Source: Alphaproteobacteria bacterium (lineage in GTDB: Bacteria; Pseudomonadota; Alphaproteobacteria; JASGCL01). Taken from it: a stretch of 64,000 nt of DNA. Where the stretch lies: positions 1,105,416-1,169,415 of the forward strand of contig CBDHFN010000003.1 of NCBI GenBank assembly GCA_965262605.1, written 5' to 3'. Positions 1 to 64,000 of the stretch are shown here, one piece after another (position 1 is the first letter of the stretch; every line of letters starts with the position of its first letter). A model generated the notes under the pieces. That model did not search any database. It saw only the letters and a list, made by a program, of their open reading frames with translations, and was not told the DNA's origin. Position numbers and translations under genes: made by a program.

Positions 1-245
1 AGCTCTAATTTATGCTGAGCATTAATTAAATTATTAAAATACTTTTGATTGGGTGTTGGCATAAAATTCTCCAAATAATTAAAGTAAATAATATATTTTT
101 AATAAATTTTGTCAAGGTTAAATGTATATTTACCCAAATTTATTTGCGATTTTTGCGCGCAATATGGTATTAAAATGGTAAATTAAGCGAAATTATTCAT
201 AAGACGGACGCGATGGCGATAAAGACGGCGACGGCAATTAAGCGG

Positions 246-1379
246 TTAAATGACCGATTTACTTAAAACTTCGCAATTATTTTCATGAACGATGCTTGAC
301 CTGCCAAGGCATACGGCAGTTTTACTATCGGAATCCATGATAATCATATGCAGGAAAAACACCATATTTTCGTGTAAAATGATGGGATTATCTTCATAAA
401 ACATTGGGTAATCCATCCAATTTGGTTGAAATAACGCCCCCATCGCATAACCGCACGCATTTAAGCGGTGTTTGGACAAGCCGTGCTTATCCATAACTTC
501 ACAATGTTTGGCAAAAACTTCGCCCATGGTTTTGCCTGATTGCAAGCTAGCCTCGCAGGCTAACAAAGCCTCTTTAGCAATGTTGTAATAGCGCGTAAAT
601 TGGTTTGAAGCCCTGCCAATCGGAAGTGTTCGCATCATCGCCGCATGATACATTCGGTAAGCACCCGCCCATTCCAAAGTTAACCCTGTGCCGTCTTGCA
701 ATTTATGGCGTCCTGATTTAGTGCGGCATAATAACGCGTAATCGCCCGAACCAATAATAAAGGGATTGCCTGAATAATCGCCGCCACCATTGAAAATCTC
801 GCCCTGCATCGCGGCAAGAATTGCGCCCTCGTCCTGTCCGACTACCGCCATTTTTTGCGCAATTTCAAGCGCATTATCGGCAAGTTCGGCGGCTTTTTTA
901 ATATAAATTAATTCCTGCGCTGATTTTACTAAGCGTAATTTTGAAATTATTAAACTGCCGTCTTTTAAATCAATAAAATTTGCGCATTCGGCTTCAAGCA
1001 ACTTGCAATTCTTACCAGTTAAACCATATGAATCATATTCAACGGCAAATTTTTTACCCTTTAAGCCTTTGTTTTTCATAATATTAACTAAATCTTGGGC
1101 GGGATTCGCGGTTGCGCTATCCTTCCAAATATGAATTTCTTTAATATCCGAAGTCAACTGGGCTTGCCGTAAGTCCGCTGACCTTGTCAGTAAAAAATAA
1201 TTGCCATCATTCATGAAGACTAGACATTGAAAAAAAACAAAGCCAAATGTATCATAACCCGTTAAATAATATGATGATTCTTGCTTAAAAATCAAAATGC
1301 CGTCAAAATTTTGCCGAATTAATTCGGCGCGTAATTTATCGCGTCTTGCTTGAAATTCTTCGGCAGAAAAATGCAACAT
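246..1379 (-). CDS. Xaa-Pro aminopeptidase / creatinase-prolidase family (M24) hydrolase
   Basis: 377-aa ORF; creatinase-like N-domain plus M24 pita-bread C-domain pattern in the translation. Confidence 0.7.
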   Translation of the reverse strand: MLHFSAEEFQARRDKLRAELIRQNFDGILIFKQESSYYLTGYDTFGFVFFQCLVFMNDGNYFLLTRSADLRQAQLTSDIKEIHIWKDSATANPAQDLVNIMKNKGLKGKKFAVEYDSYGLTGKNCKLLEAECANFIDLKDGSLIISKLRLVKSAQELIYIKKAAELADNALEIAQKMAVVGQDEGAILAAMQGEIFNGGGDYSGNPFIIGSGDYALLCRTKSGRHKLQDGTGLTLEWAGAYRMYHAAMMRTLPIGRASNQFTRYYNIAKEALLACEASLQSGKTMGEVFAKHCEVMDKHGLSKHRLNACGYAMGALFQPNWMDYPMFYEDNPIILHENMVFFLHMIIMDSDSKTAVCLGRSSIVHENNCEVLSKSVI

Positions 1380-1383
1380 TTCG

Positions 1384-2784
1384 TTACAATAATTCTTTGG
1401 CGGATTCGTCCAATGATTTAGCGAATCGTTTGAATAATTCGCGCAATTCCTTTTCTGAAATAATTAAGGGCGGACAAAAAGCCACCGAATCAAAGGGCAG
1501 GGGGCGCACAATTAAGCCATTTGCTTCGCATTTATTCGTCATTTTCATGCCTGCGTAATCCTTGGGGTCAAAGAAAATCTTTTTAGCCTTGTCTTTCACT
1601 AATTCAACCGCACCGATTAAGCCAGCCCCGCGGGCATTACCTACCAAGGGGTGCTTGCGAAATTGCTCTAAATTTTCTTGGACAATTTTCCCCATTTTCT
1701 TGACATGGTCAAAAATTTTGCGCTCTTCATATATATTCAAGGTTTCCAGCGCAACGGCTGCGGCAACTGGGTGCCCTGAATAAGTATAACCTGTGCCAAA
1801 AGTGCCTAAAATCCCAGCATTTTTTACAACGGCTGCGGCGATTTTTTCGTTAATCATCACGCCCGAAATGGGAATATAAGCCGAAGATAAAGCCTTTGCC
1901 ATTGTCATCATGTCGGGTTTAATGTTATAAAATTCTGACCCCCAATATTCGCCTGTGCGCCCAAAACCACAAATTACTTCATCAGCAATTAATAAAATAT
2001 CGTGTTTTTTCAAAATTGGTTGTAATTTTTTGAAATAATCAACGGGTGGCATGATGACTCCGCCCGCGCCCATAATGGGTTCGGCAATTAACGCGCCAAT
2101 TTTATCGGCACCAATTTTTTCAATAGTTTCATTTAATTCGGTGATTAGCCTGTCGGTAAATTGGCTTTCAGTTTCGCCATCTTTGCCATTGCGGTAATAA
2201 TGCGGGCAAGTCAAATGATGCACGGGAATTATTGGCAAATCAAAATCTTTATGGAGCGTGGGTAAACCCGTCAAAGACGCACCCGCCACAGTGACGCCAT
2301 GATAGCCATTATGGCGCGATAATATAATTTTCTTGTCCCGTTTACCAATGGCATTATGATAATAATAAACAATTTTTATCGCTGTATCAACGGCTTCGGA
2401 ACCTGAATTGGCAAAGAAAACTTTTTGCATCGGTGAATCTAAACCCTTTGGGGCATTTTCAATTAATTTGGTTGCTAAATCAATGGCGGGACCATGTGAT
2501 TTATGGGCAAATAAATGGCTATAAGGCAATTCGCGCATTTGTTTGACGGCGGCGTCTATCAATCGTTCCTCGCTATACCCAAGCGCGGTGCACCACAAAC
2601 CCGCCATGCCTTCAATATATTCTTTACCTTCATCGTCTTTGACCCAAACGCCTTGTCCGCTATTTATAATCAAGGGACCCTTAGTTTCATGCGCGGTTAA
2701 ATTTGTGTATGGATGCAAAACATGGGCAATATCATTATCGCGCCGTGAATTTTTGGTGGTTTGTTTCGTCATAATTACCCTCAA
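1384..2784 (-). CDS. class-III PLP-dependent aminotransferase (omega-amino acid / aspartate aminotransferase family)
   Basis: 466-aa ORF with class-III aminotransferase hallmarks (GxGSEAV...DEV..GFGRTG, PLP-lysine region MTMAKAL). Confidence 0.8.
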   Translation of the reverse strand: MRVIMTKQTTKNSRRDNDIAHVLHPYTNLTAHETKGPLIINSGQGVWVKDDEGKEYIEGMAGLWCTALGYSEERLIDAAVKQMRELPYSHLFAHKSHGPAIDLATKLIENAPKGLDSPMQKVFFANSGSEAVDTAIKIVYYYHNAIGKRDKKIILSRHNGYHGVTVAGASLTGLPTLHKDFDLPIIPVHHLTCPHYYRNGKDGETESQFTDRLITELNETIEKIGADKIGALIAEPIMGAGGVIMPPVDYFKKLQPILKKHDILLIADEVICGFGRTGEYWGSEFYNIKPDMMTMAKALSSAYIPISGVMINEKIAAAVVKNAGILGTFGTGYTYSGHPVAAAVALETLNIYEERKIFDHVKKMGKIVQENLEQFRKHPLVGNARGAGLIGAVELVKDKAKKIFFDPKDYAGMKMTNKCEANGLIVRPLPFDSVAFCPPLIISEKELRELFKRFAKSLDESAKELL

Positions 2785-2842
2785 TAATAAATTTGTTTAT
2801 CGTATATTATCAAAATTAATTCCATTAAGCAATATTTTTTAA

Positions 2843-2871
2843 TTGCAAGGTTAAAATTATTATGATAATAA
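2843..2871 (+). promoter_or_regulatory. sigma70-like promoter upstream of tRNA (TTGCAA-17-TAATAA with TG extension)
   Basis: -35 TTGCAA at 2843-2848, TG at 2863-2864, -10 TAATAA at 2866-2871, about 28 nt upstream of the tRNA 5' end. Confidence 0.35.
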
Positions 2872-2899
2872 CCAGCCCGTAAATCATTTTTTGATTTAT

Positions 2900-2975
2900 G
2901 GGGCAGTAGCTCAGGGGTTAGAGCGGTCCGCTCATAACGGATTGGTCGAGGGTTCAATTCCTTCCTGCCCCACCA
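2900..2975 (+). tRNA. tRNA-Met (anticodon CAU), elongator type, encoded CCA end
   Basis: 76-nt cloverleaf. 7-bp acceptor stem GGGGCAG/CTGCCCC; anticodon stem GTCCG/CGGAT with loop CTCATAA; T-arm GAGGG-TTCAATT-CCTTC; discriminator A plus CCA. G1-C72 is paired, so it is not an initiator tRNA; a lysidine tRNA-Ile2 cannot be excluded. Confidence 0.8.
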
Positions 2976-2996
2976 TTTATGGTGGCTTTATTTTTT
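2970..2996 (+). terminator. intrinsic terminator-like hairpin overlapping the tRNA 3' end
   Basis: CCACCA(2970-2975) TTTA TGGTGG(2980-2985) followed by CTTTATTTTTT. Confidence 0.45.
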
Positions 2997-3021
2997 GCTG
3001 GTGTTTACACTAATATTTATC

Positions 3022-3050
3022 TTGACAATTTATGGGTTTTTGTGTTTAAT
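3022..3050 (+). promoter_or_regulatory. sigma70-like promoter for dps
   Basis: TTGACA at 3022-3027, 17-bp spacer, TTTAAT at 3045-3050; strong SD AAGGAG before the ATG at 3085. Confidence 0.35.
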
Positions 3051-3084
3051 TAATTGATAATTAAAATAAAAAAAAGGAGTTATC

Positions 3085-3552
3085 ATGGTGAATTTAGGCA
3101 TTAATGATGCGCATCGCACGCAAATTGCCAATGGTTTAAGTAAATTATTAGCAGATACATATACTTTATATTTAACAACGCATAATTTTCATTGGAATGT
3201 CGTTGGACCAAAATTTAACGATTATCATAATATGTTTATGACGCAATATACGGAATTATGGAACGCGGTTGACCCGATTGCCGAACGAATTCGTTCTTTG
3301 GGTTTTAATGCGCCGGGTTCATATTGCGAATTTCAAAAATTATCTTCGTTGCCAGACGCGCCAGCAACCCCGCCTCAAGCCGATAAAATGGTGGCAATTC
3401 TTAAAAATGGGCATGAAGCCGTGGCACGCACAGCGCGGGCGGTTTTTGTGATGGCTGATGAAGCAAACGACCAGCCAACCGCTGATTTATTGACGCAACG
3501 GCTAAATATTCATGAAAAAACTGCATGGATGTTAAGGGCAATTTTATCATGA
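3085..3552 (+). CDS. dps: DNA-binding ferritin-like protein Dps
   Basis: 155-aa ORF with the Dps/ferritin-like four-helix signature (HWNVVGP.F...H..FDE); canonical RBS. Confidence 0.85.
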   Translation: MVNLGINDAHRTQIANGLSKLLADTYTLYLTTHNFHWNVVGPKFNDYHNMFMTQYTELWNAVDPIAERIRSLGFNAPGSYCEFQKLSSLPDAPATPPQADKMVAILKNGHEAVARTARAVFVMADEANDQPTADLLTQRLNIHEKTAWMLRAILS

Positions 3553-4136
3553 AAATAACCCACTTATTGCCGTTTATTTTGGCGTTAAGTTTTATTGTCG
3601 TGATTAGCAATTATTTAGTTGTTTTTCCCATTAATGATTATATTACATGGGGGACATTGACTTACCCGTTCGCATTTTTAATTTCCGATTTAACGGTGCG
3701 TAAATTGGGCGCAAACCAAGCCCGAATCAGCGCATCATTTGGTTTTGTCGTGGGATTTATTCTTTCGTATATTCTGGCGGATATTGCGATAGCGACCGCT
3801 TCGTGCTTGGCATTTATTATTGGGCAATTGCTGGATATTTCGGTATTTTCAAGATTGCGCAAAAGCCAATGGTGGCAAGCACCTTTGGCTTCGGGTTTTT
3901 TTGCCGCCGCGCTTGATACTATCTTATTTTATTCGCTCGCATTTTATTACTTGCCCCCTTTAATGACAAATTGGGGCTTGGTAATTGGCGATTATAGCGA
4001 TTTACCTTGGGTAAGTCTTGCATTTGGCGATTATGCCACAAAATTATTAATTATTATTATTGGGTTAATTCCATATGGTTATTTATTAACGATTCTGGCA
4101 ATAAAAAATCCGTCAACTTCGTCTGATAAAGTTTGA
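3549..4136 (+). CDS. queuosine-precursor transporter, YhhQ/VUT family membrane protein
   Basis: Multi-TM protein matching the COG1738 (YhhQ) pattern; ATG at 3549 overlaps the dps stop (ATGA). The ORF-track start at 3525 is probably too early. Confidence 0.6.
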   Translation: MKITHLLPFILALSFIVVISNYLVVFPINDYITWGTLTYPFAFLISDLTVRKLGANQARISASFGFVVGFILSYILADIAIATASCLAFIIGQLLDISVFSRLRKSQWWQAPLASGFFAAALDTILFYSLAFYYLPPLMTNWGLVIGDYSDLPWVSLAFGDYATKLLIIIIGLIPYGYLLTILAIKNPSTSSDKV

Positions 4137-5344
4137 TAAACACCTTTGAAACTTTGGCTATCTAAATTATTGGCGTGTATATGGGATTGCGCATAATTTT
4201 TTAGATTGGCGGGAATGAGTTTTTTATCAATATCATCAAGGCGAAAATCATTATTTGCGTCTAAAAATTGCAAAATAACATCAATAGATTCTTCGGGAAA
4301 TACCGAACATACCGAATAAATTATCTCGCCGCCCGGTTTAAGCATAGACTTAGCGTGATTTAGCAGCTTTAATTGGGTTTTTTGGTAATTGGCAAAGTCA
4401 AATATTTTGAATAAAATATCAGGATTTTTGCGCGCCGTGCCCGAAGCAGTGCAGGGCGCATCAACCAATACCGCGTCAAATTCCGCCGATTTCGGCAATT
4501 TAAAAGCGTCCATTATTTTTAATTGGGCTTTTAATTGGCATCGGCTTAAATTATCTTCAATCATTTTGGCGCGATAAGGGTTGATTTCCAATGCGACAAC
4601 TTCCGCCCCCAAGCTTGCCAATTGCATGGTTTTGCCACCCGGTGCGGCGCATAAATCTAAAATTCTTTTGTCTTTGGGGTTGGTGATAAACCTTGCGGGT
4701 AAGCTTGCGGCTATATCTTGCACCCAGCATTCGCCGCTTAAAAATTCAGAATTTTTGGTAATTTGCACGCCTTGGGGGATAACTTGATTCTTGCCATTTT
4801 TATATTGAAAATAATATGAAACTTCGCGCCGATGGGCGCGCATAATGATTTTCATAATATCTTCGGAATAATAATTTGCCATTTGTTGTTCCAAAGGCGT
4901 TTGGCGCGATTTAATTTTATCGCTTGGCGTTTGAATAATTTTTTGCATAATAGCATAAAAATTATTATGTTTTGAAATATCAAGTTTTTTAATAATTTCC
5001 ATATATTGCGACAAAACCGCGTGGCTTGGCGTTTTTAAAAAATGAAATTCAATGGCACCGCCAATTAGCGTTGCGGTTAAGAAAGATATTTTTTTATCAT
5101 CAAGCTTTTCTTTGCTAAGGCTTTCAATAAGTGGCATAACATCGGCATAATATTTCATGAAACTATGCACTAAACGGCGCAAATACGCCGATTCGCCCCC
5201 CTTGAATTGTTGATGATATTTATTTTCGGGTGATTCATCATGGTTGATAAAATTCACCAAAAGCGAAACTGCCTTTGCCCGAATCAATATGCTGGATTGA
5301 TGAAGTTTGCTCAAATTCTTAAAGGCATTACGACAAAAAGACAA
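4079..5344 (-). CDS. rsmB: 16S rRNA (cytosine967-C5)-methyltransferase RsmB/Sun
   Basis: NusB-like N-domain plus SAM-MTase core with DLCAAPGGKT and DAPCTASG...PDI motifs. Confidence 0.8.
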   Translation of the reverse strand: MSFCRNAFKNLSKLHQSSILIRAKAVSLLVNFINHDESPENKYHQQFKGGESAYLRRLVHSFMKYYADVMPLIESLSKEKLDDKKISFLTATLIGGAIEFHFLKTPSHAVLSQYMEIIKKLDISKHNNFYAIMQKIIQTPSDKIKSRQTPLEQQMANYYSEDIMKIIMRAHRREVSYYFQYKNGKNQVIPQGVQITKNSEFLSGECWVQDIAASLPARFITNPKDKRILDLCAAPGGKTMQLASLGAEVVALEINPYRAKMIEDNLSRCQLKAQLKIMDAFKLPKSAEFDAVLVDAPCTASGTARKNPDILFKIFDFANYQKTQLKLLNHAKSMLKPGGEIIYSVCSVFPEESIDVILQFLDANNDFRLDDIDKKLIPANLKNYAQSHIHANNLDSQSFKGVYQTLSDEVDGFFIARIVNK

Positions 5345-6438
5345 GAATCATCGCCCGCGTCATTGATGATGACAGGTGAAGAAACATCACTAAGCAATAA
5401 TTCCATTTTGCCCGATTCAATATGTTTGGTAATATCCAAAAGATATTTGAAATTAAAGCTTATCGTTAAGGGTTCGCTTTTATATTCCGCATAAATTTCT
5501 TCTTCTGCCATGCCATTATCCGATGAATTAACCGAAAAATGCAAGGCATTTTTACTGATTGAAATTTTTACAGCGCGCATTTTTTCCGAAGAAATAGTAG
5601 ACACCCTGTCAACCGCATCGCCAAATTCTTGACGACTTACTAATAATGATTTATCGTTATTTTTTGGAATCACGCGGGTATAATCTGGAAATTTACCATC
5701 AATTAATTTTGAAGTAAGGCGGGTATTACCGAATTCAAAGCGGATTTTTGTTTCGCTTACGCCAATTTCAATGGATTCTTCGGCATTCTCAATTAATTTT
5801 AATACTTCACCGACTGCTTTTTTCGGAATAATAATACCATTAAGATTTTCAGACCCTGCGGGTGCAGGCACTTGGCATTTTGCCAACCTGTGCCCATCAG
5901 TTGCCACGGCAATAAGATAATTTTGCCCATCAATCTCAGCAACATGGATGTAGATGCCGTTTAAATAATAACGGGTTTCTTCGTTTGAAATTGCAAATTG
6001 CGTGCGGTCAATTAATTTTTTTAAATCAGATTTATTGATGGTGAATTGCACGGGCATATCATCATCGTGAACTTGGGGAAATTCTTCCGCCGAAATTGTT
6101 TGCAATGAAAATTTACTTCTGTCCGATTGAATGTCTAATTTGCCATCAGATTCTTTAAGATTTAAGGCAATTTCAGCCCCTTCGGGTAATTTGCGCACAA
6201 TATCAGCTAACATATGGGCGGGCGCGGTAATATCGCCGTCTTGATTAATCATTGCGGGCACTTTGGCAATAATAGAAATATCCATATCGGTGCCTGCTAA
6301 AATCAACTGCGAATCCTTGCCACGCATGGCTTGAATTTTTACATTAGACAAGATTTGAATGGAATGTTTCCGTTCAATCACATTTTGCACTTGGCTTAAA
6401 GCGCGCTGTAAATCGCTTTTGTTAATTGTTAAACGCAT
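5311..6438 (-). CDS. dnaN: DNA polymerase III beta sliding clamp
   Basis: 375 aa with a three-domain beta-clamp pattern; N-terminus MRLTINKSDLQRAL. dnaA is not adjacent. Confidence 0.9.
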   Translation of the reverse strand: MRLTINKSDLQRALSQVQNVIERKHSIQILSNVKIQAMRGKDSQLILAGTDMDISIIAKVPAMINQDGDITAPAHMLADIVRKLPEGAEIALNLKESDGKLDIQSDRSKFSLQTISAEEFPQVHDDDMPVQFTINKSDLKKLIDRTQFAISNEETRYYLNGIYIHVAEIDGQNYLIAVATDGHRLAKCQVPAPAGSENLNGIIIPKKAVGEVLKLIENAEESIEIGVSETKIRFEFGNTRLTSKLIDGKFPDYTRVIPKNNDKSLLVSRQEFGDAVDRVSTISSEKMRAVKISISKNALHFSVNSSDNGMAEEEIYAEYKSEPLTISFNFKYLLDITKHIESGKMELLLSDVSSPVIINDAGDDSCLFVVMPLRI

Positions 6439-6555
6439 ATTTTACCTCATTTTTTTTAAATTATACAATAACAAACCACGATTCCTATCTAAAAAGCTAG
6501 TATTTTATTCATAAAAGGTAATTTTCTTGTGGATAAGTTTTTTTTCAAAAATCTC

Positions 6556-6583
6556 TTGACAAAAAAAACATATCTAATATAAT
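6556..6583 (+). promoter_or_regulatory. near-consensus sigma70 promoter (TTGACA-16-TATAAT), transcript probably leaderless
   Basis: TTGACA at 6556-6561 and TATAAT at 6578-6583. The ATG of the downstream gene is at 6590, only 7 nt after the -10. Confidence 0.55.
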
Positions 6584-6589
6584 TTAAGT

Positions 6590-7228
6590 ATGATTAAAAA
6601 ATTGATATTACCCATTGTTTTTTTAGGCTTGCTAAGTGCTTGTGGCACGAAAACAATTAATAAAAACATCACTGACCCGTCTTACACAACAAAATCAACG
6701 GCAACTGATGGGGCAACTTCGGTTGCGCTTGATTATCGTGATTTTGAATTTGCGGCGTCAAAGGCGATTGAATCGTTCTTAAAAAGCCCAGTTTCTACAA
6801 AACCAAATTCCAATCAGCCTTGGGTTATGGCGATAAGTCGCATAAAAAATGACACGACGATAAGTCTTGATACCGACCAATTAGTTAAAAAAATCCGAAT
6901 CGCCTTGCTTAACAGCGGTAAAGTTATAACGACTACGGCGGTTGGCGCGGGCGGTGCCGAAGACGAATTAAGCAAGCAAATTAGGGATTTACAAAAATCA
7001 CAATTATTTGACCAAACCACGGTTGCGAAAAATAATGGTTTAATTGCCCCTGATTTAAGCTTGTCTGGCAAGATTATTCAGCGCACGAATCTGGTTGGTT
7101 CTTCGCAACAAAATGATTATTACATTCAACTTAGCATAACTAACATTAATACGGGTTTGGCTTTTTGGGAATTTGAACAAATTATTTCAAAATTAACCTC
7201 CAAAAACAGCTTTACATGGAATCCATAA
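6590..7228 (+). CDS. LpoB-like (COG3417) outer-membrane lipoprotein
   Basis: Lipobox LLSAC at residues 14-18; C-domain pattern resembling the PBP-activator LpoB fold (D..A..S..L.....V.....ND....L..........R.AL.NSGK). Confidence 0.5.
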   Translation: MIKKLILPIVFLGLLSACGTKTINKNITDPSYTTKSTATDGATSVALDYRDFEFAASKAIESFLKSPVSTKPNSNQPWVMAISRIKNDTTISLDTDQLVKKIRIALLNSGKVITTTAVGAGGAEDELSKQIRDLQKSQLFDQTTVAKNNGLIAPDLSLSGKIIQRTNLVGSSQQNDYYIQLSITNINTGLAFWEFEQIISKLTSKNSFTWNP

Positions 7229-7231
7229 TTT

Positions 7232-8569
7232 ATGTTTAACAAATTATTTTGCGCATTTTTTATATTGATATTATGGTATATAACAAATCAATCTTTTGCC
7301 GCAGAATTAAAAAATAAAATCGTGATTGGTAAGGGCGAAACCCGACAACAAGCAATTTATAATGGTTTATTAAATGCTACCACGCAAATTTATGGCTTGT
7401 CAATTCAACAAATGGGCGAATTAACGCAAAAAAATACGCAAATTTTGTCGTTTGATGCGAATGGCAAGCCGAATATTCACGAAATGACGCAAAATTTAAA
7501 TTCCATTGGCACGATAATTAAATCGCAAACTGGTTTAGCCCCTTCGGCAAATTTAATTGCAAGCTGGAACATTAACGAAGAAAATAGCACTGACAAACAA
7601 GTTGAGTTAAGCGTAAGTTATTACGAATATTCCAAAGCTGACCCGCAAAATATTAAGAATCAAGGTAAAATCAGGCTGGTAATTGCGCCATTAAATACAA
7701 CAGATTCGCAAATTGAAACAGATATAAAATATAATTTTGCTGATTTTATTCACAAGCAATTAACCAATTATCTTATTAAATCCAACCGATTTACAATTTT
7801 GGAACGCAAAGACTTAGATTACGCGAATATTGAGCGAAATTTGATTCAAAGCAATATTGTTGCCAATCAATATCATCAAAACTATGCCCAAGTCATTGGC
7901 GCAAGCTGGATTTTCATTCCCAAAATTGATAAAATTATTTGGAAATCAAGTAAAAAAACTTCGGAAATAAGCGGGGAAGAAACAAAACGGGCGCAGGGAT
8001 TAATGCAATTTAGTTATACCATTATTGATTCGGCATCATATGAAATAATTAAAAGCGATACGATAAAATATGAAGTTCATGTTAAAAATAACCAAGTAAA
8101 CAACGATGATGAATTAATAAATACGACTGATTCGGTGGGTGTTCAAAAATTTATTGGCGAATCGGTGGCGGAATTTGCCAATGAAGTGATTGATGAAATT
8201 TACCCACCCTTAGTGATTAAGGTGAAAAATCAGGGTTTAGTGTTAAACCGCGGGCAAAAATTTACCCAAGTCAACGATGTTTGGGAATTATTCACGCCAT
8301 CTGAAGTGATTATTGACCCACAAACGAACCAAGAATTAGGCAGTGATTTAACCTCCATCGGCATTATGCAGATAAATAATATTTCGGCGAATTACGCTAA
8401 CGGCAAGCTTTTAAGCGGTGAATTGCCCAGCGAAATGCCGACTTATTTTATTGCCAAACGCAAAAAAATACAAGATGAAGATAAAATAAGTGATAATTCT
8501 AAAAATAAAGCAACTGGCACGGGATTGCCGTCATTTCTAACCCGTGATTATTTAAAGACAACGCCATGA
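7232..8569 (+). CDS. hypothetical secreted protein (signal peptide), co-operonic with the LpoB-like gene
   Basis: 445-aa ORF; N-terminal signal ...TNQSFA/AEL; 3-nt gap to the upstream gene and a 4-nt overlap with the downstream gene. Confidence 0.5.
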   Translation: MFNKLFCAFFILILWYITNQSFAAELKNKIVIGKGETRQQAIYNGLLNATTQIYGLSIQQMGELTQKNTQILSFDANGKPNIHEMTQNLNSIGTIIKSQTGLAPSANLIASWNINEENSTDKQVELSVSYYEYSKADPQNIKNQGKIRLVIAPLNTTDSQIETDIKYNFADFIHKQLTNYLIKSNRFTILERKDLDYANIERNLIQSNIVANQYHQNYAQVIGASWIFIPKIDKIIWKSSKKTSEISGEETKRAQGLMQFSYTIIDSASYEIIKSDTIKYEVHVKNNQVNNDDELINTTDSVGVQKFIGESVAEFANEVIDEIYPPLVIKVKNQGLVLNRGQKFTQVNDVWELFTPSEVIIDPQTNQELGSDLTSIGIMQINNISANYANGKLLSGELPSEMPTYFIAKRKKIQDEDKISDNSKNKATGTGLPSFLTRDYLKTTP

Positions 8570-9030
8570 AGCCAAGGATAAGTTTAGTTTTTCTTAGTTT
8601 ATTAGCGATTTTTAGTCAAGCATCGCCCGTTGCAGCGGACCCAAAAAATACAATTCAAGGCGCATTAAAAGGTAGTATTACCGGATTGGTTTTAGGAAAA
8701 ATTTTAGGAAATGGCGATAAAGCCGCCGCGGTGGGGGCGATTGGTGGTGCGCTGGCTGGTGCAGCTTTGGCAACGGGCACTAAGGATACGCCCACGCCAG
8801 CGAAATCAAGTAAGCAACCCGCGCAACCTGCGCAATATTCGGTTTTTGTGCAAAATGATTATACCGCGCCCGCACCTTTTGTTAAAATTGAAAATACCCC
8901 AATTGCGAATGGTAATTTATCGCCGATTAAGGCGCAACAAACCATACCTAAATTTACGAAATGCTTGCGCAATGAAAATAATGGTTATGATTGCCAAACG
9001 CAAAATGGCGATAAATATTTTTTAAAATAA
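8566..9030 (+). CDS. glycine-zipper (17 kDa-antigen-like) outer-membrane lipoprotein family protein
   Basis: Signal peptide, then GxxxGxxxG glycine zipper (GAIGGALAGAALATG), a PAQ-rich linker and a C-terminal Cys pair. Confidence 0.5.
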   Translation: MKPRISLVFLSLLAIFSQASPVAADPKNTIQGALKGSITGLVLGKILGNGDKAAAVGAIGGALAGAALATGTKDTPTPAKSSKQPAQPAQYSVFVQNDYTAPAPFVKIENTPIANGNLSPIKAQQTIPKFTKCLRNENNGYDCQTQNGDKYFLK

Positions 9031-9046
9031 AATTAAGATAATTTTG

Positions 9047-9811
9047 TCACTTAAAGCTTTGGACAAGCGAACCACAAATTAGCACCCAGCCATCAACCAT
9101 CACAAAAAATATTATCTTAAACGGCAAAGAAATGGCGGCGGGTGGTAATAATTGCATGCCCATGGACACTAAAATTGAGGCAATCGCCATATCTATCACT
9201 AAAAAAGGCACAAAAATCAAAAAACCAATTTCAAATGCTCGTTTTACTTCGGAAATCATGAAGGCGGGCAATAAAACCCGCAAAGGCACGGTATCTATGG
9301 TGGTGGCTTTGTCAATATTTGCCAAATTAAGAAAAAGCCCAATCTCTTTTTCGCCGACATTGCGCGACATAAACGCGTGCATGGGTTTAATGGCTCGTTC
9401 CAAGGCAACTTCTTCGGTGATTTTTTGGGCAATTAAAGGGATTACTGCATCATTGTAAATTTTGGTAAAAGTTGGCTCCATCACAAAAAAAGTTAAAAAT
9501 ACCGCCAAGGCAATAATTACCATATTGGGCGGCGCGGTTTGCGTGCCAATGGCTTGACGCAAAAATGAAAGCACAACGACAATGCGCGTAAAGCTTGTCA
9601 TCATCACTAAAATACTGGGCGCAATGGAAAGCACGGTTACCACGACAATTAATTGGAATAACCTTGCGGTTACTGAACCGCCGCCTTGCCCAAAATTAAG
9701 TGATAGGGTTTGCGCCATTATCGGTTCGGCAAATAATGCCAAAATAGCAATGGGTATTATCCAGAAAATCCGATATTTTTTAATCGTATCAATGGTGATT
9801 TTATTTCTCAT
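9047..9811 (-). CDS. fliP: flagellar type III export apparatus protein FliP
   Basis: 254 aa, a signal peptide followed by the conserved FliP TM core (…MGMQLLPP…). Confidence 0.9.
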   Translation of the reverse strand: MRNKITIDTIKKYRIFWIIPIAILALFAEPIMAQTLSLNFGQGGGSVTARLFQLIVVVTVLSIAPSILVMMTSFTRIVVVLSFLRQAIGTQTAPPNMVIIALAVFLTFFVMEPTFTKIYNDAVIPLIAQKITEEVALERAIKPMHAFMSRNVGEKEIGLFLNLANIDKATTIDTVPLRVLLPAFMISEVKRAFEIGFLIFVPFLVIDMAIASILVSMGMQLLPPAAISLPFKIIFFVMVDGWVLICGSLVQSFK

Positions 9812-10139
9812 TTTCTAAGATTTTCTTGAAATTTTTGACGGGTTTTATGGTTTTTTTCTCGTAATTATGGGTTGAAATTGGCATGATTGTGTCGCCTTGA
9901 GGCGATATTAAAATGAAGAATTCTTCGCCTTCTTTGTCAATGACTATTAATTTTCGCTTGGCATCAAGCATAATTTGGTCGGTGATTTGCAATTTTCCAC
10001 TAAATTTATTGCCAAAAAGCGGATTTTTATATTTTTTTAACAATAAACCCATGCCGTAAATAACCGACAAAACTAAGCCTAGCATTAAAAACATATTAAT
10101 ATATGCGGAATAATCCATGATTGTCTCTCTCTTAATCAA
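9801..10139 (-). CDS. fliO: FliO-like small single-TM protein preceding fliP
   Basis: 112 aa, one N-terminal TM helix, 11-nt overlap with the fliP start. Assignment is by position and architecture only. Confidence 0.5.
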   Translation of the reverse strand: MIKRETIMDYSAYINMFLMLGLVLSVIYGMGLLLKKYKNPLFGNKFSGKLQITDQIMLDAKRKLIVIDKEGEEFFILISPQGDTIMPISTHNYEKKTIKPVKNFKKILENEK

Positions 10140-10219
10140 GCAATACCAATTTTGTATTGCAGTGCGCCCGATTAGTCAAGTAAAAAATTTTAATGTTATA
10201 AATTAACGCGGCGATTTTA

Positions 10220-10405
10220 TTATCGGTATTTTTTAAGCATTTTTTCAATGCTTGGCGCGATTTTCGGCGATTCGCCCAATTGGACTTGGGAATTATAAAA
10301 ATCTGGGTCGTTTTTCATTTTTTGTTCATATGCAATATATGATGGCGATTTTGAAAAATTATCGCGCAAATTTTCATGAATTTTTTTTAATATTTTTAAA
10401 ATCAT
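10220..10405 (-). CDS. hypothetical small basic protein (61 aa)
   Basis: ORF overlaps the stop of the upstream 281-aa gene by 4 nt; no recognisable family. Confidence 0.3.
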   Translation of the reverse strand: MILKILKKIHENLRDNFSKSPSYIAYEQKMKNDPDFYNSQVQLGESPKIAPSIEKMLKKYR

Positions 10406-11247
10406 GGGTTATCCTTTGTATTATTATTTTTGTATATTTTTTCAAAAGCGGTTTTAAAAAAATCTGGGTTTTGTGGAAAATTAGCTTCTGTGTATAAATA
10501 ATATGGCGGATATAATTCCCAAGCTTGAATTTCTGATAATTTAATGACTAGTAAACCTGAATTTACGCCTAAACCATTGTTGCCAAAAAATTTATCATTA
10601 AATAAATCATATAGTTTTTGTGCATCCTTGCTAGTTTTTTTCAATTCAAGATTTGTTTTATCGGCTTCAACTAAAAGATTCTCAATATCTTGATTTGATA
10701 CTATTCCGCCTTCAATCAATATCAAAGTCTGATATTTAATGTTATATTCTGCTAACGCTCCTGTATAAGCTTGATTATCATGATTTTTAAGTTTTATTTT
10801 TAAAAAGGGTAATTTGCGATATGGTGCATTTTTAATTAAATTTATTAAATATTTTTCTTCAATAGTCATTTTTTGCGATGGCAATAAATTATCCCAAATA
10901 TTCATTTTAGTAAAAAACAACATATAAATCAAATAAATGAATATTATAATTAATGGCGCGCCAAACAAATGGGTGAATGTTAACAATATAAAATTAAAGT
11001 TAAAATGAATATCATTATGGCTTAATATTAATTTGTAAATTTCTTTAAATGTCGTAATATCAAAAACTATGACAAAAAACATTATTAAAATATGAATAAA
11101 TACGGAATATACAATTGAATAAATTAGAAATTCATTTAATTCACGATTAAACCAAGACCTTATATATCTGGTAGCACGAAAAGTTATAAAACCCGGCACC
11201 GACAATAAAATTAATAAAAGCATTGTATTGGACGAAAATATTGGCAT
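10402..11247 (-). CDS. hypothetical membrane protein (4 TM plus soluble C-domain), very AT-rich
   Basis: 281 aa, hydrophobic N-half, K/N/I/Y-rich composition; first gene of the ...-fliO-fliP unit. Confidence 0.5.
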   Translation of the reverse strand: MPIFSSNTMLLLILLSVPGFITFRATRYIRSWFNRELNEFLIYSIVYSVFIHILIMFFVIVFDITTFKEIYKLILSHNDIHFNFNFILLTFTHLFGAPLIIIFIYLIYMLFFTKMNIWDNLLPSQKMTIEEKYLINLIKNAPYRKLPFLKIKLKNHDNQAYTGALAEYNIKYQTLILIEGGIVSNQDIENLLVEADKTNLELKKTSKDAQKLYDLFNDKFFGNNGLGVNSGLLVIKLSEIQAWELYPPYYLYTEANFPQNPDFFKTAFEKIYKNNNTKDNP

Positions 11248-11634
11248 AATTATATTATAACAAAAAACTGCGAAAATTGCAAGCGAATTGAATGTGGATA
11301 TTATCCAATTTTAAAATAAACTTTCTTCGTAAAAAGATTTAAAAGCAATTTAGGTAAACGATTCTGCATGCTTATTACTTTGTAGGCAACGGAATAATAG
11401 AGTTTTAAACCAAGCCATTAAATAATCTACGCGACACAAAGCAACTCACCAAGTTCCATGGTTTCAAGGGTGCTGTTAAGAATTATTTTTGCCCCCGCAA
11501 AAGGTTCGCACCAGACGGAATTATAGGCTTGATGGTCAAAATTGCGCAGTAATTCAACCCAATGTTTAAATGGTTCAAGCATAAAGCAATTTTGTTTGGT
11601 ATAAAATTGCCCAAGTTCAATTTTTTCCATAATT

Positions 11635-13191
11635 TCACCAAGTGCTTTGATTTTTAAGAATAATGGGTAATTCATTGGCGATTCGCTGGGTGACAATATC
11701 CCAATTATCCGTGATTTTATCTTGGCGAAATAATTTTAATGAATGATAAAATGGGCTTCTGTTTGAAGTTCCCCAACGCCAATCAGACGAATGACAAACG
11801 GCAATTAAACCCGGCTTGCCAAGCGCGCCCGCAATATGCCCGTTAATATTCGCAATGGACACAACCGCATCCATTGCGTCAATCATTGCGGTTAAGCCAT
11901 CAACATTTTCCCAAATATCAATTTCTTTGATACTATATAAAGTTAAACCTAATTCTTTTTGAATTTCAACGACTTCTTTGTTATTCATCAAATATTGCAC
12001 CGCAATTGGCACGCCCCCCGCATCATAAACAAGCTTGATTAAATCGCGAAGCGACATGTTGCGCCGATAAGCATTAGGTCCAATAGTAGACCAGCTTAAC
12101 CCAACCAAAGGCTTACCGCCACTGGCTTTAAGCATTGCATCGCGAATCGCATTTTTAAGCACAGGGTCTGATTTTAACCATGCTTTGCGTGGGTATATGA
12201 CATTATGCGGGGCTTGGCGCATTAAATCACCCATGGGAACATGGTGCAGGATATTTCGTTCTTTGAGCCAGCTGGCTGGGGGCATGGAATTAAGAACTTC
12301 AATTTGTGGGTAAGTGCGCTTGAAAATTGGTGCCATTTTTAAGCTTGGGGCTAGATAAAGGGGGGTTTTTGCTTTTAGCAATCGGTCAAGATGCGAACAG
12401 AAAATAATCTCATCGCCCAAACCTTGTTCGCGCCAAACAATAAGGGGAGGGCGCGCCTCGTCTGGTTCGTCTTGCGGATACCAATATGCAATATCTTCGT
12501 AAAAATCGGGCGGAGTTTCATGAAAATCAGGGGAACGCCATCGGCATGTATATTGCGCCCAACCTAAATCAAAATCACCACGAAACAAATGCAACATGGA
12601 CATATTGCCCAAAGTACGCCCTTCAAAGGGATTTAATGCCAAAGCCCGCGCGTAAGTTTTTTCAGAATCATCATACCGCAAAAAATCACGATATAATAAC
12701 CCCAAATTGCAACAAGTTGAAAAGCTGTTCGGACCAAATTTTAAGGCATTTTCATAGGCAACTAAGGCTTCGTCATACATTAAATTATTGCGTAATGATA
12801 ACGCATAATGAAACCAAATATCAGGATTCGTGGGAAATCGTTCTACGGCGATTTTGCCCACGGTGATGGCTTCTGATTCTTTTTTATTTTCCCGCAAAAC
12901 ATGAATATAAAACATCAACATTTCAATGGTCATGTTTTGCAACGGCATGAAATTTGACATTACTTCCAATGCTTTTTTTGACTCTTTCTTCGTCATATAT
13001 AATTGCGCAAGATTAGTGCGCGTGGCGTGCGAATCAAATCGCCGTTTTAAAATATCTTCGTATACTGCTTGGGCTTCTTCAAATTTATTTTCCATATGAA
13101 ACCGCACACCGCGTTCATGGTCCTTTACCACATCAGGTGGTATAGGATACGAAGTTGCTGCTTGTAATTTTTTTTCGGTTTTTCCATACAT
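11635..13191 (-). CDS. TPR-repeat plus GT9-like (heptosyltransferase-fold) glycosyltransferase
   Basis: N-terminal TPR repeats; C-half with a G-L-G-D motif (WREQGLGDEIIF) and a GT-B C-lobe pattern (NINGHIAGALGKPGLIAV). Confidence 0.6.
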   Translation of the reverse strand: MYGKTEKKLQAATSYPIPPDVVKDHERGVRFHMENKFEEAQAVYEDILKRRFDSHATRTNLAQLYMTKKESKKALEVMSNFMPLQNMTIEMLMFYIHVLRENKKESEAITVGKIAVERFPTNPDIWFHYALSLRNNLMYDEALVAYENALKFGPNSFSTCCNLGLLYRDFLRYDDSEKTYARALALNPFEGRTLGNMSMLHLFRGDFDLGWAQYTCRWRSPDFHETPPDFYEDIAYWYPQDEPDEARPPLIVWREQGLGDEIIFCSHLDRLLKAKTPLYLAPSLKMAPIFKRTYPQIEVLNSMPPASWLKERNILHHVPMGDLMRQAPHNVIYPRKAWLKSDPVLKNAIRDAMLKASGGKPLVGLSWSTIGPNAYRRNMSLRDLIKLVYDAGGVPIAVQYLMNNKEVVEIQKELGLTLYSIKEIDIWENVDGLTAMIDAMDAVVSIANINGHIAGALGKPGLIAVCHSSDWRWGTSNRSPFYHSLKLFRQDKITDNWDIVTQRIANELPIILKNQSTW

Positions 13192-13256
13192 AATATCAGA
13201 TTAATTTCATAATTCGCAATAAGTGTCAATAGTATTAATAAAATTTACTTTAAATA

Positions 13257-14423
13257 TTATGTTCTTTGAATCGTATAATTGCTTCTGAACGGCAACATGG
13301 TAATATTATCGGCAAATTTGTCAGAAATGTTATTTTGGCAATCTTGATATTGAGGTTTTGATTGAATTGCAAGATGCCAAAAATGTTGAGCAAGAATATC
13401 ATTGCCTTGCCATTGCTTGGCAATCGCGTAGTTATTGTATAAAGCAGCATCAATTTCGTTAGTTAATATCATGTTAAGTTTTTCATTGGCTAAAATCGGC
13501 AATCCCAAATTCAAGTAATTAACACCCATCGCGAAATGCGATAAATAAAATAAATCGCGCTGATAGCCTTGATGCACAAGCTTATCAATATCAGGTATTT
13601 TAGATAATTCATGCAAAATTTCGTTTGATTCGTGAAAATACCCGCAAAACTGCTTAAATGAACTTAAAATCCATAATTGCATCGGTTTAGGAATCATTGA
13701 TTGGCTTAATGTGTTTTTAACTTTATCAAAAGGTAATAATCGGTAATTATGGGTTAAATTACGCTTAATTAACGGAAATTTTGATGAAATTGAGCCGGGT
13801 TGATTGCGATATTCGTATAAAAAATCATCGCAATATGAAATTTTTGCATGATTTAAAATTGCTTGCAATTTAAAAAAATAATCCTCGCCAGAAAGAGAAT
13901 AGGGTGAAAATGGATATTTTCTGGCAAATTCCGTATTAAATCCATGGCAAATGGCGGTCGGTTGCCAATGGCGTTCAAATTCAAAATAAATACCATGGGG
14001 TTGTTTTATAAAATCCGCAATTTTAAAAGCCGAAATTGATTGATTGGCAATATCATTAATGGTAAAATTAGGGTAAATTAAATCGCATTCTTGTTCGGCA
14101 AAGATTTGCAAATAAGTTTCAGCCGCATGGGCGGGTAAAATATCATCACTATCAAGCCACATACCATATTTAGTTTGAATTTGATTAATCGCATATTGCC
14201 GCAAATGCCCCAATGAAACCCGTGTTGGAATTTTTTCAATGGTGCAATTGTGAAAATTACAATCGCGCACGATTTTCAATGTATCATCGGAACTTTGGTC
14301 GTCAATGATTAATATTTTTGCGACATTATTAGCAAAAGCCGATAATATGCTTTCTTTGATGGTTTTTTCGGCATTGCGCGCCACCATACATATCGTCATA
14401 TCATGGTGAATATTTTTCGTCAT
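13257..14423 (-). CDS. family-2 glycosyltransferase with C-terminal extension
   Basis: GT2 N-domain (ICMVARNAEKTI...ILIIDDQSSDDT...DSDD) followed by about 150 aa of helical repeat-like sequence. Confidence 0.7.
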   Translation of the reverse strand: MTKNIHHDMTICMVARNAEKTIKESILSAFANNVAKILIIDDQSSDDTLKIVRDCNFHNCTIEKIPTRVSLGHLRQYAINQIQTKYGMWLDSDDILPAHAAETYLQIFAEQECDLIYPNFTINDIANQSISAFKIADFIKQPHGIYFEFERHWQPTAICHGFNTEFARKYPFSPYSLSGEDYFFKLQAILNHAKISYCDDFLYEYRNQPGSISSKFPLIKRNLTHNYRLLPFDKVKNTLSQSMIPKPMQLWILSSFKQFCGYFHESNEILHELSKIPDIDKLVHQGYQRDLFYLSHFAMGVNYLNLGLPILANEKLNMILTNEIDAALYNNYAIAKQWQGNDILAQHFWHLAIQSKPQYQDCQNNISDKFADNITMLPFRSNYTIQRT

Positions 14424-16504
14424 TCTTTCAAATGCACAAACATGGCGGTAATATCATCGCTTTGGTCGTGTCCATTTACAAATTCTTCAATGGCGTGCAT
14501 CATAAAATTCATATTTTCGGCAACACCTTTGTTAAAATCAGTATTGTTTAGCACATTAAGCACGCGCGCTTCCCCAAATAATTCTTCGTTTTTGTTAAAT
14601 GCCTCGGTTACCCCATCAGTGAATAAGAATAATCGGTCGCCTTTATTAAATGGAATAGTAATTTGGCTATATTCAATGTCTGGCATGATAGCCGTCACTA
14701 AGTCACCCGTTGATTGCAAAAATTCAATATCCTTGCCGTTATTGCGGATAATTGCAGGCGGGTTATGCCCGGCATTACAATATTCAAATGTGCCATTTTT
14801 AAAATCTATAATGCCATAAAATAAGGTGACAAAAAAGTTATCTTGGTTATTCGCGGCTAATAAATTGTTGGATTTTTGCACGGTTTCTGCGGCAGTCGCG
14901 CAATTTTGCGCAAAAACTTGCAGCACGGTTTTAGAAACCATCATAAATAATGCCGATGGCACACCTTTGTCCGAGACATCGCCAACTAAGAATCCTAGGC
15001 GATTATCATCAATCATAAAATAATCATAAAAATCACCACCCACGGCTTTTGAAGGCTTTAACAGAGCTTGTAATTCAATTTTTTCATGGTTAAAGCTTGC
15101 GGCAGGAACATAAGAGAGCTGCACTCTTCTTGCTATATCAAGCTCCTTTTGTATAGCCATAAATCGCGTTTGCGTGGCAAGTGCCTCTTTTAATTCGTCA
15201 ATCACTTCATTTAATTTTGATTGTTTTGATATTAAGCTTGTGCCTAATTTGCGCAAAGTCAAAGCAAGCGAGCCAAGTTCGTTGTTTTTTTGATGGTCAT
15301 CAGGCGAATTAATGTTTTTTTCGTTTAAGTTATGAAAATGAAAACTTAACTCCATTTTATCAGTTTGGTCTAAAACATCGCTTAGCTTGAAAATTTCTTC
15401 CTTAATAATTTTTTCGGTTCTTAATCGTTGCTTGACGCGCGAACGGCGCACTAACCAAAGATCTAAAAGCTGCTCACGCAGAATTTCAATGGCATTAAGC
15501 ATTTTATTAATTTCTGGAGTTTTAATATTACTGGTAATAACATGCGACGCATCGCCCCTTGAAAGATTTTCCAATACATTTGTGCAAATTTCCAAAGGTT
15601 GCAATGATTTATACATAATATATCGGACAAACCAAAGGCATAAAAACATAATTAAGATAAAACTACCAGCATATGTATATTGCAAATATAAAATGTCTTT
15701 GCTATTTTCAGTAGTGTCTTTTAATAAAACTAAATATGTTTTTTGATTGTTAAATACCTTGTCCATGGGAATTGTCGTGGCTGTATAAGTATAATTGCCG
15801 TCTTTTAGGTCAATCAATCGGTGGTCGTTGTCAATTATAATGGAATTGGCAATGTTTTTCCATACTTGCGTATCAATGCCTTCAATAATTCCACCATTGC
15901 GATTAACAATATAAACATGAGATTGCGTTTGATTCGCCAGCAATTCCAAAATGCTAACGACTGATTCCGCAATAACACCAACCCCAACAACTTCATAATT
16001 TTTTTCATTAATTATGGGAAATATATAAGTTAAAAATAAATGGCGGTTTTCATTATAGCCAAAACCATATTCCGCGCTTTTTTGATTGAGAACTTTTTCA
16101 ATTAATTTCTCGCTTACCGGGCTTATCGGGTTAAGATTGGACGAAGAACGATATTCAATTTTTCGTTCCAAATTAAAAATTTCAATGAATTTCTTGCCAT
16201 GGTTCAAATCATTTTCTAATATAGATTTAGAAAATAATTCATTGATTTTTATGCTTTTATTGGTATCAGTATCATTGGTTAGAATTTTAGCAACTTCTTT
16301 ACCTAATTTATTAATAATTTGAATGTTAGCGTCAAGCTTGTTATTGGTAATTCTTCGCCATATTTGATTTTTATCCGAAACTATAGTTTCAGTGAATTTA
16401 TTTTTAAATAAATTTTCTTGGTAATTAAACATCAGATGATTTGCACCACTAAGGCTTATAATCATGAACATAAATACGATAGTGATTTTATTCGTAATGG
16501 TCAT
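14420..16504 (-). CDS. membrane sensor with periplasmic domain, HAMP and C-terminal PP2C (SpoIIE/RsbU-type) serine phosphatase
   Basis: Two TM helices flank a roughly 250-aa periplasmic domain; HAMP-like segment; C-terminal PPM motifs (GDFYDY...VGDVSDKGVPSALFM...FTDGVTEA...DDIT). Confidence 0.75.
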   Translation of the reverse strand: MTITNKITIVFMFMIISLSGANHLMFNYQENLFKNKFTETIVSDKNQIWRRITNNKLDANIQIINKLGKEVAKILTNDTDTNKSIKINELFSKSILENDLNHGKKFIEIFNLERKIEYRSSSNLNPISPVSEKLIEKVLNQKSAEYGFGYNENRHLFLTYIFPIINEKNYEVVGVGVIAESVVSILELLANQTQSHVYIVNRNGGIIEGIDTQVWKNIANSIIIDNDHRLIDLKDGNYTYTATTIPMDKVFNNQKTYLVLLKDTTENSKDILYLQYTYAGSFILIMFLCLWFVRYIMYKSLQPLEICTNVLENLSRGDASHVITSNIKTPEINKMLNAIEILREQLLDLWLVRRSRVKQRLRTEKIIKEEIFKLSDVLDQTDKMELSFHFHNLNEKNINSPDDHQKNNELGSLALTLRKLGTSLISKQSKLNEVIDELKEALATQTRFMAIQKELDIARRVQLSYVPAASFNHEKIELQALLKPSKAVGGDFYDYFMIDDNRLGFLVGDVSDKGVPSALFMMVSKTVLQVFAQNCATAAETVQKSNNLLAANNQDNFFVTLFYGIIDFKNGTFEYCNAGHNPPAIIRNNGKDIEFLQSTGDLVTAIMPDIEYSQITIPFNKGDRLFLFTDGVTEAFNKNEELFGEARVLNVLNNTDFNKGVAENMNFMMHAIEEFVNGHDQSDDITAMFVHLKE

Positions 16505-17514
16505 GGCAAATATCCAACTATCTTAAATTGCTTTAATTGCGTGTATGAAGGATATTCATTCAATGCTTTAACAGCTTTAATATTTAGGGTGGCGAAATAT
16601 TCACTTGGGTTATAAAATTTAATGCTTTGGGGCGGGATTTGCCGAAATAAAATATCTTCGGTAAGTTTGCCCGCCGATTTACCAATACCCGTTAAATTGG
16701 AAACAATGCCAAATAAAGCTTTGCCTTCAAGCAACGGCGTTTCATAGGTGCTGAATACTGGAATTTTTTGTAATGTCGCAAAATGTGTAAATTTTGCTTG
16801 ATTATCAATGATGAATTTATCGGTGCCTAAATAAATTACATCAACATTATTTATTTTTAACTCCTCAAAAATTTGCTCCATTGAAAATAAAGATGGTTTG
16901 CCGTTAATGTCTTGCCCAATTTTTGCCTCATGAAAATTAATATTTTGTTGCCGAAGTTTTGTGATTAATTCGGTTTTATTAAAAACTGAAATAGGGTCAT
17001 TGGGGTTATAAACTACGCCGACTTTGGTAAATTTTTTAAAATCAAATAAACTGCTTAATTGCAAATCAATGGGGGCAAAATTGCTAATTCCAACGATGTT
17101 TCGTTCGGAACTTAAATATGACGCAATAATGCCATACTCCACCGAATAAGGTAAATTTACAAAAATACCGGGAATATTGGTGATAAATTTGTCCGATTGA
17201 TTTTTGTAATCACTAATTGTGCCAAAAATTAATTTAGTCGCCTCCGCACCATTTGTATAAACAAAATCAGGGTTTAAAGATTTGATAATATTAACTAAAT
17301 TTGATGGGTTTTGTTGATAATCTCTTAACGAATATTGCGTAATTTTAGTCGCAATTCTTCGTAAATTTAAGTAATTTTCAAATCCCTTTTCAATATGCGT
17401 GGGTAAGTCTGGAATGACTTGGACGATGATAAATGGATCGTTAATATCGCCTTTTTTTGCCCAAGATAAATTAGGCAAATATACTAACGCAAGAATTAAT
17501 ATAAATTTAAACAT
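16501..17514 (-). CDS. periplasmic binding protein of the ABC_sub_bind/COG2984 family (no cognate permease or ATPase adjacent)
   Basis: Signal peptide MFKFILILALVYLPNLSWA; two-lobed binding-protein pattern. Confidence 0.55.
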   Translation of the reverse strand: MFKFILILALVYLPNLSWAKKGDINDPFIIVQVIPDLPTHIEKGFENYLNLRRIATKITQYSLRDYQQNPSNLVNIIKSLNPDFVYTNGAEATKLIFGTISDYKNQSDKFITNIPGIFVNLPYSVEYGIIASYLSSERNIVGISNFAPIDLQLSSLFDFKKFTKVGVVYNPNDPISVFNKTELITKLRQQNINFHEAKIGQDINGKPSLFSMEQIFEELKINNVDVIYLGTDKFIIDNQAKFTHFATLQKIPVFSTYETPLLEGKALFGIVSNLTGIGKSAGKLTEDILFRQIPPQSIKFYNPSEYFATLNIKAVKALNEYPSYTQLKQFKIVGYLP

Positions 17515-19582
17515 GAGCCACCTTGAAATGCCGATTGGTAAATAATAACCAAATTATCATCATACTTAAACAAATTAATAGGGTAATTAAGAAATTATTA
17601 ATTGTTGCAAAATCATAAAACAGCCCGCTTATTAAAACACAAATGATGGACATGCTATAAAAAGTTTTGGATTTTATGATGACGCATGCTTGGATTTTTT
17701 CTGGATTATCTTTGCATATTTTCATGATGGTTTTATTAAAATCATTGCTTAAAATCGTATAGCTTACGCCCCATAAAAATACAGCATAATAAATATACGA
17801 ATTGTGAAATAAAATTAAAATAATACCAATCATAATTGCCAAAATGCCGATAATAAATCGGTTGGCGTTTTGCAATTTATTCCATGAATTTAAATTTTGT
17901 ATATTTTTGAAACAAGCAAATCCTAAGGCGTATAAGCAAAAACATAAACCGATTTGCGTAAAACTTTGGCTGGTTTTGAATAAATATAACGGCATAAAAA
18001 ACAACATTAATGAATAGCTTATCATCTTAATAGGCATTTCTACGCTTAACAACATAGAATAAATTTGGAATTTTTCATATTTGCTTAAAATATTTTTGGT
18101 GCGCAAAAATATGTTGATATTATTGATTTTGATGGTTGGCAAATCAATAAAAATTAAATAAATAATTGCAAATAAAAATATTCCGCTCATAATAATAAAA
18201 ACACTATTCATGGATATATTATCGGCAATAATTCCCCCCAATAATGGCGAAATAGAAAATGCCATAATAATGTATTTTTTATATGAAAAATTATGGTTAT
18301 ATGGATTAATTTCTGAATTATTAATATATTGCATTATTGTTGAAATAATGATTCCAAAGCTTAAACCCATAAAAACTCTAATCAAGATAATATAAAATAA
18401 ATTATTTGCATAATAAAGAATTACACAAGAAGCAAGCAAGGCGAACAAGGAGCATATTAATATAGATTTTGGCGAATATCGCGCATATAAAATTTGCGTG
18501 TATTGTTGCCCAATAGTTTTCATGATTATGAAACCGATAAACATGATTGCGATTGCGCTGCCTTCATGAATTTGCCAATTTAATTGGCTGGGATTAATTA
18601 TAAATGTTGGCAATATACCAGCCATTAAACCAAAACCTGCAAAAATTAAAAACAATGGAATAATGAAAGTTTCTAATGAAAATAATTTTTCGGGTATTTC
18701 ATGACCAAGCTTGCTTGTTTTAATTTTTTCATTCATCTCGTCAAGTAAATTTGTTAAGGCAATACCCTTTTCGGGATCAATTTGCGATTCAACCGCTTCG
18801 TTAGTTTCTTGAATTATATCAATAAAATATTCATTCTTGTTTTTAACAAATTGATTAATTTGCTGGCTAAATTTACCAATTTCATCGGTTTGATTAATAA
18901 ATAAATATCGCGAATAATTGCCATTTTTTAATCGTTCAATAAAATTCAAAATAAACGAGATATTATTAATAATTTTGGAATTAATTGCCCAAAATGTAAA
19001 GCAAACTGAAAGCCACACGCTGATGAATATAATAAAAATTAACTCAAAACCTATTTGTTCTAAAATATAACTGAAAAAATTATCTTTTAAATAAATTTTA
19101 ACTTCGCCTTCTTTATTTTCGGTGGAATAATAATCAAAAACAAAATTTGGTTTATTTTGAAAATTAAATTGTTCGTTTTTTTGCACGAATTGTTTGATGA
19201 TTTCATCGTCAGCATTCGTGATGGCGATGGCATAAAATGTTGGATTTTTTGCAAAATAATTGATGATTTCTTGGTCAAATCCCTTGATTTTACTGATGTC
19301 AAGCCCGTAATAAGCATATTTTGATATATCATTGGAGATAGCAACCCCAGTAATTTGGGCATTATTTTTGATGGTTGTTTCAATTTGATTGACCACAATT
19401 GTGTATGAAAATAAAAAAACAAGAAATATTAACAGCGTGCAAATTACGGCTAATAAAATCTTGATTTTTTTATATGCGATTGCCAATATATCCCGTGACT
19501 TATCGTCTTTTAAAAAATCAATATCATTTTTGGCAAGCGGTAATAAATTTAAGCCATTTAAAAAAGCATGGAATTTTATCAT
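17507..19582 (-). CDS. membrane protein: sensor-like N-terminus (TM-periplasmic-TM-HAMP) fused to a roughly 12-TM MFS-like transporter domain
   Basis: 691 aa; HAMP-like helix pair after the second TM; C-terminal 400 aa of repeated TM helices with MFS-like loops. Confidence 0.5.
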   Translation of the reverse strand: MIKFHAFLNGLNLLPLAKNDIDFLKDDKSRDILAIAYKKIKILLAVICTLLIFLVFLFSYTIVVNQIETTIKNNAQITGVAISNDISKYAYYGLDISKIKGFDQEIINYFAKNPTFYAIAITNADDEIIKQFVQKNEQFNFQNKPNFVFDYYSTENKEGEVKIYLKDNFFSYILEQIGFELIFIIFISVWLSVCFTFWAINSKIINNISFILNFIERLKNGNYSRYLFINQTDEIGKFSQQINQFVKNKNEYFIDIIQETNEAVESQIDPEKGIALTNLLDEMNEKIKTSKLGHEIPEKLFSLETFIIPLFLIFAGFGLMAGILPTFIINPSQLNWQIHEGSAIAIMFIGFIIMKTIGQQYTQILYARYSPKSILICSLFALLASCVILYYANNLFYIILIRVFMGLSFGIIISTIMQYINNSEINPYNHNFSYKKYIIMAFSISPLLGGIIADNISMNSVFIIMSGIFLFAIIYLIFIDLPTIKINNINIFLRTKNILSKYEKFQIYSMLLSVEMPIKMISYSLMLFFMPLYLFKTSQSFTQIGLCFCLYALGFACFKNIQNLNSWNKLQNANRFIIGILAIMIGIILILFHNSYIYYAVFLWGVSYTILSNDFNKTIMKICKDNPEKIQACVIIKSKTFYSMSIICVLISGLFYDFATINNFLITLLICLSMMIIWLLFTNRHFKVAHV

Positions 19583-20349
19583 GATGAATTATCCGCAAAA
19601 TCTATGGCAAGCATTTTGTTGCGCCTATCCTTCATAAAAATTTCATGCGCCTCAAGTTTTTTATTAGTTTCTTCGTTAAATTCATGATATTCGCGGTTTA
19701 ATTTTTTATTATTGAGCAAATAAAAGCTGTTCGCCTGTTTGTTAATGCGTTGGATAGCGCCCGCAAAAAAATTATTGGAAAAATAAAAACTTAACATCAC
19801 AATAAAGATGATGATAATCATAAGAAAGATCGTTATTTTGTAAGTAATTTCCATAATTTTACCATTGTAAATATTTTGCGGATAAGACGCAAGAAGCACA
19901 CCAGCAAAATTCCCAGTATCGTCCTTTAATGTAATGCCAACATAATTCGTTGTATTGTTAGAAAATTTTGGAGTAATTTCATATTTAATTTTTGCAAGCC
20001 ATTCTTCTGGAATTTTTTCATTGATAAATGAAGTGTCGGTTGAATATATTGTGATTCCTTCGTTATTGATAATATCTATAGTTTGCACATCAACTAATTG
20101 CACTGATAAAGCATCAATCATATTGGCGATATTCGGGGTTTTATCCAATGATCCACCCGTGTTAAGCCATATTTGAAAATTATTATGGATTGATGATAAA
20201 TATACTAAATAATTTTCTTCAACGAATTTTTGTTCTAATTTTTCGTATTTTTTGGTCAAAACAACACCATAAATCATTAACCCAAAAATTAATGGCAAAG
20301 CAATAATAATTGCGATTTTATGGCTTATTTTATCAAAAATTTTATTCAT
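19579..20349 (-). CDS. membrane sensor-like protein lacking an output domain (TM, 150-aa periplasmic domain, TM, short coiled-coil tail)
   Basis: 256 aa, topology inferred from hydrophobic segments; first gene of the four-gene unit. Confidence 0.45.
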   Translation of the reverse strand: MNKIFDKISHKIAIIIALPLIFGLMIYGVVLTKKYEKLEQKFVEENYLVYLSSIHNNFQIWLNTGGSLDKTPNIANMIDALSVQLVDVQTIDIINNEGITIYSTDTSFINEKIPEEWLAKIKYEITPKFSNNTTNYVGITLKDDTGNFAGVLLASYPQNIYNGKIMEITYKITIFLMIIIIFIVMLSFYFSNNFFAGAIQRINKQANSFYLLNNKKLNREYHEFNEETNKKLEAHEIFMKDRRNKMLAIDFADNSS

Positions 20350-20434
20350 TATATAAATGGTTTCCTGCGGATATTACCAACCGCTAATAGTATATTTTAT
20401 TTATATATCAATGTCAAGAATGATTTAATTAAGT

Positions 20435-20463
20435 TTGCATATTGCGTTATTTTGTAGTATATT
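20435..20463 (+). promoter_or_regulatory. sigma70-like promoter for sseA (TTGCAT-17-TATATT)
   Basis: TTGCAT at 20435-20440 and TATATT at 20458-20463; RBS AAGGAG at 20484-20489. Confidence 0.4.
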
Positions 20464-20494
20464 AACGGCTTTGATAATGATGCAAGGAGACACC

Positions 20495-21304
20495 ATGAAA
20501 AATACCATAACCGCATTTGAATTAAATGAAATATTAAACCAAGAAAATTTAATTATTATTGATTCCAGTTGGCATTTGCCCCAAGCAAAGCGCAATGCTT
20601 ATCAAGAATATTGCGAATCGCATATTAAAGGCGCGATTTTTTATGACATTGACGCACATTCGCGCCAAGATACACCATTGCCACATATGCTTTTGCCGTT
20701 TGAAGAATTGCAAATTAATATTCAAGAAATCGGCATTCAAGCTGATTCGCGCGTGGTAATTTATGATTCTGTCGGTATTTTTTCATGCGCAAGATTATGG
20801 TATATTTTAAAATCGCATGGGTTTAAAAGCGTTCAAGTTTTAAATGGCGGTTTGCCTGCTTGGGTTGCGGGGGGATTTGCGATGGAAAAAACAATAAATA
20901 ATCCCAAAGCCACAATGGAGAAAATTCTGAAAAAATCAAATTATATCAAAGATAAAAAATTCATTGATGATGCTAAAAATCATGATAATTGGTTGATAAT
21001 TGATGCAAGGTCAAGCGATAGATTCCATAGCCGAGTGCCCGAACCGCGCCCCAATACCCGAAGTGGCCATGTAGATGGCGCGATAAATATTCCGTATAAT
21101 CAAGTGCTTAATGCCGATGGGTGCTTAAAAAATCCAGACGAATTACATAAAATTTTTGCGGGCAAGGAATTTGACAAAGAAATTATCGTTTATTGTGGCT
21201 CTGGTATAACGGCTGCTGTTATATTGCTCGCGCTTGAATCAATTGGCAAACAAGCTTATTTATACGATGGCTCTTGGTCGGAATATGGTTTAATCACTGC
21301 TTGA
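20495..21304 (+). CDS. sseA: 3-mercaptopyruvate/thiosulfate sulfurtransferase (tandem rhodanese domains)
   Basis: Two rhodanese domains, active-site loop CGSGITAAV. Start taken at the ATG at 20495 after AAGGAG; the ORF-track start at 20435 is probably too early. Confidence 0.8.
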   Translation: MKNTITAFELNEILNQENLIIIDSSWHLPQAKRNAYQEYCESHIKGAIFYDIDAHSRQDTPLPHMLLPFEELQINIQEIGIQADSRVVIYDSVGIFSCARLWYILKSHGFKSVQVLNGGLPAWVAGGFAMEKTINNPKATMEKILKKSNYIKDKKFIDDAKNHDNWLIIDARSSDRFHSRVPEPRPNTRSGHVDGAINIPYNQVLNADGCLKNPDELHKIFAGKEFDKEIIVYCGSGITAAVILLALESIGKQAYLYDGSWSEYGLITA

Positions 21305-22058
21305 CGCGCCAGCCGATTTTTAATAAATAATATCCAAAAATCATGCAAATAAGGGTAATTGGCAGGAAAATATATAAAATGCTGAAATCAAATTGATTGA
21401 AAAACCACGCATTTTTGACATTGGTAAGTAATAAATAAATGGGATTATAATCCAATAAGAATTGATATTCTGTTAAAACGGCTTCTTTGGTAAAAAAAGT
21501 TCCCGATAATAAAAATAAAGGGGTCATTAAAATCATGTCAATGCGGGCTAAATGGTCCCATTTATCCGCCCAGAACATTGAAAAAATTGCGATGCTGGAA
21601 AACGCGCCGATTAAAATAACAATCAAAAAATAAATATATAAAATAGCAAGCAAGCTGGGCATGGGCATGCCCAATATTAAAATCAAAATAATGACCGGCG
21701 TCGCTGTAAACAGCGCGCTGATAAGCCCATCATAATAAATAGTTAGCAACCATATAAAAGGGTGCATGGGTGATGCTAAATAATCGTCAATTACTTTTTC
21801 TAATTTATAATAAAACATGGTGTAAGCAACATGTTCATAGGCGCGCTGGCAATGTAAAATTGTCCATAAATTTAGCCCAATAATTAAAGATAATGGTTGC
21901 AAATATAAGGGGTCTTGGGTATCGCCGATATAACGAAACACAAAAATAAATAATATGGCATTTATTAAATTTACTAAGCCCCAAGTAGGAGCTTCTAATA
22001 ATTCCAAAGTTTTAGCCCAGCAAATTGCTTTGAAAGTAATGAATTGTTTGCTAAGCAT
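21294..22058 (-). CDS. ABC-2 type transporter permease
   Basis: Six-TM ABC-2 pattern; start taken at the Met 3 nt after the upstream stop (22056-22058). Confidence 0.5.
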   Translation of the reverse strand: MLSKQFITFKAICWAKTLELLEAPTWGLVNLINAILFIFVFRYIGDTQDPLYLQPLSLIIGLNLWTILHCQRAYEHVAYTMFYYKLEKVIDDYLASPMHPFIWLLTIYYDGLISALFTATPVIILILILGMPMPSLLAILYIYFLIVILIGAFSSIAIFSMFWADKWDHLARIDMILMTPLFLLSGTFFTKEAVLTEYQFLLDYNPIYLLLTNVKNAWFFNQFDFSILYIFLPITLICMIFGYYLLKIGWRVKQ

Positions 22059-22060
22059 GC

Positions 22061-22858
22061 TTAATTTTTTAATTTCCAACCTGAATTTAATACTAAGATA
22101 ATAATGGTGATTAAAATTAAATCTAAACTGCTTAAAACGGCGATGCCAATCCATGGGTTAGTATCGCTTGTCCCCAAAAAACCATAACGAAACCCATCAA
22201 TCATAAAGAAAAACGGATTAACATGGCTGATGACTTGCATATAATCAGGTAAGTTTTTAATGGAATAAAATGTGCCGCTTAAAAAAATCAAGGGCGTGAT
22301 GAGAAAATTGACAAAAGCATTTAAATGGTCAAATTTTTGCGCCCATATCGCGCCAAATAAACCCAAAGAGCCCATCCAAAGCGAACCTAAAACGGCAAAA
22401 GCCAAGACAAAACCAATTTTTTGTGGATATATTGGCGCAAGAAATAATAAAGGAATCCAGCAAGAAATGCCAACAAATATTCCCCGTGTGATGCCTGAAA
22501 GCAACAATCCCCCCGCCATTTCCGCCGAATTAATCGGTGGCATTAAAAAATCAACAATATTGCCTTGCACTTTGGATACCATAATCGCCGAAGATACTGA
22601 TACAAAAGAGTTATTGGCGATGGTCATAATTAAAATGCCCGGTGCTAAAAATAACTGCACTGCATTAAAATCTTCGCTTGTGCCTGTATGCTTTAACGCC
22701 AAAGAAAAAACGATAAAATATAATAAATTTGTAACCGAAGGTCCCAATAAAGTTTGCGTCCAAATATTTGTAAATCGCCTTACTTCCTTGAAATAAAGCG
22801 TGCGAAAGCCAATAAAGTTGAAGTTTTTAAATTTTAATGGTTCGTTATAGCCGTTCAT
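22061..22858 (-). CDS. ABC-2 type transporter permease (NodJ/YadH-like)
   Basis: 265 aa with an ABC-2 membrane-domain pattern. Confidence 0.6.
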   Translation of the reverse strand: MNGYNEPLKFKNFNFIGFRTLYFKEVRRFTNIWTQTLLGPSVTNLLYFIVFSLALKHTGTSEDFNAVQLFLAPGILIMTIANNSFVSVSSAIMVSKVQGNIVDFLMPPINSAEMAGGLLLSGITRGIFVGISCWIPLLFLAPIYPQKIGFVLAFAVLGSLWMGSLGLFGAIWAQKFDHLNAFVNFLITPLIFLSGTFYSIKNLPDYMQVISHVNPFFFMIDGFRYGFLGTSDTNPWIGIAVLSSLDLILITIIILVLNSGWKLKN

Positions 22859-22932
22859 GGTGCACCTTTTTAATATATATGGCGTATTAATACTATATTT
22901 TCATCATTATGCAAGAATTATTTGAAAATAAC

Positions 22933-23643
22933 TTAATGCCCGCCTTCAAGATAAGCAGCTTTAATGGCTGGATTGCTCAATAATTCTTCGCCAGTGCCAG
23001 TAAGGGTAATTTCGCCATTCACAAGCACATAGCCGCGGTGGGCTAATTTTAAAGCGTGATGGGCATTTTGTTCAACCAAAAGCACCGTCATTTTTTTGCG
23101 TTCATTAATTTCCTTGATGGCTTGAAAAATTTGCCTGACAATAATTGGTGCTAAGCCAAGCGATGGTTCGTCAAGCAATAAAATTTTTGGCTCACTCATT
23201 AACGCGCGGGCAATGGCAAGCATTTGCTGTTCCCCGCCTGATAAAGTGCCACCACGCTGGGATTGGCGTTCTTTTAATCTTGGGAATAAATGATAAATTT
23301 CATCAAGTTTTGCGTTGAAATTTTTGGGGTCGGCGAATAACGCGCCAAGCTGTAAATTCTCATATACCGTGAGTTTAGAGAATATCCTTCTGCCTTCGGG
23401 GGATATTGCCAAACCTTGCTTAACAATTTCATTGGGTTTTTGGGTTGTAATATCTTTGTCATATAATTTAATTGAACCATTGCGCGCATGAACTACTCCG
23501 CAAATCGTCATTAATAATGTTGATTTTCCCGCACCATTTGCACCGATAAGCGAGACAATTTCGCCTTCGTTAACTTGGCAAGAAACATTCTTCAGTGCTT
23601 GAATTGAACCATAAAATGAATCTATATTGGCGATATTAAGCAT
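22933..23643 (-). CDS. livF: branched-chain amino acid (HAAT family) ABC transporter ATP-binding protein LivF
   Basis: Walker A GANGAGKST, signature LSGGEQQM, Walker B LLLDEPS. Start set at MLNIANI, 2 nt after the livG stop. Confidence 0.85.
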   Translation of the reverse strand: MLNIANIDSFYGSIQALKNVSCQVNEGEIVSLIGANGAGKSTLLMTICGVVHARNGSIKLYDKDITTQKPNEIVKQGLAISPEGRRIFSKLTVYENLQLGALFADPKNFNAKLDEIYHLFPRLKERQSQRGGTLSGGEQQMLAIARALMSEPKILLLDEPSLGLAPIIVRQIFQAIKEINERKKMTVLLVEQNAHHALKLAHRGYVLVNGEITLTGTGEELLSNPAIKAAYLEGGH

Positions 23644-23644
23644 G

Positions 23645-24430
23645 TTATTCCTCTTCCCCCAAATAAGCAGCAATGACTTTGGGGTTATTTTTGACAGAAT
23701 CAGCATCACCTTCGGCAATTTTTTTGCCATAATCCAAAACAATAATGCGGTCTGAAATTTTCATAACCACGGACATATCATGCTCAATTAACAAAATGCT
23801 TACTTTATAATCATTTTTAATTTTAATTAAATATTCGTTTAATTCTAAGGATTCCTTGGGGTTTAGCCCCGCCGCAGGTTCATCAAGGCAGAGGATTTTT
23901 GGCTTAGTCGCCAAGGCGCGGGCAATTTCTAATCTTCTTTGGTCGCCATATGGTAATGAACCCGCTTCATCATCAGCGCGGTCATATAAACCGATTAATT
24001 TTAAAGACTCCATCGCTTCATCAACGGCATTTTTTTCGGCTTTTTTCCATGATTTTAAGCCTAATAAGCCCAAAATGCTAAAACCTGACGCGCGCATTAA
24101 TTCATTATGCCTTGCGACTAAAATATTTTCCAGCACCGTCATTTTGTTAAATAAACGAATATTTTGAAAAGTCCGCGCCACTTTTGCCTTTGATGCAACC
24201 ATATAAGACGGCATTTGTTCAAGATAATGTTTTTTATCGCCATGCAGCGTGATTCTGCCAATCGTGGGGGAATAAAACCCGGTAATGCAGTTAAATAAAG
24301 TTGTTTTGCCCGCACCATTTGGTCCAATTATCGCGGTAATTTCCCCCGCCATTGCTTGAAATGATACATCATCAACTGCCGTAATACCGCCAAATTTCAT
24401 GGTTAAATGTTCGGTTTCAAGGATAATCAT
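23645..24430 (-). CDS. livG: HAAT-family ABC transporter ATP-binding protein LivG
   Basis: Walker A GPNGAGKTT, an LivG-specific insertion, Walker B LCLDEPAAG. Confidence 0.85.
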   Translation of the reverse strand: MIILETEHLTMKFGGITAVDDVSFQAMAGEITAIIGPNGAGKTTLFNCITGFYSPTIGRITLHGDKKHYLEQMPSYMVASKAKVARTFQNIRLFNKMTVLENILVARHNELMRASGFSILGLLGLKSWKKAEKNAVDEAMESLKLIGLYDRADDEAGSLPYGDQRRLEIARALATKPKILCLDEPAAGLNPKESLELNEYLIKIKNDYKVSILLIEHDMSVVMKISDRIIVLDYGKKIAEGDADSVKNNPKVIAAYLGEEE

Positions 24431-25902
24431 GATTTTTTCCCCAATAATTTACCAATCAAGGGTAATGAATTTTTTGGGGTAAAAAAGCTTACCGATGGTT
24501 CGCGGTGCGAAATTAACCCTTGGGGTCTGAAAATCATAATAACGACAAGCCCTAAACCAAAACTTACCATGCGGTATTCGGCTAAGTCGCGAAAAACTTC
24601 GGGCAGTCCGATTAAGGCAATCGCCGCCAACGCAACCCCTGTAAGCGAGCCCATGCCGCCCATTACGACAATCGCTAAGATAATTGCTGATTCAATGTAA
24701 GCAAAGCTTTCTGGGCTAACAAATCCTTGTCTTGTCGCAAAAAATGCGCCCGCAAATCCGCCCCACATTGCCGAAATTGCGAATGCCGCCAATTTGATAT
24801 TCGTGCGGTTAATTCCCAATGAAGCCGATGCTAAATCATCTTCGCGAAGTGCCTCCCATGCGCGTCCAATAGGTAATTTACGAATCCGCACGGTGAAAAT
24901 CGCCACCAGCATTGCCATCGTGAAAATTAAATAATATAAGAAAATTATCCGTTGGTCTGATGAATATTCAATGCCAAAAAATTCGGCGAAACTTGGTAAA
25001 CCATTTTTACCTTGGGGCGCAAACACAGCTAAGCCAAAGAAATCTGGACGCGCGATGGAGCTTATACCACCTGCACCATGTGTAAATGAAGTCCAATTAA
25101 TGATAATAACCCTGATAATTTCACCAAAACCCAAGGTGACAATGGCGAAATAATCGCCCCTTAACTTTAACACGGGAAAGCCTAAAATTAAGCCACCCAA
25201 TGCCGCAAATAACCCTGATAATGGCAAGCATAACCAAAAACTTAACCCCAATGTTGTTGATAAAATCGCGTAAGTATATGCCCCAATCGCGTAAAACGCA
25301 ACATAGCCTAAATCTAATAAACCTGCATAACCAACGATAATATTTAAGCCCCAAGCCAACATGACATATGTAAATATTAAGGTGCTGACATCCAAAACAT
25401 ACCGATTCGCAAACGGCATAAAAGGAAGAAATAATGCAAAAATTACCACAAATATAGAAATAAATTGCGTATATTTACGCAATTTTGCTTCACGAATTTC
25501 CTTTGATTTGTCTAATTGTGCTTGGGTTATATGTCTTGAAGCCCTTGACAAGCCAATTGCCGACTTAATCGCCAATAATATTGACCCGCCAATTAAAATT
25601 ACTCGCAATAATTCAAATGGAATTGGAAACAAGAACCCCGCAACACCAATTATTATGCTTGCGCTTAAAACAGATTTATGATAGGCGTGCCTATCTAAAA
25701 TTAATCCCAACCTGCCAATAACCACAAATACCAACGCCCATAATGCTTGAATATAGCGTGGTTCAATTTCAATGCCAGTTACTTTATCAACCGCTTTAAG
25801 CGCAAGAATCGGGTATAATAAAAGACAAGAAATACCAGCAATCGCGCCCAACTCACGCAATACTTCGCCCCAATTTAATTTGCCGTTTGCCGTATTATTC
25901 AT
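24427..25902 (-). CDS. livM: HAAT-family ABC transporter permease LivM (with N-terminal extension)
   Basis: LivM-type permease core with extra N-terminal TM helices. Confidence 0.8.
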   Translation of the reverse strand: MNNTANGKLNWGEVLRELGAIAGISCLLLYPILALKAVDKVTGIEIEPRYIQALWALVFVVIGRLGLILDRHAYHKSVLSASIIIGVAGFLFPIPFELLRVILIGGSILLAIKSAIGLSRASRHITQAQLDKSKEIREAKLRKYTQFISIFVVIFALFLPFMPFANRYVLDVSTLIFTYVMLAWGLNIIVGYAGLLDLGYVAFYAIGAYTYAILSTTLGLSFWLCLPLSGLFAALGGLILGFPVLKLRGDYFAIVTLGFGEIIRVIIINWTSFTHGAGGISSIARPDFFGLAVFAPQGKNGLPSFAEFFGIEYSSDQRIIFLYYLIFTMAMLVAIFTVRIRKLPIGRAWEALREDDLASASLGINRTNIKLAAFAISAMWGGFAGAFFATRQGFVSPESFAYIESAIILAIVVMGGMGSLTGVALAAIALIGLPEVFRDLAEYRMVSFGLGLVVIMIFRPQGLISHREPSVSFFTPKNSLPLIGKLLGKKS

Positions 25903-26807
25903 TATACTTTTTCAACCTCGGGTCTGCCCAAAATGCCAGAAGGGCGGAAAATTAAGACAATGACTAAAATTGTAAAAGCCGCAACATCCTTCCATTCTGC
26001 TGAAAAATATCCCGCCCAAAACGCTTCAATCAAGCCAATAATAATCCCGCCAAGCATGGCACCGGGTAATGAACCAATTCCACCCAAAACCGCAGCAGTG
26101 AAGGCTTTTAAACCAGCCAAAAAACCAATGTAAAAATTAATCACGCCATAATATGCGCTTACTAAAATTCCTGCAATTGCCGCCAAAGCCGCACCCATAA
26201 TGAAAGTCAAGCTTACCGTGCGGTCAACATTCACGCCCAATAAAGCCGCCATTGTTTTATCTTGTTCGCAGGCGCGTTGTTGCCGTCCAATTGTTGTGCT
26301 GTTGATAAATTTGTTAAATATCACCATGATAATAATGGTAAAAACAATGATAAATAATTGAATATACGAAATTTTCGCGACAAAATCGCCATCTTCCCAA
26401 ATATCAAATCCGCCCAAAAACAAGGGGGGAATGGCTTTATTTCTTGCACCTTGGGCTAATTGCATATAATTTTGCAAGAAAATTGACATGCCAATTGCCG
26501 AAATTAACGGCGCAAGCTTAAATGAATTACGCAAAGGACGATAAGCCAATCGCTCCACCGTCCAGCCATAAACCGAAGTAATAATCACGCTAAATAATAA
26601 AACCAAAAGAATCGCCACAACAATTGGTAATCCTTGAAACGCCGTGAAAATAATTACCGCAACGAATGCGCCAATCATGTAAATCTCGCCGTGGGCAAAA
26701 TTTATCATGCCAATAATGCCATACACCATGGTATAGCCAATGGCTATCAGTCCGTAAACTGAACCCAAAGTTAATCCGTTAACTAATTGTTGTAGAAAAT
26801 ATGCCAT
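25902..26807 (-). CDS. livH: HAAT-family ABC transporter permease LivH
   Basis: 301 aa matching the LivH pattern (MAYFLQQLVNGL...). Confidence 0.85.
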   Translation of the reverse strand: MAYFLQQLVNGLTLGSVYGLIAIGYTMVYGIIGMINFAHGEIYMIGAFVAVIIFTAFQGLPIVVAILLVLLFSVIITSVYGWTVERLAYRPLRNSFKLAPLISAIGMSIFLQNYMQLAQGARNKAIPPLFLGGFDIWEDGDFVAKISYIQLFIIVFTIIIMVIFNKFINSTTIGRQQRACEQDKTMAALLGVNVDRTVSLTFIMGAALAAIAGILVSAYYGVINFYIGFLAGLKAFTAAVLGGIGSLPGAMLGGIIIGLIEAFWAGYFSAEWKDVAAFTILVIVLIFRPSGILGRPEVEKV

Positions 26808-27074
26808 CCCTGCCTACTTTATTTTATGCCATAATACATATATCAAATCATAATGCAAGATTTTTTTTTGTTTCAATTTTTTTAATAATGCAAATGGTGT
26901 GAATAATTATTATAAACCCTGATTCTTCAAATAATATTAAAAATTATCTGCGCATTCGGAAAGTAATATTTTAAGTTTAAGGGGGGATTTTTCTCTGTGC
27001 TAGCTCTAACATCATGGCTTGAAATAGTCTTTTGACTATAAATGATTTAATTTATGATTTAATTATATATTTAT

Positions 27075-27104
27075 TTGACTTATGATGAAGATTAAACTAT
27101 TATA
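27075..27104 (+). promoter_or_regulatory. possible promoter for the RTX-like lipoprotein gene (TTGACT-18-TATTAT)
   Basis: Hexamers at 27075-27080 and 27099-27104 inside a 380-bp AT-rich intergenic region. Confidence 0.25.
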
Positions 27105-27295
27105 AATTGAGTGTATGGTTTATTTTAATGTTATTTTTCGTAAGTTTAATTTTATATATAAACATATATATAAAATTAGAGTGGAAATAAATGTTTAGGT
27201 ATTATTTTTTGCCAAAATTCCAACGATTAATAAAAAAAGTCGCTGAATGGGATAATTTTTGGTATAAGGCGCAACGCAACCAGATAAGAAAAATT

Positions 27296-29503
27296 ATGGT
27301 ATCAAACAATCTCAATTTTAGCTTGTCTGTTATATCTTTAAGTTTTTTGCTGGCTTGTTCTAATTCAAAAAAATCAGAAAATATCACATTAATTGAAGAA
27401 TTATCAACTTTTGCGACAAATAATCAAGCCACAATAATTAAAGATTTTACCACTATTAAAGAGGGGCAAGCGGATGCCGTGGGTATTTCTAATAATCAAA
27501 TTGCATCTGGTGTTAAATTAAATGCCGCCGAATTAAAAAATGGTGTGATTTTCACGGGAACTATTTCAAAATCACTTAATTCTGGCGAAAATGTCAAGGT
27601 AACGCTGGGCGGTGTAAGTGTCATTGCGGTGGTTTCAGGCACAATTTGGAGTGCCGTTTTTGATTCGGATATGGTTAATATACCGAATAATTTAAATGCA
27701 GATTTAACTGCCGAAATTGTCAATATATCAGGACAGCAAGGAGTCATATTAAGCGCAACCACAATTAATAAAATTATTATTGATCAAATTGCACCAAATG
27801 CCCCAAGCCTAAAATTAAGCGCAGGTATTTCAGACGGCGCAACCCAAAGTGAAGCAATAGCCCAAACTGGTGTCGTTTTGGTTGCGGGTGAATCGGGCGC
27901 AACAATTGTCATTACGATTACGAATAATACTCAAATCATCACAAAAACTATATTATCAGCGGGCAATAATGAAACGCCCATAGTTTTAACCCAATCCGAT
28001 ATAACCACGCTTGGAATTGGTTTAATATCGGTAACTGCTGTGGCAACTGATGTATCTGGCAATCCGAGTTTACCTGCGAGCATAAGTTTTAATTTGACTA
28101 GTATTGTCCCGTTAAGTGCGAATCCCCCGATTATAAATGCTGTAAACATTAATGCGAATGGAAATTTAGACATAATTTTTGATGAAGCGACAATTGGCGA
28201 ACTAAGCGCGGCTCTGCCCAATGATATTGTTGCCCAAAATCCGACTATGACAACAGCAACCATCAAAATTGCGGGTTTAATAACAAATAATATTAACGGA
28301 TTTAATTTAACCGATTCTACGGGTAATGAAACGCATTATTTGAAACAATCCACGGCAACCGCCGATAATGATATTATAATTGGCACTTCGGGCAATGATA
28401 ATTCATTATTGGGTGGTGCTGGACGGGATATTATTTTGGGCGGTGCGGGCAATGATACTATTGATGGTGGTGCAGGGGTTGATTTTGTATTTGGGCAATC
28501 CGGGAATGATATTTTAGTATTTGATGCAACTGATGCTAAAATTGATGGCGGCGTGGGTGATGATACATTAAAAGTAAATAATGCAGCGACTTTAACCATA
28601 AATAGTGGTAATTTAATAAATATAGAGGATGTTGATGCGTCAGCGTCAAATGCTATCGTTAATATTACCGGTGATAATGGGGCAAATATTATTATTGGTG
28701 GTCATAATAATGATATTTTAAATGGTGCTGATGGCGCCGATCAATTATCAGGTGGCGATGGAAATGATAGTATTAACGGGGGGAATGATGCGGATAATAT
28801 TTCGGGCGGCGGCGGCGATGATATATTAAATGGCGGTAATGGTGGAGATAATTTAATCGCCGAAGATGGCAATGATACGATAAATGGCGGTAATGGCGGT
28901 GATAATTTAAATGGTGGCTTGGGTATGGATATTTTAACGGGTGGCGCGGGTGATGATAATTTAAATGGCGGTAATGGTAATGATATATTTAATCTTGATT
29001 TATCGCTCGGCATTGATACTATCGCCGATTTTGGTGGGTCAAGCGGATTAGAAACTGATATTATGCAAATATCAGGTTTATCACCATCAAGTGCCCCCAT
29101 AGTTGCGCAAAATTCAGGGGTTATTGGCAATATTTCCCAAGCATTTACAGAAAATGATACGGATAATATAAGCATCGCCAATGCAAAATTTTATATTATT
29201 GATGTTGCGGGAGTTTTAGATTTTGATGGTATTGGCAATAATGGCGGAAATTTTGTCAATATGGACGGGGCGGGGATTATGGCGAATTTTGTGGCATCTA
29301 ATGGTAAGGCGTTTAATGCAAATGTTATTGCCAATGACAAAGCCGTGTTTTTATTCGCCAATGGTTCGGGTGAAGCGCAATTATGGTTATTTAACTCGGG
29401 TGATTCATCGGTTGATGCAACTGATTTTACTAAAATTGCGAGTTTATTAGATTCATCATTTGACTTTCGTGCATTTAATCATCAGCATATTGAATTTATT
29501 TGA
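27296..29503 (+). CDS. large surface lipoprotein with Ig-like repeats and RTX-type (hemolysin-type) calcium-binding nonapeptide repeats
   Basis: Start at the ATG at 27296 gives the lipobox LLAC. Central repeated beta-rich modules. C-terminal run of GGxGxDx[LIF] repeats (GGAGNDTIDGGAGVD..., GGNGGDNL..., GGAGDDNLNGGNGNDIF). Confidence 0.7.
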   Translation: MVSNNLNFSLSVISLSFLLACSNSKKSENITLIEELSTFATNNQATIIKDFTTIKEGQADAVGISNNQIASGVKLNAAELKNGVIFTGTISKSLNSGENVKVTLGGVSVIAVVSGTIWSAVFDSDMVNIPNNLNADLTAEIVNISGQQGVILSATTINKIIIDQIAPNAPSLKLSAGISDGATQSEAIAQTGVVLVAGESGATIVITITNNTQIITKTILSAGNNETPIVLTQSDITTLGIGLISVTAVATDVSGNPSLPASISFNLTSIVPLSANPPIINAVNINANGNLDIIFDEATIGELSAALPNDIVAQNPTMTTATIKIAGLITNNINGFNLTDSTGNETHYLKQSTATADNDIIIGTSGNDNSLLGGAGRDIILGGAGNDTIDGGAGVDFVFGQSGNDILVFDATDAKIDGGVGDDTLKVNNAATLTINSGNLINIEDVDASASNAIVNITGDNGANIIIGGHNNDILNGADGADQLSGGDGNDSINGGNDADNISGGGGDDILNGGNGGDNLIAEDGNDTINGGNGGDNLNGGLGMDILTGGAGDDNLNGGNGNDIFNLDLSLGIDTIADFGGSSGLETDIMQISGLSPSSAPIVAQNSGVIGNISQAFTENDTDNISIANAKFYIIDVAGVLDFDGIGNNGGNFVNMDGAGIMANFVASNGKAFNANVIANDKAVFLFANGSGEAQLWLFNSGDSSVDATDFTKIASLLDSSFDFRAFNHQHIEFI
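28330..29010 (+). repeat. array of RTX nonapeptide (GGxGxDxUx) coding repeats
   Basis: More than 20 degenerate 27-bp coding repeats; this also creates a spurious proline-rich ORF on the minus strand. Confidence 0.6.
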
Positions 29504-29624
29504 TAAATTTTAGCATAAATTTTGCATGAATAATTATGCACATAAAATTTTCAAAATACCAAAATTTTATTTGCAATATGTCAAGAATCAGCAGAAGCTT
29601 TAATTATAATTTTAGGAAAAAATC

Positions 29625-30584
29625 ATGTCATTATTAGATGCAAAACCGATATATAAACCTTTTCATTACCCATGGGCATATGAAGCATGGTTGATGCAAC
29701 AAAAATTACATTGGCTTCCCGAAGAAGTTTCTTTGGGTGAGGATATTAAAGATTGGAATAAAAAACTCACGAAGGGTGAGATTAACTTGTTAACGCAAAT
29801 TTTCAGATTTTTTACCCAAGCGGATGTAGAGGTGAATAATTGCTATATGCGCCATTATTCAAGAATTTTTAAGCCAACCGAAGTTTGCATGATGTTAGCG
29901 GCTTTTTCGTCCATGGAAACCGTGCATATCGCCGCTTATTCTTATTTATTAGACACAATCGGCATGCCCGAATCGGAATATTCGGCGTTTTTGTCTTATC
30001 AAGAAATGAAGGCAAAATATGAATATATGCAAAAATGGGGTGGCAAGACAAATCGTGATATTGCGCGCACGATGGCGGTTTTTGGTGCCTTTACCGAAGG
30101 GTTGCAATTATTCGCGTCTTTTGCGATTTTGATGAATTTTCCGCGCAAAAATAAAATGAAAGGCATGGGGCAGATTGTTACTTGGTCGGTGCGCGATGAA
30201 ACGCTGCATACAATTTCAATTATTCGCCTGCATAATACTTTTATTGAAGAAAATCCAGAAATTTGGGACGCGGAATATCGTGCCGAATTATTGACAATTT
30301 GCCATGAAATTATTGAACATGAAGACGCTTTCATTGATTTAGCCTTTGCTATGGGCGATGTTGATGGTTTAAGTGCCGATGAAGTTAAATTATATATTAG
30401 ATATATCGCCGACCGAAGATTGCGGCAATTAAATCTTGAGCCATATTATATGATTGAGAAAAATCCATTACCATGGATGGATTCCATGTTAAATGGCTTG
30501 GAACATACGAATTTTTTTGAAAATCGTGCGACCGAATATTCAAAAGCGGCAACTCTTGGCACTTGGGACGAAGCATTTGAATAA
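29625..30584 (+). CDS. nrdB: class Ia ribonucleotide reductase small (beta, R2) subunit
   Basis: Di-iron ligand motifs and the radical-Tyr region (SSMETVHIAAYSY). nrdA is not adjacent. Confidence 0.85.
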   Translation: MSLLDAKPIYKPFHYPWAYEAWLMQQKLHWLPEEVSLGEDIKDWNKKLTKGEINLLTQIFRFFTQADVEVNNCYMRHYSRIFKPTEVCMMLAAFSSMETVHIAAYSYLLDTIGMPESEYSAFLSYQEMKAKYEYMQKWGGKTNRDIARTMAVFGAFTEGLQLFASFAILMNFPRKNKMKGMGQIVTWSVRDETLHTISIIRLHNTFIEENPEIWDAEYRAELLTICHEIIEHEDAFIDLAFAMGDVDGLSADEVKLYIRYIADRRLRQLNLEPYYMIEKNPLPWMDSMLNGLEHTNFFENRATEYSKAATLGTWDEAFE

Positions 30585-30636
30585 TCTTTCATTATATTGG
30601 CTGTTGCCTTTTGCAAGCCTGCTTGGCTTAATTGCG

Positions 30637-31902
30637 ATGGGTCCGATTTTATTTTCTAAATTATGGGAAAAATATTATGGGTTTGCTTCGGCTTTTTGTG
30701 CCTTATTAGTCATTTTGCCGATGGCAATTTTTTATGGGTTTGATTTTACAGCGCATCAAATTCTGCATGTGATGTTATTGGAATTTATACCATTTATTAT
30801 TTTGCTAACCGCTTTATTTACGATTTGCGGGGGCATCGTGATTCGCGGGGATATTGCGCCTTCGCCATTAAATAACAGCTTAGTTTTGTTGGCGGGTGCA
30901 TTTTTGGCAAGCATTATGGGCACAACGGGCGCGGCGATGGTTTTGATTCGTCCGCTGATTCGCATTAATTTAGGGCGGAAATTTCAACAACATATTATAA
31001 TATTTTTTATTTTTATCGTGGCAAATATTGGGGGTGCTTTGACGCCATTGGGCGACCCACCGCTATTTTTAGGCTATCTTAAAGGCGTAAATTTCTTTTG
31101 GACAACCACCCATTTATTGCCGCAATTTTTATTGATGATTGGCTGTTTACTGGTTATTTTTTATGCGATTGATACATATTTTTTCAAAAAAGACAAAAAT
31201 TTTCATCATAATAAAGATAAATATGAAGATATTCATTATGCTGGTGGGGTGAATGTGTTTTTATTGATTTTACTATTGGTGGCGGTCGTGTTTTTCGGGT
31301 CAATCCCATCATTAGGAAATTGGCAAATATTTGGTATAAATTACGGAATTAATGAATTTGCCCGCAATATATTTTTATTGGGTTTGATTATTGCTTCTAA
31401 ATTACTTACGCATGAATCTTATCACCGCGAAAATGGTTTTAATTTTCACCCAATTATTGAAGTTGCCAAGCTGTTTTTCGGTATTTTTATTTGCTTATTG
31501 CCGATAATTGCGATTTTATCAGAACGCGAAAATGGCGCGTTGCGCGGGCTTTTTCAAATAATTTTAGATGAAAATGGTCAAGCAATCCCCAGCGCGTATT
31601 ATTGGCTGACGGGTTTATTATCAAGCTTTTTGGATAATGCCCCGACTTATTTAGTGTTTTTTAACGCCGCTGGTGGAAACCCAGAATATCTTATGGGCGA
31701 GGGGGCAAATATTTTAGCCGCAATATCCGCGGGCGCGGTATTTATGGGCGCGAATAGCTATATCGGCAATGCACCAAATTTAATGGTAAAATCCATTGCC
31801 GAACATCGCCATATTAAGATGCCAAGCTTTTTTGGTTATTGCTTATGGGCTTTATGTATTTTAGGGCCATTATTATGGCTTAATGCTTGGGTGTTTTATT
31901 GA
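30637..31902 (+). CDS. ArsB/NhaD-superfamily ion transporter permease
   Basis: About 420-aa polytopic protein with an internal repeat. The ORF-track start at 30493 overlaps nrdB, so the in-frame ATG at 30637 is preferred. Confidence 0.5.
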   Translation: MGPILFSKLWEKYYGFASAFCALLVILPMAIFYGFDFTAHQILHVMLLEFIPFIILLTALFTICGGIVIRGDIAPSPLNNSLVLLAGAFLASIMGTTGAAMVLIRPLIRINLGRKFQQHIIIFFIFIVANIGGALTPLGDPPLFLGYLKGVNFFWTTTHLLPQFLLMIGCLLVIFYAIDTYFFKKDKNFHHNKDKYEDIHYAGGVNVFLLILLLVAVVFFGSIPSLGNWQIFGINYGINEFARNIFLLGLIIASKLLTHESYHRENGFNFHPIIEVAKLFFGIFICLLPIIAILSERENGALRGLFQIILDENGQAIPSAYYWLTGLLSSFLDNAPTYLVFFNAAGGNPEYLMGEGANILAAISAGAVFMGANSYIGNAPNLMVKSIAEHRHIKMPSFFGYCLWALCILGPLLWLNAWVFY

Positions 31903-32876
31903 TGAAAGCTTCAATTTTATTAGCAAATTATTTGGCAAATCCATTACGCGAAGTTAACCAATTAATTGAGCAAGAATTATATTGCGAAGTGCCGCTTGTA
32001 TCGCAGGTTGCAAGCCACTTAGTCAATGCGGGTGGCAAGCGAATTCGTCCGCTTTTATGCTTGGCAAGCGCAGAATTATGCGGGCTTGATTCGCCCAAAA
32101 CAAAATATCTTGCAACAGCGGTGGAATTTATTCATTCGGCAACTTTACTGCATGATGATGTCGTGGATTTTTCATTGCAACGCCGTTCAAAACCAACCGC
32201 TAACGCAATTTATGGCAATAAAATGGCGATTTTAGTCGGCGATTATTTATTTTCTAAATCTTTTCAATTAATGGTGAAATCTGAAAATATTAATTGTTTA
32301 AATATGTTGTCGCACGCGTCAAGCAAGCTTGCACAAGGCGAAGTTTTGCAATTAATCAATGCGCAAAATCTTAATATTAAATGGCAAGATTATATTATGA
32401 TTCTAGAATCTAAAACGGCTGTTTTATTTGAAAGCGCGATGGCAGTTATTGGCATTTTAGCAAACAACCCTAAATCGCAAGCGATTTTAGCCGCATTCGG
32501 TAAAAATTTTGGTATTGCATTTCAAATGGCAGACGATATTTTAGATTATTTTGGTAATGCTAAAATAATGGGTAAAAATATCGGCGATGATTTTAACGAA
32601 GGCAAAATTTCATTGCCGTTGATTTTATTATATCAAAATGCCACAGATACTGAAAAATCGCAATTAAGCGCAATGATTCAAGCGAAAAAACGCAATAAAT
32701 CTGAATTTCATATGGTTATTGCCATGATGAAAAAATATAAAATTGCCGATAAATGTCAAGAAATGGTGGATATTTATGTCAATTACGCGTTGCAAGATTG
32801 GCAATATTTTGGCGATTCGCCGATAAGCGCGATATTAAGAAACCTTGCGCTTGAAGCGGGGCAACGGCAGATATGA
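31902..32876 (+). CDS. ispB: all-trans polyprenyl-diphosphate (octaprenyl-type) synthase
   Basis: Both DDxxD motifs are present (LHDDVVD and MADDILDY). The ATG at 31902 overlaps the transporter stop (ATGA). Confidence 0.8.
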   Translation: MKASILLANYLANPLREVNQLIEQELYCEVPLVSQVASHLVNAGGKRIRPLLCLASAELCGLDSPKTKYLATAVEFIHSATLLHDDVVDFSLQRRSKPTANAIYGNKMAILVGDYLFSKSFQLMVKSENINCLNMLSHASSKLAQGEVLQLINAQNLNIKWQDYIMILESKTAVLFESAMAVIGILANNPKSQAILAAFGKNFGIAFQMADDILDYFGNAKIMGKNIGDDFNEGKISLPLILLYQNATDTEKSQLSAMIQAKKRNKSEFHMVIAMMKKYKIADKCQEMVDIYVNYALQDWQYFGDSPISAILRNLALEAGQRQI

Positions 32877-33157
32877 TTCACGATAAAGCACCAGACGAAA
32901 TCAAAAAAACTGCTGACGAAATCTTAACGGAAGTTGCCGTTCATAATAAAAAACCTGAAAAATCTGAATCTTTGGGTAGTTCATATAGTTTGGGAATAAA
33001 AATCGCAATTGAGTTTTTTAGCATGGTTATGGTTGCTGGGGTAATGGGATATTTTATTGATGGATTTTTGCAAACGCGCCCAATATTTATGATAATTATG
33101 GGATTTTTTGGCGTGGCGGCTGGAATTTATAAAATTTATGCCAATAATAAAATTTAA
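32873..33157 (+). CDS. small two-TM membrane protein, possibly AtpI/AtpZ-like
   Basis: 94 aa, translationally coupled to ispB. A glycine-rich TM pair (GVMGYFIDGFLQTRPIFMIIMGFFGVAAG) is reminiscent of the ATP synthase protein I family. Confidence 0.35.
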   Translation: MIHDKAPDEIKKTADEILTEVAVHNKKPEKSESLGSSYSLGIKIAIEFFSMVMVAGVMGYFIDGFLQTRPIFMIIMGFFGVAAGIYKIYANNKI

Positions 33158-33203
33158 AAAGTTAAGTGTTGATTTTTGATTTAATACATGCTATTATTTT
33201 GTG

Positions 33204-33260
33204 TATACTCAAAATACCCGAGTGATTTAAAATAAATCACTCGGTCAAATTTTGAGTATA
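33204..33260. repeat. 57-nt composite inverted repeat (12-bp outer arms plus 11-bp inner arms)
   Basis: TATACTCAAAAT(33204-33215)...ATTTTGAGTATA(33249-33260) enclosing CCGAGTGATTT(33218-33228)/AAATCACTCGG(33234-33244). Confidence 0.6.
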
Positions 33261-33372
33261 AGGGTGATTTTGAGCTGTTGCGTTAGCGCAGAGAAAAAAA
33301 TCCCACTTAAACTTAAAATATTTAATCCCGTTAGTGATGATAATTTTTAACACTATTGGGGAGTCAGGGTAT

Positions 33373-34005
33373 ATGAGAAAAATATTAACAATAATACCAG
33401 CTTTTATTTTGGCAATGGGGATTTTATTCGCGCCAGTAATGGCGCAAAATACAGATAAATCAAAAAAAACAGAGACGAAAACTGAACAAAAAGCCACAAC
33501 AACCAAAAAAACTGAAAAAACTGAAAAAACTGAAAAAACTGAAAAAAAGCAAGAATCAAAACCAGCCGAAGATATTAAGGAAAAGAATCTTGGAGTTTTT
33601 GGTCCTTGGAGTGCCAAAGTTTATTACGAAAATCAGCAAAAAATCTGTCATATTTGGAATCGTAGCGTGAACAAAAACGGCTTAACAGGCTTTAGCTTCA
33701 TTACCCATCGTCCCAATTGGAAACGCCGTAATGAAGTAAGTTTTTCATTTGGGCAAGCTTTAAATCCAGACCAAGCCGTGGTATTAACGCTTAATAAAGA
33801 TAATAAATTTGAATTTTTTGCCCATGGCGAATCAGCATTTTTCAAAGAAAATGATTATACAAAATTAATAACTGATATGAAAAAAGCCAAAAAAATGAGT
33901 ATTGAAGCAATGTCAGCCAAAGGGAAGGAAAAATTAATATTTGAATTTTCCTTGAATGATATTGGCAAGGCTTTAGATGCAATTGATAAAGAATGCCCGA
34001 AATAA
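33373..34005 (+). CDS. secreted invasion-associated-locus-B (IalB)-like protein with an N-terminal KTE-rich repeat
   Basis: Signal peptide, (TEK)n low-complexity segment, then a domain ending ...ALDAIDKECPK, which resembles the IalB family C-terminus. Confidence 0.45.
   Translation: MRKILTIIPAFILAMGILFAPVMAQNTDKSKKTETKTEQKATTTKKTEKTEKTEKTEKKQESKPAEDIKEKNLGVFGPWSAKVYYENQQKICHIWNRSVNKNGLTGFSFITHRPNWKRRNEVSFSFGQALNPDQAVVLTLNKDNKFEFFAHGESAFFKENDYTKLITDMKKAKKMSIEAMSAKGKEKLIFEFSLNDIGKALDAIDKECPK
33511..33546 (+). repeat. perfect 9-bp tandem repeat (ACTGAAAAA)x4, in-frame (TEKTEKTEKTEK)
   Basis: Read directly from the sequence; degenerate copies lie upstream. Confidence 0.9.
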
Positions 34006-34517
34006 TGACTAATTTTTTTGTTCACGAATCAGCCTTTATTGATGAAAATGTAAAAATCGGCAAGGGCACTAAAATTTGGCATTTTTGCCATGTTTTGCCC
34101 GATGCAATTATTGGTGAAAATTGCAATATTGGGCAAAATGTTATGATTGATAAAGGCGTCATCATTGGTAATAAATGTAAAATTCAAAATAATGTCAGCG
34201 TATATGCGGGGGTGGAGTGCGAGGAGGGGGTTTTTTTAGGACCTTCATGTGTTTTTACAAATGTTATAAATCCCCGCGCCATGATTGAAAAAAAATCGGA
34301 ATTTAAGAAAACTTTAATCGGCAAGGGGGCAACCATCGGTGCGAATGCGACAATTATTTGCGGTATCACGATTGGCAAATTTGCGTTGATTGGTGCGGGG
34401 GCGGTTGTTAATCGCGATGTTCCCGATTTTGGTTTGGTAGTTGGCAATCCAGCGCGCTTAATTGGCAAAGTTGATGAACACGGCAATACTATTGAAAAAT
34501 ACCCTGCAAAAAAATAA
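34005..34517 (+). CDS. hexapeptide-repeat (LbH) sugar N-acetyltransferase (WbpD/PglD-like size class)
   Basis: 170-aa left-handed beta-helix repeats (IGKGTKIWHFCHV...IGENCNIGQNV...); TAATG overlap with the upstream gene. Confidence 0.7.
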   Translation: MTNFFVHESAFIDENVKIGKGTKIWHFCHVLPDAIIGENCNIGQNVMIDKGVIIGNKCKIQNNVSVYAGVECEEGVFLGPSCVFTNVINPRAMIEKKSEFKKTLIGKGATIGANATIICGITIGKFALIGAGAVVNRDVPDFGLVVGNPARLIGKVDEHGNTIEKYPAKK

Positions 34518-34578
34518 TTTAATGCTTGATTTTAATCGCGAATATCCTTAATGCTTATTTAGCATTAAAAAAGGATAA

Positions 34579-35775
34579 ATGATGATTGCCGACCAAAATC
34601 CCCAACCAACTGCGGTTTTAATATTTGCTGATGGGACTTATTTTTTTGGGATTGGGCATGGCGCAAGCACAACAAAAAATGGCGAAGTCGTTTTTAATAC
34701 GGCAATGACGGGTTATCAAGAATGCTTAACAGACCCTTCATATGATGGACAAATTTTATGTTTTACCTTCCCGCATATCGGTATAGTCGGCTGTAATGAA
34801 ATTGATACCGAAACAATGGGACATTTGCCGATAAAGATTAGTGGCGCGATTTTTCGCGAACCAATTACCGAATCGTCCAATTGGCGTGCCAAAGAAAATT
34901 TGCACCAATGGCTAATGAAACATGATATTCCCGCAATTTCTGGGATAGATACGCGGGCTTTAACTGCTTATATTCGTGATAATGGTGCGCCGCTTGGCAT
35001 GATTCATGTTAATTATAATGGTGAATTTGATTTAGCTGCTTTAATTTTACAAGCGAAAAAAACGCGCGATTTAACGAATTTAGACCTTGCGATTGAAGTT
35101 TCAGTTGTGAAAAATTTTAATGATTGGCAAGAAGGCTTATGGCAATTAAAATCCAATGAATTTCAAACATTTGGTCCGTTATCGGCTAAATTTCATATTG
35201 TTGCCATTGATTATGGTTCAAAAAAACAAATTTACCGCATTTTAACGCAATTAGGGTGCCGAATTACGATTGTGCCAGCGAATTGTGATGCAAAAACTAT
35301 TATGAGTTTAAATCCAGACGGGATATTTTTGTCAAATGGACCGGGCGACCCTGCGGCGACTGGGGAATATGCTGTTCCCGTTATTAAGCAATTAATTGCC
35401 GCAAATTATCCAATATTTGGTATTTGTTTGGGGCATCAATTATTGGGGCTTGCTTTGGGGGCAAAAACACGCAAAATGGCGTTGGGGCATCATGGAGCCA
35501 ATCACCCAATTTGGGATTATCAATCACAAAAAGTAATTATTACTAGCCAGAATCATGGCTTTGTCGTTGACGAAGAAAGCTTGCCCGAAGATATAAATAT
35601 CACGCATAAGTCACTTTTTGATGATTCTATTGCGGGCATTCAAGCCAAAAACAAACCAATTTATTCCGTGCAATTTCACCCCGAGGCTTCACCCGGTCCC
35701 GAAGATAATTATTATTTATTTGCGAAATTTATGCAATATTTAGCGCATGATTTTAAGCAATATCCCCTTAATTAA
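34579..35775 (+). CDS. carA: carbamoyl-phosphate synthase small (glutaminase) subunit
   Basis: CarA N-domain plus class-I GATase with active site ICLGHQLL. carB is not adjacent. Confidence 0.9.
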   Translation: MMIADQNPQPTAVLIFADGTYFFGIGHGASTTKNGEVVFNTAMTGYQECLTDPSYDGQILCFTFPHIGIVGCNEIDTETMGHLPIKISGAIFREPITESSNWRAKENLHQWLMKHDIPAISGIDTRALTAYIRDNGAPLGMIHVNYNGEFDLAALILQAKKTRDLTNLDLAIEVSVVKNFNDWQEGLWQLKSNEFQTFGPLSAKFHIVAIDYGSKKQIYRILTQLGCRITIVPANCDAKTIMSLNPDGIFLSNGPGDPAATGEYAVPVIKQLIAANYPIFGICLGHQLLGLALGAKTRKMALGHHGANHPIWDYQSQKVIITSQNHGFVVDEESLPEDINITHKSLFDDSIAGIQAKNKPIYSVQFHPEASPGPEDNYYLFAKFMQYLAHDFKQYPLN

Positions 35776-35776
35776 T

Positions 35777-36802
35777 ATGCACAAAATATTATTTAAATTT
35801 GACCCTGAATTTGCGCATAAATTAGCTTTATGGGCGATAAGACTTAATTTTGTGCCAGAATATATTCAAGAAAATACAATTTTAAATCAAAATATCTGGC
35901 AATGCCATTTTAATCACCCCGTTGGCTTGGCGGGTGGGTTTGATAAAAATGGCTTTGCGGCGAATGGTTTGGTGCGCATGGGTTTTGGCTTTATGGAAGC
36001 GGGAACAATTACGCCAAAACCCCAAATTGGTAATCCCAAACCGCGAATTTTTCGCCTTGAATCATATCAAGCAATCATTAACCGCATGGGGTTTCCTAAT
36101 CTTGGAATGAACGCTTTGCATGATAATCTTTTGAAATATAAATATTTTCATAAAACACCTTTGTTTGTTAATATTGGTTGCAACAAAGATTCCGATAATC
36201 AAATTGATGATTATGCCCAATGTGCGGATAAATTGCATAAGTTAGCGGATATTTTAGTGGTTAATGTCAGTTCCCCCAATACGCCCGGTTTGCGTGATAA
36301 ACAAAAACCTGAATATATAAGCCAAATTCTTACAAAAATTCGTGATATTACCAATAAGCCGATTTTGGTAAAATTATCGCCAGATATGACATTTGCCCAA
36401 GCGGTTGAAACAACGGAATCTGTAATTCGCCATCAAGGTAATGGCTTGATTTTAACAAATACTACGCTGACGCGCCATGATATTGAACATACCCATGCCA
36501 ATGAATCGGGGGGCTTGTCTGGCAAGCCTTTGTTTGAAAAATCAACCCGTATGGTGGCATTAATGTATGCGGCTTCGTCTGGAAAAATTCCCATCATTGG
36601 GGTGGGTGGCATTATGACCCCCCAAGATGCCGTGCAAAAAATTTGTGCTGGCGCGTCTTTGGTGCAAATTTATTCGGGATTAATTTATTACGGACCCAAG
36701 CTTATTGGCGATATAAATCAAGCCTTAATCAAGGAATGTAGCGATAGAAAAATTGACCATATAAGCAAGTTAATTGGGCTTGATGCTGATAAATGGCGAT
36801 AA
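35777..36802 (+). CDS. pyrD: dihydroorotate dehydrogenase (quinone), class 2
   Basis: N-terminal membrane-association helix plus TIM-barrel motifs (GFMEAGTITP, NVSSPNTPGLR). The ATG lies 1 nt after the carA stop. Confidence 0.85.
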   Translation: MHKILFKFDPEFAHKLALWAIRLNFVPEYIQENTILNQNIWQCHFNHPVGLAGGFDKNGFAANGLVRMGFGFMEAGTITPKPQIGNPKPRIFRLESYQAIINRMGFPNLGMNALHDNLLKYKYFHKTPLFVNIGCNKDSDNQIDDYAQCADKLHKLADILVVNVSSPNTPGLRDKQKPEYISQILTKIRDITNKPILVKLSPDMTFAQAVETTESVIRHQGNGLILTNTTLTRHDIEHTHANESGGLSGKPLFEKSTRMVALMYAASSGKIPIIGVGGIMTPQDAVQKICAGASLVQIYSGLIYYGPKLIGDINQALIKECSDRKIDHISKLIGLDADKWR

Positions 36803-36887
36803 TTTATTTTATTTAAATTTTTATTCAAATGTTGCGTTTATTGCGAATATATGTATTATTGATTTAAATTAAGTTTTAGGGGAATTT

Positions 36888-38408
36888 ATGGCAAAGAAAA
36901 AAATTGATTTTTTATTTGTAAATCCAAATAGCTCGCATCAGTCATATCAAGTTCTTGCAAATAAATTTAATGCAATTGAACCGCCGACTTGGGCGGTTTT
37001 ACTGGCGACAAGCCTTAATTCTAAGGGTTTTAAGTCAGAAATTTTAGATTGCGATGCTTTAAGACTTTCTTTGAATCAATCTTTAGAAGAAATAATCGCT
37101 TATAATCCGCGTATGGTTGTTATGATGCTTTATGGGCAAAACCCCAATGCAGGCACAAGCTCAATGATTCAAGCAATACCATTAGCTGAATTAATAAAAT
37201 CGCAAAATGCCGATATTAAAATTGTGATGGGTGGTTCGCATTCACAGGCTTTGCCGCGTCAAGTTATTGCGTTTCCATGTGTTGATTTTGTCTTGATAAA
37301 CGAAGGGGTGCAATCGTTATTTGCCCTTGGATTAAGCAATTTAAAAGATAATTTAGAAAATATTCCCAGTATTTTTTATAAATCAGATGGTAAAATTTGC
37401 CATTCTAACCATGCGAGCATTGTGTCATCAAGCGATTTAGATAAAGAATTACCGGGCTATGATTGGTCGCTTTTACCCGATTTAAATACCTATCGCGCGC
37501 ATTATTGGCATAATTTCTTTTCTGATGAAGGGCGTTCGCCTTTTACCGCGATTTATACTTCGCTTGGTTGCCAGTTTGCTTGCAGTTTTTGTATGATAAA
37601 TATTATTAACCGAACAAGTTTTGATGATACCGCCCATGCTGGACATTCATCAGGAATGCGATATTTTTCCCCAGAATTAATGTTGGCTGAATTTGATAAA
37701 TTAGCAAAATTAGGTGTAAAAAACATTCGCTTGTCCGATGAAATGTTTTTTCTTAACCGCAAGCATTATATTCCAATTTTAGAAGCAATTATTCAAAGAA
37801 AATATGATTTTAATATGTGGGCATATGCAAGAGTTGATTCGGTGCGCGAAGACCAATTAGCTTTATTTAGAAAGGCTGGCGTGCGCTGGATTGCGCTTGG
37901 CATTGAAACGGCTAATCAAAATGTCAGGCATGAGATTGAACGCGGAAAATTTAAACAAGTCAATGTGCGTGATATTGTTAAGTTAATTGAATCATATGAT
38001 ATTCATATTGTCAGTAATTTTATTTTTGGCTTGCCGAATGATTCCCTTCAAACAATGCGTGAAACCCTTGATTTAGCCAAGGAATTAAATACCGCGCATG
38101 CAAATTTTTATCCTGCTATGCCATTACCGGGTTCCCCGCTTTATATGCAGGCGTTGCAATCAGGCTGGCAACCATATGAAGATTTAGCAAAATATTCATT
38201 TTTATCCTATGAATCTTTACCTTTGGCAACTGAATTTTGCACGCCCCAAGAAATTTTAACATTTCGCGATAATGCTTGGCATGAATATTTTACTAACCCA
38301 ATTTTTTTAGATAAAATCGGAAAAAGCTTTGGTATGAAAAATAGAAGTAATATTGAAGAAATGACCAAATTAAAATTAAGAAGAAAAATTTTGGAAAATA
38401 ACGCATGA
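36888..38408 (+). CDS. B12-binding-domain radical SAM protein (class B rSAM)
   Basis: N-terminal cobalamin-binding Rossmann-like domain, then CQFACSFC (CxxxCxxC) about 220 aa in. Confidence 0.75.
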   Translation: MAKKKIDFLFVNPNSSHQSYQVLANKFNAIEPPTWAVLLATSLNSKGFKSEILDCDALRLSLNQSLEEIIAYNPRMVVMMLYGQNPNAGTSSMIQAIPLAELIKSQNADIKIVMGGSHSQALPRQVIAFPCVDFVLINEGVQSLFALGLSNLKDNLENIPSIFYKSDGKICHSNHASIVSSSDLDKELPGYDWSLLPDLNTYRAHYWHNFFSDEGRSPFTAIYTSLGCQFACSFCMINIINRTSFDDTAHAGHSSGMRYFSPELMLAEFDKLAKLGVKNIRLSDEMFFLNRKHYIPILEAIIQRKYDFNMWAYARVDSVREDQLALFRKAGVRWIALGIETANQNVRHEIERGKFKQVNVRDIVKLIESYDIHIVSNFIFGLPNDSLQTMRETLDLAKELNTAHANFYPAMPLPGSPLYMQALQSGWQPYEDLAKYSFLSYESLPLATEFCTPQEILTFRDNAWHEYFTNPIFLDKIGKSFGMKNRSNIEEMTKLKLRRKILENNA

Positions 38409-39301
38409 CAAATGATAATTATCATCTTGATAATATTAAAAAATTTGAAAGCAATCAAGCAAAATTAAATTTTTTAAAGGATGTTGCGCTTGGCGAATCG
38501 GGGGTTTTCAATAAATTTGGCAATCATTTTAATATTATAAAATTTGATGAATTTAAATGTAATTTAAAAGAAGTTTTTATCAATGAATTGATAGAGACAA
38601 ATTTGGTTAATGCCACAAATTTAGCCAAAATTAATTTTGATTTGGGCAAATTACACCAAATAATCGCCCAAAATGATCAAATTTTTGACCCTTCGGGCAG
38701 AAATAATTTTATGTCCCAAATTTTTCAATTGACAAAAATCAAAAATGCTTATGCTGATTTTGTTAAAACCACGATTGCGCCGTTAATTGGTGAATTTTTT
38801 TATTTTCAAGACCAGCCAACTATCCGCGTTAATTTTCCATTTCCGGCAAATTATAATAAACGGGCAAATTACCACATTGATTTAATGTTAGGGCATTTGC
38901 CAATTATTTATAATTTTTGGTGGTCGTTAAATAATGTTTATGGTTCAAATAGCCTCTCAGTTGCCGATTATGATTTTTCCATTAATTTATTGAAAAAATA
39001 TGATTGGAATTTTGCTAAATTAGTTTATGACATTGAATTTAATGACGATTTATATAATGAAATTCGCCACCATAGCATTGATTTAAAGCTTAATTTTGGT
39101 GATATTGCTGTATTTAGTCCATTATGTTTGCATGCAACCCAATATAATACAACTGATACGACAAGGGTAAGTTTTGATTGCCGATTTATTTTAAAATCAA
39201 AATATGAACAATTAAATTTAACATATAAAGGGCTTGGTAATAAACAAATGCCGATGCAGCCCGGATATTATTACAATTTAAATCCGATATATACGCCTTA
39301 G
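38405..39301 (+). CDS. PhyH-like Fe(II)/2-oxoglutarate dioxygenase family protein
   Basis: HxD (YHIDLM), a distal His (CLHATQ) and RxS (TRVSFD) in PhyH-like spacing; 4-nt overlap with the rSAM gene. Confidence 0.45.
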   Translation: MTNDNYHLDNIKKFESNQAKLNFLKDVALGESGVFNKFGNHFNIIKFDEFKCNLKEVFINELIETNLVNATNLAKINFDLGKLHQIIAQNDQIFDPSGRNNFMSQIFQLTKIKNAYADFVKTTIAPLIGEFFYFQDQPTIRVNFPFPANYNKRANYHIDLMLGHLPIIYNFWWSLNNVYGSNSLSVADYDFSINLLKKYDWNFAKLVYDIEFNDDLYNEIRHHSIDLKLNFGDIAVFSPLCLHATQYNTTDTTRVSFDCRFILKSKYEQLNLTYKGLGNKQMPMQPGYYYNLNPIYTP

Positions 39302-39427
39302 ATTTTGGGGGTTTTTATTATAATTTTAAAAAAATCAGGGAATCATGAAGTTTTTCATAAAAACAATTTGAATTTGCAAAAAAATTCTGATAAAGTTGAT
39401 GTTATTATTGGAAATTAGGAAAAAATT

Positions 39428-39898
39428 ATGCAAAAATATCCGGTTACCCGCCGTGGTTATGAAGCCATGTTGGCTGAAATGAAACAACTTAAATCGCACG
39501 ACAGACCCGCGGTAATACAAGCGATTGCAACCGCGCGCGAACATGGCGATTTGTCAGAAAATGCCGAATATTCTGCGGCACGGGAAAAGCAAAGCTTTAT
39601 TGAAGGGCGAATCGCCGAATTAGAAGATAAAATAAGCCGTGCCGAGATAGTTGACCCAGAAAAATTATCGGGAAATACCGTGCAATTTGGCGCGACCTTA
39701 AAATTAGCCGACCAAGACGACAAAGAGGTAATATATCAATTAGTTGGCGAAATTGAAGCCGATATTAGCAAAGGTAGATTATCGGTATCTTCACCGCTTG
39801 GACGGGCATTATTGGGCAAGAAAAAAGGGGCAAATTTCACTTTTTCAACACCCGGTGGCGCGAAAGATTACGAAATTTTAGAAATATCATATAAATAA
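39428..39898 (+). CDS. greA: transcription elongation factor GreA
   Basis: 156 aa with a GreA coiled-coil N-domain and FKBP-like C-domain. Confidence 0.9.
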   Translation: MQKYPVTRRGYEAMLAEMKQLKSHDRPAVIQAIATAREHGDLSENAEYSAAREKQSFIEGRIAELEDKISRAEIVDPEKLSGNTVQFGATLKLADQDDKEVIYQLVGEIEADISKGRLSVSSPLGRALLGKKKGANFTFSTPGGAKDYEILEISYK

Positions 39899-39918
39899 TT
39901 AAAAAACTAAGGAATATA

Positions 39919-42231
39919 ATGGCGAACACAAAATTTGGAATCGGGCAATCACTTACCCCAGTTGAAAATACCAATTTAGTGCAAGGCAAGGGAATTTATA
40001 CCGAAGATTTTAACTGCCCAAATGCCTTACATTTATTTGTTTTTCGGGCGAATATTGCCCATGGTATCATTAAAAAATGTGATGTTTCAATGGCGGAGCA
40101 AGCCGATGGCGTGCGCTTAATTATCACGCCAGAATTGCTTAAATCCCATAAAATCAAGGATATTCCTTGCGAAACGCCCGTAAGAAATATTGATGATTCC
40201 CAGCATATTATGATTCATCACCCGATTTTAGCGAAAAATTTCATCAAACATACGGGCGAAGCCATCGTTGGCATTATTGCCGATTCGCTCAATCAAGCGC
40301 GCGATGCCGCTGAATTAATCGTCTTAGAAGTTGACGAACTGCCCGCGCTTGCGACAATTTATCAAGCCATCGCCAAAGATGCGCCGTCAATTTGGCAAGA
40401 ATGCCCTGATAATATTAATTTTACTTGGGGGCGTGGTAATGGCGCAAGCACTGATGCGGCGATAAATTCCGCCGATAAAGTTTTGGAATTCGCAATTGTT
40501 AATAACCGAGTTTCGGCAAATCCCATGGAAAATCGCAATTGTCTTGCTTTTTTTGACGAAGATAATAAGCTTACCCTGCATGTGCCATCGCAAGGCGTGC
40601 ACCGATTACACCGAAGCATCGCCGAATTAATGCACCTAAATATTCAAGAATTTCGCGTGATAACGGGTGATGTTGGTGGTGGCTTTGGTATGAAAATTTT
40701 TGTTTATGGCGAATATATTTTAGCCTTATTGGCAAGCAAATTATTAAATAAACCGATAAGATGGGTAGCGACAAGGGGCGAATCCCATTTATCTGATGCC
40801 CATGGGCGCGATCATTTAACAAAAATTAAAGTTGCGCTTGATAAAAACAAGCAAATTATTGCCATGCGCGCCGATACTTACGCGAATATGGGCGCGTATT
40901 TAAGCACTTTTGCGCCGTATATTCCCACAGATTGCGGTTCGTTAATGTTGGGCTTATTATATGATATTCCCAATATTTACGCCCAAGTGCAAGGCGTTTT
41001 TACTAATTCCGTGCCTGTTGATGCTTATCGCGGTGCCGGTCGCCCCGAGGCTTGCTACGCCACTGACAGGGCAATGGAATTAACTGCCCGCGCCATTGGC
41101 GAAGACCCCATTAAATTTCGCTTGCGCCATTTGATTAAGGGCGATAAAATCCCCATGACTAATCCGATGCGCAATTATTATGATTCGGGAAATTTCCCTG
41201 AAACTTATCAAAAAGGCTTAGATTTAGCGGATATTGCTAATTTTGAAACCCGCAAACAAGCATCGCTTAAAAATAATAAATACCGCGGAATTGGCGTTTG
41301 TTATTATTCGGAATCTTGCGGGGCGGGTGGGGGCGAATCGGCGAAAATTGTGCCGCAACAAGATGGTTCGGTGCATTTAATGATTGGTTCGCAAAATAAT
41401 GGGCAAGGGCATAACACGACTTTTACGCAAATTATCAGCACGCTTTTGCAAATCCCTAATGATAAAATTTTGATTATTCAAGGCGATACAAATTCGGTTG
41501 CAACAGGTAATGGCACGGGGGGGTCGCGCATGTCTTCCGAAGCGGGTTCGGCAACGAAGAAAGCATCAGAAGATTTAATTACAAATGCTAAAAAATTTAT
41601 GGGTAATGAACTTAATATTAATGATATTGACATTAATTACCAAGATGGTATTTTTACCGCGCCTGCAACAAATATTTCATGGGATTTAGGCGAATTAACC
41701 CAAAAAGCCATGGATAAAAATATCACGATTCAAGGCGAAGGGCAATTTAAAGGCATAAGCAAAACTTTCCCCAATGGCATTCATATTTGCGAAGTTGAAG
41801 TTGATAAAGACACGGGCGAAATTGCGGTTATTTCCTATATAATTCACGATGATTTTGGCAATGTGATTAACCCCATCACGCTTGAAGCCCAAGTGCATGG
41901 CGGTGTCGCCCAAGGCTTAGGGCAAGCTTTAATGGAACAAATTATTTATGATGAAAATGGGCAATTATTGACGGCTTCGTTCATGGATTACGCGATTCCC
42001 CGCGCCGACCAAATGCCGCAAATGACATTTCATTATACCACGAAATATCCCACGAAAAATAATATTTTAGGCGTCAAAGGTGCAGGCGAAGCAGGGGCGA
42101 TTGCTGCGCCATCGGCGATTGTGAATGCCGTTGAAAATGCAATTTTTGCCGATAAGAAATTTGATAATTTGCCAGTATTGCAAATGCCATTAACCAGTGA
42201 ATCTGTCTGGCGCGCAATGAAGTTTGGTTGA
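39919..42231 (+). CDS. xanthine dehydrogenase-family molybdopterin-binding large subunit, form-II CoxL-like
   Basis: 770 aa; a/b-hammerhead plus MoCo domains; active-site loop AYRGAGR (41023-41043). No FeS or FAD subunit genes adjacent. Confidence 0.8.
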   Translation: MANTKFGIGQSLTPVENTNLVQGKGIYTEDFNCPNALHLFVFRANIAHGIIKKCDVSMAEQADGVRLIITPELLKSHKIKDIPCETPVRNIDDSQHIMIHHPILAKNFIKHTGEAIVGIIADSLNQARDAAELIVLEVDELPALATIYQAIAKDAPSIWQECPDNINFTWGRGNGASTDAAINSADKVLEFAIVNNRVSANPMENRNCLAFFDEDNKLTLHVPSQGVHRLHRSIAELMHLNIQEFRVITGDVGGGFGMKIFVYGEYILALLASKLLNKPIRWVATRGESHLSDAHGRDHLTKIKVALDKNKQIIAMRADTYANMGAYLSTFAPYIPTDCGSLMLGLLYDIPNIYAQVQGVFTNSVPVDAYRGAGRPEACYATDRAMELTARAIGEDPIKFRLRHLIKGDKIPMTNPMRNYYDSGNFPETYQKGLDLADIANFETRKQASLKNNKYRGIGVCYYSESCGAGGGESAKIVPQQDGSVHLMIGSQNNGQGHNTTFTQIISTLLQIPNDKILIIQGDTNSVATGNGTGGSRMSSEAGSATKKASEDLITNAKKFMGNELNINDIDINYQDGIFTAPATNISWDLGELTQKAMDKNITIQGEGQFKGISKTFPNGIHICEVEVDKDTGEIAVISYIIHDDFGNVINPITLEAQVHGGVAQGLGQALMEQIIYDENGQLLTASFMDYAIPRADQMPQMTFHYTTKYPTKNNILGVKGAGEAGAIAAPSAIVNAVENAIFADKKFDNLPVLQMPLTSESVWRAMKFG

Positions 42232-43032
42232 TTGCAAATGAGCTTGCCATTTAATCATAGCCTTGCCATTGCTTTAAGACCCGTATTAAGAGAGGCAAGC
42301 AAAGCCATAATGAATCATTATCAAGCGGCAAAAATTTGGTATGAAACTAAACCAGACGGCAGTTTAATTACCAAGGCGGATACTGATTCCAATGAAATTT
42401 TAATTAATCGCATCAGCGGCTTATTCCCCGATATTCCGATAGTAAGCGAAGAGAATTTTCAACCTAAAAAATACCCGCTTAGCAAAGAAAAAGCGCAAAA
42501 CGGCTATTTTTTAATTGACCCCTTAGATGGCACGCAAGGTTTTTTGCAAAAAAATGGACAATTTGCGATAAATATTGCGCTAATATATCAAAATACCCCT
42601 GTTTTTGGCTATATTTGGTCGCCAACTTCGGATAAAGGCTATTTCGGTGCCAAGGATTTTGGCGCATATATCGCCGATGGTGCGTTTTATACGAATTTAA
42701 TTACCCCAAAGAAAAATCATTTTGGACCCTGTAATTTAATCATTTCATCGCATGAAAATAATATTGAGCGCATAAAATTATTGGTTAAAACCAAGGAAAA
42801 ACGGGAAATTTCTAAAATTACCCAATATAGCAGTTCCTTAAAATTCGGCATGTTATGCGAAGGAATCGCCGATATTTACCCTAGAATGCAAGGTTGTTCG
42901 GAATGGGATATTGCGGCGGGACATGCGATTATTTTAGGCGCATTGGGCAAAATGACTAATTTAATTGACGATTCGCCCATTATTTATGGACGCCCAGATG
43001 CACGGGTAAGCCCGTTTATTTGTGTTATTTAG
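42232..43032 (+). CDS. cysQ: 3'(2'),5'-bisphosphate nucleotidase / inositol monophosphatase family (CysQ-like)
   Basis: Motifs DPLDGT and WDIAAG. Confidence 0.7.
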   Translation: MQMSLPFNHSLAIALRPVLREASKAIMNHYQAAKIWYETKPDGSLITKADTDSNEILINRISGLFPDIPIVSEENFQPKKYPLSKEKAQNGYFLIDPLDGTQGFLQKNGQFAINIALIYQNTPVFGYIWSPTSDKGYFGAKDFGAYIADGAFYTNLITPKKNHFGPCNLIISSHENNIERIKLLVKTKEKREISKITQYSSSLKFGMLCEGIADIYPRMQGCSEWDIAAGHAIILGALGKMTNLIDDSPIIYGRPDARVSPFICVI

Positions 43033-43081
43033 CGATTTAATAACCAAATTTAAAATACCGCAAATGGGGGTAAATGATGAT

Positions 43082-43861
43082 TTATTGCGCCGTCCAACCA
43101 CCATCAACGGGCAATGAAATTCCCGTGATGCTGGAACTTGCAACCCCTAAAAAAACTAATATCGCATTACCGATATGTTCAGAAGGAATCGCGCGTTTAT
43201 TTGGTTGTTTTTGCAAAAACATTTCTTCCAGCGCATCCGCAACCGAAATAGATTTTTCCCGTGCGCGGTCATTAATTTGCTTTTCCACCAACGGAGTCAT
43301 AACCACGCCCGGACAAATCGCATTGCAAGTAATATTTTGCTTGGCATTTTCCAAAGCCGTTGCCTTGGTCAAGCCGATAATGCCGTGTTTGGCGGCAATA
43401 TAAGCCGATTTATCAGGCGAAGCAACTAACCCATGCACCGAAGCCACATTAATAATCCGTCCAAAATTATTTTTTTGCATTGATGGCAAAATCGCTTTTG
43501 TCGCATGAAAAGCTGCCGATAAATTTATCGCAATCACCCAATCCCATTTATTTTCTGGAAATTCTTCAATGCGGTTAACATGTTGCACGCCCGCATTATT
43601 GATTAAAATATCAATTTTACCGAATTTAGCTAAGGAACTTGCAACCATATCTTGAATTTCATGCGGTTTTGTCATGTCGGCACCGTGATAAATCGCTTTG
43701 ATTTTATATTGTTTTTCAAGTGATTGGCGAATTTTCTCAATTTCTTCGCTGTTGCCTAAGCCATTTAAAACTAAATTTACGCCGTGCGAAGCCAAAACTT
43801 GCGCCATGGCTAAACCAATACCGCTTGTTGAACCTGTAATTATTGCATTTTGATTTTTCAT
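43082..43861 (-). CDS. bdhA: 3-hydroxybutyrate dehydrogenase (SDR family)
   Basis: TGSTSGIG Rossmann motif and the YxxxK catalytic pair; overall pattern matches BdhA. Confidence 0.75.
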   Translation of the reverse strand: MKNQNAIITGSTSGIGLAMAQVLASHGVNLVLNGLGNSEEIEKIRQSLEKQYKIKAIYHGADMTKPHEIQDMVASSLAKFGKIDILINNAGVQHVNRIEEFPENKWDWVIAINLSAAFHATKAILPSMQKNNFGRIINVASVHGLVASPDKSAYIAAKHGIIGLTKATALENAKQNITCNAICPGVVMTPLVEKQINDRAREKSISVADALEEMFLQKQPNKRAIPSEHIGNAILVFLGVASSSITGISLPVDGGWTAQ

Positions 43862-44000
43862 TATTATACCTTTGTTGTTATCTCGCTATTATACAATACA
43901 CCAAGATAAACTTCAAGCGGTTTGAATCATGGTATAGAATAAAAAAAAATTATGCAATCGCCCCTAATTAAAGCTTGATTATAATAAGAATCTGATTAAA

Positions 44001-44324
44001 ATGTTAATTATGGCGATGGAACAAAATAAATTTTCAACAAATTCGCAAGTATTGGAACGCACCAAACTTGATAAACCGCCTTTATACCAAGTTTTTTTAC
44101 TTAATGACGATTATACACCCATGGATTTTGTTGTGGAGGTATTAATTAGCGTATTTTTCAAAACACCCGAAGAAGCAACGAAAATCATGCTTAATGTCCA
44201 TGTAAGTGGCAAGGGATTATGCGGTAAATTCCCCAAAGAAATTGCGCAAATTAAGGTGAATCAAGTAATGTCAAGCGCACGGCAGAATCAGCATCCCTTG
44301 CAATGTATTTATGAAAAGGAATAA
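44001..44324 (+). CDS. clpS: ATP-dependent Clp protease adaptor ClpS
   Basis: Conserved ClpS core ([23 protein letters not shown]). Confidence 0.85.
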
Positions 44325-44325
44325 C

Positions 44326-45069
44326 ATGAGCGAAAAACCAAGAAAAATGATGACAAGAGCGCAAATTCATAAGCGCAATGCCCCGCAACAAAACCATGGT
44401 AATTCAAATGAAATATTGCAACAATTGCAAAAGATTTTTGGACAAAATTCAGGGCAGGGCGCAACGAATAATTCTTTGCCAAGCCCAATGCCCAAAACGA
44501 TGTTGGGGCATAATAACCCCCCCGAAGATTATAATTCGGATTTGCCCGAAACTATCAGCAATCTTTCGGTTTCATATGAATCGCGTGAAGATAGGCTTAT
44601 GCTAAGGGCGGGCACAACGCAATATCGCGAATTTCGTTATTGGATTACTTATCGTTTATATCGGTTGTTATTGGGTTTATTTAATCAAATTGAAGATGCG
44701 GGGCTTGACCCCAATATTCCCGAAGTATCCAAGCAAGCTGTGCGCGAATTTCAACGCGAAAGAAACCTGCAAGGCACGAATTTTAACGAAGAAATTGCCA
44801 AAGACCGCCCATATCTGCCGATTTTTGGCGAAAACCCGCTGTTAATTGATAAAATTGAAGCAAAAGTTAGCAAAAAAATCATTCAATTTGTCTTTACCAG
44901 TGATAAGCAAGTTACTTCGTTACCTTTGCCACGCGAAACGGCGATTGCCCTTCGCCATATGATGAATCAAGCGGCAAGTCGCGCCGAATGGGATAATCAA
45001 CCAATATATCAAAAATCTTCCAAAGATGAACCAGATAATACCAAACCAACCCCCGTGATATTAAATTAA
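44326..45069 (+). CDS. hypothetical protein occupying the position usually held by clpA
   Basis: RBS AAGGAA, ATG at 44326 directly after the clpS stop; Q/N/P-rich disordered N-half; no family recognised. Confidence 0.5.
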   Translation: MSEKPRKMMTRAQIHKRNAPQQNHGNSNEILQQLQKIFGQNSGQGATNNSLPSPMPKTMLGHNNPPEDYNSDLPETISNLSVSYESREDRLMLRAGTTQYREFRYWITYRLYRLLLGLFNQIEDAGLDPNIPEVSKQAVREFQRERNLQGTNFNEEIAKDRPYLPIFGENPLLIDKIEAKVSKKIIQFVFTSDKQVTSLPLPRETAIALRHMMNQAASRAEWDNQPIYQKSSKDEPDNTKPTPVILN

Positions 45070-45070
45070 C

Positions 45071-46207
45071 ATGAACCAAAAATCATTAGACGAATATTTA
45101 AGATTAGGGCAGATTTATTATGCCAAAGGGCATTATTTTGAAGCTTTAAACGAATTTGAAGGGGCATATCGCATCAACCCCGAAGATTGCGAAATTTTGG
45201 AATGGCGCGGGGAAATTGCGATAAGGCTTGATGATTATGACACTGCTGCGCAAGTATTAACCATGGCGCGCGATAATTTTTCGGAAAAATTTAATGATTG
45301 GTCGCAATTGGGTTTGGCTTTATATGAGTGCAGGCGCGCAACCGAAGCGGTATCGGCACTTACCCGTGCGATTGAACGGGACACCAATGATATTATTGCC
45401 CATGCAAATTTAGGGCGGGCATTGTATGAAATGTTTTTGAGCGAAGATAAAGACGAAGCCATCACTATCGCCAAAAAATGGATGCGGCAATTTCCCGAAA
45501 ATCCCGATGCTAAACATATGGGGGCGGCGATTGCGAACGAAGCATTACCTGATAGGGCGAATCCAGAATTTATTGGCGGGTTATTTGACGATTTTGCCGA
45601 AAATTTTGATTATAGCCTGTCGCAACTTGGCTATCAAGTGCCCAAGAAATTAATTAATCTTTTGCATCATCATATTAACCCAAAATCTGAAGGCTTAAAA
45701 ATTCTAGATTTAGGGTGCGGGACGGGGGCTTTGGGCGCAGAATTTGTTAAGCAATTTCCATTAAAGATTGATAAATTAATCGGCATTGACTTGTCGTATA
45801 AAATGCTGAACAAAGCCGAAAATCATGGAATTTATACGCAATTAATCCGCACGGATATAGTTGATTATTTAAATATTGAAAATCAATCATTTGATTTAAT
45901 TTTGGCGGGCGATGTTTTATGTTATTTTGGCTTATTGGATAATATTATGCCTGCGATTAAATACGCCCTGAAACCTTCGGGATTATTGGCTTTTTCTTTG
46001 GAATTATTGCCCCCAGCGGTTGGCATGTATCAATTACATGCTTCGGGACGATATAGGCATCAAGAAAATTATATTAATGCCTTGATGATTGCCCATAATA
46101 TGCCCCAAATTACCGAAGAAAAATGTATTTTGCGGTATGAATATCAACAACCAGTAAATGGTGTGGTGAAATTATGGCAAAAAACACAAATGGGGTTTAA
46201 TGTCTGA
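45071..46207 (+). CDS. TPR-repeat SAM-dependent methyltransferase (COG4976-like)
   Basis: N-terminal TPRs and a class-I MTase motif (ILDLGCGTG). Confidence 0.7.
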   Translation: MNQKSLDEYLRLGQIYYAKGHYFEALNEFEGAYRINPEDCEILEWRGEIAIRLDDYDTAAQVLTMARDNFSEKFNDWSQLGLALYECRRATEAVSALTRAIERDTNDIIAHANLGRALYEMFLSEDKDEAITIAKKWMRQFPENPDAKHMGAAIANEALPDRANPEFIGGLFDDFAENFDYSLSQLGYQVPKKLINLLHHHINPKSEGLKILDLGCGTGALGAEFVKQFPLKIDKLIGIDLSYKMLNKAENHGIYTQLIRTDIVDYLNIENQSFDLILAGDVLCYFGLLDNIMPAIKYALKPSGLLAFSLELLPPAVGMYQLHASGRYRHQENYINALMIAHNMPQITEEKCILRYEYQQPVNGVVKLWQKTQMGFNV

Positions 46208-47144
46208 TTTTCTTTTTGATAAAATTTGCTTGGTGGGGGTTGGTTTAATCGGCTCGTCCATTGGTCATGCAGTGCAAAAACATGGTGGTTTGGCGCGCGA
46301 AGTCATGGGATTGGAAATTAATCAAGATTTAGTTGGGCGCGCCTTAAAATCAGGGGCGGTTCATAAAGCGACTGATGATATTAAAACAGCATTGGACGGG
46401 GCAAATTGCATTATCTTATGCGTGCCCGTTGGCGCGATAGCTAGCGTATTGCAACGGCTTGCCGATTTTATGTCGCCCGATATGATTTTATCGGATGTTG
46501 GTTCGGTGAAAAAATCTGTCATGAAGGATATGCAGCAAATTGCCCCAAAATTTGTGCGCATAATTCCGTGTCATCCTTTGGCGGGCACGGAACATTCGGG
46601 TCCAGAATCGGGTTATGCAACTTTATTTGTGAACCGATATTGCATTATTACCCCGCCCGATAATGTTCATGAGAAATCTTTGGACAAGATGAAATTATTT
46701 TGGCAATCCATGGGGGCGATTGTTGAAACCATGTCCGCCGACCATCACGATAAAGTATTGGCAATTACTTCGCATTTGCCGCATTTAATCGCATATACAA
46801 TTGTTGGCACGGCATCAGAACTTGAAGATAGGCTTAAAAACGAAGGCTTAAAAGATGATTCGCAAATTCATAGCGGCGAAATTATTAAATATTCCGCCAC
46901 GGGCTTTCGTGATTTTACGCGTATAGCTGCTTCGGACCCGACAATGTGGCGTGATGTATTTTTAAATAATGGTCCCGCGGTGCTAGATTTTTTAGGAAGA
47001 TTGCAGGAGGATTTGGCATTAATGTCAAGGGCAATTCGCGATAAAGATGGCGAAAAGCTTTTTAATTGGTTTACGAAAACGCGGGCGATTCGCCGTTCAA
47101 TCACCGAAATGAAACAAGATTTTAAAGATGATGTTAAAAAATAA
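46200..47144 (+). CDS. tyrC: prephenate/arogenate (cyclohexadienyl) dehydrogenase
   Basis: TyrA-family Rossmann motif (CLVGVGLIGSS) and catalytic His region. Confidence 0.8.
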   Translation: MSDFLFDKICLVGVGLIGSSIGHAVQKHGGLAREVMGLEINQDLVGRALKSGAVHKATDDIKTALDGANCIILCVPVGAIASVLQRLADFMSPDMILSDVGSVKKSVMKDMQQIAPKFVRIIPCHPLAGTEHSGPESGYATLFVNRYCIITPPDNVHEKSLDKMKLFWQSMGAIVETMSADHHDKVLAITSHLPHLIAYTIVGTASELEDRLKNEGLKDDSQIHSGEIIKYSATGFRDFTRIAASDPTMWRDVFLNNGPAVLDFLGRLQEDLALMSRAIRDKDGEKLFNWFTKTRAIRRSITEMKQDFKDDVKK

Positions 47145-48198
47145 TCACCAAATTAAACCAATTTTTTCCAATGAATTTGTGAAATTTTCAATCATTGATT
47201 CAACGGGTTTGATTTTTTTAACATATAGCGCAAAATTAAATGTGCTAAATTATGATATGGTGATGGCGATATTAAGCCAGCTTAAAATCTGGCGTGATGA
47301 TACGGATATTACCCAAGTTATCATTAATGCCGAAGGGGATAAGGCGTTTTGTGCGGGCGGTGATATATCGCAAATTTACCACGCGTTTGGCAAAGAAATA
47401 AATTTTCCAAGATTTTATTTATATAATGAATATTTATTAAATACGATTATCAAGGAATATCCCAAACCGATTATTTCGCTGATGTTTGGTATAACCATGG
47501 GCGGTGGGGTTGGAATCGGCGGGCATTGTTCGCACCGCTTAGTTTTTGCGTCAAGTAAGGTTGCTATGCCAGAATGTAATATTGGTTTTATTCCCGATGT
47601 TGGCGGATCATATTTATTAAAATCTGCTCCAAATACCAGCGGAATATATTATGGCTTGACGGGCAGTATAATGAATCCTGCTGATGCAATTTATTGTGGG
47701 TTTGCCGATTATTATGCCGATGAAATGCCCCGCGAAGAAATTATCAAGCATGTCATTAAAGATGGCACAAATTATCTTGATAAGAATTTCCCCAAAAAAC
47801 TTGCCGACCAAGAAAATAATATATTGCAAGGCGAATTAATGGCGCATTTATTTAATCATGATGATTTGCAAATAATCATCGCCAAATGCCAAGCTGATTC
47901 CAGTGAAATTGCCAAACAAGCGTTGTGCGCTATGAATAAAAATTCGCATTTATCAAAAAATATCACGCTTAGGCACTTGCGCGATATTAAAAATGATAAT
48001 TTTCGGCAAGTTATTCGTAAAGAATACCGAATTGCAGAACGCCTCGGAAGGAATCTTGAATGCAAGGAAGGCATAAGGGCGCAAATTATTGATAAAGACC
48101 GCAACCCAAAATGGCACGGCACAATTAATGATAAATTTGATATAAATAGTTTTTTTGCGCCCCTTGATGATGAATTAAAATTTGAACTTATTTCTTAA
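47128..48198 (+). CDS. enoyl-CoA hydratase/isomerase family protein (3-hydroxyisobutyryl-CoA hydrolase-like)
   Basis: Crotonase-fold motif FCAGGDI and a HIBCH-like C-extension. Confidence 0.7.
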   Translation: MMLKNNHQIKPIFSNEFVKFSIIDSTGLIFLTYSAKLNVLNYDMVMAILSQLKIWRDDTDITQVIINAEGDKAFCAGGDISQIYHAFGKEINFPRFYLYNEYLLNTIIKEYPKPIISLMFGITMGGGVGIGGHCSHRLVFASSKVAMPECNIGFIPDVGGSYLLKSAPNTSGIYYGLTGSIMNPADAIYCGFADYYADEMPREEIIKHVIKDGTNYLDKNFPKKLADQENNILQGELMAHLFNHDDLQIIIAKCQADSSEIAKQALCAMNKNSHLSKNITLRHLRDIKNDNFRQVIRKEYRIAERLGRNLECKEGIRAQIIDKDRNPKWHGTINDKFDINSFFAPLDDELKFELIS

Positions 48199-48212
48199 AA
48201 TTTGGTTTATTC

Positions 48213-49613
48213 ATGCGGTTACAAGATTTTTTTGATAGTTTGCAATACAGAAATTATATTTTTTCTGAGATAATAATTAATGAAAAAATTGAAATATTTT
48301 ATGATTTATTGCCCGCATTGGAATTATTTGAATCGCAATCATATATTCGTGCATTTAACGAGTTTAATAAGCTTGAAAATCGTTCCAAACTTTATAATCG
48401 CATTAAATATTTTTATTTATTATTATGTAAATCGCAACTTATTATTAATGAAAATGAAATTAATAATATTGTCGCAAATTTTAATAAATTGCACCAAAAT
48501 TATGGCTGTATGGCTTCGTTATTTGAAATTGGGCAATTATTAGCGGCAAGTAATCCAGATGAAGCACTGAAATATTTCGCGTTATATTATGATAATAATT
48601 TAAACATGTTAAGAAATCTTGATTTTAGTGGCACATATCAGCAAACATTGGTTTTTATTGAATGTTATAGTAAATTTGTTGCAGAAAAACCTGATTTTAT
48701 TGACCCACAAAAAATTGGCATCAATGACATATCGGCACAAGAATCTCATTTTGATTTTAGTGATTATTTAATGTTTAACCCATACCCGCACGATAATAAA
48801 GTCGGCGATAGTTATATTTTGGCTTCGTTGTTAAAATATATTAAGGATAAATTCCAAAAGAAAATTATTGTTTTTACGCAAACGAATAAAATCCCAATAT
48901 TTAAATTTTATGATTATATTGATGCGGTTTTGCCGATGGAATCATATCAAAATATTGTATGGCAATTGCCAAAATCCAATAAATTCAAAATTGGGTCTGT
49001 GTTTCATTATCATTATGGATTCGCCCATATTTCCAATACGCCTTCGCCATATTTAAGTGATTTTTTAGCGCGAAAATTAGGCTTAAAAGATATTAACTTC
49101 GTTGCACCATATCAATCCAATTTGGCAATGAAAATTAATGCCTGTAAAATGCTTCATCAGCTTAATTTAACGAAGAATAAAACAATAATTTTTAATAAAT
49201 ATTCCAATACCATAAAGCTTAAAATATTGGGTGATGATTTTTGGATTAATCTTGCTATACAATGCCAAAATCTTGGTTATGAAGTGGTATTTAATGATTC
49301 GCAAGCTTTTCTTGATTTTAAAACTTGTTTTGTGCCATATCAATATTTAGCCGAATTTGCAGAGCTTTGCGGGTGTTTAATAACCGTGCGCACAGGAATT
49401 TGCGATATAATTGCCAATCAGAATCCTGATGGCAAGATGATTATTATCATGAATAATCAACAACAATTCCCAATGGGTTATTTTTCATTAAAATTAATGT
49501 ATAATAATCAAAATATTCTTGAATGCCATGAAAATAATATTGATGAATTGCATCAACAAATTTTTGAATATCTTGACAATAATTTCGCTTTGGGTAATAA
49601 GAAAAACACTTGA
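48213..49613 (+). CDS. hypothetical protein with a helical-repeat N-half and a GT9-like C-half (third paralog of the TPR-GT9 family)
   Basis: V-G-D-S motif (NKVGDSYILASLLKYI) aligned to the G[LF]GD motif of the ORFs at 11635-13191 and 54772-56094. Confidence 0.4.
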   Translation: MRLQDFFDSLQYRNYIFSEIIINEKIEIFYDLLPALELFESQSYIRAFNEFNKLENRSKLYNRIKYFYLLLCKSQLIINENEINNIVANFNKLHQNYGCMASLFEIGQLLAASNPDEALKYFALYYDNNLNMLRNLDFSGTYQQTLVFIECYSKFVAEKPDFIDPQKIGINDISAQESHFDFSDYLMFNPYPHDNKVGDSYILASLLKYIKDKFQKKIIVFTQTNKIPIFKFYDYIDAVLPMESYQNIVWQLPKSNKFKIGSVFHYHYGFAHISNTPSPYLSDFLARKLGLKDINFVAPYQSNLAMKINACKMLHQLNLTKNKTIIFNKYSNTIKLKILGDDFWINLAIQCQNLGYEVVFNDSQAFLDFKTCFVPYQYLAEFAELCGCLITVRTGICDIIANQNPDGKMIIIMNNQQQFPMGYFSLKLMYNNQNILECHENNIDELHQQIFEYLDNNFALGNKKNT

Positions 49614-49645
49614 TTATTGCGGGTAAATATCATAAAAGAGCAAAT

Positions 49646-50881
49646 ATGAAAATAAAATCAGAATTTTGTCAAATTATAACAGAACGCGGATTGGGGCATC
49701 AATTCACGAATCTTGAAGCCTTAGATAATTTATTGGCGCGCGAAAAAAATATACCTTGTTATATTGGGTTTGATGCCACGGCAAGCTCATTGCATGTTGG
49801 CAGTCTTTTGCCGATAATGATTCTTCGGCATTTTCAAAAATCAGGGCATAAACCCATTGTTTTAATGGGTGGTGGCACGACAATGGTGGGCGACCCATCA
49901 GGCAAAGACGAAGCGCGTAAAATAATTACGCCCGAAATTATTCATGAAAATATCCAAGGAATCCAAAAAATATTCGCTAAATTCCTTACATTTGGTGATT
50001 CGGGCAATGATGCCATGATGGCGAATAACGCTGAATGGTTATTACCGCTAAATTATATTGAATTTTTACGCGATATTGGGCAATTCGTATCCGTCAACCG
50101 CATGTTGCAAATGGATTCGGTGAAATCGCGACTTGAACGCGAAAGTCATCTTAGCTTTTTGGAATTTAATTATATGGTTTTGCAAGCTTATGATTTTATG
50201 GAATTGCACCGAAGATATAAATGCCGTTTGCAAATGGGCGGTTCTGACCAATGGGGCAATATCGTCAGTGGTATTGAGCTTGCCCATAAGATAGATGGTG
50301 CAGAGCTTTTTGGTCTAACCACGCCATTATTAACGACTTCTTCGGGGGCGAAAATGGGCAAATCCGCCAAAGGCGCGGTCTGGCTTAACGAAGATTTATT
50401 AAGTTCATATGATTATTGGCAATTTTGGCGCAATACCGAAGATGCCGATGTTGTTAGATTCCTTAAAATCTTTACCGAAATTCCATTGCCTGAAATTGAA
50501 AAATTAAGCAAATTACAAGGGCAAGAAATTAATGAAGCGAAAATTATCCTTGCCAATCACGCAACTACTATGGTGCATGGTGCAGAAAAATCAAAATCTG
50601 CGTTTGAAACTGCGCAAAATCTTTATAGCGCGGGTGTTATGGGCGGCGATATTGCGCAATATAAATTGTCAAATTACCCTATAAATATCGTTAATTTATT
50701 GGTTGATTGCGGTTTTTGTTCGTCAAATTCTGATGCCAGACGCAATATCCAAGGTGGCGCAATCCGCCTTAATGATAGGGTAATAAGCGATGCTAATTTT
50801 CAAATTACCAATAATGAAATGATAAATAATACGGCAAAATTATCCTTTGGCAAGAAAAAACACCTGCAAATAATTTTGTAA
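49646..50881 (+). CDS. tyrS: tyrosyl-tRNA synthetase
   Basis: HIGS-type motif (LHVGSL), KMSKS motif (KMGKS), C-terminal S4 domain; ATG at 49646. Confidence 0.9.
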   Translation: MKIKSEFCQIITERGLGHQFTNLEALDNLLAREKNIPCYIGFDATASSLHVGSLLPIMILRHFQKSGHKPIVLMGGGTTMVGDPSGKDEARKIITPEIIHENIQGIQKIFAKFLTFGDSGNDAMMANNAEWLLPLNYIEFLRDIGQFVSVNRMLQMDSVKSRLERESHLSFLEFNYMVLQAYDFMELHRRYKCRLQMGGSDQWGNIVSGIELAHKIDGAELFGLTTPLLTTSSGAKMGKSAKGAVWLNEDLLSSYDYWQFWRNTEDADVVRFLKIFTEIPLPEIEKLSKLQGQEINEAKIILANHATTMVHGAEKSKSAFETAQNLYSAGVMGGDIAQYKLSNYPINIVNLLVDCGFCSSNSDARRNIQGGAIRLNDRVISDANFQITNNEMINNTAKLSFGKKKHLQIIL

Positions 50882-50900
50882 ATTCAAATTTGAATTTTTT
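50881..50900 (+). terminator. AT-rich perfect 16-bp palindrome followed by a T-run, 3' of tyrS
   Basis: AATTCAAATTTGAATT (50881-50896) then TTTT. Confidence 0.4.
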
Positions 50901-50965
50901 GTAAAAAAATATTTGACAGATATAAAAAATTATGATAAGCTAACATTAAAATAGTGAGGTATTTT

Positions 50966-51136
50966 ATGAGTAAAATTGAACCAATTACTAGTGGCTCTAG
51001 AATTTTAAGTCGGGAGGCTACGCCAATTTTAAAGAATTTAAATGAAATTCAACCAAGTAGAGGCGATATTGCGAAGCCTAGATTCGTGCAGGATAAAGTT
51101 TCTGTAAGTGAAGATGCGGCTAAAAAACAACAATAA
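50966..51136 (+). CDS. small hypothetical protein (56 aa) with strong RBS
   Basis: GAGG 7 nt upstream of the ATG; its stop abuts the dapB stop (convergent); N-terminus MSKIEPITSGSR. Confidence 0.3.
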   Translation: MSKIEPITSGSRILSREATPILKNLNEIQPSRGDIAKPRFVQDKVSVSEDAAKKQQ

Positions 51137-51913
51137 TTATCTTAAAAAATCAGCAACTACATATAGCCCATTTTGCTGTTTTGCAAGCCAGCTTGCAAGT
51201 TTAATTGCGCCATCAGCGAATAATGCCCTATCATTTGCGCGATGCGAAAGGGTAATCATATCATTTTTACCCGCAAAAATAACGCTATGGTCGCCAATGA
51301 CTTGTCCGCCACGCAATGATGCAAAGCCAATTTTACTTTCTTCGCGCCCTTGATTGTTAAAGCCAAGATGATGGGTATGAATCTGGGAATTATATTCTTT
51401 GCCTAAACCCTTGGCAACAGATTCTGCCAATAAAATTGCGGTGCCAGATGGGGAATCTTTTTTTTGCCGATGGTGCATTTCAAGAATTTCAATATCATAG
51501 TCGGCTAATTGTTGCGCAGCCTTTTCAACAAGTTGTGATAGAATATGCACGCCTAAGCTTGTATTATTTGCATGAAGGCACGCAATTTTTGCAGAAGCCT
51601 GCTTGATAGTCGCAAAATGCGATTCGGACAATCCCGTAATACAGCATAAATACGCAGTTTTATTTTTAATGGCATGGGTGATGTTGGAATTAATCGCATC
51701 AGCATTGCTGAAATCTATAACAACATCTGTATTTGCCCAATCGGCATGAACAATATCAGTATAATGAATATCGCCAATTTTTTGCCCAATTAATGGGTGA
51801 TTTTCACGAATAATTGCGCAAGTAATATTTTGATTATATAAATTACAAGCCGAAATTACAGCATTTCCCATTCTTCCATTTGCACCAATAACTCCAATAT
51901 TAACCTTGTTCAT
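51137..51913 (-). CDS. dapB: 4-hydroxy-tetrahydrodipicolinate reductase
   Basis: N-terminal NAD(P) motif VGANGRMG and the DapB catalytic region. Confidence 0.85.
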   Translation of the reverse strand: MNKVNIGVIGANGRMGNAVISACNLYNQNITCAIIRENHPLIGQKIGDIHYTDIVHADWANTDVVIDFSNADAINSNITHAIKNKTAYLCCITGLSESHFATIKQASAKIACLHANNTSLGVHILSQLVEKAAQQLADYDIEILEMHHRQKKDSPSGTAILLAESVAKGLGKEYNSQIHTHHLGFNNQGREESKIGFASLRGGQVIGDHSVIFAGKNDMITLSHRANDRALFADGAIKLASWLAKQQNGLYVVADFLR

Positions 51914-51918
51914 AATGG

Positions 51919-52359
51919 TTATTTTACGGTTATTTTGCGTTGCTCAGTAAAAAGGGCAGGAAAATATGAAATATGATTTTGGTCGGTAATTAATAATTGC
52001 AATATATGCGAACCGGGCGGTAAATCTAACTCATATTCTATTTCGCCATTTCCCAAGTGAATATCTTTTGGAATAAGTTGCGGACCGGGTTTGAACGCAT
52101 CATCATTTTTTATCATGGTTACTATATCTTGCCTGTCATATAAAATATGAAAATGCGACGAACCTTTTTTCTTGGTTGATGCAATATCAAGATTTGTTGC
52201 GGACATTTTGAATTTTACAGGATTCGCAACAACTGAATTTGCCTTAGGTTCGTCCCAAGTAATTGTCGCACCAGCAGGTAATTTTGTGCGTTGCGCATAT
52301 AATGGGCTTAAATTAACTAAAATAAAGCCAATTAGCGATAATATTAAATATTTTTTCAT
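51919..52359 (-). CDS. secreted DUF4399-like protein, tandem paralog A
   Basis: Signal peptide; shared motifs HFHIL, IHLGNG, LPPG and NHI with the adjacent paralog. Confidence 0.55.
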   Translation of the reverse strand: MKKYLILSLIGFILVNLSPLYAQRTKLPAGATITWDEPKANSVVANPVKFKMSATNLDIASTKKKGSSHFHILYDRQDIVTMIKNDDAFKPGPQLIPKDIHLGNGEIEYELDLPPGSHILQLLITDQNHISYFPALFTEQRKITVK

Positions 52360-52826
52360 TTGATTGTTAATTTAATTCTGTCTGATGCAACGATAGGGTA
52401 ATGCGCAATATGATTTAAGTCGCCCAATACTAATTGTAAAAAATATTCACCGGGGGGCAATCGTAAAGAATATTTAAATGACCCGTCGCCTAAATGTATA
52501 TCATCAACATCAAAAATAGGAGGCTGTGATTTTGCAGAATCTTTTTTCACACGGCTTAAATAATCTGGTTTATTGATTAAAATATGAAAATGCGCTTTGT
52601 TTTTAACTTCCTTGGGTCCAATTTCAATGCCCTCAGAATTAAACTGCAACTTAATTTCGGCGCCAGTTAGTAAATTTTCTGAATCTATTACAGCACCATT
52701 AGAAGGAAATTCCCAATAGATTTTTGCGCCCTTTGGCGATAAAGTTCTGTTATATTCTTGGGTATTGGCATAGCCAACAAGTAGTGCTAAACCCATAACA
52801 ATTGCTGTAATTTTCATTATACACAC
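52356..52826 (-). CDS. secreted DUF4399-like protein, tandem paralog B
   Basis: Same motif set (HFHIL, IHLGDG, LPPG, NHI); 4-nt overlap with paralog A. Confidence 0.55.
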   Translation of the reverse strand: MCIMKITAIVMGLALLVGYANTQEYNRTLSPKGAKIYWEFPSNGAVIDSENLLTGAEIKLQFNSEGIEIGPKEVKNKAHFHILINKPDYLSRVKKDSAKSQPPIFDVDDIHLGDGSFKYSLRLPPGEYFLQLVLGDLNHIAHYPIVASDRIKLTIK

Positions 52827-52906
52827 CTTAATTGTAAATCATCATTAAAACATAACAAAATTATAATCGCATGTCAAGAAAATATCTATTTTTTTATAAA
52901 ATTAAA

Positions 52907-54070
52907 TCATGACTTGCGAATCACGCATTCAATTTGTTTTTTCTTCAAGTTTAAGCAAGCTGCTTGGGCATTTTTTTGCGTAAGACTGCTTATCATTGCC
53001 CTAAAAAAAACTTTTTTATTATTTTGAATTTTTGAAACTTCATAATCAGCATCGCGTTTGATGCTTGTCGGTAAGAAGTTAAGTGCGTGCTTGATTCGTT
53101 CATTCGCATCTTGTTTTTTGGAAAATGAGCCAACTTGAATCATAAAATCATCATTTGCCTTAGCTTTTTGCATGTTTTTAACGGGTTTTGTGTTATTGAC
53201 CATAGTTATTGGTTTAGAATTTTTACTTAAATTAGCTTCATTAGTATAATCATCAGCCCGTTTAGTATATTTACTTAGCAAATCAACCATTATTCTGTCG
53301 CGAATCGCCCCAGTTTGCCCGCCTAAAACAACCGCAACTACGCGTTTATTATCAATTTCTGCGGAAGTTAAAAGATTATAACCGCTTAAATTAATATACC
53401 CTGTTTTCATGCCGTCCGCACCAGCAAACATATCTAAAACTCGGTTATGTCCGCCGTAAGTATTGCCTTCAAATTCAAAACTCCGCAGTGAAAAATAATG
53501 ATAATATTGCGGAAAATCTTGAATCATTCTTCTGCCTAATTGCGCAAGGTCAAATGCAGTCGTAATTTGCTGATTATCGGGCAATCCAGACGCATTTTGG
53601 AATGTAGTTTTTGCCATGCCAATTTGACGGGCTTTACGGGTCATGAGTCTTGCAAATTCCTCTTCGTCGCCGCCACCTAAATATTCACCAACGGCGGTTG
53701 CAACATCATTGGCGGAACGAACAACCATCGCGCGAATCGCTGTATCAACGGGAATTACATCGCCCTGACGCAAATTTAGCTTTGTCGGCGAAGCCATTGA
53801 TGCTTGTTTAGAAACTGGAATTAAGGTATCCATGGTAATTTTACCCTCCGACAAGCGTTCAAACAACATATATAATGTCATAACTTTGGTAATGGAAGCG
53901 GGATAAGCTAATTCTTGCTCTTCGGTTGCTTGTAATATTTTACCACTTTGTTGTTCTACAACTATTGTGGAAAATTGCCCGCGTTGTGCGTGCGAATTAT
54001 TAGTGGTAATTAATGTTGCCAAAAAAAACACAGCACAATACGCAATATTGCTTAAAAATTTCTTCTTCAT
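52907..54070 (-). CDS. D-alanyl-D-alanine carboxypeptidase (PBP5/6 class) with C-terminal SPOR domain
   Basis: SxxK (ASITK), SxN and KTG motifs; C-terminal roughly 75-aa SPOR-like segment. Confidence 0.8.
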   Translation of the reverse strand: MKKKFLSNIAYCAVFFLATLITTNNSHAQRGQFSTIVVEQQSGKILQATEEQELAYPASITKVMTLYMLFERLSEGKITMDTLIPVSKQASMASPTKLNLRQGDVIPVDTAIRAMVVRSANDVATAVGEYLGGGDEEEFARLMTRKARQIGMAKTTFQNASGLPDNQQITTAFDLAQLGRRMIQDFPQYYHYFSLRSFEFEGNTYGGHNRVLDMFAGADGMKTGYINLSGYNLLTSAEIDNKRVVAVVLGGQTGAIRDRIMVDLLSKYTKRADDYTNEANLSKNSKPITMVNNTKPVKNMQKAKANDDFMIQVGSFSKKQDANERIKHALNFLPTSIKRDADYEVSKIQNNKKVFFRAMISSLTQKNAQAACLNLKKKQIECVIRKS

Positions 54071-54269
54071 TAGGTTTCACCTTAATTTGTTGCTTTACGA
54101 CACTCTTTGAGGTGTCTTGGGAATATTATATTTAATTTTATTATTAAATCAAGTTATTTTTTTACTTAATGTTATAATTTTTTTTGAAATAATTGTAAAT
54201 ATTACTTGCAATATTAATTAATATTTGATATTCTTGATTTAAGAATAAAAATATCATGGAAAACATGAA

Positions 54270-54581
54270 ATGAAGAATCATCAACGCGATACTAATTCAA
54301 TAATTAAACAAGCCGTAATTATATTTATTGGCTTCGGTTTACCATTTTACCTGTTTTTTCACATTTTAACGGGCGAGAGGTCGTGGGCTTCCTTGGACAG
54401 AAAAACTAATATTTTAAATCAAAAAATTGATTATTTATCGCAATTAGAGGAAAATAATAAAATCACAGAAAAAAAATTGATTTTATTGCAAGATAAAAAA
54501 ATTGACCAAGATTTATTGGAAGAGCTTGCCCGCAAGAATCTTGGCTTGATTTACCAAAATGAAATTCGGATAAAAGAGTAA
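54270..54581 (+). CDS. ftsB: septum formation initiator family protein (FtsB/DivIC-like)
   Basis: 103 aa, single TM plus coiled coil. Confidence 0.5.
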   Translation: MKNHQRDTNSIIKQAVIIFIGFGLPFYLFFHILTGERSWASLDRKTNILNQKIDYLSQLEENNKITEKKLILLQDKKIDQDLLEELARKNLGLIYQNEIRIKE

Positions 54582-54682
54582 ATTATTTCTTGCTTTAATG
54601 GTAATTTTAGCCTATAAATGAATAAATTGTTATTATTGCATAGTTTATAATAACGATAAAATATTTTTTTGTGTTTATTTAT

Positions 54683-54700
54683 GCCAATAAGCTTATTGGC
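54683..54700. repeat. perfect 18-bp palindrome GCCAATAAGCTTATTGGC between convergent genes
   Basis: Read directly; a weaker IR (GTTATTAT...ATAATAAC) lies about 35 bp upstream. Confidence 0.7.
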
Positions 54701-54771
54701 GCACGAGTATCCACAAGCATAAAAACAGGCGACAGAATTTATTTTGATTTAATTTCGGTTAAAGGCAATAA

Positions 54772-56094
54772 TTAATTCATCAGCGATTGATTAATATTGC
54801 GCATGGCTTCATGCCAATCATGACGGGTTTTTTGTTGCGATATGTTTAAATTCGGATACCAATAAGATGGCTGGTTAAGCGGATACCATCGCCAACAACT
54901 ATCGGCTCTGTTCGGCATATAACAGGGCAAATCCATGCTTGCCCCCAAATGAATTAACGCCGAATCAACGCTTATTAAGGCATCGCAATTTTTTAAAATT
55001 GCACAAGCGGTTGCAAAATCGCCCAAGCGATTTCCTAAATCATGGACAAATAATTCTTGATAAATTTGCTTGACTAATGGCGGGAAGGGGGGCGGTTGCA
55101 AGCCAATAATATAATATTTATGGTGTAAATTTTTTAATTCGCGCCATGCTTCAATTGGTGGAACTCTGCGGGCATGAATAAATCCAAATTGCCCATCATG
55201 GCGTCCAGCGCAAACAAGCGCAAGAATATTTTTGCCCCCCGCAAGCTTTTTTAATTCGTGATACCAATTTTTAATCTCGGCTTCATCGGCTTGCCAATTT
55301 GGAGCTTTGCCAACGGCGTGATTCATTTTTGACCCCATAAAATTATGGATTAACCACAGACCTTGAATGAAATTATGTTCAATTTCTAAGCCATTTTTTG
55401 TGTGAATCGCCCCAAAAGCATCAGAAAATTCCTTGATTTTAAGATGCTTGAAGTTAATTTGCATTAAGCGCAATAATGCTTGCGGTGCGCGAATAGAAAT
55501 GGCGCGGGCTTTGTTAAAATATGGCATGTCGTAAATATTTTCTAAATATCGGCTTGCCATGAACGAATCACCAAAACCAAGATTTGCCGCCAAGACAATA
55601 TCTTGATTCGTTAAATCTTGCCCCCAAAATTCGGGGATTTTGCCTTGTAATTTTGGTATATAATCAATTTGCCCTTGTTTAAGATAATCAAAACCAATGT
55701 CCCATTGCCCTTGCCGCAAGTAGAATTCTCCGCTAAAATGGCAAAAATATGCCGATTTTATGCCTAATTCATTGGCTTGAGCGATAATTTCAAGGGCAAG
55801 TTCATCGTGAGAAAGCCAATCGCATAATGGCACTAAGAAATCAAACAAATTTTCAGTAATTACGCCAGATTGGCGGGCATATAATAAATGTTCAAGGGAA
55901 TCTTGGCACTTTCCCAAGAAAAATTCACAAATTCCAAGCGTGTAATTTAATATGGCATGGGTTGCATTATTATGGTATTCGGGGTATAATTCCGTAGTAA
56001 TTTGCAAAAAATTTTGACGCGATAATAAGGTTAAACACCTTACTGACAAGGCGTCTTGGAAATTCATAAGGTTTGATTTATGCGGGTTGTGCAT
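54772..56094 (-). CDS. TPR-repeat plus GT9-like glycosyltransferase (paralog of 11635-13191)
   Basis: G-F-G-D motif (NLGFGDSFMASRYL) and a C-lobe pattern (DALISVDSALIHLGASMDLP). Confidence 0.6.
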   Translation of the reverse strand: MHNPHKSNLMNFQDALSVRCLTLLSRQNFLQITTELYPEYHNNATHAILNYTLGICEFFLGKCQDSLEHLLYARQSGVITENLFDFLVPLCDWLSHDELALEIIAQANELGIKSAYFCHFSGEFYLRQGQWDIGFDYLKQGQIDYIPKLQGKIPEFWGQDLTNQDIVLAANLGFGDSFMASRYLENIYDMPYFNKARAISIRAPQALLRLMQINFKHLKIKEFSDAFGAIHTKNGLEIEHNFIQGLWLIHNFMGSKMNHAVGKAPNWQADEAEIKNWYHELKKLAGGKNILALVCAGRHDGQFGFIHARRVPPIEAWRELKNLHHKYYIIGLQPPPFPPLVKQIYQELFVHDLGNRLGDFATACAILKNCDALISVDSALIHLGASMDLPCYMPNRADSCWRWYPLNQPSYWYPNLNISQQKTRHDWHEAMRNINQSLMN

Positions 56095-56188
56095 TTTTTT
56101 CTTGATTTTTGTTTTAATCTGTATATATTGTGGTTAATGGATTTCATAAGCCATTACAATAATTATTTAACAATTAAAAGGAAAAATC

Positions 56189-56425
56189 ATGAGCAATGTT
56201 GCAGAGCGCGTAAAGAAAATTGTCGTCGACCACTTAGGCGTTGATGAAGCGAAAGTTACCGAAAATGCAAGTTTTATAGATGATTTAGGAGCCGATTCTT
56301 TGGATACCGTTGAATTAGTCATGGCGTTTGAAGAAGAATTTGGTTGTGAAATTTCGGATGATGCAGCGGAAAAAATCACCACGGTTGCCGATGCTATCAA
56401 ATATATTACTGAAAACACAAAATAA
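56189..56425 (+). CDS. acpP: acyl carrier protein
   Basis: [15 protein letters not shown] phosphopantetheine attachment site motif. Confidence 0.9.
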
Positions 56426-56431
56426 TTAAAA

Positions 56432-57694
56432 ATGCGGCGCGTAGTTGTCACTGGCTTGGGGATAGTGAGTCCTTTGGGCATTGGCATTTCTAAGGTCTGG
56501 CATAATCTTATTAATGGTAAATCTGGAATAAGTAAAATAACGCAATTTGATGTGTCGGATTTGGCTTGTCAAATTGCGGGTTTTGCCGTTGATACAGATG
56601 ACGAAGATAAAAAAATTAATTTAGATAAATATATAAACCCCAAAGAACAAAAGAAAATGGGGCGATTTATCCAAATGGCGTGTATTGCCGCCGCCGAAGC
56701 AGTTAATGATGCGGGCATTACAAGCTTAACCGAAGAAGAATCATGGCGCGCGGGCGTGATGATGGGTTCGGGTATTGGTGGCTTGCAGGGCATTGAAGAA
56801 ACAACGCAAACCCTTCTTGAAAAAGGGGTGCGCCGTGTAAGCCCGTTTTTCGTGCCAGCGAATTTGATTAATTTAACTTCTGGATTTATTTCAATTTTTC
56901 ATGGATTGCGCGGTCCGAACAGCGCGGTTGCGACTGCGTGTGCATCTGGAACGCATGCGATTGGCGATTCCGCGCGAATGATTCAATACGGGTCGGCGGA
57001 TATTATGGTTTGTGGTGGCGCCGAATCACCGATTAGCCGATTAGGCATTGCCGGATTTATCGCGACAAGGGCTTTGGCAACTTCGTTTAACGACAATCCA
57101 ACCGAAGCATCGCGCCCATATGATTCGCGCCGTGAAGGTTTTGTCATGGGTGAGGGGTCAGGGGTTTTAGTCTTAGAAGAATATGAACATGCAAAAAAAC
57201 GCGGGGCGAAAATTTACGCCGAAGTCATTGGTTATGGCATGTCCGGTGATGGTTATCACTTAACCGCCCCCCCCGAAGACGGCAATGGCGGATTTCGTGC
57301 AATGCAAACAGCCGTGCAAGATGCTAAAATTAGCACGGATAAAATTGGCTATATTAATGCGCATGGCACTTCAACCCCTTTGGGTGATGAAATTGAATTA
57401 AGGGCAATTCATCGGTTGTTTGGCGATAATAATTGCGCAAATTTAGCCGTTTCTTCGACAAAATCGGCAACGGGGCATTTATTGGGTGCGGCGGGTGCAA
57501 TTGAAGCGATTTTCAGTATAATGGCATTGCAAGAACAAATTTTGCCCCCGACTTTAAATCTTCATGACCCTTGCCCGCATTTTGGGTTGAATTTAGTGCC
57601 GCTTATTGCGCAAGAAAAGAAAATTGATAAGGTTTTATCAAACAGCTTTGGGTTTGGTGGCACTAATGCGTCAATAATATTTCAAAAATCGTGA
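56432..57694 (+). CDS. fabF: 3-oxoacyl-ACP synthase II
   Basis: KAS-II motifs with the Cys-His-His triad (ATACASGTH, HGTST, GHLLGAAG). Confidence 0.9.
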   Translation: MRRVVVTGLGIVSPLGIGISKVWHNLINGKSGISKITQFDVSDLACQIAGFAVDTDDEDKKINLDKYINPKEQKKMGRFIQMACIAAAEAVNDAGITSLTEEESWRAGVMMGSGIGGLQGIEETTQTLLEKGVRRVSPFFVPANLINLTSGFISIFHGLRGPNSAVATACASGTHAIGDSARMIQYGSADIMVCGGAESPISRLGIAGFIATRALATSFNDNPTEASRPYDSRREGFVMGEGSGVLVLEEYEHAKKRGAKIYAEVIGYGMSGDGYHLTAPPEDGNGGFRAMQTAVQDAKISTDKIGYINAHGTSTPLGDEIELRAIHRLFGDNNCANLAVSSTKSATGHLLGAAGAIEAIFSIMALQEQILPPTLNLHDPCPHFGLNLVPLIAQEKKIDKVLSNSFGFGGTNASIIFQKS

Positions 57695-58647
57695 AAATAT
57701 CATTAATTATTTCAATATTTGTTGCTTTGGTTTTGGGCATTGGCTTTGGCTATTATCATTATAGCGATTTTTATGCAAAACGAAATATTGATTCGGTCGT
57801 TGTTGATATTGAAAAAGGGGCAACATATAATGATGTTGGCGATATTTTGGCAAAAAATAAAGTAATTGATAATCCAATTGCCTTTAATTATTTGGCGCGA
57901 ATTATTTTTTTTGGTAAAACATTCAAGGCTGGTGAATATGAATTTGGCGGCGAATTATCGCCATTTGAAATTGCATTGAAAATCATCAAGCATCAAGTTA
58001 TTCAATATAATATCACTATCCCTGAGGGGTTTACAGCCAAACAAATCGTTGAAATTCTTTATAAATTACCAAAATTACAAGGCGAAATAGACAAAATTCC
58101 AGACGAAGGCTCGCTTTTTCCAGATACTTGGGTTTATATCAAGGGCGATTCAAGAATGACATTATTAACGCTTATGCAAAAAAAAATGGATAAAGAATTA
58201 GATAAAATTTGGCAAAATAAAGGCGATATTAACCCGATTAAATCCAAAGTAGAGTTGCTTATCTTGGCTTCGTTAATTGAAAAAGAAACTGGCATTGCGT
58301 CAGAACGCCCAATAGTTTCAGGGGTATTTTATAACCGATTGCGCATGAATATGAAATTGCAATCTGACCCAACCACAATTTACCCATTATCAAATTTTAC
58401 GGGCGATTTAAATCGTTATTTAACCAAAAAAGATTTGGAATCAATCAATGAATGGAATACATATACCCGTGAAGGCTTGCCGAAAACTCCTATATGCAAC
58501 CCGTCCTTAGCCGCGATTCAAGCTGCCGCCGACCCAGCAACCCATAAATATTTATTTTTTGTGGCGAACGGCAACCGCGGGCACAGCTTTGCCGAAACTT
58601 ACGCACAACATAAACGAAATGTTGAAGCGTATAGGTTGTTGAATTAA
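57691..58647 (+). CDS. mltG: endolytic murein transglycosylase MltG (YceG-like)
   Basis: N-terminal TM plus YceG domain; follows acpP-fabF in the conserved order. Confidence 0.8.
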   Translation: MKISLIISIFVALVLGIGFGYYHYSDFYAKRNIDSVVVDIEKGATYNDVGDILAKNKVIDNPIAFNYLARIIFFGKTFKAGEYEFGGELSPFEIALKIIKHQVIQYNITIPEGFTAKQIVEILYKLPKLQGEIDKIPDEGSLFPDTWVYIKGDSRMTLLTLMQKKMDKELDKIWQNKGDINPIKSKVELLILASLIEKETGIASERPIVSGVFYNRLRMNMKLQSDPTTIYPLSNFTGDLNRYLTKKDLESINEWNTYTREGLPKTPICNPSLAAIQAAADPATHKYLFFVANGNRGHSFAETYAQHKRNVEAYRLLN

Positions 58648-59441
58648 TATTCAGCGCGGTTTATATATCGCGCATTATAATATTCAGACGCAAATGTTTT
58701 TAATGCTCTTTTATATTCATTGACATCTTTTGTTAATAATACACGCACTAGATAATTTTTTAAAATTTTATATTGCTTCGCAATGTCAATTATAAATTGT
58801 TCAATTAATTTAGAATCATCATATTTGTTAATTGAATTTTTCATTGTTTCAATTAAATATAATGGGCAAATCAGTTCATAACACAATATCAAGGCTGCAT
58901 CTTCTTGTATTTGTAAATGGGTATGTTTTTTGCCTTGAATGAATTTAATCGCTAAATCTGTAATATCCTCTGGGTTTTTCTTATAATTTTCTTCTTCTGC
59001 TATGGCATTAGAAAATTCCTTTACTTCAGTTTTTCCGCTCCATTCTAAATATTTTAACTTATTATCTTTAGATTTGTAATTAATTGCTAAAGCTAAATGC
59101 AATAATTCTTTGAATATAACCATTCGGTATTTGCATATACCTTCGCCATCTTTAATATCTGTTAAACTAGAATTAAAGCAAATTTTTTCGTCATATAAAA
59201 TATATACATCGTAAGTATCATTTTCTTCATTATCGTAGATAAATATATGTCCAGCAACGCCAATATTAACTTTTTTTGTATAAATTTTTGCATTGCAAAT
59301 TTTTGCAAAAATATTTAAAGTGTCCTCGGTATTTAATGGTTTAAATTCATCAATTGATTTATATTTTTCATGATTTAATATGTCAAACTTACCGCTTTTC
59401 GGCGTGAGCAACATACCAAATATCTGTGAAACTTTATTCAT
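58644..59441 (-). CDS. hypothetical protein (265 aa), very AT-rich
   Basis: No family recognised; composition K/N/I/Y-rich, differing from the flanking genes. Confidence 0.5.
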   Translation of the reverse strand: MNKVSQIFGMLLTPKSGKFDILNHEKYKSIDEFKPLNTEDTLNIFAKICNAKIYTKKVNIGVAGHIFIYDNEENDTYDVYILYDEKICFNSSLTDIKDGEGICKYRMVIFKELLHLALAINYKSKDNKLKYLEWSGKTEVKEFSNAIAEEENYKKNPEDITDLAIKFIQGKKHTHLQIQEDAALILCYELICPLYLIETMKNSINKYDDSKLIEQFIIDIAKQYKILKNYLVRVLLTKDVNEYKRALKTFASEYYNARYINRAEY

Positions 59442-59457
59442 AAACTATTCCAGAATA

Positions 59458-59664
59458 TTATTTATCGTGGAATTCTTGTTTAAATGTGCCATTTTCAATG
59501 TCATCAAAAAGTCCATTTAAAGCATTTGCTAGTTTTTGTTCTAATTCTTTGTCGGGTATCTTATTTTCATAGCCATCAGTGTCGCTGAAAATGCCCAAAA
59601 GTCTATAGCCGGGTTTTATACCCCGTTCAACTGCTTTTAAATATTCTGATTTTTCACCTGACAT
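59458..59664 (-). CDS. hypothetical small acidic protein (68 aa) upstream of the 265-aa ORF
   Basis: 16-nt spacing to the next gene; no family recognised. Confidence 0.4.
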   Translation of the reverse strand: MSGEKSEYLKAVERGIKPGYRLLGIFSDTDGYENKIPDKELEQKLANALNGLFDDIENGTFKQEFHDK

Positions 59665-59774
59665 GTAATCCCTTACTGCAATATTAATGCCTAATTAATG
59701 AAAATATAACATATTTTTCTGATAAATCAAGAGAAAAATAACTTAAATGATAAATTATATAAAAAGCAAAAAAC

Positions 59775-59966
59775 TCATATCGGGCAACCGCTTTGCTTGC
59801 ATTTTTCCATCGCATAAGCCTTGCATTTTGGGCATTGCACTAAATCTGTCGGAATTTGGCTTTTCGCATGATTTTTTTTGGCTTTTTTGCGATCATGCGC
59901 AAAATAAAAGAAAAATAATGCGACCGCAGCACCAATAATAATTAAGAATCTTGTTATCCAACCCAT
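59775..59966 (-). CDS. small membrane-anchored zinc-ribbon-like protein (63 aa)
   Basis: One N-terminal TM helix, then CPKC...C..GC; overlaps the 3' end of the methyltransferase gene by 13 nt. Confidence 0.35.
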   Translation of the reverse strand: MGWITRFLIIIGAAVALFFFYFAHDRKKAKKNHAKSQIPTDLVQCPKCKAYAMEKCKQSGCPI

Positions 59967-60673
59967 GGGTTTATGACCTTTGCGTGATGTAATATTGCCA
60001 ATGCTTCTTCTGTAAAGACATGTTCTTCATTATGCAAGCAAATTTTAGGTAAAATTTGAAAATTTGCGGGTTTATTTGGCGAATATCGCCCAATAATTTT
60101 CTTGATAGGTTTGGAATCACCAACAGACAAAGGCAAAATTTGCAAATCACCTTGATTATAAATAGCTTTGATGGCTTGAATATTTTGCATATCATGGTTA
60201 AAATAAATCACGCCATTGGGGTTTAAGCATTGCAAGCATTGATTAAGCCATTCTTGAAATGTAAAGCCAACCGCAAATTTTGCCACCCGCTTTAATTGAT
60301 TGGGCGAAGGAAATGAATCATTATAATAAGGCGGATTAGTCATTATTATGTCGTATTTTTTCTCGCATTTAAAAATATCAGATTGAATTATATTGATAAT
60401 TTTATGTAATTTATTGTCGTGAATATTTTCATGCAATAATTTTGCGTATTGTTCATTAATTTCCCAAGCGTCAATTTTGGCATGAATTTCAAGGTTGTTA
60501 TAAGCAAATGCCAGCGATATTGCACCAACGCCCGCCCCAAAATCAGCTATATTGCCATTTATGGCGGGAATTGTCGCGGCTAAAATTACGGATTCGCTGG
60601 AAATGCGGTATGAATCTTTCCATTGTTTGACAGAGATTCTGCCGCCCAAAATTGAATCAATTGTTATAGACAT
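59954..60673 (-). CDS. tRNA (adenine37-N6)-methyltransferase TrmN6/YfiC-like
   Basis: NPPY motif (MTNPPYY) and SAM motif (DFGAGVGAISL); start set 13 nt after the upstream stop. Confidence 0.7.
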   Translation of the reverse strand: MSITIDSILGGRISVKQWKDSYRISSESVILAATIPAINGNIADFGAGVGAISLAFAYNNLEIHAKIDAWEINEQYAKLLHENIHDNKLHKIINIIQSDIFKCEKKYDIIMTNPPYYNDSFPSPNQLKRVAKFAVGFTFQEWLNQCLQCLNPNGVIYFNHDMQNIQAIKAIYNQGDLQILPLSVGDSKPIKKIIGRYSPNKPANFQILPKICLHNEEHVFTEEALAILHHAKVINPWVG

Positions 60674-61325
60674 TATGGATAAATTGCCCAATATTATCGC
60701 TGATATTGTTAATTTTTGGCACAAGATTCATATCAAGATAACCCGAAGACTTAATTAAAATCGTGTGCATACCAATTTCATGGGGATATTGCAAATTAAG
60801 CGCAATATCTTCAACCATTACTGATTTTTTTGGGTCAAATTTCATTTTTGCAAATATTCTGTCAAAGGCTTCGGGTGCGGGTTTTGGCGTGTATAAAGCA
60901 TCGCAAACATCGTAAATCCCATCAAAAACTTCCAATGGAATTAGCAATTGTTTTAAGACACTTTTGGCGTGGCTTACCGAACCATTGGTAAAAATAATCT
61001 TGCGGGCATTCATATTTTCCAACGCTGATTTCAGTAATAAATCAGGCTTAATGTAAGAATAATCAATATTATGCACAAAATCCATATAATCAGTCGGATT
61101 AACTTCATGATTCGCCATTAATCCAGCTAAGGTTGTGCCGTATTTAGCATAATATTCTTTTTGGAATTTTTTGGCTTGATAAGCATCAACGGATAATTGC
61201 GTCATGATAAATTCCCCCATTAATTTTTCAATTTGGGGGAATAAATCGCATGATTCGGGGTAAAGAGTATTATCTAAATCAAAAACCCATAATTCCTTTT
61301 GGCGCAAATTTTCATTCATTAACAA
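60657..61325 (-). CDS. HAD-superfamily hydrolase (pyrimidine 5'-nucleotidase-like, subfamily IA)
   Basis: Motif I DLDNTLY and a C-terminal HAD pattern. Confidence 0.7.
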   Translation of the reverse strand: MLMNENLRQKELWVFDLDNTLYPESCDLFPQIEKLMGEFIMTQLSVDAYQAKKFQKEYYAKYGTTLAGLMANHEVNPTDYMDFVHNIDYSYIKPDLLLKSALENMNARKIIFTNGSVSHAKSVLKQLLIPLEVFDGIYDVCDALYTPKPAPEAFDRIFAKMKFDPKKSVMVEDIALNLQYPHEIGMHTILIKSSGYLDMNLVPKINNISDNIGQFIHNVYNN

Positions 61326-62716
61326 TGCCGAAAATATCGCGTAAAATCAGAAGGCTGCATGGAAGATTCATAAGCGTCAAATTCACTTAAATGAAATAAA
61401 TGTAATTTTTCGTGCATCATCTTGCCGAATACTTCTTTGGCAAAAGCAGATTTTTTGAACGCCAATATGGCTTCCAGCCATCGGGTCGGAAATTTCGGCG
61501 GGTAATCAAACCCCGTGCCGCGTTCGGCGCGTTCGGGCGGGGTAATTTTATCCATTAAACCCTTGCGCACTGATGCTAAAATTGCGGTTGCCACAAAATA
61601 TGGATTCGCATCAGCCCCAGCCACGCGGTGCTCAAGGCGTGTATTACGCGCATCAGACAAAGGCACGCGATAAGCAACAGACCTGTCATTAACATTCCAT
61701 GCGCTGTTCACGGGTGAATAAGCGGTTGCCTTGGAATATCGGCGATATGAATTAGCGTTTGGTGCTAATAACATCATAAAATCCTTGGTATATTTCATTG
61801 ACCCGCCAATTGCGTGCAATAAATTATCGTTAACTTTTGGTTCGCCTTCGTCATCAATGCCTTCTTCAAAAATATTTTTACCATTTTCGTCTAAGATTGA
61901 CAAATGCGTATGCAAGCCTGAACCCGCCCATTCGCCAAAAGGTTTCGCCATAAAAGTTGCTTCAAGCCCATGTTTGCGGGCGATGGCTTTAATTGCGCGC
62001 CGATACATCATTGCTTGGTCGCAAAGCACTAAGGGATCCTCGTAATAACTTAAATTAACTTCATATTGGCATGGCGCGTATTCCTTGGAAGTGGAACATG
62101 GCTCCATTCCTTGTGTTTCAAGGGCTTCGTTGACTTCGTTAAGCACGGTGTCAAATGCTTCAAGCTCCTGCATACCAAGGCATTGAATGTCGTTTTGCTC
62201 AATTTCATCTTCCTCTTCGGAAGCTAAAATTGGCGCGCCATCGGCTCCTAAATCTGATTTGCAAAGGTAAAATTCAAATTCAAACGCCATAATAGGCTTT
62301 AATCCCATGGCGCGAAATCGGCGCACTTCGCGGTTTAATAATCGGCGCGGGTCGCCATAAAACGGCATACCATGGCGCATGGTTTGATAGCCTAAAATTT
62401 GGGCGCGGGGTTCTTCAACCCATGGCACACGGCAAATTGTGCCCGCAACGGGCATGACGCGAAAATCAGGGTCGCCATCTTCGCCACCTTCGGGCAAGTG
62501 AAAGCAATTAGCACCGCTTAAATCTAATAAAGGTATGGAACTTGGTAATTGAACGCCGCCTTTGATAATTTTATCGGCGTCACGGATGGGAATTCTTTTT
62601 CCCCTTAAATGCCCCGAGAATGTCGGGATTAAGACATCAATTGATATAATGTCGGGATTTTGTTTTAAAAAATTTTCAATTTCACTTTTTGTTGAATTAT
62701 TTTGTGATATTACCAT
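61319..62716 (-). CDS. glutamine synthetase family protein (GlnT/PuuA-like, type III-like)
   Basis: GS catalytic-domain motifs (FEFEFYL, HTHLS, NDRSVAYRVP); start moved to the internal Met at 62716. Confidence 0.75.
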   Translation of the reverse strand: MVISQNNSTKSEIENFLKQNPDIISIDVLIPTFSGHLRGKRIPIRDADKIIKGGVQLPSSIPLLDLSGANCFHLPEGGEDGDPDFRVMPVAGTICRVPWVEEPRAQILGYQTMRHGMPFYGDPRRLLNREVRRFRAMGLKPIMAFEFEFYLCKSDLGADGAPILASEEEDEIEQNDIQCLGMQELEAFDTVLNEVNEALETQGMEPCSTSKEYAPCQYEVNLSYYEDPLVLCDQAMMYRRAIKAIARKHGLEATFMAKPFGEWAGSGLHTHLSILDENGKNIFEEGIDDEGEPKVNDNLLHAIGGSMKYTKDFMMLLAPNANSYRRYSKATAYSPVNSAWNVNDRSVAYRVPLSDARNTRLEHRVAGADANPYFVATAILASVRKGLMDKITPPERAERGTGFDYPPKFPTRWLEAILAFKKSAFAKEVFGKMMHEKLHLFHLSEFDAYESSMQPSDFTRYFRHC

Positions 62717-62839
62717 GATTAAAATAGGCTTTCTTAGCGAAAGTCTAAAATTTTCTCCTATTGTTGTTGAATTAATTTTTATATCATAGTATATATTATG
62801 GTAATATTCAACTAAATTCAATGTTGCGGCGCACAAAAT

Positions 62840-63505
62840 ATGACTAATTGTATAATTAACGACTTAAAATTCCAAAAATTACCCCATATTGATTGGAAAA
62901 TTGATACGAATTTGATTCAATATACCCAAGCCATTGATTTTATGGCGAATCGCGTGGAAGCCATCAAGAATCAAGAAAAATCCAGCATGATTTGGCTTTT
63001 GCAACACCCAAAAACTTATACCGCGGGCACTTCGGCGAATATCGCCCGCGATTGCTTGGACAAAGAAATTGAAATTATTCCAACGGGCAGGGGGGGTAAA
63101 TTAACTTATCATGGACCGGGGCAACAAATTATTTACGCCATGCTTGATTTACGAATCATCGGCAAAGATGTGCATTGTTTCGTGCGGGCTTTGGAACATT
63201 GGACAGCGAAAATCTTAGCAGAATTTGGTATAATCGCCCAAATTCGTGAGGGGCGCGTCGGGTTATGGGTGGATATGAACAATGGCAAAGAAGCCAAAAT
63301 TGCCGCCATCGGCGTGCGTATTTCGCATTGGATAGCCTATCACGGCATCGCGATTAATATTAACCCAAACCTTGAAGATTTTCAAAAAATCGTGCCGTGC
63401 GGGCTTAACCCCCATGAATTTGGCATTACATCGCTTAGTGATTTAGGAATATCGTGTGATATTGCTAAACTTCACGATATAATCAAAAAAACTTGCCCGT
63501 TTTAG
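62840..63505 (+). CDS. lipB: lipoyl(octanoyl) transferase
   Basis: LipB motifs (HPKTYTAG, RGGKLTYHGPGQ). Confidence 0.85.
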   Translation: MTNCIINDLKFQKLPHIDWKIDTNLIQYTQAIDFMANRVEAIKNQEKSSMIWLLQHPKTYTAGTSANIARDCLDKEIEIIPTGRGGKLTYHGPGQQIIYAMLDLRIIGKDVHCFVRALEHWTAKILAEFGIIAQIREGRVGLWVDMNNGKEAKIAAIGVRISHWIAYHGIAININPNLEDFQKIVPCGLNPHEFGITSLSDLGISCDIAKLHDIIKKTCPF

Positions 63506-63607
63506 CATTGAAATGCTTTTTAAAGATTTTAAGAAATTTACCATTTCTCTTAGTATTGGAGGTAAATAACTGAGATTGTGTGTCGCAAACAGATGTGTGT
63601 TTATTAA

Positions 63608-64000
63608 TTACAATTTCGTTATTCTTGCAAAAAATTTATTGATAAAATTAAAAAATACAAAAATCCGTTATTAAATGTAAATTTTGGCTCGTTTGACCAA
63701 GTTATTCCCAATCACGCGCAAGATTTTTTATATCTTGACCCGCCGTATTTTTTGGAAAAAGATGCTGATAATAAAATGTTCAAGGGTATATACCCAAATG
63801 CAAATTTTGATGTGCATCATTCGGGTTTTGACCACGAAAAATTGCGCGATTTGTTGTATAATCACAAGGGCAGTTTTATTTTATCTTATAATAATTGTGC
63901 AACTATCCGCGAATATTACCGCGACTTTCAACAATTTTTTCCTAAATGGCATTATTCATATGCTTTGGGGGAAACGCGCATTGGCAAAAACAAAGCCGAA
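63608..64000 (+). pseudogene. N-terminally truncated Dam-family N6-adenine DNA methyltransferase remnant (runs off the window)
   Basis: The frame opens after a stop at 63605-63607 with no ATG. Motif IV DPPY lies at 63737-63748, about 40 codons in, where Dam enzymes have about 180. The downstream sequence matches the Dam C-terminal pattern. The SAM-binding N-half is absent. Confidence 0.45.

Follow-up and report, generated by a model that had tools for sequence, protein, structure and literature searches.

Probable mosaic of independent units around fliO-fliP and a TPR-containing relative of the flagellin glycosyltransferase FlmG in an alphaproteobacterium

We analyzed a stretch of 64,000 nucleotides (the 64-kb window) in which the flagellar genes fliO and fliP lie on the same strand as two glycosyltransferase genes. 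With a probability of roughly 0.65, the region is pieced together from independent units, which lie on one strand by chance and were joined by genome rearrangement. A preliminary description had regarded the region as a possible flagellin glycosylation island. It is most likely not such an island: fliOP and the glycosyltransferases appear to be separate units and the TPR-containing glycosyltransferase (TPR-GT) is a distant cousin of FlmG, which makes a glycosylation island unlikely.

Gene organization of the region

All ORFs of the preliminary description were recovered on the minus strand with unchanged coordinates, and the gene content was as listed there, namely fliP, a GT2 glycosyltransferase gene, a gene for a TPR and GT9-like protein, and the 281-aa and 61-aa ORFs. 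The gene at 9047–9811 (minus strand) encodes a 254-aa protein that scored 279.4 bits against TIGR01103, above the curated equivalog cut-off of 217.45, and 252 bits against PF00813 (E = 4.6e-75). On these profile matches the gene is certainly fliP, and its product is the pore protein of flagellar type III export. Identity to the ortholog at locus L088 is 84%, with a dN/dS of 0.075.

The ORF upstream of fliP (minus strand) extends mechanically from 9801 to a TTG codon at 10139. Its product scored below the curated cut-offs of TIGR03500 (33 bits, cut-off 55, E = 4e-8) and PF04347 (16.5 bits, cut-off 22, E = 0.009). The protein is small with an N-terminal hydrophobic segment, the ORF overlaps the start of fliP by 11 nt, and the product is 51% identical to that of the L088 gene at the fliO position, itself a weak PF04347 match. 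These features support the assignment of the ORF as a putative fliO. As the alignment with the L088 protein begins at residue 8 of the mechanical ORF (MDYSAY), the true start codon would be the ATG at 10118, which gives fliO at 9801–10118 (105 aa). No fliQ, fliR, or flhB was found downstream of fliP, where the next gene is convergent and 17 bp away. This had been noted correctly before, though the same order was found in both (2/2) alphaproteobacterial relatives checked.

TPR-GT and fliO are separated by an AT-rich islet of orphan genes of approximately 1.5 kb that differs between strains. Its G+C content was 25–26%, compared with 36% for the window. Homology to the 95% relative L003 ends at 11633; beyond this point, L003 carries a gene for a type IIG restriction-methylase. 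The core of the islet is the ORF for a 281-aa orphan membrane protein with N-terminal hydrophobic segments (10402–11247, minus strand, 25% G+C). Only two distant homologs of this protein were detected among 1.84 billion representatives, and no match was obtained in plasmids, PADLOC, or PHROGs. Its N-terminal 58 residues alone matched DUF6338 (PF19865), below threshold (16.9 bits, cut-off 26.5). The 61-aa orphan ORF (10220–10405, minus strand), whose start overlaps the stop codon of the 281-aa ORF by 4 bp (ATGA), belonged to no family in Pfam, NCBIfam, PADLOC, or PHROGs.

A short ORF (11427–11696, minus strand) overlaps the 3′ end of the TPR-GT gene and is unassignable, with no significant similarity in any search. 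Its in-frame ATG at 11630 lies 4 nt beyond the stop codon of TPR-GT (11635–11637) and would give 67 aa. The earlier suggestion that this ORF could be a frameshifted C-terminus of TPR-GT was rejected, as TPR-GT is full length and its C-terminus agrees with the orthologs: it ends in ILKNQSTW, the same as in the 95% ortholog, and the 81% ortholog is 4 residues longer. The short ORF was treated as separate from TPR-GT.

Two sigma-70-like sites on the minus strand each matched the consensus at 10 of 12 positions, in a scan that as a whole was not enriched over shuffled sequences. The best site of the region is TTGCAA-17-TATAAT with an extended TG at 11254–11282, with 6 nt between its end and the ATG start codon of the 281-aa ORF. 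The other, TTGAAA-18-GATAAT at 10219–10248 upstream of fliO, is a lead as a candidate promoter of an independent fliOP unit. From such consensus matches, separate transcription of the units may be inferred.

The GT2 gene (13257–14423, minus strand, 388 aa) was assigned by PF00535 (53.4 bits, cut-off 23.3), and its DSDD motif was invariant in the alignment. It is lineage-specific, as its only real homolog was a 74% ortholog in L003 (dN/dS 0.17). The start of the GT2 gene overlaps the stop codon of an upstream gene for a SpoIIE/PP2C phosphatase (14420–16504) by 4 bp. This is followed upstream by genes for a PF04392 binding protein (16501–17514), an MFS-like protein (17507–19582), and a 256-aa protein of no assigned family (19579–20349), so that 14420–20349 is occupied by co-oriented minus-strand genes with overlaps of 4–8 bp in a non-flagellar context. 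The GT2 gene is probably translationally coupled to this PP2C phosphatase operon and distinct from the TPR-GT unit. With this coupling and no ortholog beyond the closest strain, GT2 does not fit the place it had been given in a flagellin glycosylation island.

Structure of TPR-GT

TPR-GT (11635–13191, minus strand) is a 518-aa protein that is predicted with high confidence to consist of N-terminal TPR repeats and a C-terminal GT9-like GT-B enzyme. The AlphaFold2 model (pLDDT 89.8) contained TPR at residues 19–219, two Rossmann-like halves at residues 250–513, and no membrane segment. The N-terminal part matched Pfam TPR_1, TPR_2, and related families and formed paired helices in the model. The FlmG-type arrangement that had been read from the sequence was thus borne out by both Pfam and the model. 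The TPR domain (12535–13137, residues ~19–219) is presumed to be the acceptor-binding module. The catalytic domain (11650–12504, residues ~230–514) contains the EQGLGD motif and SIANINGHIAGALGKP; TPR-GT and both orthologs carry SIANINGH[IL]AGALGKP. The dN/dS of 0.04 indicates strong purifying selection.

The best structural matches of the catalytic domain were GT9 enzymes, and the best sequence-profile match of TPR-GT in PDB was WaaF. The top full-length Foldseek matches were TPR-containing GT41 O-GlcNAc/O-fucose transferases. PF01075 matched 13/18 aligned GT domains of the family (best E = 7.6e-8) and did not match the window domain at E ≤ 1. In the profile alignment to WaaF, the Asp of NDSGxxH five residues before the His corresponds to Ala in TPR-GT (SIANINGH), and the Asp of the GT9 D(S/T)GxxH sugar-binding motif was not found in TPR-GT. 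The WaaC Asp that matches this NDSG Asp is needed for catalysis.

Relationship of TPR-GT to FlmG

In Caulobacter crescentus and Brevundimonas subvibrioides, flagellin is O-glycosylated by FlmG (Ardissone et al. 2020, PMC7591256; Kint et al. 2022, bioRxiv 10.1101/2022.03.25.485807), whose TPR domain binds flagellin (PMC7591256). The FlmG reference used here was the Cc-Bs chimera sequence from a paper's supplement. In BLASTP, TPR-GT and FlmG were colinear end to end (521 columns, 24% identity, E = 6e-13), in agreement with the resemblance that had been noted. A family HMM from which the window clade had been left out scored 179 bits for TPR-GT and 150 bits for FlmG. Judged from these comparisons, the likeness is real homology beyond shared architecture.

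Several comparisons placed TPR-GT apart from FlmG within this family. The identity of its GT domain to that of FlmG was 22.6%, compared with a median of 25.1% across 142 family members, among which FlmG ranks 19th from the bottom; FlmG has its own nearest neighbors at 37–38% identity. In a neighbor-joining tree, FlmG fell within an 18-member clade that includes members from both NeuB-bearing loci, L027 and L070 (flagellin and fliD are also present at L070), and TPR-GT was placed elsewhere. In 60/60 bootstraps of this distance tree, which was built at ~25% identity and recovered the exact four-member FlmG core (FlmG, two L070 members, and one from L027) in only 5/60, the smallest group joining the window clade and this core contained at least 44 of the 146 taxa. 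The GT9-type motif His is missing from all 18 sequences of the FlmG clade, where it is mostly replaced by Glu and, in FlmG itself, by Asn; TPR-GT retains it. The signature of the clade as derived in this analysis, replacement of the His (Glu or Asn) and [AP][PA]T instead of VDT, was not found in TPR-GT or its two orthologs. By these sequence criteria, TPR-GT is a paralog-level relative of FlmG in the same large family, and not its ortholog.

The TPR-GT9-like family comprised 143 members in 80 loci and is common outside flagellar contexts, with a flagellin gene within 10 kb in 3/80 loci. At L064 and L067, both Burkholderiales loci, family members that retain the His lie beside flagellin genes, so a position outside the FlmG clade is compatible with a flagellin target.

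Conservation of the gene neighborhood

In the closest long-contig relative (GCA_013572995.1), fliO-fliP and TPR-GT are located on different contigs in unrelated neighborhoods, and the alignment with the window was limited to the coding sequences of fliP and TPR-GT. In this genome, fliO-fliP (84% FliP identity) stand alone between divergent NifU-like and convergent phasin genes. The TPR-GT ortholog (81%) lies between a divergent hldE-hldD pair (hldE, NF008454, 1.7e-128; hldD, TIGR02197, 316 bits, above cut-off) and cmk; neither flagellin nor Pse/Leg genes were found around it. The adjacency of fliOP and TPR-GT is not conserved.

In the 64-kb window, Pfam scans and other searches detected no flagellin gene, no Pse/Leg gene (NeuB, aminotransferase), and no flagellar gene besides fliO-fliP. 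Together with the lack of conserved adjacency and the position of TPR-GT outside the FlmG clade, this spoke against the proposed glycosylation island.

Discussion

We propose that fliO-fliP would form a two-gene unit of its own that serves the flagellar export gate, and that the 1.5-kb AT-rich, strain-variable islet with the 281-aa, 61-aa, and short ORFs would be a separate unit upstream of it; GT2 would sit with the PP2C phosphatase in a different operon. By analogy with FlmG, TPR-GT would be a cytoplasmic glycosyltransferase whose TPR superhelix docks a protein substrate and whose GT-B domain may move a sugar from a nucleotide-sugar onto the docked protein. The Asp of EQGLGD may stand where GT9 enzymes have their catalytic base. 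Against a mosaic stand the facts that the TPR-GT9-like family does include flagellin glycosyltransferases, that only 1.5 kb separates TPR-GT from fliO in the window lineage, and that the genome is small (1.72 Mb) and may hold TPR-GT as the sole family member.

An FlmG-type enzyme would be expected to bind flagellin by its TPR domain and to depend on Pse or Leg for the modification. It is unlikely that TPR-GT, possibly with GT2, O-glycosylates flagellin in the cytoplasm like FlmG and that its adjacency to fliOP reflects shared function or regulation. The architecture and homology shared with FlmG, the flagellin-linked family members in L064, L067, and L070, and the low dN/dS in a small genome with an intact fliP are consistent with such a role. 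However, flagellin and Pse/Leg genes are absent from the 64 kb, the linkage to fliOP is absent in the 81% relative, TPR-GT falls outside the FlmG clade and does not show its motif signature, a variable islet intervenes, and GT2 has no conserved orthologs. Moreover, fliO and fliP are export-gate genes, unlike the flagellin and chaperone genes that accompany the L064 and L070 members.

The preliminary description had posed an LPS heptosyltransferase and a flagellin glycosyltransferase as alternatives. This is a false dichotomy: the GT9-like domain of FlmG itself belongs to the same family. TPR-GT could be a protein heptosyltransferase that uses ADP-L-glycero-D-manno-heptose, as do WaaC/WaaF and autotransporter heptosyltransferases, with the TPR domain directing it to flagellin or another protein. 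The divergent hldE/hldD genes beside the 81% ortholog offer a lead to ADP-heptose as the donor, and the GT9 folds and the WaaF profile match point the same way; nevertheless, this synteny occurs in one genome and was found neither in the window nor at any of the 80 distant family loci, Ala occupies the position of the WaaF Asp, and PF01075 does not match even at E = 1, so that we consider this reading unlikely. TPR-GT might represent a TPR-guided heptosyltransferase branch of the FlmG superfamily that O-heptosylates a cytoplasmic protein, maybe flagellin before export, with ADP-heptose from hldE/hldD; this version is quite doubtful, and to our knowledge no such pairing of donor and protein acceptor has been described for the TPR-GT9-like family. 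It is highly improbable that TPR-GT is an envelope glycan enzyme acting on a lipid-linked or LPS-core acceptor, maybe with GT2, in which the TPR domain would serve complex assembly. The GT9-like fold, the GT2 gene adjacent in two strains, and the ADP-heptose genes in a relative would suit it, but the model has no membrane segment, the GT2 partner is not conserved, and canonical LPS heptosyltransferases are not known to carry a TPR domain. FlmG, the characterized family member, acts on protein through its TPR domain (PMC7591256).

Comparison with known systems

The mosaic reading is compared here with known systems, beginning with fliO-fliP. As in the window, fliO overlaps fliP, fliP is the last gene, and fliQ, fliR, and flhB are elsewhere in Oleispirillum naphthae (L091) and a metagenomic relative (L092). 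The operons of these two start with two genes, one for an FlhB-like protein of small size (Bac_export_2) and one of 90–99 aa, both of which are missing upstream of fliO in the window and L088.

The GT-B fold of TPR-GT is closest to those of solved GT9 enzymes, the LPS heptosyltransferases WaaC/WaaF (PF01075; PDB 1psw, 3tov), from which it differs in having a 200-residue TPR domain in front and only ~10–16% identity. TPR-GT and FlmG have the EQG[LI][GA]DE motif in common, together with several positions at which Trp, Arg, Gln, or Asp is invariant. TPR-GT is shorter than FlmG (518 versus 596 aa), without the N-terminal extension of ~85 aa, and, unlike FlmG, is not linked to flagellin, flaF/flbT, or Pse/Leg genes in the 64-kb window. 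The same design is found in GT41 OGT, SPINDLY, and bacterial OGT homologs, in which a TPR superhelix offers the protein substrate to a GT-B domain.

Comparison with relatives does not support a flagellin glycosylation island

We scanned all ORFs of 100 aa or more in the 64-kb window against Pfam and probed it by tblastn for flagellin, NeuB/LegI, and LegC. Neither approach detected a flagellin gene, a Pse/Leg gene, or any flagellar gene besides fliO and fliP in the 64 kb. The window lies within a contig of 1,718,193 bp. The ORFs of the preliminary description (fliP, fliO, the GT2 gene, and the 518-aa, 281-aa, and 61-aa ORFs) were present as described, and co-oriented ORFs are unbroken on the minus strand from 20349 to 9047. 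Fused to several tetratricopeptide repeats (TPRs), the glycosyltransferase of 518 aa is referred to here as TPR-GT.

The collections searched, including a metagenome scan, contained two close relatives only. In one of these, GCA_013572995.1, one contig carries fliO-fliP (FliP, 84%) by themselves, flanked by a NifU-like gene (divergent) and a phasin gene (convergent). The TPR-GT ortholog (81%) is on another contig, where it is divergent from hldE and hldD and is itself followed by cmk. Two coding sequences, fliP and TPR-GT, align between this genome and the window, and nothing else does. The region had been described as a possible flagellin glycosylation island. The gene content of the 64 kb, the broken synteny in GCA_013572995.1, and the variable islet between TPR-GT and fliO do not support this description. 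A functional island was suggested by gene adjacency in a small, rearranged genome, and it is not supported by the comparison with relatives. The direct value of this analysis is a corrected annotation.

fliO and fliP form an ordinary unit

Judged from its sequence, the identity of fliP (9047-9811, minus strand) is unambiguous, with 279 bits for TIGR01103 (cut-off 217) and 4.6e-75 for PF00813. The best matches of FliP were alphaproteobacterial sequences with 60-65% identity. The dN/dS of fliP was 0.075, indicating purifying selection; thus, fliP is not a relic. The ORF upstream, a probable fliO (minus strand), scored weakly, with 33 bits for TIGR03500 (cut-off 55) and 16.5 for PF04347 (cut-off 22), and showed 51% identity to the gene at the same position in L088, the fliO-fliP contig of GCA_013572995.1. 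As the alignment with L088 begins at MDYSAY, the start codon of fliO was assigned to the ATG at 10118, not the TTG at 10139. The fliO ORF overlaps the start of fliP by 11 nt. A perfect TTAA-N7-TTAA sequence resembling a CtrA box is located approximately 40 nt upstream of the fliO ATG in L088 (9590-9610), and TTAA-N9-TTAA is found at a comparable place in the window (10190-10215); both lie in AT-rich sequence.

fliQ, fliR, and flhB do not follow fliP, as had been stated, because a convergent gene ends 17 bp past the fliP stop codon. In Oleispirillum and a metagenomic relative, fliP is likewise the last gene of a short operon with no fliQ, fliR, or flhB downstream; in Oleispirillum, these three genes are in a separate divergent operon. 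The arrangement differs from that of enteric bacteria, as the preliminary description held, but it is not unusual here, since both alphaproteobacterial relatives checked end the operon with fliP. We conclude that fliOP is an ordinary unit.

A plus-strand trio at 6590-9030 converges on fliP and encodes LpoB (TIGR02722, above cut-off), a protein of 445 aa that weakly matches CsgG, and a glycine-zipper protein. Discussions of LpoB usually concern Gammaproteobacteria, whereas FliP in this window is alphaproteobacterial in type.

A strain-variable islet lies between TPR-GT and fliO

The AT-rich islet (10220-11634, minus strand, 25-30% G + C) starts directly after the TPR-GT stop codon. It contains the ORF of an orphan membrane protein of 281 aa (25% G + C) and a 61-aa ORF whose start overlaps the stop of the former by 4 bp. 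The 281-aa protein has hydrophobic N-terminal segments and a sub-threshold match to DUF6338, and two distant homologs were found among 1.84 billion representatives. The top-scoring sigma-70-like match in the region, TTGCAA-17-TATAAT with TG, stops only 6 nt short of the ATG of the 281-aa ORF; thus, its transcript may be leaderless. Rfam and tRNA scans of the interval detected nothing, and no convincing repeats flank the islet.

The second relative, L003, has an ortholog of TPR-GT with 95% identity and keeps the order PP2C, GT2, and TPR-GT. Its homology to the window ends at 11633, right at the TPR-GT stop codon, and the next gene (L003 4178-5608) encodes a type IIG restriction-methylase (PADLOC, 4.5e-62) where the window has the orphan genes. 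Therefore, the 1.5 kb between TPR-GT and fliO is a strain-variable slot, and the type IIG gene at the same position identifies the point immediately downstream of the TPR-GT stop as a hot spot for strain-specific cargo. The islet was also considered as a known defence or phage element, and this was rejected as it had no PADLOC, PHROGs, or plasmid match.

A short ORF (11427-11696, minus strand), whose in-frame ATG (11630) lies 4 nt beyond the TPR-GT stop codon (11635-11637), had been suspected to be a frameshifted C-terminus of TPR-GT. This proved incorrect, because the C-terminus of TPR-GT (...ILKNQSTW) is identical to that of the 95% ortholog and the DNA homology to L003 does not extend beyond the stop codon. 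The 81% ortholog is four residues longer, and the alignment of TPR-GT to 48 family members reaches the C-terminal end. No significant similarity of the short ORF was detected with Pfam, NCBIfam, PADLOC, PHROGs, plasmid tblastn, or BLASTP against the type IIG enzyme of L003. Its GQFYT...EPFAG resembles methylase motifs; however, an N6-adenine methyltransferase remnant had no statistical support in any search and was rejected.

GT2 belongs to an overlapping gene cluster

The GT2 gene (13257-14423, minus strand) matched above the Pfam threshold and keeps the DSDD motif. It is one of five co-oriented genes with 4-8 bp overlaps at 13257-20349, which encode an unknown protein of 256 aa, a 691-aa MFS-like protein, a PF04392 substrate-binding protein, a PP2C/SpoIIE phosphatase (a 694-aa membrane protein), and GT2, whose first 4 bp are shared with the end of the phosphatase gene. 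This gene combination is odd. The sole real homolog of GT2 in 5.8 billion proteins was the 74% ortholog in L003. The dN/dS of GT2 was 0.17, compared with 0.04 for TPR-GT and 0.045 for the phosphatase; GT2 thus evolves approximately four times faster than its neighbours. An AlphaFold2 model of GT2 from a three-sequence alignment (pLDDT 47) was too poor for a fold search.

TPR-GT is a TPR protein with a GT9-like catalytic domain

TPR-GT (11635-13191, minus strand) gave several TPR matches. Its AlphaFold2 model, built from a 49-sequence alignment, had a pLDDT of 89.8 and predicted a TPR solenoid of thirteen helices (residues 19-219) and, C-terminal to it, a GT-B domain with two Rossmann-like lobes (250-513). 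A full-length Foldseek search with this model retrieved only TPR-plus-GT-B enzymes (SPINDLY and OGT), with low TM-score. The best PDB sequence match of the catalytic-domain profile was WaaF, over the xxxHxAAAL motif (E 0.053). PF01075 matched 13 of 18 catalytic domains of the family and gave no match on that of TPR-GT itself. The model, the WaaF match, and PF01075 in the relatives bear out the description of this gene as TPR plus GT9-like. TPR-GT and both orthologs carry SIANINGH[IL]AGALGKP, in which the His is kept.

The N-terminus MYGK.EKKLQAA is common to TPR-GT and the 81% ortholog. Over roughly its first 27 residues, the 95% ortholog (L003 2582-2690) is wholly unlike these two proteins, which agree with each other. 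An indel error is a more probable cause than biology, as the contig name contains '2x', which may mean low coverage. A second TPR fusion in the window (45071-46207; 378 aa) consists of an N-terminal TPR domain and a class I SAM-dependent methyltransferase domain.

TPR-GT and FlmG belong to one large family

We compared TPR-GT with FlmG, the flagellin O-glycosyltransferase of Caulobacter crescentus (Cc) and Brevundimonas subvibrioides (Bs). The sequence of a synthetic flmG Cc-Bs chimera is printed in the supplement of Kint et al. (bioRxiv 10.1101/2022.03.25.485807); it combines the TPR domain from C. crescentus with the GT-B domain from B. subvibrioides, both experimentally characterised. The translated chimera (602 aa) aligned with TPR-GT end to end, with 24% identity over 521 columns and an E-value of 6e-13; among the motifs common to both is EQG[LI][GA]DE. 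A catalytic-domain family HMM built without the window clade scored 179 bits with TPR-GT and 150 bits with FlmG. The end-to-end alignment and the common HMM thus place both proteins in one family. Since the catalytic domain of FlmG is itself GT9-like, a test of heptosyltransferase-like versus flagellin-GT-like sequence cannot discriminate. Among NCBIfam models, none recognised FlmG, and TPR models only matched.

This family is very large. The family search gave 652 matches among the candidates scored, and a pattern scan of species-representative genomes gave at least 599 stretches with a family match. The hosts include Rhodospirillales, Burkholderiales, Planctomycetota, and other groups. The family members are annotated solely as 'tetratricopeptide repeat protein'. 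We fetched 80 loci with 143 members, in which tandem arrays of up to six were common; arrays of five to six paralogs within approximately 20 kb were seen in L014, L022, L023, L035, L042, and L062.

Putative function, donor, and acceptor of TPR-GT

TPR-GT is most likely a soluble protein glycosyltransferase. By homology with FlmG (PMC7591256), acceptor choice would fall to its TPR domain, and binding of the nucleotide sugar to its GT-B domain. The neighbourhood of the 81% ortholog points to ADP-heptose as the donor, because an hldE-like gene and hldD (TIGR02197, above cut-off) adjoin it divergently upstream (L001 160-2510). However, TPR-GT has Ala at the position of the Asp in NDSG of WaaF, and hldE/hldD were nearby in none of the 80 distant loci. 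For one His-retaining branch, the hldE/hldD neighbourhood provides a hypothesis on the donor that is open to testing. Flagellin as the acceptor is consistent with two Burkholderiales loci, L064 and L067, in which His-retaining members adjoin flagellin genes; we consider this acceptor unlikely for TPR-GT, at roughly one chance in seven. The gene contexts of the nearest distant neighbours of TPR-GT (L020, L033, and L086) were uninformative.

TPR-GT lies outside the FlmG clade

The catalytic domain of TPR-GT showed 22.6% identity to that of FlmG and a median of 25.1% (best, 32%) to those of 142 other members; the nearest neighbours of FlmG showed 37-38%. In a neighbour-joining tree, FlmG was in an 18-member clade, with members of L070 and L027 as its closest branch-mates. 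A NeuB-type nonulosonic acid synthase was found in two of the 80 loci, exactly L070 and L027. L070 (2672-17403), from a proteobacterial MAG, encodes a NeuB-like synthase, sugar-modifying ORFs, two divergent TPR-GTs, a 673-aa flagellin, and flaG-like and fliD-like genes, and is a complete, textbook flagellin glycosylation island.

The GT9-type His of the motif VDTSVAHLAGALG is replaced in all 18 members of the FlmG clade, mostly by Glu and by Asn in FlmG, and the clade has [AP][PA]T rather than VDT. His-less sequences numbered 22 of 146, including these 18 (from loci L026, L027, L029, L031, L039, L045, L059, L070, L071, L076, L080, and L082, together with FlmG(Bs)). The FlmG clade, some members of which are linked to NeuB and flagellin genes, appears to be recognisable by His loss with [AP][PA]T. 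The signature possibly marks flagellin transferases that use CMP-nonulosonates, and could help to separate probable Pse/Leg flagellin transferases from the numerous other paralogs.

In 60 bootstraps, no group smaller than 44 taxa contained both the window clade and the FlmG core of four members (FlmG, two of L070, and L027). The tree is a distance tree at low identity, and support for the exact four-member group was weak (5 of 60). Placement of TPR-GT outside the FlmG clade draws instead on the clade of 18 members, its motif signature, and the identity ranks. The resemblance to FlmG in the preliminary description therefore holds as homology and not as orthology: on sequence grounds, TPR-GT is a divergent member of the same family as FlmG, and neither an FlmG ortholog nor a member of the FlmG clade.

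Follow-up and report, generated by a model that had tools for sequence, protein, structure and literature searches.

A conserved proteobacterial four-gene cluster with a Cache-HAMP-MFS fusion and a sensor phosphatase: a probable input to partner switching

Partner-switching pathways are widespread, and their input signals are mostly unknown. The window analysed here (the whole stretch of 64 kb) carries four minus-strand genes, P1 to P4, which encode a sensor phosphatase together with a secreted binding protein, a membrane sensor fused to a transporter fold and a smaller membrane protein. This raises the question of which pathway such a set could serve when the kinase and STAS protein expected of a partner switch are missing around it. 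The features that bear on the question are the following.

20389..20417, minus strand: promoter candidate, sigma-70-like TTGACA-17-TATACT (11/12), the region's best match, 40 nt upstream of the P1 ATG
19579..20349, minus strand: P1, membrane protein of 256 aa: TM1, ~140-aa periplasmic domain, TM2, ~60-aa cytoplasmic tail
17507..19582, minus strand: P2, 691-aa fusion of TM1, single-Cache-like sensor, TM2, HAMP, conserved linker and 12-helix MFS domain
19040-19402, minus strand: P2 periplasmic single-Cache-like (sCache) sensor, about residues 61-181
18797-18964, minus strand: P2 HAMP, residues 207-262 (family HAMP profile, 17 bits)
17531-18667, minus strand: P2 MFS domain, residues 306-684, 12 helices
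16501..17514, minus strand: P3, secreted 337-aa PF04392 (COG2984) solute-binding protein (Pfam ABC_sub_bind, E 2e-16)
14420..16504, minus strand: P4, 694 aa, with TM1, double-Cache-type sensor, TM2, HAMP, conserved coiled linker and PP2C/SpoIIE domain
15695-16429, minus strand: P4 periplasmic double-Cache-type (dCache) sensor, residues 26-270
15458-15619, minus strand: P4 HAMP, residues 296-349 (family HAMP profile, 31 bits)
14432-15139, minus strand: P4 PP2C/SpoIIE phosphatase, residues 456-691
13257..14423, minus strand: GT2 glycosyltransferase gene, translationally coupled to the P4 gene by a 4-nt overlap

The gene boundaries and overlaps given in the original prediction proved exact: each of the four ORFs starts with ATG, and successive genes overlap by 4, 8 and 4 nt. 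The promoter candidate is a consensus match only, the match total in this AT-rich region being no higher than in shuffles. The GT2 gene, probably co-transcribed with the quartet, is followed on the same strand by genes for a TPR protein, a membrane protein without assignment, a weak FliO and FliP, with gaps of at most 387 nt; a GT9-like domain guessed at in the C-terminal 300 residues of the TPR protein found no Pfam support and was dropped. A Liv-type importer without a binding-protein gene of its own lies 3.3 kb upstream of the quartet, in a separate transcription unit, and may have a link to P3.

We then compared the predicted domains with profile libraries. Pfam recovered MFS_1 in P2 (residues 311-622, E 4e-15), ABC_sub_bind in P3 and SpoIIE in P4 (residues 499-691, E 4.5e-46), whereas its HAMP model was significant in neither P2 nor P4 of the window (best match HAMP_2 in P4, E 0.045). 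Both HAMP domains were nevertheless recognised by family profiles made from relatives outside the window clade, which themselves match the PDB HAMP entries 2y20/2l7i and 9trk. Among the relatives, Pfam finds HAMP plus MFS_1, and 28 of the 58 P2-type proteins pass its HAMP model. Hydropathy gave a TM-periplasmic-TM topology for P1, P4 and the N-terminal part of P2, and a signal peptide for P3. The domain assignments of the original prediction were confirmed.

The phosphatase appears well preserved. Its catalytic motifs GGDFYD, GDVSDKG, TDG and SDDIT are intact and invariant in the family alignment, as are the metal-binding columns (D491, D509, D630/G631 and D683/D684) across 54 family members including the window, and P4 matches the family HMMs at E 9e-63 for the sensor and E 8e-92 for the PP2C domain. 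Within the P4 family, Pfam assigns SpoIIE to 54/54 proteins, HAMP to 51/54, HATPase_c_2 to 27/54 and dCache_1 or dCache_3 to 29. The nearest solved PP2C domains are those of the partner-switch phosphatases PA2798/RssB, SiaA and Rv1364c, and the nearest PP2C-domain sequences belong to REC-PP2C and PP2C-HATPase_c_2 proteins of the RssB/HsbR type.

P1 had been taken for one of two independent sensors without an output, a view that did not hold. Although P1 has no significant Pfam match, and no HAMP signal even with the HAMP profiles built from relatives, its family aligns with the P2 N-terminus (hhalign 98.3 %, E 1.3e-14), and profile comparison thus identifies P1 as a paralogue of the P2 sensor module that lacks the MFS domain. 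The window protein fits the P1 family HMM (E 6e-51), and virtually every related locus has P1 upstream of P2.

P3 matches its own family HMM at E 1e-85 and has 6hni and 3lkv as its nearest PDB entries; solved members of the PF04392 family include amino-acid binders. We found no cognate ABC permease or ATPase for it in the operon and rejected a role in serving a transporter encoded there. The relatives are alike in this respect, with a BPD_transp_2 permease in 0 of about 80 related loci and ABC ATPases in 4 only, and P2 and P3 are neighbours in every one of them.

How common this arrangement is depended strongly on the search method. A word-indexed homologue search returned the query and one match for P2, the query only for P3 and PP2C-domain matches only for P4, which on its own suggested that the quartet is nearly unique. 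That impression was overturned by an exhaustive profile search with P2, which yielded 223 cluster representatives; among the 150 top-ranking ones, about 100 were 640-770 aa long and matched from the sensor/HAMP region through the MFS domain, and it is this profile link that places the window P2 in the family. Similarly, a GTDB scan with a two-sequence alignment gave no match, whereas a scan of GTDB species genomes with a nine-sequence core alignment gave 134 confirmed relatives; 80 loci were read, with profiles built domain by domain. The neighbourhood search proposed for the quartet thus showed that it is no one-off: the order P1, sCache/HAMP/MFS, orphan binding protein, dCache/HAMP/PP2C is kept in Alpha- and Gammaproteobacteria, with orthologous clusters in Magnetospirillum, Thalassospira, Terasakiella, Roseospira, Beggiatoa, Arenicellales and other lineages. 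In another assembly (L001), P1, P2, P3 and P4 occur in matching order at 41, 32, 43 and 53 % identity to the window, and a further locus (L006) holds a partial copy. Because the order in L001 and about 80 distant loci is identical, a chance arrangement is ruled out. Metagenomes scanned with the P4 alignment yielded distant members of the family and generic PP2C proteins, but no cluster closely related to the reduced window type. In line with the original prediction, we found no publication describing the cluster, which is apparently unstudied despite its presence in >100 proteobacterial species; the NCBI name for the fusion is only "MFS transporter".

The related loci also speak to the missing partners. 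An RsbW-type kinase is encoded in 68 of the 72 phosphatase-carrying loci (fused to the phosphatase in 42, separate in 26) and a phosphorylatable STAS protein in 54 of them. The kinase of the relatives retains its N, G1 and G2 boxes, and the STAS consensus its YISSAGLR serine motif; a low-GC relative reads STAS-P1-P2-P3-P4-kinase. Six-frame searches of the whole 64-kb window, part of a 1.7-Mb genome, found no STAS domain (best E 0.12), no RsbW-type kinase (best E 0.91) and no second PP2C, and the Pfam tables of window ORFs across 1-52359 contain no sigma-factor domain. The local absence of STAS, kinase and sigma-factor genes was therefore predicted correctly, and a system without partner-switch genes is a fair description of the window copy but not of the family, in which an Rsb-type locus with these genes nearby is what we found. 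Since the partners are common in related loci, their local absence is best seen as a lineage-specific exception, and the reduced form of the cluster, which the window shares with its closest relative, is rare. No recognisable switch target recurs among the conserved neighbours of related loci.

Reduction has not affected all parts equally. Between the window and L001, identity reaches 76 % in the P4 PP2C domain and 58 % in the P2 periplasmic domain, and falls to 22 % in the P2 MFS domain; judging from these alignments, the P2 sensor and the P4 PP2C domain are under strong constraint. Of 68 positions with a family conservation of 90 % or more, the window MFS domain retains 20 and has lost 48: it has F, G and A in place of E317, E318 and R321 of the TM1 EE..R motif, and its motif A (DRxGxRR) is degenerate, whereas most relatives retain motif A and the TM1 acidic residues. 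Given this distance from the family consensus, we propose that the MFS domain of the window P2 is probably a signalling scaffold and not an efficient transporter. An AlphaFold2 model of P2 made from the two-sequence alignment only had a pLDDT of 38.9 and was set aside.

Taken together, these results lead us to propose, with a probability of roughly 70% that covers the mechanism as well, that a conserved, uncharacterised proteobacterial partner-switching pathway has its membrane-bound sensory core in the quartet. The proposal draws on the kinase (68/72) and STAS (54/72) genes of the relatives; for this organism, with neither in the 64-kb window, the partner switch is a prediction. P3 would capture a periplasmic ligand and dock on the Cache domain of P4, of P1/P2 or of both, in the fashion of LuxP and LuxQ. 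The signal would pass through HAMP and switch the PP2C domain, which would dephosphorylate phospho-STAS; STAS would then capture the kinase, and the target would be released. P2 and its MFS-less paralogue P1 would probably form a transporter-type co-sensor, perhaps a P1:P2 heterodimer whose shared sensor/transmembrane module carries just one MFS domain, and might report or control the flux of the same or a related compound. We purely infer that the MFS domain may have this co-sensing role, and the idea of a HAMP bundle shared by P1 and P2 is weakened by the lack of a detectable HAMP in P1. In the small low-GC genome examined here, the kinase and STAS genes may lie in another part of the chromosome, as in Chlamydia, or may have been lost.

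A bolder proposal, which we regard as rather unlikely, is that the Cache-HAMP-MFS protein is a new signalling device in which HAMP is wired to a secondary-transporter fold, so that the sensor gates the transporter or HAMP reads the transporter cycle. An asymmetric heterodimer with P1, together with the orphan binding protein, would set the activity of the partner-switch phosphatase; in this organism, kinase and STAS would have been lost, the transporter would have become a pure scaffold, and the PP2C domain would have been coupled to the glycosyltransferase/flagellar operon with a new substrate.

That neighbourhood had also been the basis for predicting control of the flagellum or of glycosylation, in which case the quartet would be a self-contained input module whose PP2C domain acts on flagellar assembly or flagellin/surface glycosylation through a non-STAS substrate. 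The stop of the PP2C gene does overlap the GT2 start by 4 nt, with the TPR, membrane-protein, weak FliO and FliP genes following on the same strand, and the closest PP2C-domain sequences are of the RssB/HsbR type; HsbR-HsbA acts on FlgM in Pseudomonas. The adjacency is, however, confined to one genome. GT2 lies outside the conserved system, with a homologue in 0 related loci and its place there held by the RsbW-type kinase, and neither GT2 nor TPR, FliO or FliP stands beside the quartet in about 80 related loci, where a kinase or an alpha/beta-hydrolase follows P4. The L001 operon, moreover, ends in a terminator-like hairpin directly 3' of the PP2C gene. We therefore consider this form of control improbable.

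It is also quite improbable that the cluster serves primarily for transport, with P3 feeding the MFS transporter P2 via its Cache domain and the PP2C branch only tuning expression or activity. The constant adjacency of P2 and P3, the lack of an ABC permease for P3 and the intact motif A and TM1 acidic residues of most relatives would fit, and the hydrolase (46 loci) and His-phosphatase-like (43 loci) genes 3' of the cluster suggest that a compound is processed. On the other hand, the nearest solved MFS proteins are exporters or antiporters and not importers, 48 of the 68 conserved MFS positions are gone from the window protein, TM1 EE..R and motif A among them, while its sensor is conserved, and we know of no precedent for binding-protein-dependent MFS transport. 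Finally, a decaying, non-functional remnant of a six-gene system in a reduced genome would explain the locally missing kinase and STAS genes, the strongly diverged MFS domain and the failure of the Pfam model to recognise either HAMP, but is highly improbable given four intact ORFs with coupled start and stop codons, intact catalytic PP2C motifs and conservation of the complete set in another genome (32-53 % identity; PP2C 76 %, P2 sensor 58 %).

If the partner-switching reading is correct, the cluster would provide such a pathway with a defined four-part periplasmic input: a binding protein, two Cache-type sensors and a transporter-like domain downstream of HAMP. In the usual descriptions, HAMP domains feed kinases, cyclases or chemoreceptor signalling domains, and a HAMP ahead of an MFS fold in >100 species would extend the range of HAMP coupling. 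Transport-linked signalling is tractable here, since the cluster occurs in cultured Magnetospirillum, Thalassospira, Terasakiella, Neptunomonas and Beggiatoa. The small low-GC genome shows which parts survive reduction, namely the P2 sensor and PP2C, while the MFS domain, kinase and STAS drift or disappear.

Among known systems, the closest parallel is RsbU-RsbV-RsbW with a membrane sensor phosphatase. Like the quartet, it has a Cache-type sensor in the periplasm, a transmembrane segment and, in the cytoplasm, a SpoIIE-family PP2C domain, and the quartet's relatives share its RsbW-type kinase and its STAS protein with a phosphorylatable serine. The RsbU of Chlamydia trachomatis is such a periplasmic-sensor PP2C, according to a passage in PMC11619594 that cites Soules et al. 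2020, and in this intracellular bacterium partner-switch genes are dispersed, rsbV2 lying in a putative operon with miaA (PMC11619594); as in the window, the partner genes do not adjoin rsbU. The quartet family differs in always co-encoding P1, the HAMP-MFS fusion and the orphan binding protein, in the fusion of kinase to phosphatase in 42 of 72 loci and, for the window, in the lack of STAS and kinase.

In Pseudomonas aeruginosa SiaABCD, the membrane HAMP-PP2C phosphatase SiaA opposes a kinase on a small partner protein (PMC7647112). Among solved structures, the PP2C domain of SiaA (6k4e) is one of the nearest to that of P4, but P4 is not a SiaA (NCBIfam SiaA score of 44.9 bits against a cut-off of 700), the annotated window ORFs include no equivalents of SiaB, SiaC or the diguanylate cyclase SiaD, and SiaA has no binding-protein or MFS partners.

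For its periplasmic side, the quartet resembles LuxP-LuxQ and TorT-TorS, in which an orphan periplasmic binding protein beside a membrane sensor with a double-PAS/Cache domain presumably signals by docking. Here too an orphan binding protein is encoded beside a double-Cache sensor, and docking of P3 is presumed by analogy; the output, however, is PP2C and not a histidine kinase, and P3 comes from PF04392.

The MFS part of P2 matches the 12-helix MFS_1 profile, as do its nearest solved relatives, the DHA1/SLC18 exporters or antiporters NorA, VMAT2, EmrB and MdfA. Unlike NorA, VMAT2 and MdfA, P2 has an N-terminal extension of ~300 residues (TM-Cache-TM-HAMP-linker), and in the window its motif A and TM1 acidic residues are degenerate. 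Transporter-type co-sensing is known from UhpC/UhpB. In the SLC5/STAC histidine kinases CbrA and CrbS, an N-terminal transporter domain feeds the kinase (PMC9100948). P2 shares with all of these a secondary-transporter domain in or coupled to a signalling pathway but, compared with the SLC5/STAC kinases, reverses the order to sensor-HAMP-MFS, with HAMP upstream of the transporter and the enzymatic output on a separate protein.

The four overlapping minus-strand genes of the quartet, P1 to P4, proved to lie exactly where the original prediction had placed them, with overlaps of 4, 8 and 4 nt at P1/P2, P2/P3 and P3/P4, respectively.

Quartet genes and the adjoining GT2 gene; E values refer to Pfam matches
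19579-20349, minus strand: P1, 256 aa, ATG start; TM-periplasmic-TM by hydropathy; no significant Pfam match
17507-19582, minus strand: P2, 691 aa, ATG start; TM-periplasmic-TM; MFS_1 at residues 311-622 (E 4e-15)
16501-17514, minus strand: P3, 337 aa, ATG start; signal peptide by hydropathy; ABC_sub_bind (E 2e-16)
14420-16504, minus strand: P4, 694 aa, ATG start; TM-periplasmic-TM; SpoIIE at residues 499-691 (E 4.5e-46)
13257-14423, minus strand: GT2 gene, overlapping the P4 stop by 4 nt and translationally coupled to the PP2C gene

The window (GC ~36 %) is an ordinary stretch of chromosome that includes dnaN, rsmB, greA, tyrS and genes of pyrimidine, aromatic and lysine biosynthesis. The best sigma-70-like match of the region, TTGACA-17-TATACT, falls within the 85 nt that separate P1 from a divergent rhodanese gene, 40 nt before the P1 ATG. 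Also upstream, in the span 21294-26807 (minus strand), are an ABC-2 exporter-like set (a permease pair and a second ATPase) and, preceded by it, a Liv-type ABC importer consisting of two BPD_transp_2 permeases and an ATPase with a branched-chain C-terminal motif. This importer has no adjoining binding-protein gene of its own; P3 is the sole binding protein near it, 3.3 kb away in a different operon. Just past the importer genes, 27191-29503 (plus strand) encodes a 770-aa protein with RTX calcium-binding nonapeptide repeats. Downstream of P4 and on the same strand, the GT2 gene is followed by genes for a TPR protein (11635-13191; N-terminal TPR region, C-terminal 300 aa without a Pfam match), a 281-aa membrane protein (10402-11247), a weakly matched FliO (E 0.009) and FliP; this span (9047-14423, minus strand) may represent a set for flagellin or surface glycosylation, placed beside flagellar export genes. 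Between dnaN and fliP, 6590-9030 (plus strand) encodes an LpoB-like lipoprotein, a CsgG-like protein and a glycine-zipper protein. Family-specific HMMs, run on every reading frame of at least 40 codons in the 64 kb, matched neither a STAS protein (best E 0.12) nor an RsbW-type kinase (best E 0.91).

HAMP domains had been proposed for P2 and P4, and both assignments hold, although it takes homology to less diverged relatives to show it. The Pfam HAMP model is not significant in either window protein, but HAMP profiles cut from the P2 and P4 family alignments, from which the window, L001 (the closest relative's contig, in another assembly) and L007 (a low-GC relative) had been removed, score 31.3 bits on P4 residues 296-349 and 16.7 bits on P2 residues 207-262. 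The family profiles also match solved HAMP structures, namely Af1503 (2y20, 2l7i) for P4 and 9trk for P2, and a BLAST match between window P2 185-242 and L001 P4 281-338 (E 1e-4) agrees with these calls. At family level, Pfam detects MFS_1 in 58/58, HAMP in 28/58 and sCache_3_2 in 7/58 P2-type proteins, and SpoIIE in 54/54, HAMP in 51/54, HATPase_c_2 in 27/54, dCache_1 in 17/54 and dCache_3 in 12/54 P4-type proteins.

P1 is a paralogue of the P2 sensor module, as shown by an alignment of the P1 family to roughly the N-terminal 270 residues of the P2 family (98.3 % probability, E 1.3e-14) that runs from TM1 across the periplasmic domain and TM2 into the beginning of the cytoplasmic part; P1 itself has no detectable HAMP signature. 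Among solved structures, the MFS domain is closest to the DHA1/SLC18 transporters NorA, VMAT2, VAChT, EmrB and MdfA, and P3 to 6hni and 3lkv. The PP2C domain is closest to PA2798/RssB, SiaA and Rv1364c, all of them phosphatases of partner switches.

A word-indexed search with P2 returned only P2 itself and one protein at 32 % identity, and the apparent uniqueness of the quartet was overturned by an exhaustive HMMER search with this P2 pair against 1.84 billion cluster representatives, which gave 223 matches with E ≤ 1e-3. Of the top 150, about 100 have lengths of 640-770 aa and can be aligned from the sensor or TM2/HAMP through the MFS domain, and several pass Pfam HAMP and MFS_1. The 32 %-identical protein is encoded in a 30-kb contig of the L001 assembly, where the four genes stand in the window's order with 4-nt overlaps (identities of 41, 32, 43 and 53 % for P1 to P4); L006 is a third, partial copy. 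The contig of the nearest HAMP-MFS_1 protein, L007 (33 % GC), reads STAS, P1, P2, P3, dCache/SpoIIE and HATPase_c_2. A GTDB scan of one genome per species, using a nine-sequence core alignment, confirmed 134 relatives, and 80 loci were retrieved. Carriers include Magnetospirillum, Paramagnetospirillum, Phaeospirillum, Roseospira, Terasakiella, Thalassospira, Geminicoccaceae and others in the Alphaproteobacteria, and Arenicellales, Beggiatoa, Neptunomonas and Thiotrichales in the Gammaproteobacteria.

Component HMMs built from the window, L001 and L007 were mapped on all ORFs of the retrieved loci; counts use domain coordinates, some listed lengths in GC-rich loci being too long because of longest-ORF calls. 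The order P1-P2-P3-P4 is kept almost everywhere. Among the 72 loci with a P4-type protein, an RsbW-type kinase domain is fused to the P4-type C-terminus in 42, a separate small kinase gene is present in 26, and a small STAS gene falls within the fetched stretch in 54, a lower bound since the fetched flanks were only 8 kb long. The YISSAGLR serine motif is retained in the STAS consensus, as are the N, G1 and G2 boxes in the kinase. Just three loci, those of the window, L001 and L022, show neither a kinase nor a STAS gene. The L001 contig stops 179 nt past P4; this remaining stretch holds no beginning of a kinase gene but a terminator-like hairpin (L001:15330-15360, AACAAGCAatcaTGCTTGTT, then a T run), ~110 nt past the PP2C stop. 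All three contigs with an L001-type PP2C gene end shortly past it, which may point to a repeat or an assembly break there.

Some lineages depart from the common arrangement. L032 and L055 carry, beside a complete cluster, a second, convergent P1-P2-P3 set without its own PP2C gene (L032:12855-15778; L055:12794-15717), which suggests that sensor/transporter modules can duplicate and may share one phosphatase. Variants also occur on three metagenome contigs (L089, L092, L093), where L089 reads kinase-P1-P4 without a P2 gene and L092 has a 1037-aa ORF matched by the PP2C, P2 and P1 profiles together; family modules have evidently been shuffled in some lineages.

Two further genes, both absent from the window, recur directly after the PP2C or kinase gene in alpha- and gammaproteobacterial members, L007 included: an alpha/beta-hydrolase gene (46 loci) and a His-phosphatase-like (PGAM-like) gene (43 loci), as at L007:7914-9654, L066:13793-14893 and L029:14902-15492. 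They may be extra components or the metabolic side of the system. None of the other loci has a BPD_transp_2 permease and just four have an ABC ATPase; across the family, therefore, P3 is an orphan binding protein. No other retrieved locus has counterparts of the window's GT2, TPR, 281-aa, FliO and rhodanese neighbours, and FliP occurs once, at a distance. The proposal that the quartet is an input module for flagellum or glycosylation expression in this organism draws on adjacency in one genome and on the overlap of P4 with GT2; as these neighbours do not recur, conservation lends it no support, and we consider it improbable.

The window quartet is a reduced member of the conserved cluster. Identity between window and L001 varies sharply along the proteins, falling in P2 from 58 % (periplasmic domain) through 44 % (HAMP plus linker) to 22 % (MFS domain) and rising in P4 from 33 % (periplasmic domain) through 39 % (HAMP) and 70 % (linker) to 76 % (PP2C). 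At 68 MFS positions conserved at ≥90 % in the mainstream family, the window keeps 20, L001 19 and L007 38; the window has lost the TM1 EE..R cluster, retains motif A (DRxGxRR) only in degenerate form, and has intact PP2C catalytic motifs. The lineage therefore keeps the P2 sensor and the phosphatase and lets the transporter fold drift, in an operon without adjoining kinase or STAS genes. A binding-protein-dependent MFS transporter, which the constant adjacency of P2 and P3 might suggest, seems quite improbable given the exporter-like relatives of the MFS domain and its decay in the window copy. A dead remnant is unlikely, because the window ORFs are intact and PP2C identity reaches 76 % between genomes whose quartet proteins are otherwise 32-53 % identical.

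Homology, gene order, domain content and co-occurrence with kinase and STAS genes are direct observations, onto which established RsbU/RsbV/RsbW logic and LuxP-LuxQ type sensing can be mapped. By analogy, P3 would bind a periplasmic ligand and dock on a Cache domain, and HAMP would pass the signal to the PP2C domain, which would dephosphorylate the phospho-STAS protein, allowing it to sequester the kinase and free the target. For P1 and P2 the most plausible role would be that of a transporter-type co-sensor, perhaps as a heterodimer with a single MFS domain, though this is speculation. In the window's genome the partner proteins may be encoded elsewhere or may have been lost. Chlamydia provides a precedent for the former, as rsbV2 sits with miaA, apart from the membrane sensor phosphatase gene rsbU (PMC11619594).

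The original prediction had taken the quartet for an undescribed system, and full-text literature searches indeed gave no description of the cluster. In RefSeq, for instance for Beggiatoa leptomitoformis and Thioflexithrix psekupsensis, the fusion goes under the plain name "MFS transporter", and none of the NCBIfam models is specific for the window proteins. Partner switches whose PP2C is a membrane sensor are well known as a kind of system; what appears to be undescribed here is the constant association with a Cache-HAMP-MFS fusion, an MFS-less paralogue of that fusion and an orphan PF04392 binding protein.

Follow-up and report, generated by a model that had tools for sequence, protein, structure and literature searches.

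HAMP domains couple membrane sensors to cytoplasmic enzymes or to the signalling domains of chemoreceptors. UhpC is an MFS-type receptor that works with the kinase UhpB, and CbrA, CrbS, and MxtR are kinases fused to a sodium/solute-symporter domain. LuxP-LuxQ and TorT-TorS are membrane sensors that depend on a binding protein. Other binding-protein-dependent sensors are Tar, which works with maltose-binding protein, and CtpL, which works with PstS; the ligands of the solved ABC_sub_bind proteins are L-Trp, L-Tyr, or L-Phe (PMC10443332). In partner switching, chlamydial RsbU is a membrane-bound sensor phosphatase of the PP2C type (PMC11619594). The Cache_heme-HAMP (CHH) receptor binds a Ser/Thr kinase that is a separate protein, and signals in this way (bioRxiv 10.64898/2026.05.25.727664).

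We analysed 64,000 nt of DNA from an Alphaproteobacteria bacterium (GCA_965262605.1, CBDHFN010000003.1:1105416-1169415; this whole stretch is called the window). One of its genes encodes a divergent member of a widespread protein family that combines a TM helix, an (s)Cache-like sensor, a second TM helix, HAMP, and a 12-TM MFS domain. We propose that a transporter fold is here used in, or coupled to, signal transduction, as in UhpC and the CbrA-type kinases ("transceptors" or "trigger transporters"). However, UhpC has no HAMP or sensor fusion, and in the CbrA type an N-terminal transporter feeds a cytoplasmic kinase on the same chain, whereas here the transporter comes last, after sensor and HAMP, and the enzyme is a protein of its own. 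Like the binding-protein-dependent sensors, the locus places a solute-binding protein without its own ABC permease beside PAS/Cache-like membrane proteins; systems of the LuxQ, TorS, and Tar type are built on a homodimeric kinase or chemoreceptor, whereas the partners here are a heterologous pair, a small 2-TM protein and the HAMP-MFS protein. A membrane phosphatase in the same operon has the TM, periplasmic domain, TM, HAMP, PP2C layout of RsbU/SpoIIE-type proteins and Pseudomonas SiaA, but the described partner-switching systems lack a HAMP-MFS protein, a 2-TM paralogue, and ABC_sub_bind. The CHH receptor is a precedent for a 2-TM Cache receptor that has no enzymatic output of its own and works by physically associating with a separately encoded signalling enzyme; it differs in its haem c sensor, in its soluble kinase with helical repeats, and in having no MFS or binding protein (bioRxiv 10.64898/2026.05.25.727664). 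Full-text searches of the literature returned no publication that describes this gene cluster or a fusion of HAMP with MFS; one candidate from the literature, KpsrMFS, was set aside because it concerns unrelated genes. The features of the window are compiled in Table 1.

Table 1. Position, strand, and supporting evidence of the features described in the text.
Feature	Position (nt)	Strand	Evidence
Sigma-70-like promoter match, TTGACA-17-TATACT	20389..20417	(-)	Consensus match, about 40 nt upstream of first operon gene
Small 2-TM protein, 256 aa	19579..20349	(-)	Hydropathy topology, orthologues, hhalign
Sensor-HAMP-MFS protein, 691 aa	17507..19582	(-)	Uninterrupted ORF, Pfam, hydropathy, AF2, Foldseek
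Periplasmic sensor domain, residues 59-181	19040..19408	(-)	AF2 secondary structure, homologue Cache matches
HAMP-like module (residues about 201-266) and helical linker (267-305)	18668..18982	(-)	Profiles, AF2, homologues
12-TM MFS domain, residues 306-691, DHA1-like	17510..18667	(-)	Pfam MFS_1, Foldseek, column/HMM comparison
ABC_sub_bind (PF04392) periplasmic binding protein, 337 aa, Sec signal peptide	16501..17514	(-)	Pfam E = 1.7e-16
Membrane PP2C phosphatase, 694 aa	14420..16504	(-)	SpoIIE PF07228 E = 4.5e-46; RssB, SiaA phosphatase matches
GT2 glycosyltransferase with C-terminal helical repeat region, 388 aa	13257..14423	(-)	Pfam Glycos_transf_2 E = 3.9e-14

The ATG of the sensor-HAMP-MFS gene overlaps the stop codon of the upstream small gene (ATGA), and at about 29% GC we calculate the chance of 691 open codons at ~4e-26. 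AlphaFold2 (AF2) models the protein with a pLDDT of 87.6 and a pTM of 0.86, and a hydropathy scan gives the same topology: a cytoplasmic N terminus (residues 1-39), TM1 (40-58), a Cache/PAS-like periplasmic alpha/beta domain, TM2 (182-200), a HAMP-like helix-connector-helix linker with an extra helix to about residue 286, and an MFS domain of the DHA1 type with 12 TM helices between residues 304 and 689. The two methods therefore concur on the architecture proposed in an earlier note on this DNA, a 2-TM sensor and HAMP segment followed by a full MFS fold instead of an enzyme. That note also asked for a check for a frameshift that could have joined two genes. We regard as negligible the possibility that a frameshift or assembly error merged a sensor gene with two TM helices and an independent MFS gene. 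An independent assembly has the same single ORF with the same neighbours at 32% identity, hundreds of unrelated contigs carry the single ORF as well (340 metagenomic stretches), the junction (the linker) is among the conserved stretches of the protein, and the AF2 model is confident across it; we found no evidence in favour of a frameshift. Given that the single ORF is conserved in hundreds of loci, the gene is not a frameshift or sequencing fusion.

In the AF2 model, the sensor domain consists of a long helix (residues 27-91), a short helix (102-112), and a four-stranded sheet (116-123, 128-133, 147-152, and 157-165). A long N-terminal helix and an antiparallel sheet between two TM helices constitute a single-Cache/PAS-like layout. 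No Pfam Cache family matched the sensor domain of the window protein; at the same position, sCache_3_2 was matched in 8 of 70 homologues and dCache_1 in 1 of 70, and one variant of the family matches sCache_3_3.

The HAMP-like module follows TM2 directly and has the helix-connector-helix form of ~50 aa: in the AF2 model the TM2 helix continues as far as residue 219, residues 220-233 form a connector that includes a short strand, and a second helix spans 234-266. Pfam HAMP (PF00672) fell below threshold in the window protein, with no match at E <= 0.1. The protein weakly matched the TM2-HAMP region of the NCBIfam models for BaeS and WalK (E = 3e-4), Pfam HAMP was found at the aligned position in 18 of 70 homologues at E <= 1e-3 (several above the 25-bit cut-off), the family profile matched the histidine-kinase HAMP construct 9trk_A with E = 1e-12, and hhalign gave 96.4% probability for an alignment of the HAMP segment to that of the neighbouring PP2C protein. 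A HAMP domain after the second TM helix, as the earlier note had it, is thus supported by homology, but it lies at about residues 201-266 rather than 230-290. The linker that follows is conserved and contains the motif QETNEAxESQIDP.

The C-terminal half matches a transporter fold by both sequence and structure. Pfam MFS_1 (PF07690) covers residues 311-622 with 55.9 bits (cut-off 33.4), and the best Foldseek matches in the PDB are NorA, MdfA, SotB, and VMAT, with target TM-scores of 0.82-0.86. The twelve helices (304-318, 340-368, 371-391, 395-421, 427-455, and 458-478 in the first bundle; 501-536, 541-563, 572-592, 594-622, 627-656, and 662-689 in the second) have the two-bundle MFS arrangement with the N terminus in the cytoplasm; because HAMP is cytoplasmic, MFS TM1 enters the membrane from inside. 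The C-terminal 386 aa therefore share the 12-helix fold of the DHA1 antiporters, and the family profile matches NorA with E = 1e-23. DHA1 pumps, however, have no N-terminal sensor-HAMP module, paralogous 2-TM partner, or binding protein.

A family search returned 223 representatives at E <= 1e-3; among the best 150 of these, 105 are 640-780 aa long, and the layout in the 80 representatives whose topology we inspected is mostly like that of the window protein. Over the 70 members scanned with Pfam, MFS_1 was found in 70/70, together with the HAMP and sCache_3_2 matches given above. With mainstream members as queries, the word-indexed protein search found at least 210 clusters at E <= 1e-60; it was productive only with such queries, returning 2 matches with the window protein and 5 with the 70-sequence alignment. 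The window protein is 13-21% identical to family members and 32% identical to P0002, the second member of its lineage, and the HMM of the mainstream family aligns its residues 37-631 with 207.8 bits, in the same domain order. Databases name the family only "MFS transporter", "MFS permease/HAMP domain-containing protein", or "arabinose efflux permease".

The small protein encoded upstream consists of TM1, a Cache/PAS-like periplasmic domain of ~140 aa, and TM2, followed by a helical tail of ~65 aa in the cytoplasm. It has no Pfam match above threshold, its relatives yield only sub-threshold Cache/ArlS_N matches, and pairwise BLASTP finds no similarity between the 256-aa and 691-aa proteins. However, an hhalign profile-profile comparison matched it to the N-terminal module of the family at 98.8% probability (E = 7e-17, 183 columns). 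On the strength of this comparison we consider the small protein an ancient and remote paralogue of the sensor module; the earlier note had already called the gene paralogous. Duplication and domain loss, which the note suggested, is not supported as a local event: the small gene is an ancient obligatory partner, and it, or its fusion to the sensor-HAMP-MFS gene, is present in 66/66 loci with at least 850 nt of upstream sequence. The window copy is 41% identical to its L001 orthologue and matches those of L005, L003, and L004 with E = 3e-20, 3e-13, and 1e-8.

In about ten to twenty cluster representatives, the small protein is fused N-terminally to sensor-HAMP-MFS; these variants of 925-1013 aa carry both proteins in one chain, and 2/2 loci checked lacked a separate small gene. 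AF2 of the concatenated window pair gave a pTM of 0.82, with the same order of secondary structure in both sensor modules and a low-confidence cytoplasmic tail in the small protein. When unpaired small proteins were added to the concatenated query, MAFFT placed them on the paralogous second module, and that alignment was dropped. The profile scan detected no HAMP in the small partner proteins, and a heterodimeric HAMP bundle with the small protein is therefore unsupported, the more so given the low-confidence tail. In this respect the small partner differs from the CHH system, where the kinase binds the HAMP of the receptor (bioRxiv 10.64898/2026.05.25.727664).

The family and both of its partner genes, the small gene upstream and ABC_sub_bind downstream, are conserved over proteobacterial and Desulfobacterota lineages and in marine, sediment, and soil metagenomes. 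ABC_sub_bind follows the family gene in 65/66 loci with at least 1100 nt downstream, and the window has both flanking genes. The first three genes stand together in essentially all loci examined, whereas the fourth varies among PP2C, Ser/Thr kinase, and class III cyclase. Full-length orthologues of the window PP2C protein occur in L001 and L004-L006, and STAS and/or RsbW-like kinase genes lie near PP2C in five loci: L005, L028, and L085 have both next to the PP2C orthologue, and L004 and L006 have one of them (in L004 a STAS gene is present, and the PP2C carries a fused kinase domain). Other loci carry Pkinase-dCache_1-HAMP or dCache_1-HAMP-cyclase proteins. Some complete or long loci have the three genes with no adjacent signalling enzyme (for example Beggiatoa L003, L012, and L030; also L016 and L039). 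The triad can thus stand alone, as would be expected of a regulated transporter no less than of a co-sensor.

Within the window, the genes for the small protein, the MFS protein, the binding protein, and PP2C overlap by 4-8 nt (the binding-protein gene starts 8 nt before the MFS gene ends and joins the PP2C gene by an ATGA overlap), and the operon, as read from these junctions, is translationally coupled, with the sensor-HAMP-MFS gene second. The promoter candidate matches 11/12 hexamer positions and is the best site in 11000-20700, but it is no more than a match to the consensus, and sigma-70-like sites as a whole are not more numerous than the shuffled expectation. Between the binding protein and its orthologues identity is 25-43%, and the protein weakly matches TrpX. 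No ABC permease (BPD_transp_2) or ATPase gene is present in the window operon, and none lies beside the binding protein in the annotated related loci L003-L008. A LIV-type ABC system is encoded 5.4 kb away within the window, in a separate transcription unit. Downstream of PP2C, the GT2 gene is joined by another ATGA overlap and is probably co-transcribed with the operon; its membership of the system is uncertain, and it was not seen downstream of PP2C in L004-L006 or conserved in the other loci seen.

The PP2C protein consists of a TM helix, a dCache-like periplasmic domain of ~250 aa, a second TM helix, HAMP, a coiled linker, and a SpoIIE/PP2C domain (residues 499-691). Its N-terminal 426 aa are homologous to the N-terminal parts of the class III cyclases of L031 and L045 (BLASTP 9e-11, profile 6e-61), and the same sensor chassis carries different outputs. 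Related loci resemble partner-switching systems in having STAS and RsbW-like kinase genes beside PP2C, whereas the window has the phosphatase (SpoIIE) but no STAS or RsbW-like (HATPase_c_2) gene within its 64 kb, as searched by tblastn with sequences from related loci.

The operon adds context beyond the earlier note: translational coupling with ABC_sub_bind and a dCache-HAMP-PP2C protein argues for signalling. Because its conserved operon also encodes a binding protein and a phosphatase of signalling, the sensor-HAMP-MFS protein is more likely to serve in signal sensing than as an ordinary pump. An ordinary DHA1-type efflux pump extended at its N terminus by a membrane segment, or a gene undergoing decay in a reduced genome, in either case with no sensory role, would agree with the database names, with multidrug pumps as best structural matches, and with the small (1.72-Mb contig), AT-rich genome in which the MFS part is drifting. 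We consider this improbable: the architecture and both partner genes are conserved across the lineages and environments listed above, the ORF is intact in both lineage members (the window protein and P0002), and the parts best conserved between these two are the sensor (58% identity) and the HAMP/linker (44%), which is the opposite of what a functionless appendage would show.

The MFS domain, in comparison, is only 20-22% identical between the window protein and P0002. In the mainstream family, identity runs the other way, with 34.6% in the MFS, 23% in the periplasmic domain, and 20% in the HAMP/linker. Mainstream members retain motifs A, B, and C of transporters; preserved in the consensus of the family are motif A, the Arg of TM4, and the "GP..GG" antiporter motif of TM5. 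In most family members, judging from these sequences, the MFS is probably a real ligand-regulated transporter, so that transport and signalling would be coupled (a "transceptor"). Column and HMM comparison indicates that the window MFS keeps the fold-defining Pro and Gly residues but has lost most charged residues conserved in the family. Motif A (G-x-x-x-D-R-x-G-R-K/R, TM2-TM3 loop) is absent, reading LYARYSPKS against the consensus sDRvGaRr, whereas P0002 keeps ERMGFR at this position. In motif C (G-x-x-x-G-P-x-x-G-G, TM5), the window has FSISPLLGGIIAD against the consensus aicGPaIGGiLAD, keeping Pro, Gly-Gly, and Ala-Asp, with the first Gly changed to Ser. In the window protein, uncharged residues replace the conserved Arg that precedes MFS TM1, Glu-Glu and an Arg within TM1, the motif A Asp, the TM8 Arg, and R-x-x-E-R of TM11. 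It differs from DHA1 pumps in that this Asp and most of the conserved charges in the membrane are missing.

The earlier note offered a sensor that gates a transporter and a transporter-like receptor as alternatives. The loss of charged residues in the window lineage favours a transporter-like receptor or scaffold over a sensor that gates an active transporter, and we consider it most likely, from the residues retained and lost, that the MFS of this lineage is not an active pump. The charge loss could instead reflect an altered substrate or AT-driven drift. In a gated transporter, the sensor and binding protein would open and close an active MFS exporter or importer through HAMP, with PP2C, kinase, and cyclase co-regulated but not physically coupled to it. 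HAMP signals normally run from the N-terminal to the C-terminal neighbour, which places the MFS in the output position, and the retained motifs and strong MFS conservation of mainstream members, together with the long loci that have no adjacent enzyme, agree with such a transporter. Nevertheless, we judge this explanation rather unlikely as the whole account, given the least-conserved, charge-depleted MFS of the window lineage, the translational coupling to the PP2C gene, and the recurrence of a neighbouring dCache-HAMP enzyme with three outputs, which co-regulation alone explains poorly. In addition, we know of no MFS transporter that depends on a periplasmic binding protein.

An even call, in our estimation, is that the window proteins form a co-sensor module for a partner-switching phosphatase, in which the MFS would act as a transporter-like receptor or scaffold; the contacts among them are suggested by gene order and fusion. 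Building on the architecture, fold, family size, synteny, fusion, paralogy, and conservation pattern observed here, we infer every protein-protein contact, the ligand, and the direction of the signal in the following mechanism. The binding protein would take up a periplasmic ligand and dock on the paired periplasmic domains of the small and HAMP-MFS proteins. A conformational change would then pass via TM2 and the HAMP/linker into the MFS domain, and the dCache-HAMP phosphatase would read the state of the assembly through membrane or HAMP-HAMP contacts. This would set how active the phosphatase is toward a phospho-STAS substrate of partner switching, the gene for which would lie elsewhere in the genome.

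A broader reading, which we advance tentatively and with the balance somewhat against it, is that the small protein, sensor-HAMP-MFS, and ABC_sub_bind form an undescribed, portable "co-sensor" complex for dCache-HAMP enzymes, with an MFS fold in the HAMP output position. The outputs of these enzymes would be interchangeable (a PP2C phosphatase of partner switching, a Ser/Thr kinase, or a class III nucleotide cyclase), and the transporter of the window lineage would be a signalling-only pseudo-transporter.

A large family with a 12-helix transporter fold as the HAMP output would extend the range of domains that HAMP controls, and it would provide a natural system in which a four-helix-bundle signal is passed to a polytopic membrane domain. 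If the broader reading is true, it would represent a new mode of coupling solute binding or transport to bacterial signalling. The fixed 2-TM paralogue and orphan binding protein, and the recurrent pairing with PP2C, kinase, or cyclase on a related sensor chassis, point to a reusable sensing module hidden under the annotation "MFS transporter". The drifting MFS of the window lineage would be a natural experiment that parts the signalling role from the transport role. Given that all four genes are kept intact in a small, AT-rich genome, the pathway may well matter to the lifestyle of this bacterium.

We found that the sensor-HAMP-MFS protein combines a periplasmic sensor-like domain, a HAMP-like segment and twelve transporter helices in one uninterrupted ORF, and that a hydropathy scan and an AlphaFold2 (AF2) model made with 70 homologues in the input (mean pLDDT 87.6, pTM 0.86) agree on its layout. 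The earlier note had described a HAMP-like segment followed by MFS-like helices and no enzyme, which is correct according to the topology, the Pfam MFS_1 match (residues 311 to 622, 55.9 bits versus a cut-off of 33.4) and the fold. Among solved structures, the C-terminal half most resembles the DHA1 antiporters NorA, MdfA, and SotB, plus VMAT, with target TM-scores of 0.82 to 0.86; none of the structural matches is a solved chain spanning the entire protein. Both sequence and fold place the C-terminal half in the MFS.

The HAMP assignment depends on homology. Pfam detects no HAMP domain in the window protein itself, and its matches to the TM2-HAMP segments of BaeS and WalK are weak (E = 3e-4). 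Of 70 family members, 18 match Pfam HAMP at the aligned position (E ≤ 1e-3), and several of these matches exceed the 25-bit cut-off. The family profile matches the histidine-kinase HAMP construct 9trk_A (E = 1e-12), and the segment aligns with the HAMP domain of the neighboring PP2C phosphatase at 96% probability in a profile alignment. On these grounds, we read the middle segment as homologous to HAMP, and presumably HAMP-like in its working, though it lies below the Pfam threshold in the window copy. HAMP had been placed at approximately residues 230 to 290; its presence stands, but its position is slightly more N-terminal (201 to 266).

A word-indexed search returned only the window protein itself and one homologue, P0002 (701 aa, 32% identity over 96% of the length), which has the same neighbor genes in an independent assembly. 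Contig numbers in the P0002 assembly exceed 900,000, and we take it to be a eukaryote host assembly; the window bacterium and the P0002 bacterium may both be host-associated. All housekeeping proteins that we looked up are singletons at 90% identity on a 1.72-Mb contig. An exhaustive profile search found 223 cluster representatives at E ≤ 1e-3, and 105 of the best 150 of these are 640 to 780 aa long. Among 80 representatives with topology, most show a TM helix, a loop of approximately 100 to 150 aa, a TM helix, a linker of approximately 90 to 135 aa, and the MFS domain. When mainstream members, that is, those outside the lineage of the window protein and P0002, were used as queries, at least 210 clusters were recovered at E ≤ 1e-60. 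Among the named sources are Beggiatoa alba, B. leptomitoformis, Thioflexithrix, Lacisediminimonas, Lacibacterium, and Desulfonatronum, and a metagenome scan found 340 stretches encoding the family in marine, sediment, and soil samples. Two representatives depart from the usual plan: P0087 (1117 aa) has a C-terminal extension with DUF5939 after the MFS domain, and in P0084 (1035 aa) the usual sensor is replaced by a Cache_3-Cache_2/sCache_3_3 sensor.

The earlier note had also raised the possibility that a frameshift joined two ancestral genes. We found no frameshift. The calculated chance of 691 open codons occurring at random at ~29% GC is ~4e-26, the linker over the sensor/MFS junction is conserved among homologues and confidently modeled by AF2, and the same architecture in P0002 and hundreds of homologues excludes a fusion of this kind. 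That the protein is an artefact is scarcely credible.

The sensor-HAMP-MFS gene stands second in a minus-strand operon of at least four, and probably five, genes, with overlaps of 4, 8, 4, and 4 nt between successive stop and start codons. The best promoter-like site of the region, a consensus match only, lies ~40 nt upstream of the first gene. The operon region from 16000 to 20000 is more AT-rich than the window (GC 0.28 to 0.30 versus an average of ~0.36). We searched 88 fetched loci, a few of them near-duplicates, with one profile per partner and made counts from the resulting table. All 66 loci with 850 nt or more of sequence upstream have the small gene or its fusion, and of 66 loci with 1100 nt or more downstream, 65 have the ABC_sub_bind gene. 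The small-paralogue gene, the HAMP-MFS gene, and the binding-protein gene form a triad whose synteny is obligatory. Binding proteins from six loci (the window, L001, L003, and L004 to L006) share 25 to 43% identity.

Features of the operon, its surroundings and the sensor-HAMP-MFS protein
Feature	Position	Strand	Remarks
Gene 1: small 2-TM protein	19579-20349	-	256 aa, no Pfam family
Gene 2: sensor-HAMP-MFS protein	17507-19582	-	691 aa (691 codons)
Cytoplasmic N-terminus	residues 1-39		basic; hydropathy + AF2
TM1	residues 40-58		hydropathy + AF2
Periplasmic alpha/beta domain	residues 59-181		long helix, short helix, four strands; single-Cache/PAS sensor-like
TM2	residues 182-200		continuous into helix-connector-helix
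Helix-connector-helix (HAMP-like)	residues 201-266		AF2 + hydropathy
Additional conserved helix	up to residue ~286		AF2
Twelve MFS TM helices	residues 304-689		hydropathy + AF2
Gene 3: ABC_sub_bind (PF04392) binding protein	16501-17514	-	337 aa, secreted
Gene 4: TM-periplasmic domain-TM-HAMP-SpoIIE/PP2C phosphatase	14420-16504	-	694 aa
Gene 5: GT2 glycosyltransferase with helical-repeat tail	13257-14423	-	4-nt overlap with PP2C gene
TPR protein	11635-13191	-	518 aa, next after GT2 gene
Possible FliO (sub-threshold match), then FliP	9047-10139	-	beyond TPR gene
ABC-2-type permease ORFs	21294-22154, 22061-22858	-	94-nt overlap
LIV-type importer, two ATPases	22933-24430	-
LIV-type importer, two BPD_transp_2 permeases	24427-26807	-
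RTX protein	27191-29503	+	770 aa; calcium-binding nonapeptide repeats (HemolysinCabind, E = 4e-24)
ORF	39919-42231		also 770 aa
tRNA-Met (CAT)	2900-2975	+	sole Rfam/ARAGORN match in 64 kb

The gene order from the glycosyltransferase to FliP may link the phosphatase to flagellar or surface glycosylation; this arrangement was not seen downstream of the PP2C gene in L004 to L006. Upstream of the operon, the start of the downstream ABC-2-type ORF was probably misassigned by the mechanical ORF call. The LIV-type ABC importer has no adjoining binding-protein gene, and the sole such gene seen near it is the ABC_sub_bind gene of the operon, 5.4 kb away. ABC_sub_bind proteins normally work with BPD_transp_2-type permeases, and a dual use of this protein by importer and signaling operon is conceivable; other loci do not conserve this arrangement.

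The upstream gene had been proposed to be a paralogue of the sensor that arose by duplication and domain loss. BLASTP gave no match between the two window proteins, and the small proteins form a separate family. Within it, the window member shares 41% identity with the L001 orthologue, and its matches to the orthologues from L005, L003, and L004 have E values of 3e-20, 3e-13, and 1e-8. Profiles of the small-protein family and of the HAMP-MFS N-terminal module nevertheless align over 183 columns covering TM1, the periplasmic domain, and TM2 (98.8% probability, E = 7e-17). Because of this profile-profile alignment, we consider the paralogy to be real but, as judged from the sequences, ancient; a local duplication followed by loss does not hold. 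Secondary-structure elements follow the same order in both sensor modules in the AF2 model described below. We detected no HAMP domain in the small proteins, and the tail of the window member is modeled with low confidence.

In representatives of 925 to 1013 aa, the first ~230 residues correspond by homology to the small protein (shown directly for nine), so these variants carry the small protein and the sensor-HAMP-MFS protein in one chain. Two of them, P0056 and P0280, come from Desulfonatronum. At two fusion loci, the separate small gene is absent and the binding-protein gene is still next. These fusions are Rosetta-stone evidence suggesting that the two proteins work together. When the window pair was joined head to tail like the natural fusions, AF2 gave a pLDDT of 83.8 and a pTM of 0.82, the latter lending indirect support to a defined arrangement of the modules.

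The fourth partner is variable. PP2C orthologues follow the triad in the window, L001, L004 to L006, L028, L065, L073, and L085; those of the first five loci are full-length orthologues with 26 to 53% identity. Genes for STAS and/or RsbW-like kinase proteins, a partner-switching set, lie beside PP2C in L004, L005, L006, L028, and L085. The operon phosphatase is of the SpoIIE/RsbU type, and a search found no STAS or RsbW gene within the 64-kb window, from which a complete partner-switching set is absent. Roughly two dozen loci, mostly soil-derived, have a Ser/Thr kinase; in six checked by Pfam, it is an adjacent, divergently transcribed gene encoding Pkinase-TM-dCache_1-TM-HAMP. Class III cyclases occur in approximately ten loci (three checked by Pfam are dCache_1-HAMP-Guanylate_cyc), and an NtrY-like histidine kinase gene precedes one fusion locus. 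Over its first 426 residues, the window PP2C protein shows end-to-end homology to the initial ~425 residues of the L031 and L045 cyclases (BLASTP 9e-11, profile 6e-61), so the same sensor chassis carries different outputs. Coupling of the triad to dCache-HAMP enzymes is recurrent. Some long loci (L003, L012, L016, L030, and L039) have the triad with no such enzyme nearby. The main rival explanation, a purely ligand-gated transporter whose enzyme neighbors are only co-regulated, has to be weighed against both observations, and we regard it as possible but rather doubtful.

Some loci carry more than one set. In L031 (2105-6942, minus strand) and L045 (2136-6942, minus strand), a second, divergent set adjoins the canonical triad and encodes a small 2-TM protein, a 633-aa HAMP-MFS relative without any Pfam match (family HMM E = 7e-50), and a dCache_1-HAMP-class III cyclase. 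Here too, a transporter part beside a signaling enzyme would have diverged beyond recognition. In L065 and L073, two pairs of small gene and HAMP-MFS gene, in opposite orientation, flank a single PP2C gene and RsbW-like gene, and L065 lacks the binding-protein gene, which in L073 is displaced.

The window protein and P0002 are 58% identical in the periplasmic domain, 44% in HAMP and linker, and ~20% in each MFS half, whereas 34 mainstream members show the opposite order (MFS 34.6%, periplasmic domain 23%, HAMP/linker 20%). Set beside these figures, an ordinary pump carrying a functionless appendage appears quite improbable. We compared residues column by column and confirmed the losses with an independent HMM alignment. 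In the window MFS domain, the TM4 Arg and the Pro and Gly residues that define the fold are kept. Motif A was not recognized in it, and uncharged residues replace the conserved Arg before TM1, the TM1 Glu-Glu and Arg, the motif A Asp, the Arg after motif C, the TM8 Arg, an Asp of the loop after TM8, and the R-x-x-E-R of TM11. Most of these losses are common to P0002. This pattern is as expected for a transporter fold kept in a structural or signaling role with transport chemistry relaxed, and the window protein appears to be a divergent copy with a relaxed transporter domain; a substrate change or AT-driven drift could also have removed the charges.

We propose that the ABC_sub_bind protein would capture a periplasmic ligand; in solved ABC_sub_bind proteins, the ligands are aromatic amino acids (PMC10443332). 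It would then dock onto a pair of periplasmic domains, one from the small protein and one from the HAMP-MFS protein, and a conformational change would reach the MFS domain by way of TM2 and the HAMP/linker. Depending on its state, this assembly would modulate the adjacent dCache-HAMP-PP2C phosphatase, whose substrate would be a phospho-STAS protein encoded beyond the window. In the window lineage, the MFS domain would most likely act as a receptor-like scaffold. The mainstream MFS domain probably still transports, and therefore transport and signaling would be coupled there. We give this composite reading, a binding-protein-fed triad modulating PP2C with the MFS domain a transporter in the mainstream and a scaffold here, about an even chance of being right.

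Transporter-linked sensing is known from UhpC and CbrA-type fusions, and LuxPQ and TorTS are binding-protein-dependent sensors. Tar with MBP and CtpL with PstS also depend on binding proteins (PMC10443332), and an output-less Cache-HAMP receptor signals by binding a separate kinase (bioRxiv 10.64898/2026.05.25.727664). These are the nearest functional concepts to the window module, but a transporter fold at the HAMP output, a 2-TM paralogue as partner, and the window gene set are missing from all of them. Database annotations call family members "MFS transporter" or "arabinose efflux permease," and the architecture is not unseen, because automatic annotation (JGI) already records the HAMP and MFS composite. 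We found no description of the family or gene cluster in full-text literature, a coverage that leaves out most subscription journals and makes this absence of evidence only, and found no sign that the context and likely role of the family had been described before. The core idea of the earlier note, a sensor-HAMP module joined to a transporter domain, holds, with architecture, fold, and family confirmed; the fuller picture, for which we found no published study, is of a conserved multi-protein sensing module.
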